A DNA stretch of 28,098 nucleotides, from the NCBI GenBank assembly GCA_039922855.1, contig JBDTDW010000142.1, forward strand, positions 1 through 28,098. Direction: 5' to 3'. The notes under the pieces were generated by a model that saw only the letters and a program-made list of their open reading frames with translations, searched no databases and had not been told where the DNA came from. The stretch comes from Candidatus Nanopelagicales bacterium (GTDB taxonomy: Bacteria > Actinomycetota > Actinomycetes > S36-B12 > CAIYMF01). Made by a program: the position numbers and the translations under genes. Each line of letters starts with the position of its first letter. Position 1 is the first letter of the stretch. This document shows positions 1 through 28,098 of this stretch, piece by piece.

Positions 1-501
1 CCCCACTGCCTTCAGGCGCGGCGCCACGGCGCTGAGCCACCACAGGTTCATCGCCATCGGATTGGTGTAGTTCAGCAGCCAGGCGTCAGGACAGACCTGC
101 TCCATGTCATGGGCAAGTCCAGTGAGCAGGGGGAAGGTGCGCAGCGCGCGGAAGATGCCACCGATCCCGAGCGTGTCCCCGATCGTCTGGCGAAGACCGA
201 ACCGCGCGGGGATATCGAAATCGGTGCGGGTGGCCGCCAGGCCACCGACCTGCACCATGTTGACAACGAACTCGGCACCGTCGAGCGCCTTTCGGCGGTC
301 TAGCTCGCACGTCACGGTCGGGTGCACGTGGAGCTGCTCGGACACCTGCCGGGCGATCCCTTCGGCGGTGCCCAGCCGTTCTTCGTCGATGTCGTGCAGG
401 CACACCCGCGAATCTGCGAGCTCCGGGTAGCTCAGGATGTCCACCAGCAGCTGTTGGGTGAACTCGACGCTGCCGGCGCCGACGAAGGTGATCGTGGTCA
501 T
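1..501 (-). CDS. melA: GH4 NAD+/Mn2+-dependent alpha-galactosidase/alpha-glucosidase (MelA-like); 3' end runs off the window
   Basis: Translated by hand (not in ORF track): MTTITFVGAGSVEFTQQLLVDILSYPEL...QVGG...DFDIPARFGLRQTIGDTLGIGGIFRALRT...CPDAWLLNYTNPM. This contains the GAGS Rossmann motif and the GH4 QTIGDTLG/NYTNPM signatures. AGGAG RBS lies upstream of the ATG at 501. Confidence 0.88.
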   Translation of the reverse strand, partial: MTTITFVGAGSVEFTQQLLVDILSYPELADSRVCLHDIDEERLGTAEGIARQVSEQLHVHPTVTCELDRRKALDGAEFVVNMVQVGGLAATRTDFDIPARFGLRQTIGDTLGIGGIFRALRTFPLLTGLAHDMEQVCPDAWLLNYTNPMAMNLWWLSAVAPRLKAVG

Positions 502-535
502 CGAGCAGGTCTCCTCGGGGCTGGTACTCCAGCAC

Positions 536-551
536 GTTCGACATATCGAAC
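536..551. promoter_or_regulatory. Palindromic operator GTTCGA-CATA-TCGAAC (candidate IclR site 1) between divergent melA and the PLP enzyme
   Basis: Perfect 6-bp-arm palindrome (7 bp with flanking C/G). The same motif recurs at 5869, 5995 and 11273. Confidence 0.8.
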
Positions 552-575
552 GACGTTCAGAGATACTATCGCATC

Positions 576-1892
576 GTGACGAGCCGGCGCTTTGGAAAGA
601 CCGATGTGGAACCGAGGTACGACGCGGAGCAGATAGCACGAATCCGTCGGCGTTCGGTCCCCGCGACGGAGAAGGGCTTCGGCGGCCCGACACACCGCTC
701 TCGTATCACTGTCGAGGCGATCGTGGCCGACCACCCCCACGTGCGGGGTGGCCTGCTGGGCACGCCTCGAGCTCTCCTGCGGGAAGCGGCATTGACACAG
801 AACATCACTGCGATGGCCGACTACTGCCAACGGCACGACGTCACGTTGTTTCCCCATGGGAAGACGACGATGGCCCCACAGCTGTGGGCTCGACAGCTGG
901 CGGCCGGTGCAGGCGGGATCACAGTCGCCACCCCATCCCAAGCCCGTCTGGCGAGGAAGTTCGGGGTTCGGCGCGTGCTCGTGGCGAATGAGATCGTGGA
1001 CGAGGGTGCGATCCGTTGGGTAGCTCAAGAGCTGAGCGCTGACAATGACTTCTCGTTCCTGTGCTACGTAGACAGCTTGGCGGGAGTGGAGCTTCTGGAG
1101 CACGCACTTGCCACGTGCGGATTCACGGGTCGGCTGCATGTGCTCGTGGAGCTCGGGCATGAGGATGGCCGGACCGGTGCTCGCGGTGAGGCCGCGGCGA
1201 TCGAGGTGGCCGGTGCGGTCGGTCGGTCCGGTCACCTCGAGCTGGCCGGCATCGCAGGCTACGAGGGATCGCTCGTCGCGCCATCCGTGGAGGCCACGGC
1301 CGACCTGGCCCGCGGCTACTGCGAGCGGATGGCACAGCTGACCCTGTCGCTGCTCTCAACCGGCCACTTCCCCCAGCGCCCGGTTGTGACCGCAGGTGGG
1401 TCGGCGTATTTCGACGTCGTGGTCGGCGCGCTCGCGGGCACTGCCCAGTGGGATCTCGTCCTGCGCAGCGGCTGCTACCTCACTCACGACCATGGAACGT
1501 ACGCCCGACTCTCACCATTCGAGCGCGCGCAGTCGGCCACCCCGGTGCTCGCACCCGCGCTCGAGGTGTGGGCGCCGGTGCTGTCACGGCCCGAACCCAC
1601 GGTTGCCGTTCTGGGCGTTGGTCGTCGGGACATCTCGTTCGACGCCGGAAACCCCGTGGCACTCGGGGCTACAACCGCGGACGGAACAGAAGTCGTGGTC
1701 GACACAGCGTCGGTGGACCGGCTGTTCGACCAGCACGCGGTAGCTGCTGTGCCGATCGGCTCGGGTCTCGAGGTCGGGGACGAGGTCCGACTCGGCATCT
1801 CCCACCCGTGCACCACGTTCGACAAGTGGCGGTGGATCCCTGTCGTCGATGACCAAGACCGGATCGTCGATGTCGTACGGACCTTCTTCTGA
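576..1892 (+). CDS. Fold-type III (alanine racemase barrel) PLP enzyme, D-serine/D-threonine/D-glucosaminate deaminase-like (cryptic DSD subfamily)
   Basis: PHGKTTMAPQLW (PLP lysine), GIAGYEG, TAGGSAYFD, LRSGCYLTHDHG and GISHPCTTFDKWR motifs. Start uncertain: GTG 576, or GTG ~606 behind GGAAAG. Confidence 0.8.
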   Translation: MTSRRFGKTDVEPRYDAEQIARIRRRSVPATEKGFGGPTHRSRITVEAIVADHPHVRGGLLGTPRALLREAALTQNITAMADYCQRHDVTLFPHGKTTMAPQLWARQLAAGAGGITVATPSQARLARKFGVRRVLVANEIVDEGAIRWVAQELSADNDFSFLCYVDSLAGVELLEHALATCGFTGRLHVLVELGHEDGRTGARGEAAAIEVAGAVGRSGHLELAGIAGYEGSLVAPSVEATADLARGYCERMAQLTLSLLSTGHFPQRPVVTAGGSAYFDVVVGALAGTAQWDLVLRSGCYLTHDHGTYARLSPFERAQSATPVLAPALEVWAPVLSRPEPTVAVLGVGRRDISFDAGNPVALGATTADGTEVVVDTASVDRLFDQHAVAAVPIGSGLEVGDEVRLGISHPCTTFDKWRWIPVVDDQDRIVDVVRTFF

Positions 1893-1916
1893 ACGACAGC
1901 GGCCGCCCGCGTGGTA

Positions 1917-2774
1917 CTAGACGGCTTGGCCGATGGTTTGGCGCTGGCTTCCCAAGCCATCGACCGACAGCTCCACGACGTCCCCGGCCCGCAGGTAGCG
2001 AGGCGGCGTCATTCCCATCCCGACCCCGGCCGGAGTACCGGTGTTGATGAGGTCCCCGGGTTCGAGCACCATGAACTGGCTGACGTAGCGGACGATCTCG
2101 AGCACTGGGAAGATCATGTTGGCGGTGGTGCCTTGCTGGCGGGGGTCGCCGTTGACGCTCAGTTCCAGGCTCAGGTCCTGCGGATCGGGTATGTCGTCCG
2201 CGGTGACCAGCCACGGGCCGAGCGGGTTGAACGTCTCGCAGGACTTGCCTTTCACCCACTGGCCGCCCCGCTCTAGCTGGAAGTGGCGCTCCGAGACGTC
2301 GTGAGAGACGCAGTATCCGGCGATCGACTCGCGGGCCGCGATGACCGAGGGGAGGTAGCGGGCCGTCTTCGCGATCACGACCCCTAACTCGACCTCCCAG
2401 TCCGTCTTGTGGCTGCCGATCGGCAGGAGAACGTCGTCGTACGGACCGATCACTGTGTTGGGGGCCTTGAAGAACACGACCGGCTCGTCCGGGACGGGCA
2501 TCGACGACTCGGCGGCGTGATCGCGGTAGTTGAGTCCGATGCACACGACCTTCCCAGGCCGGGCAACTGGTGCGCCCCACCGCTCGACGTCTTTGACCGG
2601 GGTGGAGCGCAGCGCGCTGTCACCGTCCAGCAGCGCCCGGAGTGCCTGCAGTCCACCGCCTGCGAAGAACTCAGCATCGAAGTCGCGTACCACGTCCGCG
2701 ACATTCAGGACCAGACCATCACGAAGGACACCGGGCAGCTCGTGGCCTATCGGGCCGGTGCGAACGAGTTTCAT
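1917..2774 (-). CDS. Fumarylacetoacetate hydrolase (FAH) family protein
   Basis: KVVCIGLNYRDH, FFKAPNT, DWEVELGVVI, HDVSER, WVKGKS, LGPWLVT and DLINTGTPAGVG motifs. True start is MKLVRTG at 2774 (AAGGA RBS), not the ORF-track start at 2942. Confidence 0.9.
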   Translation of the reverse strand: MKLVRTGPIGHELPGVLRDGLVLNVADVVRDFDAEFFAGGGLQALRALLDGDSALRSTPVKDVERWGAPVARPGKVVCIGLNYRDHAAESSMPVPDEPVVFFKAPNTVIGPYDDVLLPIGSHKTDWEVELGVVIAKTARYLPSVIAARESIAGYCVSHDVSERHFQLERGGQWVKGKSCETFNPLGPWLVTADDIPDPQDLSLELSVNGDPRQQGTTANMIFPVLEIVRYVSQFMVLEPGDLINTGTPAGVGMGMTPPRYLRAGDVVELSVDGLGSQRQTIGQAV

Positions 2775-2796
2775 CAGCGTCCTTTCCCTTGATCCC

Positions 2797-3678
2797 TCAG
2801 CCGGCGAACATGGTCGGTGGGCGGCCCGTGACGCCGGGGTGGTGCTGGAACACAGAGCCCGCGAGTGGTTGTTCTGTGCGGGCCCGGCCGTCGAGTCCTT
2901 CGGCCGCCGTCGTGATGAACAGCTCGGCGTAGTGCAGGCCACCGAACGCCATACTGCTCACCTGCGTGACCGGCAGAACCACCGACCTGTCGAGCTCACC
3001 GCTGGGCGAATAGCGCCTGATACAGCCCCCTCCCCACACCGCGACCCACAAGAACCCGTCAGCATCCACGGTCAGACCGTCGGGTACGCCCAGAGACGGT
3101 GGTATGGCTACCAGCGTCTGGCGGTCGTACGCCGTCCCGGATGCGAGGTCGAACCGCAGGGTGTCGACGGTGCCAGAGCCGGAGTCCACGAAGTACATGG
3201 TGCTCGCGTCCGCTGACCAGCCGAGGCCGTTGGAGATCGTCACTTCGGTGAGGCATCGACTCGGCACCTGGTCGGCCTCCAGGCAGTACAAGGACCCGGC
3301 CCCCGGGGTCTCGTCGTAGGCGAGCGTCCCAGCCCAGAAGCGACCGGCGGGATCACATCGTCCGTCGTTGAATCGTGTCCCCGGCGGCTGCTCGGGGGCC
3401 GAGATGACCGGTCCCATCGGTCGCCAGTCGTCGTCGTAGAACGCGAATCCCCTCTCCACGGCGGCGACCCAGCCACCTGAGGACCGCGGGACGACTGCGC
3501 CGACGGGCGTCTCGATCTCCCACATCTGACGCAGGCCGGTTGCCGGGTCGATGGCATGCACTCGGCCGGCGAGGATGTCGACCCAGAACAGCTGCTGGGA
3601 CCGATCGTCCCAGCACGGTCCTTCGCTGAGCTCGCCTGCCATCGGGACGAGGACGTCGACCTCTGAAGGCTCGGTCAA
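2797..3678 (-). CDS. SMP-30/gluconolactonase/LRE family sugar lactonase
   Basis: LSEGPCWD, RFNDGRCDPAGRFWAGT, ISNGLGWS and PDGLTVDADG metal-ligand motifs of the six-bladed propeller. Confidence 0.9.
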   Translation of the reverse strand: MTEPSEVDVLVPMAGELSEGPCWDDRSQQLFWVDILAGRVHAIDPATGLRQMWEIETPVGAVVPRSSGGWVAAVERGFAFYDDDWRPMGPVISAPEQPPGTRFNDGRCDPAGRFWAGTLAYDETPGAGSLYCLEADQVPSRCLTEVTISNGLGWSADASTMYFVDSGSGTVDTLRFDLASGTAYDRQTLVAIPPSLGVPDGLTVDADGFLWVAVWGGGCIRRYSPSGELDRSVVLPVTQVSSMAFGGLHYAELFITTAAEGLDGRARTEQPLAGSVFQHHPGVTGRPPTMFAG

Positions 3679-4643
3679 AACCGGATCACGGCTTTCACCG
3701 GCTCACTGGCGCCCCCTGCGAGCGACATGAACGCTTGCGCCGAGTCCTCCACCGAGACCGACGTGGTCCAGGACAGGTCGAGGTCACCGGCCGCTCCGAG
3801 CGCAGTGGCGAAGTCCGCTGGGGTGTAGGCGAAAGAGCCGATGACGAGCTTCTCCGACCGGACCAGGTCGCGGCCGTCGAAGCCGGCACCCCCTTCGGCC
3901 AGCCCGAGCCACACGGTGGTCCCGCCCGGCCGAAGGTGAGAGATGGCCATGTGTCGGGTCTGGGCGCTCCCCACCGCGTCGATGATCACGTCGTACTCAC
4001 CTGCCAGCTGCTCTGCGATCGCCGTCGCCCCGAGCCGATCGGCCAGCGCGAGCCGGGTTGTCGACCGGTCCACGACGGTGATCTCAGTCAGTCCCGTACG
4101 GCGCGCCCACAGGGTGCAGACCAGGCCTATGGTCCCCGCGCCGATCACGGCGGCGCGTATGTCCGTCTCACTGCCCACCTTGCGCCAGGCATGCACGGCG
4201 TTCGCGAGCGGCTCGACCAGCGAGGCGCTCTCCCACGCGAGCCCGTCCGGAATCTCGAGCAGGGAGCTGATGGGCACGACCGCCCTCTCGGCGAACCCTC
4301 CTGCACGCTGGACGCCCAGGAGCTCGCGGTGCCGGCAGATCTGCGGCTGGCCCCTTCGACACATGTCGCAATTGCCGCAGCTGAGCAACGGGTTCACCAC
4401 GACTCGACGTCCATCCGGTGAGATGCCGGCGAACTCGTGACCCATCACGAGCGGCGGGGTTCGAGAATCGAGGTTTCGGAACCCGTGCAGCTCGCTGCCG
4501 CAGATCCCGGCCGCCTTGACATCGATGACGACCGCGTCGCCGCCAGCCAGCGGTTGCGGCAGGTCCTGCAGCTCCACGGTCCCGGGAGCGGTGAAGACCA
4601 GTCCGCGCATCGTCCTGCTGGGGCTGACCTGTGCGCTGGTCAC
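3675..4643 (-). CDS. Zn-dependent medium-chain dehydrogenase (sorbitol/idonate/galactitol-P dehydrogenase-like)
   Basis: GICGSELH, GHEFAG, structural-Zn CGNCDMCRRGQPQIC and GAGTIG motifs. 4-nt overlaps with both neighbours. Confidence 0.88.
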   Translation of the reverse strand: MTSAQVSPSRTMRGLVFTAPGTVELQDLPQPLAGGDAVVIDVKAAGICGSELHGFRNLDSRTPPLVMGHEFAGISPDGRRVVVNPLLSCGNCDMCRRGQPQICRHRELLGVQRAGGFAERAVVPISSLLEIPDGLAWESASLVEPLANAVHAWRKVGSETDIRAAVIGAGTIGLVCTLWARRTGLTEITVVDRSTTRLALADRLGATAIAEQLAGEYDVIIDAVGSAQTRHMAISHLRPGGTTVWLGLAEGGAGFDGRDLVRSEKLVIGSFAYTPADFATALGAAGDLDLSWTTSVSVEDSAQAFMSLAGGASEPVKAVIRF

Positions 4644-5023
4644 GAGTCTCCTTCGGCTGCAACCACATCGATCTCGACAAGTATGTTCAAGAGCTGGGAG
4701 CCGACAGTGGTGCGCACCGGGTAGGGCTGGGAGAATACCCGTTCGTATGTCGAATTGAACCCGGCGAAGTCCGCCTCGAGCCGAGCCAGGTGCGCGGTGA
4801 CCTTCACGACGTCCGCCAGACCGAGTCCGACCTCGCTCAGGGCTCTTTCCACGTTGCGCAACGTGACCTCCGTCTGGGCGCTGATCCCCTCCGGGATCAA
4901 CCCGGTAGCTGGGTCCTGAGGGCCGAAACCTGCGGTGAAGACGAGGCCGTGCGCCACTGTCAGATGGCTGTACGCGCCTCCCGGAGGGGGCAGCTCACTG
5001 CTGGTCAGGAAGCGTGGGCTCAC
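4640..5023 (-). CDS. RidA/YjgF/UK114 family enamine/imine deaminase
   Basis: 127 aa with PPGGAYSH, GFGPQDP, VVKVTAHL, FNSTYERVF, PVRTTVG (catalytic Arg) and VEIDVVA. Confidence 0.88.
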   Translation of the reverse strand: MSPRFLTSSELPPPGGAYSHLTVAHGLVFTAGFGPQDPATGLIPEGISAQTEVTLRNVERALSEVGLGLADVVKVTAHLARLEADFAGFNSTYERVFSQPYPVRTTVGSQLLNILVEIDVVAAEGDS

Positions 5024-5070
5024 TGGTCACCTTTCTGCGCTTGTCTTTGCGGCTTGTCTCTGAGGTGGCA

Positions 5071-5841
5071 TCACATGAGTGCTAGCTGTCCGCCGTCGAC
5101 GACGAGCTCCGCACCGTGCACGAACGAGGCATCGTCCGAGGCGAGGAAGGCATAGGCCGCAGCCACCTCGAAGTCCTGACCTATACGACCCAGTGGGATG
5201 TTGTCCCGCGCGTACGCGGATGCGAAGGCGGCACCCCCGAGGTCCGCGGAGATCTCGGAGTTCAGGGGCGTGTCGATGTAACCCGGGCAGAGCGCGTTGA
5301 CCCGGATGCCGTGTCTTCCCAGCTCGACGGCCATCGTCTTGGTCAGCAGTAGAACACCACCCTTGGACGCGTTGTAGTGGGCGTAGTCGGCCTCGCCCGC
5401 GATCCCGTTCGTCGAACACATGTTGACGATCGCGCCGCCTTGTCCCTGGTCGACCAGAAGCCGGGAGACTGCCTGGGCGACCAGGAACATCCCGCGCAGG
5501 TTCACCGCGATCATCTGGTCCCAGTGGGCTGGCGTTATCTCCAGGAACGGCTCGCGCCAGGAGACTCCAGCGTTGTTGATGAGCACATCGATGCCCCCCA
5601 TGGCCTTGGCGGCGGCGGAGACCAGTCCGGCCACGTCTGCTTCGCGGGTGACGTCGAAGGCCCCGCCGAACACCTGGCCCGGGGCGGCGAGGTTCACCTC
5701 GACCACCGCGGTCACCTCGGCGGCGTCCAGGCCGCCGAGGAACACGGTGGCGCCCTCCTGCAGGAACCGTCGTGCGGCCGCTAGGCCGATGCCGCTGCTT
5801 CCCCCGCTGATGAGCACCCGCTTGCCTGCGAGGCCTCTCAC
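5071..5841 (-). CDS. Classical short-chain dehydrogenase/reductase (SDR)
   Basis: SGGSSGIG, NNAG, YNASK, RVNALCPG and VDGG motifs. GTG start with GGGGTGAGG RBS region. Confidence 0.9.
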   Translation of the reverse strand: MRGLAGKRVLISGGSSGIGLAAARRFLQEGATVFLGGLDAAEVTAVVEVNLAAPGQVFGGAFDVTREADVAGLVSAAAKAMGGIDVLINNAGVSWREPFLEITPAHWDQMIAVNLRGMFLVAQAVSRLLVDQGQGGAIVNMCSTNGIAGEADYAHYNASKGGVLLLTKTMAVELGRHGIRVNALCPGYIDTPLNSEISADLGGAAFASAYARDNIPLGRIGQDFEVAAAYAFLASDDASFVHGAELVVDGGQLALM

Positions 5842-5868
5842 GCCGACCTCACCCCGCCCTCACATATT

Positions 5869-5884
5869 TGTCGATATTTCGAAC
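5869..5884. promoter_or_regulatory. Candidate IclR operator site 2 (minus strand GTTCGA-AATA-TCGACA), overlapping the -10/+1 of the SDR operon promoter
   Basis: 14/16 identity to site 11273. It directly abuts a minus-strand TTGGCA(5912-5907)-18-TACCGT(5888-5883) promoter. A second candidate promoter is TTGACA(5940-5935)-18-TACCTT(5916-5911). Confidence 0.72.
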
Positions 5885-5961
5885 GGTATTCGGTGGATCG
5901 ACAGATTGCCAAGGTAGTAAGCATCTCCGTGCCGTGTCAATCGCCGCTCGTGAGTGCCTGT

Positions 5962-6010
5962 TTGACCCGAAATCGGACTGCTCCCTAGACTCACGTTCGA
6001 GATGTCGGGC
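5962..6010 (+). promoter_or_regulatory. iclR promoter TTGACC-18-TAGACT with a degenerate operator (GTTCGA-GATG-TCGGGC, 5995-6010) over the start codon
   Basis: -35 at 5962-5967, -10 at 5986-5991, ATG at 6002. The left half-site is perfect and the right half is 4/6, suggesting a short or no leader and autoregulation. Confidence 0.55.
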
Positions 6011-6838
6011 GACGATCGAAACCACGACCGAGCCGGTCATGCGGCGTCGGCCCCGAGACGAGTGGTTCCGGCCGCCAGCCGGGCCCTGGACATCCTCGAG
6101 CTGTTCTTGCAGGCCCCCCTGCTCTCTGCTGCGGACATCGTCAACCGGCTGGGCCTGCCCAGGACGACCGTCCACGAGCTGGTGACCACGCTCGTGGACC
6201 GCCGCTACCTCGTCCGGGTTCCCGGCCAGCCGGTGCGGTACCGGGTCGGAGTGCGACTGTTCCAGCTCGGCAGTGTCTATGCCGAGGAGCTCGAGCTGAG
6301 TAGGGAGGCCCAGGACGTCGCCACCGACGTGTCCGCCGCGTGCGACGAGACCGTGCACGTGGCCGTGCTCGAGGGAGCCGACGTCATGTACATCGCACGT
6401 ATCGAGAGCACGCAGCCGGTACGGATGTTCTCGGCCGTGGGCCGGCGCATGCCCGCCCGATGCACGGGCGTGGGCAAGGTGCTCCTGTCCGGCGTTTCCG
6501 GCCCGGTGCTCGACGCCCTCTACCCCAAGGGTTCGCCGCTGACCGCGATGACGCCCAACTCCATCGTCTCCCACGCTCGCCTGCGCGCCCAGCTCAAGGA
6601 GATCGCCCACCGCGGCCTGGCCTACGACGACGCCGAGTCGAATGCCGACGTCCAGTGTGTCGCGGCTCCGATATATGACCGGTCCAGGGCCATGGTCGCT
6701 GCCATGAGCATCTCCGTCCCGACCATGAGATGGGACGACGTGCGGCGCGACCAACTCTCCGAACTTGTGCTCGCGGGCGCGCGTGAGCTCTCGGAGCGGC
6801 TCGGTTGCCCCCCCGACGTGTTCGACGTAGCCCATTAG
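6002..6838 (+). CDS. IclR family transcriptional regulator
   Basis: N-terminal HTH (RALDILELF...LGLPRTTVHELVTTL), ETVHVAVLEG, VGRRMPARCTGVGKVLL and CVAAPIYD. Confidence 0.93.
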   Translation: MSGDDRNHDRAGHAASAPRRVVPAASRALDILELFLQAPLLSAADIVNRLGLPRTTVHELVTTLVDRRYLVRVPGQPVRYRVGVRLFQLGSVYAEELELSREAQDVATDVSAACDETVHVAVLEGADVMYIARIESTQPVRMFSAVGRRMPARCTGVGKVLLSGVSGPVLDALYPKGSPLTAMTPNSIVSHARLRAQLKEIAHRGLAYDDAESNADVQCVAAPIYDRSRAMVAAMSISVPTMRWDDVRRDQLSELVLAGARELSERLGCPPDVFDVAH

Positions 6839-6904
6839 CGCGACACCCACGGGTGTCAGCGAACGCGAGGATCCCGGTCTGATGCGCTTCACGGAGCCAC
6901 GTCC

Positions 6905-8035
6905 TCAGCTGGTGTGAGCAACACGGGAGCACTCGACCCCGGTCAGCGCCACGCCGGACTCCGCGTGGAAGAGGAACACTGCCGTCGGGTCGATCGCCAG
7001 GTGGATCCGGGTCCCTGGCGTCGGGCGTTCTTTCGCCGGGACCTGCACCACGACCAGCTCATCGGTCTGCACCTGCCGTTCCCCAGCACGCGGGTCACCT
7101 CCACCGACCTCCATCCGGACATGCACCAGGTTGTGGCTGCCCAGTGGCTCCACGAAGTCCACTATCGCGATCGCTGCCGTCTCGTCGGCGCCCACGATCC
7201 GGAAGGACTCCGGGCGGACACCGACCGTCACCTCGTCGAGTCCCGGCCCAACTCGTGAGACGGACAGGCCGCCCCACATCACCTGGCCGTCGACGACCGG
7301 TACCCGGGCAAGGTTCATCGCGGGGCTACCCATGAACCCGGCGACGAAGGTGTTGGCGGGGGACTCGTAGATCTCCTGCGGGGATCCCAGCTGTTGCGAC
7401 GCACCTTCGGACATGACACAGATCCGGTCGCCGAGCGTCATGGCTTCGACCTGGTCGTGCGTCACGTAGATCGTGGTGATGCCTAGCCGGCGATGAAGCT
7501 GCTTGAGCTGGCCGCGGACCTCTGAGCGCAGCTTCGCATCGAGGTTGGACAGGGGTTCGTCGAGGAGAAATACCTGCGGCTCACGCACGAGTGCCCGCCC
7601 CATCGCGACCCGCTGTCGCTGTCCTCCCGACAGCTGAGCGGGCTTGCGCTCGAGCAGCGACTCCAGGCCTAGCATCGCGCTGGTCCGTCGGACCCGCTCA
7701 TCCACCTCGTGCTTCGGGGTCTTGCGCTGGCGAAGCCCGTAAGCCAGGTTTCGATAGACACTCATGTGTGGGTAGAGCGCATAGTTCTGGAACACCATCG
7801 CGATGTCCCGCTCCCCGGGATCCATCGAGTTGACCACGCGACCCCCGATGAGGATGTCTCCGGATGTCGGCTTGTCCAAGCCGGCCAGCAGACGAAGCGC
7901 CGTGCTCTTCCCGCACCCGGAAGGTCCCACCATGATGATGAACTCGCCGTCGGCGACATCGAGGCTCAGTTCGCGGAGGGCGAAGACGTCGCTGCCGTAA
8001 CGCCTTGTCACGTTCCGCAGTTCAACTTGTGCCAC
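6905..8035 (-). CDS. Carbohydrate ABC transporter ATP-binding protein (MsmK/SugC/UgpC-like)
   Basis: Walker A GPSGCGKS, FQNYALYPHM, LSGGQRQRVAMGR, LLDEPLSNLDAKLR, YVTHDQVEAMTL and a C-terminal TOBE region. Confidence 0.95.
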   Translation of the reverse strand: MAQVELRNVTRRYGSDVFALRELSLDVADGEFIIMVGPSGCGKSTALRLLAGLDKPTSGDILIGGRVVNSMDPGERDIAMVFQNYALYPHMSVYRNLAYGLRQRKTPKHEVDERVRRTSAMLGLESLLERKPAQLSGGQRQRVAMGRALVREPQVFLLDEPLSNLDAKLRSEVRGQLKQLHRRLGITTIYVTHDQVEAMTLGDRICVMSEGASQQLGSPQEIYESPANTFVAGFMGSPAMNLARVPVVDGQVMWGGLSVSRVGPGLDEVTVGVRPESFRIVGADETAAIAIVDFVEPLGSHNLVHVRMEVGGGDPRAGERQVQTDELVVVQVPAKERPTPGTRIHLAIDPTAVFLFHAESGVALTGVECSRVAHTS

Positions 8036-8071
8036 AGGGCACCCCTTGACTCAATCGTGAAACCGGCATCG

Positions 8072-8989
8072 CTATCCCTTCAGCCCGGTAGCGGCCACAG
8101 AGCGCACGAAATAGCGCTGCGCGGCGAAGAAGATGACCAGCATCGGCAGCAGGCTCATGACGTTCCCAGCCATGAGCAAGGTCCATTGCGTCGCGTGAGC
8201 ACTCTGGAAGAACGTCAGACCGAGTGGCAGCGTCATGTTCGACTGAGAGTCGATCACGATCAGCGGCCAAAGGAAGTTGTTCCACGAATCCAGGAATGTC
8301 AGTGCCGCAAGTGTTGACAAGGCAGGGAGTGACAGTGGAAGAACAATCTTGAACAGCACCCCGATGCGTGAGGTGCCGTCAATCCGTGCCGCTTCCTCGA
8401 GCTCCACCGGAATGGTACGAAAGAACTGCCTGAGGAAGAAGATGCCGAACGCGGTCACCAGATTGGGCACGATCAGCGCCCCGAGGTGGTCTATCCCGAC
8501 TCCGGAAGCGACATTGATCCCGAGCCATTTCACGATGAGGAACTCCGGGATCATCGTGACTTGAAACGGCACCATCAGCGTGACCATGAGCGAGGCGAAC
8601 AGCAGCGACTTCCCCGGGAAACGCAGTCTGGCGAAGGCGTAGCCGGCCAAGCTGCAGAGCACCAAGTTCGACAGCACGACGATCACAGCGACGATGGCGC
8701 TGTTGAGGAAGAACTGGCCGAAAGGCGCAGCATTGAGCGCATCCGGGTAGTTCGTCCACCTGATGGCGTGGGGGACCAGGGTGGGGGGGAACTGAGCCGC
8801 CTCGTCTGGTGTCTCGAGCGAGGTGATCAGCATCCACAGAAGAGGGACGAGCAACACGAAGGTGATGGGGATGAGGACCAGGTGCCAAGGGCTAGGCACT
8901 CGAGATCCACGGGCGTCCGGCACCAGGTTGCTGGTGCTTGTCCCGGACACCACGTCGTCGGGGACGGTCACGACCGTGTGTGCTGTCAT
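8072..8989 (-). CDS. Carbohydrate ABC transporter permease (MalG-like)
   Basis: Start MTAHTVV at 8989 overlaps the upstream stop (ATGA). LAGYAFARLRFPG, EAA loop ELEEAARIDG and WNNFLWPLI. The ORF-track extension to 9721 is spurious. Confidence 0.92.
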   Translation of the reverse strand: MTAHTVVTVPDDVVSGTSTSNLVPDARGSRVPSPWHLVLIPITFVLLVPLLWMLITSLETPDEAAQFPPTLVPHAIRWTNYPDALNAAPFGQFFLNSAIVAVIVVLSNLVLCSLAGYAFARLRFPGKSLLFASLMVTLMVPFQVTMIPEFLIVKWLGINVASGVGIDHLGALIVPNLVTAFGIFFLRQFFRTIPVELEEAARIDGTSRIGVLFKIVLPLSLPALSTLAALTFLDSWNNFLWPLIVIDSQSNMTLPLGLTFFQSAHATQWTLLMAGNVMSLLPMLVIFFAAQRYFVRSVAATGLKG

Positions 8990-9918
8990 GAGCTGTAGTG
9001 GACGAACTTGTTGCCCAGCCAGAACTGGATGGCGGTGACCAGGGCGATGACCAGGAACAAGGCGTACGCCATGGCGGCGGCATAACCGGCGTTGAACTGT
9101 CGAAACGCCTGGTCCCACAAGTAGTAGACGACGACGGATGTCGAGTAGAGCGGGCCCCCACGGGTGCTCAGGTAGACCTCGTCGAACAACTGCAGGGCAT
9201 TGATGGTCAGCCAGACGACGAGGAACAAGGTCGCCGGACTGAGCAGCGGGACCACGATCGTCCGTAGCACCGTCAACCGGCTCGCACCGTCGATCGCGGC
9301 GGCGTCGAGGACATCTTGCGGGATGCCCTGTAGCGCCGCCAGGTAGATGACCACCGCGAACCCGGTCCATCCCCACACGGTCATCAGCACGATCACGAAG
9401 AGCGCTTGGCTTGGGTCGGACATGAACGGCTGCTGCGGAATGTGGAGCAGGCTGAGCCCGTAGTTGATCACCCCGTAGACGGGGTCGAAGAGCCACAGGA
9501 AGACGATCGCGGTCGAGATCGATGAAACTGCCATGGTGACGTACGCCGCCGTGCGGTAGATCGATATCCCACGGATCTTCCGGTTGAGGGCGACCGCGAT
9601 CAGGAAGCCGACGACGATGGTGCCGGGAACGAACAGCGACGTGTACACGATGGTGTGCTGGATCGCTCCGGCGAACAGCGGGTCGTTCGCCATCTGCCGA
9701 TAGTTCGCCGTGCCCACCCAAGGTGTGTCAGGCGTGAGCAGATCGGCCTTCTGGAAGGACAGCAGCAACGACCACGCGATCGGCAGCAGGCCGAAGATGG
9801 CGATAAATATCGTCGCCGGAGATGCGAAGAGCCACCCGGTGGCGCTCTCAGAGCGAGCAACTCGGCGTACGAGGCGCCGGCCGGGCCTGCTGGAGGTAGG
9901 GGCAGCAGCAACCGCCAT
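8986..9918 (-). CDS. Carbohydrate ABC transporter permease (MalF-like)
   Basis: WVGTANY, LAALQGIPQDVLDAAAIDGAS (EAA loop), LQLFDEVY and AGYAAAMA. Confidence 0.93.
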   Translation of the reverse strand: MAVAAAPTSSRPGRRLVRRVARSESATGWLFASPATIFIAIFGLLPIAWSLLLSFQKADLLTPDTPWVGTANYRQMANDPLFAGAIQHTIVYTSLFVPGTIVVGFLIAVALNRKIRGISIYRTAAYVTMAVSSISTAIVFLWLFDPVYGVINYGLSLLHIPQQPFMSDPSQALFVIVLMTVWGWTGFAVVIYLAALQGIPQDVLDAAAIDGASRLTVLRTIVVPLLSPATLFLVVWLTINALQLFDEVYLSTRGGPLYSTSVVVYYLWDQAFRQFNAGYAAAMAYALFLVIALVTAIQFWLGNKFVHYSS

Positions 9919-9919
9919 G

Positions 9920-11227
9920 TCAGCTCCCGGTAGCGAGAACCTGGTTGACCTGCGTGGCGGCCGAGGTCAGGGCTGACTGCGGATCACTCTTGTTGAGCAT
10001 CACAGAGACGATCGCATTGCCGAGGATCTCGGAGATCTTGGGATAGGTCGTCACCTGAGGACGAGCTTGTTGGACGTTGGCGAGGTTGTTGATGAATAAC
10101 CCGACCCCGGGCAGCGCCTTGTCCATGCTGGCAACGAACGGTGCGTCCGTGGCCAACGACTGGCGCGTCGGCAGGTCTCCGGTTGCCAGCGAGAAAGCCT
10201 TGACCTGTTCCTTCGCCGTCAGCCAGACGACGAAGTCGGTGGCAGCCTTCGCCCGCGCGTCTCCGTTCTTGAACACCACCCAGTTGTCGGGCCCCGCGAT
10301 CGTCTGGTGACCGCCGCTGGAACCCTCATACGCGGGCATGATCTGGACGCCGTAGTCGACCTTGGGGAACGACGAAAGGTCCCACGGCCCCGTGATGATC
10401 ATCCCGACCTTACCCGCGTTGAACAGGTTCTCGGACTTGTCGTTGGAGGTGTCGAGGAAGACGGACTTGTCCGTCACCGCCATGTCGCGCAGCGTCGTCA
10501 GCGCCTGGACGCCTTGCGGGGAGTTGAATGCCGCCTGCTTGTTGTCCGGAGTGAGGAGCTGGCCGCCGGCCTCCCACAGCATGGCCTCCCAGTGCCAGAC
10601 CGTGTCTTCGCTGCCGTCGGCGGGGATAGTCCAGCCGAATTGCTTCTGCGCCGGATTGGTCATGGCTCGTGCGGCGTTCTCGAAGTCCGTCCAGGTCCAC
10701 GTAGGTGTCGGGGTGGGCACGCCCACCGCAGCGAACATCTTCTTGTTGTAGACGATCGCGAGGTTGTCCACGAGCGCCGGCATCCCGATCACCTTGCCGT
10801 TGACTGTTGCGACGTCGCTCTCGCCCGTGGGGAAGTCGCCCCAGTCCACTCCCGGTGCCTTCACCGTCTCCGTCAGGTCGACCACCAGGGGGATCTTGGC
10901 GACGCTCGGAGCCCAGGAGCCGTACAGGTACGCGACATCAGGTGGGGTGCCACCGCTCACGGCGGTCAACACCTTCTGCAGCGCATAGTCGTTGTTCACA
11001 TAGAGCGTAGTGACGTTCACATTGGGGTGCTGTGCGTTGTACTCCTTGACCAACGCGTTGAACTCCGTGCCCTCGGTGTCGGTCCAGCCGTGCCAGACCA
11101 CCACCGACACCTTTCCGCCGCTGGTTCCTGAACCACTCCCACCGCCGTCGCTGCCACTGCCGCAGCCGGCAATTGCCGTCACCAGCAAACCGGCCGCCAG
11201 TACTGCCAGACCTACCCGAGCCCTCAT
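9920..11227 (-). CDS. Carbohydrate ABC transporter substrate-binding lipoprotein (family 1)
   Basis: Start MRARVGLAVLAAGLLVTAIAGC at 11227 (lipobox IAGC, GAGAGG RBS). SG-rich linker, VWHGW, PDVAY, YNKKMF and GKVGMIITGPW. Confidence 0.93.
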   Translation of the reverse strand: MRARVGLAVLAAGLLVTAIAGCGSGSDGGGSGSGTSGGKVSVVVWHGWTDTEGTEFNALVKEYNAQHPNVNVTTLYVNNDYALQKVLTAVSGGTPPDVAYLYGSWAPSVAKIPLVVDLTETVKAPGVDWGDFPTGESDVATVNGKVIGMPALVDNLAIVYNKKMFAAVGVPTPTPTWTWTDFENAARAMTNPAQKQFGWTIPADGSEDTVWHWEAMLWEAGGQLLTPDNKQAAFNSPQGVQALTTLRDMAVTDKSVFLDTSNDKSENLFNAGKVGMIITGPWDLSSFPKVDYGVQIMPAYEGSSGGHQTIAGPDNWVVFKNGDARAKAATDFVVWLTAKEQVKAFSLATGDLPTRQSLATDAPFVASMDKALPGVGLFINNLANVQQARPQVTTYPKISEILGNAIVSVMLNKSDPQSALTSAATQVNQVLATGS

Positions 11228-11272
11228 GACTGGACCTCTCGTCGGTCGCCAACCCCGTGGAGCGTGTATCTT

Positions 11273-11288
11273 GTTCGAAATATCGAAC
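11273..11288. promoter_or_regulatory. Palindromic operator GTTCGA-AATA-TCGAAC (candidate IclR site 4), downstream of the ABC operon promoter
   Basis: Perfect 6-bp-arm palindrome identical in arms to 536-551. It lies between the promoter and the SBP start. Confidence 0.8.
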
Positions 11289-11311
11289 GATGTACGGTAG
11301 AGCGTCAAGGA

Positions 11312-11340
11312 ACGGTATCGACGGCCATGGGACGTGTCAA
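11312..11340 (-). promoter_or_regulatory. Housekeeping-sigma promoter of the ABC operon, TTGACA-17-TACCGT
   Basis: Consensus -35 (11340-11335), exact 17-nt spacer and TAnnnT -10 (11317-11312). Confidence 0.72.
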
Positions 11341-11393
11341 CGCATTCGCGGTCCCGATTCGGTGACGAATCCATACCCAGCCCTGGAGGAAGG

Positions 11394-11927
11394 TCACGTG
11401 ATCGGAGCCACGTATTCCATGAGCAGGTTGTCGTGCCAGCATTTGCCCTCGGTGTCGTGTTCATACCGGTGCATCACACCAATTGGCTCGAAGCCGCAAG
11501 CCCGGTAGCACGCGATCGCAGCGATATTGTTCAGGGCGGGGTCGCTGGTGATCCGGTGGTGGCCTCGTACCTCCACGAGCCACCGCAGGATCACTGCGAC
11601 GACCTCGCGGCCGAGCCCCCGGCGGTGCACCGAACCTGCCAGGAACACCTCGATGCTGGCCACCGCATACTCGGGGTCATCGCCCTCCCGCGCCTGAATC
11701 ATCCCGATGACCGCGCCGTCGGGCCCGATGTCGTGAGCACCTGACAGCTCGATCGCGAACAGCGTTTTCGACTGTGAGGCAGCGTCGGCATTCAGGAAAT
11801 CGGGACCGTGCCACCAACGGGCCACCTCCCGGGACCGACGGATCGCGGTGAGAGTCGCGCTGTCTTCGGCGGTGACCGGGCGAAGGACGGTGCGCATGGT
11901 CCGCAGGGTCAGATCGGCCGTGGACAC
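11394..11927 (-). CDS. GNAT N-acetyltransferase (RimL/AAC(6')-like)
   Basis: VSTADLTLRTMRTVLRPVTAED...VARWW...HRRGLGREVV...HHRITSDPALNNIAAIACYRACGFEPIG...WHDNLLME. The GTG at 11927 sits 6 nt below a CTGACA-17-CACCAT promoter (leaderless-type). Confidence 0.8.
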   Translation of the reverse strand: MSTADLTLRTMRTVLRPVTAEDSATLTAIRRSREVARWWHGPDFLNADAASQSKTLFAIELSGAHDIGPDGAVIGMIQAREGDDPEYAVASIEVFLAGSVHRRGLGREVVAVILRWLVEVRGHHRITSDPALNNIAAIACYRACGFEPIGVMHRYEHDTEGKCWHDNLLMEYVAPIT

Positions 11928-11963
11928 GGACCCATGGTGCCGCTGCCGTGGGAGGGTGTCAGC

Positions 11964-12335
11964 GTGATCGTGGGGATAGGCGTCGACATCGTGGACGTGC
12001 GCAGGTTCGTCGCCGTGATGGGTCGTACCCCGCGGCTGCAGGAGCGACTGTTCACCGCGAGGGAGCGCGTGAGGCACGACGGGACCCCGCTGGACGCCAC
12101 GTCGCTGGCGGCCCGCTTCGCAGCCAAGGAGGCGGTAGCCAAGGCGCTTGGCGTGCCGGGCGGTATGGACTGGCACGACTGCGAAGTCGTCGCCGCCGCC
12201 TCTGGCCAGCCGGCGCTGGAGCTGCGCTGGACGGTGGCCGCGGCCGCCGCAGACATCGGGGCGCACGCGTGGTCGTTGTCTCTGAGCCACGACGGTGGCC
12301 TCGCGATCGCCTACGTCGTAGCGGAGGGCCTGTGA
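11964..12335 (+). CDS. acpS: Holo-[acyl-carrier-protein] synthase
   Basis: VIVGIGVDIV, RLFT.RE, LAARFAAKEAVAKALG and SLSHDGGLAIAYV motifs. GGAGGG RBS 7 nt before GTG 11964. Confidence 0.93.
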   Translation: MIVGIGVDIVDVRRFVAVMGRTPRLQERLFTARERVRHDGTPLDATSLAARFAAKEAVAKALGVPGGMDWHDCEVVAAASGQPALELRWTVAAAAADIGAHAWSLSLSHDGGLAIAYVVAEGL

Positions 12336-13891
12336 CCGGCACCCTGACAAGCGGCCCCACGGCGGACAGCGTCGCCGTGCCGGTGGCGCAGGTCCGCCGG
12401 CTGGAGGCCGCGGCGATGGCGGTGCTGCCCGAAGGCGCGCTGATGCAGCGGGCCGCTGCCGGGCTCGCCGTCGTGTGCGCGGCCGAGCTCAAGAGCCGGG
12501 TCGGGCAGGTGACCGGGTCTCGGGTCCTGCTGCTGGTGGGCGCCGGCGACAACGGTGGCGACGCCTTGTACGCCGGGGCCCGTTTGGCGCGTCGCGGCGC
12601 CCGTGTCGATGCGCTGCTCGTCGACAAGCGGTGGCACGTACGCGGCGCGCAGGCGTTGCGGGCGGCCGGCGGCCGGGTGCAGGAGGTCGACGACCTGATC
12701 GTTGCTGGTGAGCAGATCGCGTCGACGGATCTGGTCCTCGACGCGATCCTCGGGATCGGGGGCCGCGGCGGGTTGCGCGAGCCGGCGGCCACCCTGGCGG
12801 GGATCGCATATGCAACTGAGGTGCCGGTGGTCGCGGTCGACCTACCTAGCGGTGTCGACGCCGACACCGGCTGGGTCGAGGGAGCCGCCGTCCATGCCGG
12901 GCGCACCGTCGTGCTCGGCGTGCTCAAGCCCGGACTGCTGGCAGGACCGGGTACGAGCCATGCCGGCGAGCTCACCGTCATCGACATCGGGCTGGACCTG
13001 CGAGGTGCGGCGGACCTGCCCGGGTCAGTCCGGCTGATGACCGACAGCCTTGCAGCGCAAGCGATCCCGCGTCCGGGTGCCGCCGACGACAAGTACACGC
13101 GCGGGGTCCTCGGGATCACCGCCGGCTCGGCGACGTACCCGGGTGCCGCGATCCTGTGCACCGGGGCTGCGCGGCACGGCGCCGCCGGGCTGGTCAGATA
13201 CGTAGGTCCGGTGTCGGGCGAAGTGGTCCGGCGCTGGCCCGATGTGGTCGCGTCCGAGGGCAGCCCCGCCGGTGCCGGACGGGTGCAGTGCTGGCTGGCC
13301 GGGCCCGGGCGCGGGACCGACGAGGACGCTCGCCGGGCGGCCTTGGAGGCGCTCGCCAGTGAGGTCGTCGTCGTACTCGACGCCGACGCGCTCACGCTGC
13401 TGGCGGGCCACGACGACGTCCGGGCAGCCGTACGCACGCGCCTCGCACCCACCGTCCTGACCCCGCACGCCGGCGAGTTCGCGCGTCTCGGGGGCGCGGA
13501 CCCCGGCCGCGATCGGATCGGTGCGGTACGGGGGCTGGCCGCGAACTTGCGCGCGGTGGTACTTCTCAAAGGGTCCGCCACGGTCGTTGCGGACCCGGAA
13601 GGCACGACGTACGTCTCGAACAATGCCCCGCCCGAGCTTGCCACCGCCGGCTCCGGGGACGTGCTGTCCGGGATCGTGGGGTCCCTGCTCGCGCACGCTC
13701 AGGCGCAGTCCGAGCGTCACGGCACGCAGCTGTCGGACGCGAGCGCCGCCGCGCTGGCGGCCGCCGCCGCGTACGTCCACGGCCTGGCCGGTTCGGTCGC
13801 GGCGTCATCGGGTCGCCCGGTCGCGGCGGTGGACGTCGTCGCCGCGGTGCCCGCGGCGGTGGCCCGGCTGCGGGCCGCGACCGGGTCCTGA
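12332..13891 (+). CDS. nnr: Bifunctional NAD(P)HX epimerase/dehydratase (YjeF)
   Basis: LMQRAAAGL, GAGDNGGDAL, DAILGIG, AVDLPSG, DDKYTRG, GPGRG, VLDADAL, LTPHAGEF and LATAGSGDVLSG. GTGA overlap with the acpS stop. Confidence 0.92.
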   Translation: MTGTLTSGPTADSVAVPVAQVRRLEAAAMAVLPEGALMQRAAAGLAVVCAAELKSRVGQVTGSRVLLLVGAGDNGGDALYAGARLARRGARVDALLVDKRWHVRGAQALRAAGGRVQEVDDLIVAGEQIASTDLVLDAILGIGGRGGLREPAATLAGIAYATEVPVVAVDLPSGVDADTGWVEGAAVHAGRTVVLGVLKPGLLAGPGTSHAGELTVIDIGLDLRGAADLPGSVRLMTDSLAAQAIPRPGAADDKYTRGVLGITAGSATYPGAAILCTGAARHGAAGLVRYVGPVSGEVVRRWPDVVASEGSPAGAGRVQCWLAGPGRGTDEDARRAALEALASEVVVVLDADALTLLAGHDDVRAAVRTRLAPTVLTPHAGEFARLGGADPGRDRIGAVRGLAANLRAVVLLKGSATVVADPEGTTYVSNNAPPELATAGSGDVLSGIVGSLLAHAQAQSERHGTQLSDASAAALAAAAAYVHGLAGSVAASSGRPVAAVDVVAAVPAAVARLRAATGS

Positions 13892-13937
13892 CCCTGCCCT
13901 GCGGGCCCGGGCAGGGGCGGTGAGGCAGGATCAGCAG

Positions 13938-15134
13938 GTGACGCCGGACGCTCAGGACGTGGGGGGGAACGACCAGCAGGGGTGGTCGCAGTCGGCCCGT
14001 CGCCGCGGGGCTGTCGCCGTCGTCGATCTGGCGGCCGTCACCCACAACACCGCCCGGATGCTCGCAGCGGCCGGTGGAGCTGCGGTCATGGCGGTCGTGA
14101 AGGCCGACGCCTACGGCCACGGGCTGGTGCCCTGCGCCCTCGCCGCGCAGCGCGGCGGCGCCACCTGGCTGGGCACCGCGCTGTTCGAGGAGGCGCTGCG
14201 CCTGCGCGACGCCGGCGTCGGCGGCCCGATCCTGGCCTGGTTGTCCGGACCGGGAGCGGACTGGGACGCCGTGCTGGCCCGCGGCATCGACGTGTCGGTC
14301 TCAGCCCCCTGGGCACTGCCAGAGCTCACGGCGGCCGCCGGTCGTGTCGGGCGCCCGGCCCGGGTCCACCTCAAGGTAGACACCGGCCTGTCGCGGGCCG
14401 GATCGCAGCCGACCGACTGGCCCGATCTGGTCACCGCTGCGGCCCAGGCGCAGGCCCTGGGAGCGGTGGAGGTCGTCGGCCTCTGGTCCCACCTGGCGTG
14501 CGCGGACACCCCGGAACACCCGGCAAACTCCACTGCGCTGCAACGGTTCCATGACGCATACGGTCAGGCGACCGCCGCCGGTCTGACACCCCAGGTGCGG
14601 CACCTGGCGAACTCGGCTGCGACGCTGGCGCTTCCAGACACCCGCCTGGACCTCGTGCGCCCTGGCATCGCGTTGTACGGGATCTCCCCCGGCGAGCAGA
14701 TCGGCACCGTCCGGGCCCTGGGGTTGCGGGCGGCGATGTCGTTGCGGGCACGCCTCGCGCTGGTCAAGCGGGTGCCGGCAGGGCAGGGCGTGTCGTACGG
14801 GCACGCGTACGTCACGGACCGCGAAACGGTGCTGGGACTGGTCCCGCTCGGGTACGGCGACGGCATCGCCCGTTCGGCGGCGAATCGCGGTCCGGTGCAG
14901 GCGGGACTGCTTCGGACGTCCGTGGTCGGGCAGGTGTGCATGGACCAGGTGGTCGTGGACCTCGGCCCGGGCTCCGCTGCCCGCATCGGCGACGAGGTCG
15001 TGCTTTTCGGAGACGCCGGCACCGGCGTGCCGGAGGTGGAGGACTGGGGTCGGGCCACCGGAACCATCGGCTATGAGGTGGTCACCCGCATCGGCCCGCG
15101 CGTCCCCCGCGCCTACGTGGGTGGTGTCGCATGA
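13938..15134 (+). CDS. alr: Alanine racemase
   Basis: AVVKADAYGHG, HLKVDTGLSRAG, SHLACAD, HLANSAA, VRPGIALYG, VSYG and GQVCMDQ. Start approximate (GTG 13920 or 13938). Confidence 0.93.
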   Translation: MTPDAQDVGGNDQQGWSQSARRRGAVAVVDLAAVTHNTARMLAAAGGAAVMAVVKADAYGHGLVPCALAAQRGGATWLGTALFEEALRLRDAGVGGPILAWLSGPGADWDAVLARGIDVSVSAPWALPELTAAAGRVGRPARVHLKVDTGLSRAGSQPTDWPDLVTAAAQAQALGAVEVVGLWSHLACADTPEHPANSTALQRFHDAYGQATAAGLTPQVRHLANSAATLALPDTRLDLVRPGIALYGISPGEQIGTVRALGLRAAMSLRARLALVKRVPAGQGVSYGHAYVTDRETVLGLVPLGYGDGIARSAANRGPVQAGLLRTSVVGQVCMDQVVVDLGPGSAARIGDEVVLFGDAGTGVPEVEDWGRATGTIGYEVVTRIGPRVPRAYVGGVA

Positions 15135-16258
15135 GCGCTCTTGACGACCTTCGCAACCTCGCCGGCCGGCTTCCCGGGGAGCCGGGGCGCTTCGCCGGCG
15201 CGATCGGCGCCGCGGGTGCTGCGCTGACCGTCGGCGCCGCACTGGGAGTGGCGGCCGAGCGCGCGTTGGTCCGCCGCGGGCCGCGCCACGACGACGACGG
15301 GGACCGCGAGCTGGGCACTCTGCGCGGACGGGTGGTCCCGGTCGTGGCCAGCGACGGGGTGCCCCTGCACGTCGAGGTGGACGAGCCGCGCGGGTCCCCC
15401 GCCCGAACTGGCGCCGACGCACTCACGGTGGTGTTCTGCCACGGGTTCGCGTTGACGCAGGACACCTGGCACTACCAGCGCCGCGACCTGCGGTCCTTGG
15501 GCCGGCTCGTGTTCTGGGACCAGCGCAGTCACGGCCGGTCCGGTCGCTCGGCGGCGGAGTCCGAAACGATCGACCAGCTCGGCCAGGACCTTGCTTCCGT
15601 CATCGACGCGACCTGCCCGCCTGATGGCCCCGTGGTGCTGGTCGGGCACTCGATGGGCGGGATGACCGTGATGGCGTACGCCGAGCTGCGTCCGGCGGAC
15701 TTCGGGTCCCGGGTGCGCGGCGTCGCGCTGATCGCCACGTCGGCCGGTGGGCTGACCACCGATGTGCTGCTCGGCCTGCCGCCCGCGCTCTCGCGTGGCC
15801 TGTGGCGGCTCACCCCTGGCGTGGTCAGCGGCCTCGTGCGGCAGAAGGACTTCGTGGAGCGGACCCGGCAGATGGGCAGCGACCTCGGACTCGTGCTGAC
15901 CCGGCACTACTCGTTCGGGTCGCAGGTGTCCCCGGCGCTGGCCGAGTTCGTGCACGACATGATCTGGGCTACGCCCATCGAGGTCGTGGGGGAATTCCTG
16001 CCTACGCTGGACACCCACGACAAGCGCACCGCGATCCAGGCGCTGCAGCGCGTCGATACCGTCGTCATGGTCGGCGAGAAGGACCTCATGACACCCCCGA
16101 GCCACAGCGAGGCGATCGTGGCGCAGCTGCCCGGAGTTGAGCTGGTCCGGATCCCCGGCAGCGGCCACATGGTCATGCTTGAGCGCTACCCCGACGTGAA
16201 CGACCAGGTGCGAGCCCTCGTCTCCCGGGTCCGCAAGGATCTCGCGACGAACGGATGA
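15131..16258 (+). CDS. Alpha/beta-fold hydrolase (conserved between alr and tsaE in actinobacteria)
   Basis: HGFAL, WDQRSHGRS, nucleophile GHSMGG, GEKDLMTP and GSGHMV. N-terminal hydrophobic stretch. Confidence 0.88.
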   Translation: MSALDDLRNLAGRLPGEPGRFAGAIGAAGAALTVGAALGVAAERALVRRGPRHDDDGDRELGTLRGRVVPVVASDGVPLHVEVDEPRGSPARTGADALTVVFCHGFALTQDTWHYQRRDLRSLGRLVFWDQRSHGRSGRSAAESETIDQLGQDLASVIDATCPPDGPVVLVGHSMGGMTVMAYAELRPADFGSRVRGVALIATSAGGLTTDVLLGLPPALSRGLWRLTPGVVSGLVRQKDFVERTRQMGSDLGLVLTRHYSFGSQVSPALAEFVHDMIWATPIEVVGEFLPTLDTHDKRTAIQALQRVDTVVMVGEKDLMTPPSHSEAIVAQLPGVELVRIPGSGHMVMLERYPDVNDQVRALVSRVRKDLATNG

Positions 16259-16806
16259 ACGCGCGGGTGCTGGAACGCGTCGTCACCGACCGGGACGCCA
16301 TGCACGCGCTGGGCAAAGAGCTCGCGGTTCTGCTGAGGGCCGGGGACCTGGTGCTGCTGTCCGGGGAGCTCGGCGCCGGCAAGACGACCCTCGCGCAGGG
16401 CATCGGGGAAGGCCTGCACGTCCGAGGCCCCGTCACCTCCCCGACGTTCGTCCTGGCCCGGGTGCACCCCAACCTGGGTACTGGACCTGCCCTCGTGCAC
16501 GTCGACGCGTACCGGTTGGCCGGCTTGCACGAGGTCGACGACCTCGACCTCGACGCCTCGCTCGAGGGCGCAGTCACCCTCGTGGAGTGGGGTGAGGGCA
16601 AGGCCGACGGGCTCGCCGAGGACCGGCTCGTGATCCGGATCGCACGCACCCTGGGCGCCCCGGTGCCGGGCGACCAACGCGAGGACGAGGACCAGGACGA
16701 GCCTCGCACCGTCACGGTCACCGCAATCGGCCCGCGTTGGTCGGTGCCACAGGCTGACCCTGCCGAGGGCACCCACACACCGGCCGCGCCCGGCGCGGCC
16801 TCGTAG
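16255..16806 (+). CDS. tsaE: tRNA threonylcarbamoyladenosine biosynthesis ATPase TsaE
   Basis: GELGAGKTT, VTSPTFVL, HVDAYRL and VEWGE. Confidence 0.95.
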   Translation: MNARVLERVVTDRDAMHALGKELAVLLRAGDLVLLSGELGAGKTTLAQGIGEGLHVRGPVTSPTFVLARVHPNLGTGPALVHVDAYRLAGLHEVDDLDLDASLEGAVTLVEWGEGKADGLAEDRLVIRIARTLGAPVPGDQREDEDQDEPRTVTVTAIGPRWSVPQADPAEGTHTPAAPGAAS

Positions 16807-16815
16807 GCTGCGAGC

Positions 16816-17472
16816 GTGCTGCTGCTGGCGATCGATACCTCGGCCAGTGCGGTAACGGTGGCCCTGCACGACGGCACGAGGGTGGTTGCCGAGGCGTTCG
16901 AGGAGAGCCCGCAGGCGCACGGCGAGCGGCTCGCGCCTCAGGTGCAGCAGGTGCTGCGCGAGGCCGGGGCAACCCCGGCGGACCTCACATCGGTCGCTGT
17001 CGGGATCGGGCCGGGACCGTACACCGGGCTGCGCGTAGGCATCGTGACCGGGAAGGTCATGGCGTACGCCCTCGCCATCCCGGTCGGAGGGGTGTGCTCC
17101 CTGGACGCGCTGGCCTGGCTCGCGGTCCGAACCAAGACCGTGGCCGGCGCCTTCGCGGTCGCGACCGACGCGCGGCGCAAGGAGGTCTACCTGGCCCGTT
17201 ACGACGCCGATGCGGTACGGCTCAGTGGCCCGGACGTGCTGCGTCCGGGCGACGTCGCGGCCGAGGTACGCACCGGACCGGTCGTGGGAGCGGGCCTGTA
17301 CCCCGAGTTGTTCACCCACCTGCTCGGCCCGACGCGGGTGACCGGGGGAGCCGTGGCCGCGTACGCCGTCGGTGTGCTGCACGCCGGGTATGAGCTGGCG
17401 GACCCGACGCCGATGTACCTGCGTCGCCCCGACGCCGTCCCCTCGGTCGCTTCCAAGACGGTGCTGCAGTGA
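16816..17472 (+). CDS. tsaB: tRNA threonylcarbamoylation protein TsaB
   Basis: [32 protein letters not shown] and PMYLRRPDA. Confidence 0.95.
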
Positions 17473-17948
17473 CGGGGGCGGCGGACCTCCGGTTGCGGCG
17501 GATGCGGTGGTGGGACGCCGAACCGGTGCTGGCGCTGGAGCGCGAGCTGTTCACGGACCCCTGGAGCCTGGAGGCGCTGCTGTCCGAGCTGGCGTACGTC
17601 CCGCAGACCCGCTGGTACGTCGTGTCCCAGGACGATCAGGGCATGACCGGCTACGTGGGGTTGCGCGCCGTGGGCCCGGACGCGGACGTGCAGACCCTCG
17701 CCGTCGCCGGACGCGCACAGGGCCACGGCGTCGGTGGCGGACTGCTGGACGCGCTGCTGGACGAGGCCCGGGAACGCCGCTGCACCGAGGTGTTCCTCGA
17801 GGTCCGGGCCGACAACGCCGCCGCGCTCGCGCTCTACGCTGCGCGCGGCTTCGTCAGCACCGGCGTGCGCCAGGACTACTACGGCCCGGCTCAGGACGCC
17901 CTGCTGATGCGGCTGGACCTCGCTGCCTCGGAGGTGGTGGTCCGGTGA
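17469..17948 (+). CDS. rimI: Ribosomal protein S18 alanine N-acetyltransferase
   Basis: LERELF.DPWS, VQTLAV...[22 protein letters not shown] and RQDYY. Lies between tsaB and tsaD. Confidence 0.92.
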
Positions 17949-19000
17949 GCCCTGACGCCGCCCTCGTGCTCGGGATCGAGACGTCGTGCGACGAGACCGG
18001 TGTCGGCCTGGTCTGCGGCACCGAGCTGCTCGCCGACGCGATCGCCAGCAGTGTCAAGGAGCACGCGCGGTTCGGTGGTGTCATCCCGGAGATCGCCAGT
18101 CGTGCCCACCTCGAGGCGATGATCCCCACGATCGAGCTGTCGTGCCGGCGGGCCGGCGTCAGACTCCAGGACGTCGACGCGATCGCGGTCACCGCCGGTC
18201 CTGGCCTGGTCGGGGCCCTGCTGGTCGGGGTCGCGGCCGCGAAAGCCCTGGCACTCTCGCTGGGCAAGCCGTTGTACGGCGTGAACCATCTGGCCGCGCA
18301 CGTGGCCGTGGACCAGCTCGAGCACGGGCCGCTGCCGGAGCCGACGATGGCGCTGCTGGTGTCCGGCGGGCACTCGTCGCTGTTGCTCGTACCCGATGTC
18401 ACCAGCGACATTCGGCCCCTCGGCGCCACGATCGACGACGCCGCGGGCGAGGCGTTCGACAAGGTCGCGCGGCTGCTGGGCCTGCCTTTCCCCGGCGGCC
18501 CGTGGATCGACAAGGCGGCCGTCGACGGCGACGCGGCCTTCGTACGGTTCCCGCGCGGGCTGACCTCTGCCCGCGACATGGCGCGACACCGTTTCGACTT
18601 CTCCTTCTCCGGCCTGAAGACAGCGGTGGCTCGGTGGATCGAGACCCGTGCGGCGCAGGGGGAGCCGGTGCCGGTGAAAGACGTCGCAGCGGCCTTCCAG
18701 GAGGCCGTGGTCGACGTGCTCACCCGCAAGGCGCTGCTGGCCTGCCAGGAGCACGGCGTGGACCACCTGGTCATCGGCGGCGGTGTCGCGGCCAACACCC
18801 GGCTGCGCGCCATGGCGCAGCAGCGCTGCGACGACGCCGGCGTACGACTGCGGGTGCCACGTCCGGGCCTGTGCACCGACAACGGCGCGATGGTTGCCGC
18901 CCTGGGCGCCGAGCTGGTCGGCCGCGGTCGGCCGGCGAGCGCCCTCACGCTGCCGGCTGACTCCTCCCTGCCGGTCACCACGGTGACCGTGTCCCCCTGA
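17945..19000 (+). CDS. tsaD: tRNA N6-adenosine threonylcarbamoyltransferase TsaD
   Basis: [53 protein letters not shown] and CTDNGAM. GTGA overlap with rimI. Confidence 0.96.
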
Positions 19001-19024
19001 CGGCGCACCCCCCACCCCCACTTT

Positions 19025-19093
19025 TCTTCCCTTTGGGGCGATCAAGGCAGTTGAGCTCCCTAGATCGCCCCAAAGGGAAGATCAAGGGAGCTC
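19025..19093. repeat. Intergenic perfect 19-bp inverted repeat with an overlapping alternative stem (REP-like palindrome)
   Basis: TCTTCCCTTTGGGGCGATC (19025-19043) pairs with GATCGCCCCAAAGGGAAGA (19063-19081). GAGCTCCCTAGATC (19053-19066) can alternatively pair with GATCAAGGGAGCTC (19080-19093). Confidence 0.8.
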
Positions 19094-19141
19094 GGGACCC
19101 GCTGGCTGGCACTGGGGCCGGGGGTGTGATGCGCTCGGGGG

Positions 19142-20068
19142 ATGACGACTGCGCTGGACGAGCTGCTCGGGAGCGGACCGCATGCCATCGACGGGGGGCT
19201 GGCCAGCGAGCTGGAGGCTCGGGGTGCCGACCTCGGCGGGGACCTGTGGTCGGCCCGGGTGCTGCGCGAGGACCCCGACGTCGTACGCGACGTGCATGCC
19301 GCGTACTTCCGCGCCGGCGCAGCCGTGGGGATCTCGGCGTCGTACCAGGCATCGCGGGCCGGGATCGTACGAGCCGGGGGCAGCGCCCAGGAGGCGGACC
19401 GGCTGCTCGCGCTGTCGGTACGGCTGGTGCGCGAGGCCGCGGACCAGGTACTCGCCGAGGGGGTAGGCACCCCGCGACTTGTCGCAGCGTCGGTCGGCCC
19501 CTTCGGCGCGACCCGCCACGACGGGTCCGAGTACCGCGGCGGCTACGGGCTGTCCCACGAGGAGCTTGTCGCGTTCCACCGCGAGCGCCTCGACGTCCTC
19601 GTCGCCGCCGGCCCGGACCTGATCGCGATCGAGACCATCCCGGACATCCTGGAGGCACAGGCGCTGGTCGAGGTGCTGGCCGACCATCCGGACCTCCCGG
19701 CCTGGCTGTCGTACTCCTGCACCGACGGCGTGAGCACCTGCGCCGGCCAGCCGTTCGCCGAGGCCGTCGCGGTTGCGGTGTCCGCGCCGACGGTACGAGC
19801 GGTGGGAGTCAACTGCACCGCCCCGGAGTACGTGGGTGCCTTGCTCGCGGCCGGAGCATCGGCCCGTGGGGTCCACCCGTACGTGGTGTACCCCAACGCC
19901 GGGCGGGTCTGGGACGGCGTCGCGTCGCGGTGGCTCGGTGCCGGCTCGGACCTGCTGGCACCGGCAGCCGTACGGGAGTGGGTGGGCCTGGGCGCGGCCC
20001 TGGTAGGTGGCTGCTGCGGCCTTGGCCCCGCCGCAGTCCACGACATCGCCACCACCCTGTCGCCCTGA
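19142..20068 (+). CDS. mmuM: Homocysteine S-methyltransferase
   Basis: IDGGLASELEARG, LWSARVL, AASVGPFGA...DGSEYRG, IAIETIP, VGVNC, VYPNAG and Zn-binding GGCCG. Confidence 0.93.
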   Translation: MTTALDELLGSGPHAIDGGLASELEARGADLGGDLWSARVLREDPDVVRDVHAAYFRAGAAVGISASYQASRAGIVRAGGSAQEADRLLALSVRLVREAADQVLAEGVGTPRLVAASVGPFGATRHDGSEYRGGYGLSHEELVAFHRERLDVLVAAGPDLIAIETIPDILEAQALVEVLADHPDLPAWLSYSCTDGVSTCAGQPFAEAVAVAVSAPTVRAVGVNCTAPEYVGALLAAGASARGVHPYVVYPNAGRVWDGVASRWLGAGSDLLAPAAVREWVGLGAALVGGCCGLGPAAVHDIATTLSP

Positions 20069-20090
20069 CCCGCTCGAAGGACGCGCACGG

Positions 20091-20117
20091 CTGGCACTCA
20101 GGTTGACCGAGTGCCAG
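20091..20117. promoter_or_regulatory. CIRCE box 1 (HrcA operator)
   Basis: CTGGCACTC-N9-GAGTGCCAG, a perfect IR upstream of groES. It overlaps the candidate promoter TTGACC(20103-08)-18-TAAGGT(20127-32). Confidence 0.92.
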
Positions 20118-20141
20118 CCGGCGTCCTAAGGTCAGTAGCAG

Positions 20142-20168
20142 TTGGCACTCGTACGTTGAGACTGCCAA
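20142..20168. promoter_or_regulatory. CIRCE box 2 (HrcA operator)
   Basis: TTGGCACTC-N9-GACTGCCAA, one mismatch. Tandem CIRCE arrangement typical of actinobacterial groES-groEL1. Confidence 0.88.
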
Positions 20169-20277
20169 TCGCACGCGTTCCACCGGTCGTCCGGCACCCG
20201 CGACGACGGCTCGGCCGGTGTGCGTGCGTCCCGTTCCATCCCGTTCGTCGACAATCCCGCAAGGGGGAGGTCAGACC

Positions 20278-20571
20278 GTGTCGGTCACCATCAAGCCCCT
20301 CGAGGACCGGATCCTCGTCAAAGCTCTCGAAGCCGAGCAGACCACTGCATCAGGTCTCGTGATCCCGGACACCGCCAAGGAGAAGCCCCAGGAGGGCGAG
20401 GTCCTGGCAGTGGGCCCGGGTCGGTTCGAAGATGGCCAGCGCCTGCCGCTCGACGTCAAGGTCGGCGACAAGGTCATCTACTCCAAGTACGGCGGCACCG
20501 AGGTCAAGTACGACGGCCAGGAGTACCTCCTGCTGTCGGCGCGCGACGTCCTCGCTGTCATCGAGAAGTAA
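20278..20571 (+). CDS. groES: Co-chaperonin GroES
   Basis: [14 protein letters not shown]...[26 protein letters not shown]...[20 protein letters not shown]; true start GTG 20278. Confidence 0.98.
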
Positions 20572-20586
20572 GACCCATCTTCACCT

Positions 20587-20624
20587 CGCCGCCCCGGCGC
20601 CCGCTCGTCGGGCCCGGGGCGGCG
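20587..20624 (+). other. GC-rich hairpin between groES and groEL1 (mRNA stability or partial terminator)
   Basis: CGCCGCCCCGG-c-GCCCG...CGGGC-CCGGGGCGGCG; no U-tract. Confidence 0.5.
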
Positions 20625-20700
20625 TGCTCTCCCGCCGCAGATCCGGTGACCATCGGTGACAAGGGTCTGGCCCCCGCAAGCCCCCACATCTCATAGGTAA

Positions 20701-22350
<1,650 letters not shown>

Positions 22351-22361
22351 CAGCCTGCTCA

Positions 22362-22396
22362 CCGAAGGCCCCACCCCGCCGGGGTGGGGCCTTCGG
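22362..22396. terminator. Bidirectional intrinsic terminator between convergent groEL1 and whiB3
   Basis: Perfect 16-bp stem CCGAAGGCCCCACCCC / GGGGTGGGGCCTTCGG with a 3-nt loop. Confidence 0.85.
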
Positions 22397-22413
22397 GCAT
22401 TACGGAGCCGTGC

Positions 22414-22707
22414 TCAGACCGCCACAGGCACGGTCGTCCCGAGGTAGATGGTCTCCCGGTCATCCTCGCTCAGCCCGCCCCAGACGCCGTACGGCTCGTG
22501 GACGGACAAGGCGTGCGAGGCGCACTCGGCGATGACTGGGCAGGTGGCACAGATCGCCTTCGCAGCTCGCTCCCGGGCCAACCGGGCAGAACCCCGCTCG
22601 CCCTCGGGGTGGAAGAAGACCGCCGGGTCAACCTCTCGGCAGCGAGCCACCAGCTGCCAGTCCCACAGGTCCGCGTTCGGGCCCGGCAGTCGCGTGATGT
22701 CAGTCAT
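22414..22707 (-). CDS. whiB3: WhiB-family Fe-S transcription factor, WhiB3/WhiD orthologue
   Basis: MTDITRLPGPNADLWDWQL, four Cys (C..FFHPEGERG..C..C..C) and EPYGVWGGLSE. AGGAGG RBS before ATG 22707; position next to groEL1. Confidence 0.93.
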   Translation of the reverse strand: MTDITRLPGPNADLWDWQLVARCREVDPAVFFHPEGERGSARLARERAAKAICATCPVIAECASHALSVHEPYGVWGGLSEDDRETIYLGTTVPVAV

Positions 22708-23007
22708 CAGGACCTCCTGACGTGTTCGCCTGATCGAATTGGTCCCCAGCCGTAGGACACTCGAGCGACCGAGGTGGTTCACCCCTCACACAAGCATCCG
22801 GTCGAATATTGGTCAAGAGTTTGTCGAGGTTGTCATAAGTACGTCACATCTGATGGCCAAGACTCCCATCTCCTGGGCATTCCCGGCTGTCGGTATCGGG
22901 CGAATGCCTCAGTTATGAGCGTAGAACACGCGGTGAACAGGAACTGACGCGAAATATCCGGTCATGTCGAGTGGCTAACACCTCGCGGGGGGTCGAGAAT
23001 CGGTCAG

Positions 23008-24153
23008 GTGGACCTGCCTGACTCCGACGTGAACCCGGAGACGGGCGCGTCGAACGGGGCGGCACCGGTCGCGGCGCCGATCCTGACGGATCCCTGGGCG
23101 TCGGACCATGGTGCGCTCGGCCTTGTCGTGCCGGTCCTGGCGGTGGCCGCGGTGGCGCGCCGGCTGGGGGTGGCGCCCGCAACGCTGCGAACCTGGGACC
23201 GCCGCTACGGCCTGGGCCCCAGCACTCGTACCACCGGCTCGCACCGGCGCTACGGCGTCGAAGACGTCGCGCGACTTGACCTGATGCGGCGACTGGTGAA
23301 CTCCGGCGTGGCGCCCGGTGACGCCGCTCGGGCCGCACTTGCATGCGACCTGGGCGCACTGCCCGCTGCGACCTTCGCGTTGGCGCCGCACCCGGCCCCG
23401 CCATCGGGGACCGATGCCCCGATTTCGGGGTACGCACCTACCACCGGTACGCGATCCGGTGCGGGCGTCCCGACCGCCAGGGCGCACGACGCGGGATCCG
23501 GCGGTCAGCCGAGAGGTGTCGTGGTTCCTGAGCTCCCGGCGCTTCCCGGTCTGGCGCCGGCCGCGCGTGGGCTCGGCCGCGCCGCGCTGGCGCTGGACGG
23601 ACCGGCGTGCACCGATGTGATCTTGGATTCGGTCGGCCGCCACGGCGTGGTCTGGACCTGGGACCGGTTGCTCGTCCCCGTGCTCGCCGCCATCGGCAGC
23701 AGGTGGGAGCACACGGGAGAGGGCGTCGAGGTCGAGCACCTGGCGTCGGAGTCGATCATCGCGGCGATGTCGGGGGTGACTCTGCGGCTGCGGGCGCCTG
23801 CGAACGTTCGGCCGGTGCTGCTGGCCTGCACCGACGAGGAGACTCACTCGCTGCCCCTGTTCGTCGTTGCGGCCGCGTTGTCCGAGCGGCACGTGGCTGC
23901 CCGGGTCCTGGGTGCCCGGGTCCCGCACGAGGCGCTGGTCGCCGCGATCCGGCGTGCCGGACCGGCCGCCGTCCTGGTGTGGTCGCGCGTGGTCGTGGCG
24001 GAGCTGGCCGGGCTGGCCGAGCTGTGCGCGGTTCGGCCCACCCCGCTCGTCCTGGCCGCGGGGCCGGGCTGGTTCGGGCCACCACCGCCCGGCGTGGAAC
24101 AGGTGCACGACTTGATCGACGCGGTGCGCCGCATCGGGTCCACGGTGCACTAG
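23008..24153 (+). CDS. MerR-type HTH + cobalamin-binding domain regulator (CarH/LitR-like)
   Basis: VAAVARRLGVAPATLRTWDRRYGL..RT.GSHRRY HTH, W-x9-EH (WEHTGEGVEVEH) and Rossmann ExH (EETHSLP) motifs, ARVLGARVP. Start uncertain. Confidence 0.85.
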   Translation: MDLPDSDVNPETGASNGAAPVAAPILTDPWASDHGALGLVVPVLAVAAVARRLGVAPATLRTWDRRYGLGPSTRTTGSHRRYGVEDVARLDLMRRLVNSGVAPGDAARAALACDLGALPAATFALAPHPAPPSGTDAPISGYAPTTGTRSGAGVPTARAHDAGSGGQPRGVVVPELPALPGLAPAARGLGRAALALDGPACTDVILDSVGRHGVVWTWDRLLVPVLAAIGSRWEHTGEGVEVEHLASESIIAAMSGVTLRLRAPANVRPVLLACTDEETHSLPLFVVAAALSERHVAARVLGARVPHEALVAAIRRAGPAAVLVWSRVVVAELAGLAELCAVRPTPLVLAAGPGWFGPPPPGVEQVHDLIDAVRRIGSTVH

Positions 24154-24210
24154 GCGCAGACCGGTACGCTCCGCACGAGGTCCGACCCCCGGTCGGCTAG
24201 GTGGGGAGCG

Positions 24211-25116
24211 ATGGACGACGAGCTGACCGAGCTGCTCGCGACCGGCGAGCGGGCCGCGTTCCACGGGCGGCCGTCCGCGGGCGTGGGACCCCTGCAGCGC
24301 GCGGTCGAGTTGGCCCACGGCGCCGGACGCCCGGCCGAGGCCACGGCAGCGGTCTGGCTGCTGGGCGTGTGTCTGGGCGCGGGTGGCCGGTACGGCCAGG
24401 CCCTCACGGTGCTGCATCCGTTGGCGGCCGCGGACCAGCCCGAGCCTGAGCGTCGGCTGTTCTCCTCCCTCGCGGCCGCAACGGTAGCCAGCGTCCATCG
24501 CCAGCTGGGCCGCCACACCGACGGCCGTGACTGGGACCAGCGCGCCCAGGCGCTGGCGGGGTCCGCCCCGGAGGCGGCTTTCGACGCCGCCCTCGGACTG
24601 GCCTCCGACGCGATCGGGCTGGGTCAGGCGGACAACGCCCAGGAGCTGCTCACCCAGGCCCAGGCCCTGGCCCAGGGCCGCGCCGAATGGTGGCGCCAGC
24701 GCGTCCGGCTGGACTGGGTACGCGCTGAGCTGGCGCTGCTGACCGACCGCCCGGGCGAGGCCGTGGAGCGGGCCACCGCCGCGGTGATGCTGGCCGAGAA
24801 CTCCGGCGCTCCCCGCCACGTCGCGAAGAGCCTGCTGTTCACCGGGATCGCCCAGGTGCAGACCGGTGACCTCGACGAGGCCGTCGTGAGCCTGCGCCGG
24901 GCCGCCGGGCTGGCCGAGAGCCTGGGCGCGGTACCCCTGGTCTGGCCGGCACGGGCCGTGCTGGGCGCGCTCATCAGTGCGACCGCACCCGCGGAGGGCG
25001 CGAAGGCGTTGGAGTCGGCCCGTGCGGTCGTGCGCCAGATCGCCACCGACCTGCCCGAGCCGTACGCCCAGGACTGGCTCGCCCGACAGGACATCGCTGC
25101 GCTGCTCGCCGCCTGA
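24211..25116 (+). CDS. Conserved all-helical/TPR-like protein resembling mycobacterial Rv3415c
   Basis: WLLGVCLGAGGRY, SLAAATVASVHRQLGRH...WDQRAQALAG, DAALGLASDAIGLG, RVRLDWVRAELAL, RHVAKS and VPLVW match my recollection of Rv3415c, which also lies next to whiB3. GGGAG RBS. Confidence 0.65.
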   Translation: MDDELTELLATGERAAFHGRPSAGVGPLQRAVELAHGAGRPAEATAAVWLLGVCLGAGGRYGQALTVLHPLAAADQPEPERRLFSSLAAATVASVHRQLGRHTDGRDWDQRAQALAGSAPEAAFDAALGLASDAIGLGQADNAQELLTQAQALAQGRAEWWRQRVRLDWVRAELALLTDRPGEAVERATAAVMLAENSGAPRHVAKSLLFTGIAQVQTGDLDEAVVSLRRAAGLAESLGAVPLVWPARAVLGALISATAPAEGAKALESARAVVRQIATDLPEPYAQDWLARQDIAALLAA

Positions 25117-25190
25117 GCAACAGCGCCCCTGAGCGACCCCGACCGGTCAACCACTCGGCCGGCCCGGTTCAGCTCGTGGGTCCGCACGAC

Positions 25191-25218
25191 TGAAGTCCCC
25201 CTGGGCTCGTGCCGACAA
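25191..25218 (+). promoter_or_regulatory. Candidate sigma28 (WhiG/FliA)-type promoter TGAA-N16-GCCGACAA upstream of bldM
   Basis: Close to the TAAA-N15/16-GCCGATAA consensus; about 70 nt before the ATG. Confidence 0.5.
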
Positions 25219-25287
25219 GGTAGAGACGTGAGCTGCGATCCTCCAGGGTCTCGCGCGTGGCACGAGTGGGAGGACGACCTCGAGGCA

Positions 25288-25899
25288 ATGACCACGATCC
25301 TGGTCTGCGACGACGCCCCGTTGGCACGGGAGGCGGTCCGCCGCGCCATCGGCGGTGTCCCCGGTGTGGAACGGGTCACTGCCGCCGGCAGCGGCGAGGA
25401 AGTGCTTGCCCGCTACCCCTTCGAACGTCCCGACCTGGTCCTGATGGACGTACGGATGCCCGGCATCGGCGGGGTCGAGGCAAGTCGCCGGCTCGTCGCC
25501 GCGCACCCTGACGCCGCGGTCCTGATGATGACCATGGGCGAGGACCCCGACGGGGTCGCGCGGGCGGTCGGCAACGGCGCCCGCGGCTACGTCGCCAAGG
25601 ACGCGAGCCGTGAGGAGGTCGCCGCCACCGTGTCGCTGGCCCTGGCGGCCGGCCGGGAGGCCGTCGGCCCGCGCAGCGTTCGGACCCGCCCCATCGGCTC
25701 GCCCCCGACCCTGACCGAGCGTGAGCAGCAGGTGCTCGACGGGATGAGCCGAGGCAAGAGCAACGCCGAGATCGGCCAGGAGCTGTTCTTGTCCGAGGAC
25801 ACCGTCAAGACCCACGCTCGGCGCCTGTTCCGAAAGGTCGGTGCCGCCGATCGCGCACAGGCCGTGGCGCTGGGCTTTCGCTGGGGCTTCCTGCGGTAG
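25288..25899 (+). CDS. bldM: Orphan NarL/LuxR-type response regulator, BldM orthologue
   Basis: 203 aa. MTTILVCDDAPLAREAVRR..GVPGVERVT...LMDVRMPG...GARGY..KDASR...FLSEDTVKTHARRLF.K.GA.DRA.AVALGFRWG.R closely follows Streptomyces BldM as recalled; conserved position between whiD and guaB. Confidence 0.88.
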   Translation: MTTILVCDDAPLAREAVRRAIGGVPGVERVTAAGSGEEVLARYPFERPDLVLMDVRMPGIGGVEASRRLVAAHPDAAVLMMTMGEDPDGVARAVGNGARGYVAKDASREEVAATVSLALAAGREAVGPRSVRTRPIGSPPTLTEREQQVLDGMSRGKSNAEIGQELFLSEDTVKTHARRLFRKVGAADRAQAVALGFRWGFLR

Positions 25900-25966
25900 T
25901 CAGCCCGATCGTCGCCGACCGGTGCGCCCACGTGGTACCTCACGCCCACCGCGTGCCCGCGGGTAG

Positions 25967-27618
<1,652 letters not shown>

Positions 27619-27632
27619 AGAACGCGGAGCAC

Positions 27633-28098
27633 ATGACCGAGATCGAGATCGGCCGGGGCAAGCGGGCCCGTTCGGCGTACGCCCTCGACGACATTGCCGT
27701 CGTCCCGAGCCGACGTACCCGCGACCCCGAGGCGGTGTCGGTGTCCTGGCAGATCGACGCCTACCGCTTTGATATCCCCAGAATCGCCGCCCCGATGGAC
27801 TCGGTCGTGTCGCCGAGCAGCGCAGTCGAGATCGGCCGGCTCGGTGGGCTCGCGGTCCTGGACCTGGAAGGGCTGTGGACCAGGTACGACGACCCTGAGC
27901 CCCTGCTCGCGGAGATCGCCGGGTTGGCGGAGGGGGACGTGACGCCACGGCTGCAGGCGCTGTATGCCCAGCCGATCCGTGAAGACCTCATCAAGTCCCG
28001 CATCGCGCAGATCCGCGACGGGGGGGTGACGGTCGCGGCCTCGTTGTCCCCCGCTCGCACCGCGCAGCTCGCCAAGGCTGTCGTCGACGCCGGCGTCG
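27633..28098 (+). CDS. guaB3: GuaB3 family IMP dehydrogenase-related protein; 3' end runs off the window
   Basis: Translated by hand: MTEIEIGRGKRARSAYALDDIAVVPSRRTRDPEAVSVSWQIDAYRFDIPRIAAPMDSVVSP, the characteristic GuaB3 N-terminus. GGAG RBS. Confidence 0.92.
   Translation, partial: MTEIEIGRGKRARSAYALDDIAVVPSRRTRDPEAVSVSWQIDAYRFDIPRIAAPMDSVVSPSSAVEIGRLGGLAVLDLEGLWTRYDDPEPLLAEIAGLAEGDVTPRLQALYAQPIREDLIKSRIAQIRDGGVTVAASLSPARTAQLAKAVVDAGV

Follow-up and report, generated by a model that had tools for sequence, protein, structure and literature searches.

An island of genes in a soil actinobacterium probably encodes an IclR-controlled, non-phosphorylative oxidative route for the catabolism of an alpha-linked 2-amino-2-deoxy-hexose glycoside, for which we infer that galactosamine-containing oligosaccharides are the most likely substrate, with glucosamine as a less likely alternative. 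The island occupies positions 1-11288 of the window, i.e. the whole stretch of DNA analysed (28,098 nt), which is a full, single contig of a MAG (81%-complete, 2.26-Mb assembly). Its genes, assigned from Pfam and NCBIfam profile matches, encode a GH4 fragment, a fold-III PLP enzyme, an FAH-family hydrolase, an SMP-30 lactonase, a Zn-MDR, RidA, an SDR, an IclR regulator and a four-gene CUT1 ABC importer; each gene named in the original prediction is present at the locus. The features are, in order:

1..501, minus strand: cytoplasmic GH4 glycosidase, MelA-like, N-terminal 167 aa (PF02056, 2e-49; PRK15076, alpha-galactosidase-like)
536..551, unstranded: predicted operator O1, GTTCGACATATCGAAC, exact palindrome in the 74-bp GH4/PLP divergent promoter region
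576..1892, plus strand: fold-type III PLP enzyme, predicted OngC-like 2-amino-2-deoxy-aldonate ammonia-lyase (PF14031 and PF01168)
1917..2774, minus strand: FAH-family hydrolase, predicted Lra6-like 2,4-diketo-3-deoxy-aldonate hydrolase (PF01557, 5e-71)
2797..3678, minus strand: SMP-30/gluconolactonase-type lactonase, SMP-30/SGL (PF08450, 3e-78; regucalcin, 6e-53)
3675..4643, minus strand: Zn-dependent medium-chain dehydrogenase, MDR (ADH_N, ADH_zinc_N, Glu_dehyd_C)
4640..5023, minus strand: RidA-family imine/enamine deaminase, 127 aa, OngD counterpart (PF01042, 4e-22)
5071..5841, minus strand: SDR dehydrogenase (adh_short_C2, 5e-64)
5869..5884, unstranded: predicted operator O2, TGTCGATATTTCGAAC, two mismatches, 28 bp upstream of the SDR start
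5995..6010, unstranded: predicted operator O3, GTTCGAGATGTCGGGC, two mismatches, overlapping the first ATG of the IclR frame
6002..6838, plus strand: IclR-family transcription regulator (HTH_IclR, 2e-13; IclR_C, 9.5e-43)
6905..8035, minus strand: ABC transporter ATPase, MalK/UgpC/MsiK type (ABC_tran and TOBE_2; NF008653, 454.7, above the cut-off of 432)
8072..8989, minus strand: CUT1 permease 2 (BPD_transp_1; the orthologue in L001 is a 305-aa gene)
8986..9918, minus strand: CUT1 permease 1 (BPD_transp_1, 1e-17)
9920..11227, minus strand: lipoprotein SBP, CUT1 oligosaccharide type (SBP_bac_1 and SBP_bac_8, ~4e-39)
11273..11288, unstranded: predicted operator O4, GTTCGAAATATCGAAC, exact palindrome, 46 bp upstream of the SBP start

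The GH4 gene, whose start was read from the sequence at ~501, runs past the left end of the contig and is cut because the window is the whole contig of an incomplete MAG; relatives carry it complete, at 436 aa, with an unknown gene of 183 aa and then glmS behind it. The SDR, RidA, MDR, lactonase and FAH genes form one operon with the SDR as first gene, and the 4-bp overlap of the lactonase and MDR genes suggests translational coupling.

In the proposed route, uptake of the glycoside would rely on the lipoprotein SBP together with the CUT1 ABC transporter, and the amino sugar would be freed by the cytoplasmic, NAD-dependent GH4 enzyme. One dehydrogenase would oxidise C1 to an aminoaldonolactone, which the SMP-30 lactonase would open to a 2-amino-2-deoxy-D-aldonate, formally a D-alpha-amino-beta-hydroxy acid. 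Alpha,beta-elimination by the OngC-like PLP enzyme and hydrolysis of the enamine/imine by RidA would then yield 2-keto-3-deoxy-hexonate and NH3. After C4 oxidation by the second dehydrogenase, the Lra6-like FAH hydrolase would split the 2,4-diketo acid into pyruvate and D-glycerate. The D-glycerate could be taken up by a glycerate kinase whose gene lies elsewhere in the assembly (G000:C175), and the route itself would require no kinase or aldolase. Which dehydrogenase acts first, what the cleavage yields and that IclR represses rather than activates are all predictions, and the amino-sugar specificity of GH4 is purely what we infer.

The genes had originally been placed behind a common palindromic operator, and GTTCGA-N4-TCGAAC sites do occur in 3/3 promoter regions of the island, as two exact copies and two with two mismatches, O2 and O3 both lying in the SDR/IclR divergent region. 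At up to two mismatches there were five matches against 1.0 expected, a count reached in 0/100 shuffles, and O1 and O4 are the only two exact occurrences in the whole 2.26-Mb assembly. An 88%-identical relative has its sites at the same intergenic positions, and a 58% relative has degenerate versions there. O1 is kept in L001 and L010, O2 and O3 have positional equivalents in L001, and O4 has an exact equivalent there. Among the clusters inspected, the operator was found only in those with an orthologous IclR, and it is absent from the intergenic regions of the four inspected sister clusters without one (L004, L005, L006, L015). IclR would bind these sites at the three promoter regions and would probably act as a repressor until a pathway intermediate releases it; the overlap of O3 with the first ATG of its frame suggests that it may regulate itself. 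The nearest NCBIfam models of this regulator, which lies at 6002-6838 on the plus strand and was unnamed in the finding text of the original prediction, are BhcR and KdgR, both below cut-off.

PLP and RidA genes stand where an oxidative sugar cluster would have its sugar-acid dehydratase, which points to a 2-amino sugar as substrate; no enolase-, IlvD- or UxaA-type dehydratase lies within the island. The earlier argument from a PLP deaminase in an oxidation cluster to a nitrogen-bearing sugar is supported by four independent lines. The PLP enzyme shares 39% identity (E 9e-84) with the OngC-type PLP of a genuine Vibrio ong cluster (GH20-Eda-KdgK-transporter-RidA-OngB|PLP), whose amidohydrolase matches PpOngB with 570 bits; OngC converts D-glucosaminate (GlcN1A) into 2-keto-3-deoxygluconate (KDG) and NH3 by experiment, and OngD, a 127-aa RidA protein, is essential (Jiang 2022, PMC9537276). 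Like OngD, the island RidA has 127 aa. About 40 of the 80 actinobacterial homologue loci hold a RidA-IclR-KdgK-PLP-Amidohydro_3 (D-aminoacylase)-GntP/Eda cassette, some of them also with lactonase, SBP and GH20. Furthermore, in orthologous clusters an amino-sugar-6-phosphate deaminase/tagatose-type set replaces the oxidative genes, and close FAH homologues (~60% identity) in other genomes adjoin IlvD/EDD or enolase-type dehydratases, in the place of the PLP gene, together with an SDR.

The PLP enzyme, starting at GTG 576 or GTG 603, matches D-ser_dehydrat (2.6e-18) and Ala_racemase_N, with 3gwq as best PDB match (5e-72). The Foldseek neighbours of its AlphaFold model (pLDDT 87.9) are 3gwq, D-threonine aldolases, D-threo-3-hydroxyaspartate dehydratase and chicken D-serine dehydratase, and its invariant motifs are PHGKT and SHPC. 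In RidA, we take the Arg of ...YPVRTTVG... to hold the place of the catalytic Arg105 of E. coli RidA. The SBP carries a lipobox (...LLVTAIAGC) and has orthologues of 61-64% identity in sister clusters.

An ML tree placed the window PLP in a well-supported (starred) clade of nine, in which an orthologous SDR (70-85% identity) accompanies it in 9/9 loci and GH4/ABC genes were found nearby in 7/9; the SDR orthologue also occurs in L015 and L022, and it adjoins the PLP gene convergently in L004-L007, L009 and L010. PLP/RidA genes do co-occur with lactonase and dehydrogenases in other genomes, as originally expected: L001-3 and L010 have the full oxidative set (L010 with an additional GntR/UTRA regulator, SIS protein and kinase), L015 has the set minus the FAH orthologue, and L119 is an independent cluster of PLP, single SDR, SGL lactonase, FAH and OngB-like deacetylase. 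In L004 and L006-8 a GlmD/AgaS-like SIS deaminase, a hexose-phosphate kinase of the ketohexose-phosphate type, a class II GatY-like aldolase and an AgaR-like repressor stand in for the MDR, lactonase and FAH genes, and this Aga-like set favours galactosamine. MDR and FAH orthologues are absent from sister genomes keeping PLP and SDR, so the lower pathway is not found throughout, and the SDR's role is ambiguous. The MDR (best PDB match 8wwd, 2e-51, then threonine 3-dehydrogenases) may act on the sugar at C1 or, alternatively, on the keto-deoxy acid at C4; its orthologues (63-88% identity) have the lactonase alongside in every such cluster (L001-3, L010, L015). For C1 oxidation the SDR is slightly favoured over the MDR, and it passes the NCBIfam glucose 1-dehydrogenase subfamily model (229.6, cut-off 215).

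The C4 dehydrogenase of characterised Lra/Fuc routes belongs to the SDR family, and an SDR stands beside FAH in 9/20 FAH-anchored loci. Both fit an unlikely variant in which the glycoside has an aminoaldonate or lactone at its end before import, e.g. after extracellular oxidase or LPMO-type attack: GH4 would release amino sugar and aminoaldonate, the lactonase, PLP and RidA would take the acid half, MDR and lactonase would just channel free amino sugar into that line as well, and C4 oxidation, in concert with FAH, would fall to the SDR. This would explain the sister clusters that combine an Aga-like phosphorylative set with PLP and SDR, yet have no C1 dehydrogenase or lactonase; the constant pairing of MDR and lactonase and the gene content of L119 also agree with it, and the published ong pathway operates in this way on GlcNAc-GlcNAc1A (PMC9537276). 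However, L005, with only GH4, ABC, DeoR, PLP and SDR in 21 kb, reads more simply as sugar to SDR to PLP, the PLP+SDR sister genomes have no FAH orthologue for a diketo product, the island has no linked oxidase or LPMO, and the window SDR is just 35-42% identical to FAH-adjacent SDRs, which is SDR background level.

Less probable still is a 6-deoxy amino sugar (D-fucosamine or D-quinovosamine of O-antigens and capsules) degraded to pyruvate and lactate, just as in the diketo-hydrolase routes for L-rhamnose and L-fucose. Among characterised relatives of FAH the closest is 8gsr (L-2,4-diketo-3-deoxyrhamnonate hydrolase; full-length match, 3.4e-75), which acts on a 6-deoxy diketo acid, and the Lra6 equivalog NF053535 is the top NCBIfam match, but at 321.5 bits against a cut-off of 500; moreover, the GH4 orthologue is MelA-like, and the kinase, SIS deaminase and ketohexose-bisphosphate aldolase of the sister clusters need a C6 hydroxyl. 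CUT1 importers commonly take alpha-galactosides, and the full 436-aa GH4 orthologue in L002 passes the NCBI alpha-galactosidase model (577.6 bits, cut-off 486), both consistent with uptake of a neutral, melibiose/raffinose-type alpha-galactoside and oxidative galactose catabolism. PLP and RidA would then be a passenger D-serine/D-threonine detoxification pair, and OngC does deaminate D-Ser and D-Thr (PMC9537276). We consider this similarly improbable: the island lacks a galactonate dehydratase, a search of the 81%-complete assembly turned up no gene of the DgoK or DgoA type, PLP and GH4 genes share the 74-bp operator region, the PLP-SDR pairing is kept clade-wide, and the amino-sugar genes of sister clusters are left unexplained. 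Least credible is catabolism of a glycosylated or free non-sugar beta-hydroxy-D-amino acid (D-threonine, D-3-hydroxyaspartate or a BhcC-like context), with dehydrogenases and FAH acting on keto acids. BhcC and BhcR of the beta-hydroxyaspartate cycle are the nearest NCBIfam models of PLP and regulator, but with scores far below cut-off (77 against 690 and 162 against 350 bits), put at an order of magnitude under it, and lactonase, GH4 and an oligosaccharide-type importer would have no role. The SHPC motif also speaks against it, being an H-x-C as in D-threo-3-hydroxyaspartate dehydratase, with H351 and C353 mutants in the PDB; aldolases presumably carry His and Asp there.

Several observations count against the amino-sugar explanation itself, namely the GH4 orthologue passing an alpha-galactosidase model, RidA and FAH scores below NCBIfam equivalog or subfamily cut-offs, an uncharacterised sugar binder as the SBP's best structural relative (7bvt, 2e-48), and no endo-alpha-galactosaminidase (GH114) found in the incomplete genome. 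We know of no GH4 enzyme acting on 2-amino sugars. The window PLP also forms a separate paralogous clade and is not an orthologue of OngC, which counts on the same side given the D-Ser/D-Thr activity of OngC.

The core amino-sugar inference of the original prediction stands, but its key step, PLP deamination of an aminoaldonate, is not new, having been published in 2022 (OngC). The 81%-complete assembly yielded no OngB-type deacetylase, KdgK or Eda, nor GH20 or a second PLP homologue, and the absence of the first three looks new. Entry from an imported alpha-glycoside through dehydrogenase and lactonase also looks new, as does the exit through an Lra6-like diketo-acid hydrolase to predicted pyruvate and glycerate. 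The island is a new combination of known enzyme modules.

The island occupies one end of the 28-kb contig C142 of a fragmented, high-G+C assembly (2.26 Mb, 81% complete). Its gene map was drawn by combining ORF scanning, codon-bias gene calling and Pfam/NCBIfam searches, and it agrees in full with the gene set and the shared palindromic operator of the original prediction, the sole reservation being that just 167 residues of the GH4 glycosidase lie on the contig.

Genes and putative operator sites of the island (positions in the window)
start at 501, running off the contig end, minus strand: GH4 glycosidase (Pfam/NCBIfam)
536-551: exact GTTCGA-N4-TCGAAC site in the 74-bp divergent region between the GH4 and PLP genes
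576/603-1892, plus strand: fold-type III PLP enzyme (Pfam/NCBIfam)
1917-2774, minus strand, leftward operon 1: FAH hydrolase (Pfam/NCBIfam)
2797-3678, minus strand, leftward operon 1: SMP-30 lactonase (Pfam/NCBIfam)
3675-4643, minus strand, leftward operon 1: Zn-MDR dehydrogenase (Pfam/NCBIfam)
4640-5023, minus strand, leftward operon 1: RidA (Pfam/NCBIfam)
5071-5841, minus strand, leftward operon 1: SDR dehydrogenase (Pfam/NCBIfam)
5869-5884 and 5995-6010: two-mismatch operators in the SDR/IclR divergent region
6002-6838, plus strand: IclR regulator (HTH_IclR and IclR_C)
6905-8035, minus strand, leftward operon 2: MalK-type ATPase
between ATPase and SBP, minus strand, leftward operon 2: two CUT1 permeases
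9920-11227, minus strand, leftward operon 2: lipoprotein substrate-binding protein (SBP)
11273-11288: exact GTTCGA-N4-TCGAAC site, 46 bp upstream of the SBP gene

Adjacent genes overlap by 4 bp at the RidA/MDR and MDR/lactonase junctions, and housekeeping genes (GNAT, acpS, nnr, alr, tsaE/B, rimI, tsaD, groES/EL, whiB) follow to the right of the island. The whole set is syntenic in three loci whose PLP enzyme is 88% identical (two contigs from JGI metagenomes and an NCBI assembly), where the GH4 gene is complete (436 aa) and is followed by an uncharacterised 183-aa gene and then by glmS. Given this synteny, the cluster is delimited as an island between glmS and acpS. Its G+C content of 0.60-0.69 (0.60-0.63 in the transporter genes), against 0.71-0.76 in the acpS-alr-tsa genes at 12-20 kb, is compatible with horizontal acquisition into the glmS/acpS interval.

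Two flanking genes deserve a separate mention. A RimJ-like GNAT acetyltransferase (11394-11927, minus strand) lies directly upstream of the SBP promoter and operator on the same strand, and is also present in L001, one of the 88% relatives; it could be a housekeeping gene, or encode an N-acetyltransferase for amino sugars whose transcription continues into the transporter operon. Beyond the left end of the window, the 183-aa protein (L001:6607-7158, minus strand) has no Pfam/NCBIfam match and is encoded 3' of the GH4 gene on the same strand, with which it is probably co-transcribed in the relatives; a paralogue, 43% identical, is found on contig C15 of the window's own genome.

The sequence of the regulator and the distribution of the palindrome suggest a local IclR-type regulon, in which a HTH_IclR and IclR_C protein would act on putative operators at the promoters of the adjoining catabolic operons. 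Allowing up to two mismatches, five matches were found where 1.0 were expected, a count reached in none of 100 shuffles, and the only two exact copies in the whole assembly are both in the island. The site at 5995-6010 overlaps the ATG of the IclR gene itself. Operator positions are kept in an 88% relative and persist in degenerate form in a 58% relative (L010), while no such site occurs in the intergenic regions of four inspected sister clusters without an orthologous IclR (L004, L005, L006 and L015). A paralogue of the regulator, 33% identical, is located on contig C175 of the same genome (about 5116-5898), adjoining the genome's glycerate kinase (G000:C175:3904-5034, minus strand; PF02595, 364 bits); no operator-like site with up to one mismatch was found on that contig.

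The deaminase itself combines PF01168 and PF14031, the fold-type III architecture of an alanine-racemase-like barrel with a C-terminal D-ser_dehydrat domain. Among solved structures it is closest to 3gwq (5e-72), an uncharacterised protein labelled "putative D-serine deaminase", which is also the first Foldseek match of its AlphaFold model (pLDDT 87.9), followed by D-threonine aldolases, beta-hydroxyaspartate aldolase, D-threo-3-hydroxyaspartate dehydratase and chicken D-serine dehydratase. The motifs PHGKT and SHPC, invariant in 16 homologues, are both present in the window protein and would hold the PLP lysine and a His-x-Cys metal site, respectively. By our reading, the H-x-C pair of SHPC corresponds to the H351/C353 metal site of D-threo-3-hydroxyaspartate dehydratase, mutants of which at both positions appear in PDB titles. 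Presumably His-x-Cys marks the dehydratases and His-x-Asp the aldolases, a comparison based in part on PDB titles; in a search of the C-terminal fragment against the PDB, the aldolases were not aligned.

The closest functional precedent is the ong pathway of Pseudoalteromonas prydzensis for C1-oxidised chitin products (OngB, OngC, OngD, KdgK and OngR), in which GlcNAc1A is deacetylated by OngB (D-aminoacylase family), the fold-III PLP enzyme OngC, which also accepts D-Ser and D-Thr, converts 2-amino-2-deoxy-D-gluconate into 2-keto-3-deoxygluconate and ammonia, OngD is a 127-aa RidA essential in vivo, and KdgK follows (Jiang et al. 2022, PMC9537276). A cluster of Vibrio sp. THAF191d, recovered by tblastn from a collection of plasmids and chromids, stands in here for the P. 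prydzensis OngC. On this replicon the PLP homologue diverges from an amidohydrolase scoring 570 bits against PpOngB (9kb1), beyond which lie RidA, a 514-aa protein without a query match (possibly a transporter), KdgK, KDPG aldolase and GH20; it is a genuine ong cluster. Since the window enzyme is 39% identical to its PLP gene (384 aa, E 9e-84), it is placed in the family that contains OngC. Just two matches to the window enzyme were obtained from a sample of 150 gammaproteobacterial genomes at E<=1e-40.

Within that family the window enzyme takes a position of its own. A maximum-likelihood tree of 83 homologues groups it with eight others (L001 and L004-L010) in a starred, well-supported clade, apart from the Amidohydro_3-linked enzymes of ong-type clusters (n=41), of which it is thus no same-clade orthologue. 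The 127-aa RidA shares its regulon and is matched by RidA genes in 47 of 84 homologue neighbourhoods. It belongs to PF01042 (4e-22) and scores 71.5 against the TIGR00004 cut-off of 106; it has an arginine in YPVRTTVG, where the E. coli protein has FPARSCVEV at the catalytic arginine site.

What the window and the ong clusters have in common is the predicted conversion of a 2-amino-2-deoxy-aldonate into a 2-keto-3-deoxy-aldonate and ammonia by a fold-III PLP deaminase with a 127-aa RidA, together with a dedicated repressor-type regulator, which in the window is of IclR type with its own palindrome. The two differ on either side of this step: the island would take in an alpha-glycoside and process it with GH4, a dehydrogenase and the SMP-30 lactonase, whereas ong clusters start from LPMO products, and its exit would be by way of a C4 dehydrogenase and the FAH hydrolase. 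The OngB-type deacetylase, KdgK, KDPG aldolase, GH20 and SSS/GntP transporter of ong systems are missing from the window, so that no complete ong cluster surrounds the deaminase. Across the whole 81%-complete assembly, tblastn recovered no OngB-like protein, KDPG aldolase/Eda, GntP, GH20 or second PLP homologue, and the sole match to the KdgK query was a weak PfkB protein (32% identity, contig C78).

Ong-like cassettes do occur elsewhere in the phylum. Eighty homologue loci from species-representative genomes were annotated with codon-model gene calls, and the products were clustered and named by Pfam; nothing stated here depends on the unpublished genomes G318, G120, G336 and G088. About 40 actinomycete loci, in hosts including Streptomyces, Kitasatospora, Lentzea, Amycolatopsis, Saccharothrix and Saccharopolyspora, share leftward RidA, IclR and KdgK genes and rightward genes for the PLP enzyme, a D-aminoacylase-type Amidohydro_3 protein and GntP and/or KDPG aldolase; a seven-bladed lactonase is present as well in seven of them, and six have, in addition, an SBP, permeases and GH20. 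The cassette is an actinobacterial counterpart of the ong cluster.

Loci with the ong-like cassette (PLP gene at about 10001-11250 in each)
part 1: L014, L019, L021, L023, L027, L030-L032, L034-L037, L040, L043, L046-L050, L052
part 2: L054, L056, L058, L059, L061, L063-L066, L069, L073, L074, L076, L079, L082, L083, L085

Because ong clusters had been reported only from Gammaproteobacteria and one Betaproteobacterium (PMC9537276), these cassettes suggest that oxidised chitin (GlcNAc1A) may be broken down widely among soil Actinomycetota. Ten mycobacterial homologues (L024, L026, L028, L038, L039, L041, L055, L062, L072 and L080) form one clade at about 45-49% identity and sit in a fixed housekeeping context, with lysS/lsr2/clpC on one side and coaX/panD/panC on the other. 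No sugar genes were found near any of the ten, and they were set aside as an uninformative guide to function.

The window's own clade is held together by an orthologous SDR (70-85% identity), present in all nine members, in six of which it lies beside the PLP gene and converges with it, and by GH4 and/or an orthologous ABC importer (SBP 61-64%, permeases 63-71%), found within the locus in seven of nine. Around this core two versions of the cluster can be distinguished. The oxidative one, with MDR, SMP-30 lactonase, RidA, IclR and FAH, recurs in L001-3, in L010 and partly in L015, which falls outside the clade; the PLP and RidA genes thus co-occur with the lactonase and dehydrogenases in other loci, and that refuting condition of the original prediction does not hold. 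The phosphorylative one (L004:1-12095 and L006-8) pairs the orthologous importer, PLP enzyme and SDR with an Aga-like set: a SIS protein nearest to GlmD/GlmS-C/AgaS, a hexose kinase of 1-PFK/tagatose-6-phosphate-kinase type, a class II ketose-bisphosphate aldolase closest to GatY, a DeoR repressor resembling AgaR, and a kinase of the ribokinase-like type. A GH4 gene is visible at the left end of L004, and neither the FAH nor the MDR of the window has an orthologue in the genomes with this version. One idea for why both modules coexist in L004 and L006-8 is a disaccharide with one oxidised half. L005 has just GH4, ABC, DeoR, PLP and SDR genes within its 21-kb locus. In sister clusters the PLP gene is preceded by a 423-aa gene without Pfam match, which looks ParA/MinD-like in the Atlas and was dropped as a pathway candidate.

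In L010 both versions occur together, along with a GntR/UTRA regulator, a weak NagB-like protein and an aldose epimerase. The same cluster encodes a PhyH-type 2OG/Fe(II) dioxygenase and an Amidohydro_2 protein of the lactonase/decarboxylase family (L010:7814-8548 and 15486-16589), as well as a second GH4 paralogue, 40% identical, and these extra genes hint at a more complex glycoside substrate.

The sister clusters also bear on the identity of the sugar. Their Aga-like genes resemble the pathway for GalNAc/GalN (AgaR, AgaS, tagatose-6-phosphate kinase, AgaY/KbaY), whereas the window has none of its genes and no phosphorylation step; the shared importer, PLP enzyme and SDR point, by analogy, to the same class of sugar in the window. 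As a matter of general chemistry, acids derived from glucosamine and from galactosamine are of the D (2R) configuration, as a D-amino-acid-type enzyme requires, and mannosaminate is not; C4 oxidation removes the one difference between the gluco and galacto series. Breakdown through tagatose-6-phosphate (galactosamine) depends on a ketohexose-phosphate kinase and an aldolase of its own, and breakdown through fructose-6-phosphate (glucosamine) does not. Galactosamine is favoured mainly because the sister clusters carry both of these enzymes.

The glycosidase is predicted to act on an alpha-linked substrate. Its N-terminal NAD-binding domain (GxGS) matches PF02056 at 2e-49; a search of the assembly for the C-terminal part, which lies off the contig, gave no match. 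In L001 and L002 the orthologue (94% identical; N-terminus MTTITFVGAGS in L001) has PF11975 and passes an alpha-galactosidase model (PRK15076). As in MelA and CUT1 alpha-galactoside systems, a cytoplasmic NAD-dependent GH4 stands beside an SBP, two permeases and a MalK-type ATPase; unlike in MelA systems, its partners are predicted amino-sugar/aminoaldonate enzymes and not Leloir genes. No GH114 endo-alpha-1,4-polygalactosaminidase (PF03537) was detected, which in an 81%-complete MAG does not imply its absence.

At the other end of the route, the FAH protein (PF01557, 5e-71) aligns over residues 2-282 of 285 with 8gsr, the L-2,4-diketo-3-deoxyrhamnonate hydrolase Lra6 (3.4e-75), and has an FAA_hydrolase domain with the Lra6-type N-terminal extension. 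Its score of 321.5 bits is below the cut-off of 500 for the equivalog NF053535, outside the group that shares the L-rhamnonate-derived substrate, and it is probably an Lra6 relative with a different diketo-acid substrate. Lra1-Lra6-type routes for L-rhamnose, L-fucose and pentoses follow the logic that is predicted for the island, with a sugar 1-dehydrogenase, a lactonase, a 2-keto-3-deoxy acid, a 4-dehydrogenase and a final FAH-family cleavage into pyruvate and a hydroxy acid. They differ in that the island would replace the dehydratase with PLP-dependent ammonia elimination and RidA, and its starting compound would be a 2-amino sugar split off from a glycoside after import.

In a search of 400 Actinomycetota genomes with the FAH protein as query, 20 neighbourhoods were retrieved. 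Related FAH clusters keep IlvD or enolase-type dehydratases, as in L121 (IlvD/EDD dehydratase, SDR, FAH and MDR, all rightward) and in L117 and L122 (enolase-type dehydratase, SDR, aldo-keto reductase and FAH), whereas L119 (L119:9121-18234, genome G382) has a leftward series of FAH (60%), M81/MlrC-like peptidase, PLP enzyme (42%), SDR, SMP-30 lactonase, OngB-like amidohydrolase, ceramidase-like protein and SIS_2. This independent cluster resembles an oxidative route that would take an N-acylated amino sugar, or the corresponding lactone, and likewise end in a diketo-acid hydrolase. The FAH/dehydrogenase module thus occurs with a classical sugar-acid dehydratase in some clusters and with a PLP deaminase in others, an interchange that fits the PLP enzyme doing the equivalent job on a 2-amino substrate. 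No conventional sugar-acid dehydratase, KdgK or Eda was found in the island or the 81%-complete assembly.

Both dehydrogenases are encoded in the FAH operon, and their assignment is less clear-cut, with conflicting signals from PDB/NCBIfam matches, identity to FAH-adjacent SDRs and presence in sister genomes. The SDR is favoured at C1 because it is the invariant partner of the PLP gene, even in L005, and because sister genomes with PLP and SDR genes lack an FAH orthologue. Against this, MDR and lactonase always co-occur, an SDR lies next to FAH in 9 of 20 loci, and the C4 enzyme of characterised Lra/Fuc routes is an SDR. On balance, the SDR acting at C1 and the MDR at C4 appears somewhat the likelier arrangement.

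In the proposed pathway, an alpha-linked amino-sugar glycoside would be imported and hydrolysed by the cytoplasmic GH4, the amino sugar oxidised at C1 and its lactone opened by the SMP-30 enzyme. The PLP enzyme would then act on the 2-amino-2-deoxy-D-aldonate by alpha,beta-elimination and RidA would remove the enamine/imine, after which the keto-deoxy acid would be oxidised at C4 and cleaved by FAH into pyruvate and D-glycerate; the assembly encodes a glycerate kinase (contig C175). A comparable PLP-dependent ammonia elimination from an aminoaldonate to a keto-deoxy acid is performed by DgaE, but on a 6-phosphate taken up by a PTS. DgaE, the octameric assembly of which is noted in a reference title, is not known to be a fold-III enzyme.

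The deamination step is known chemistry (ong), and the exit follows a known logic (Lra5/Lra6). What looks new is their combination with a GH4, dehydrogenase and lactonase entry from an alpha-glycoside, with no deacetylase, kinase or aldolase, under a dedicated IclR palindrome; no paper on this exact gene set was found in the literature searched. A tentative and rather doubtful extension is that this represents the first fully non-phosphorylative hexosamine pathway, from amino sugar through aminoaldonate, keto-deoxy-hexonate and 2,4-diketo acid to pyruvate, glycerate and ammonia, fed by a GH4 whose specificity would be new (exo-alpha-galactosaminidase or alpha-glucosaminidase) and used by soil actinobacteria to scavenge cationic polymers of alpha-1,4-GalN/GalNAc, for example fungal galactosaminogalactan or bacterial Pel, once these have undergone extracellular endo-cleavage.

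Matches to the DNA come from soil, rhizosphere and outdoor metagenomes: six studies contain at least 0.4 of the sampled words, and five are so labelled. No RNA dataset was among the sequencing runs listed as matching the window. The small, self-contained and readable regulon would be a convenient test system with synthetic genes, apt since the host is an uncultured MAG. The downstream catabolism of cationic GalN/GlcN exopolysaccharides is poorly known, and the SBP, the GH4 (for which a new substrate class is predicted) and the effector of the IclR regulator are candidates for studying its use by soil bacteria. If the proposal is true, OngC/OngD chemistry, described for oxidised chitin in marine Gammaproteobacteria, would also apply in soil Actinomycetota to free amino sugars from alpha-glycosides, and the diketo-acid hydrolase would provide a third exit for amino-sugar carbon, besides the phosphorylative Nag/Aga and the KdgK/Eda routes.
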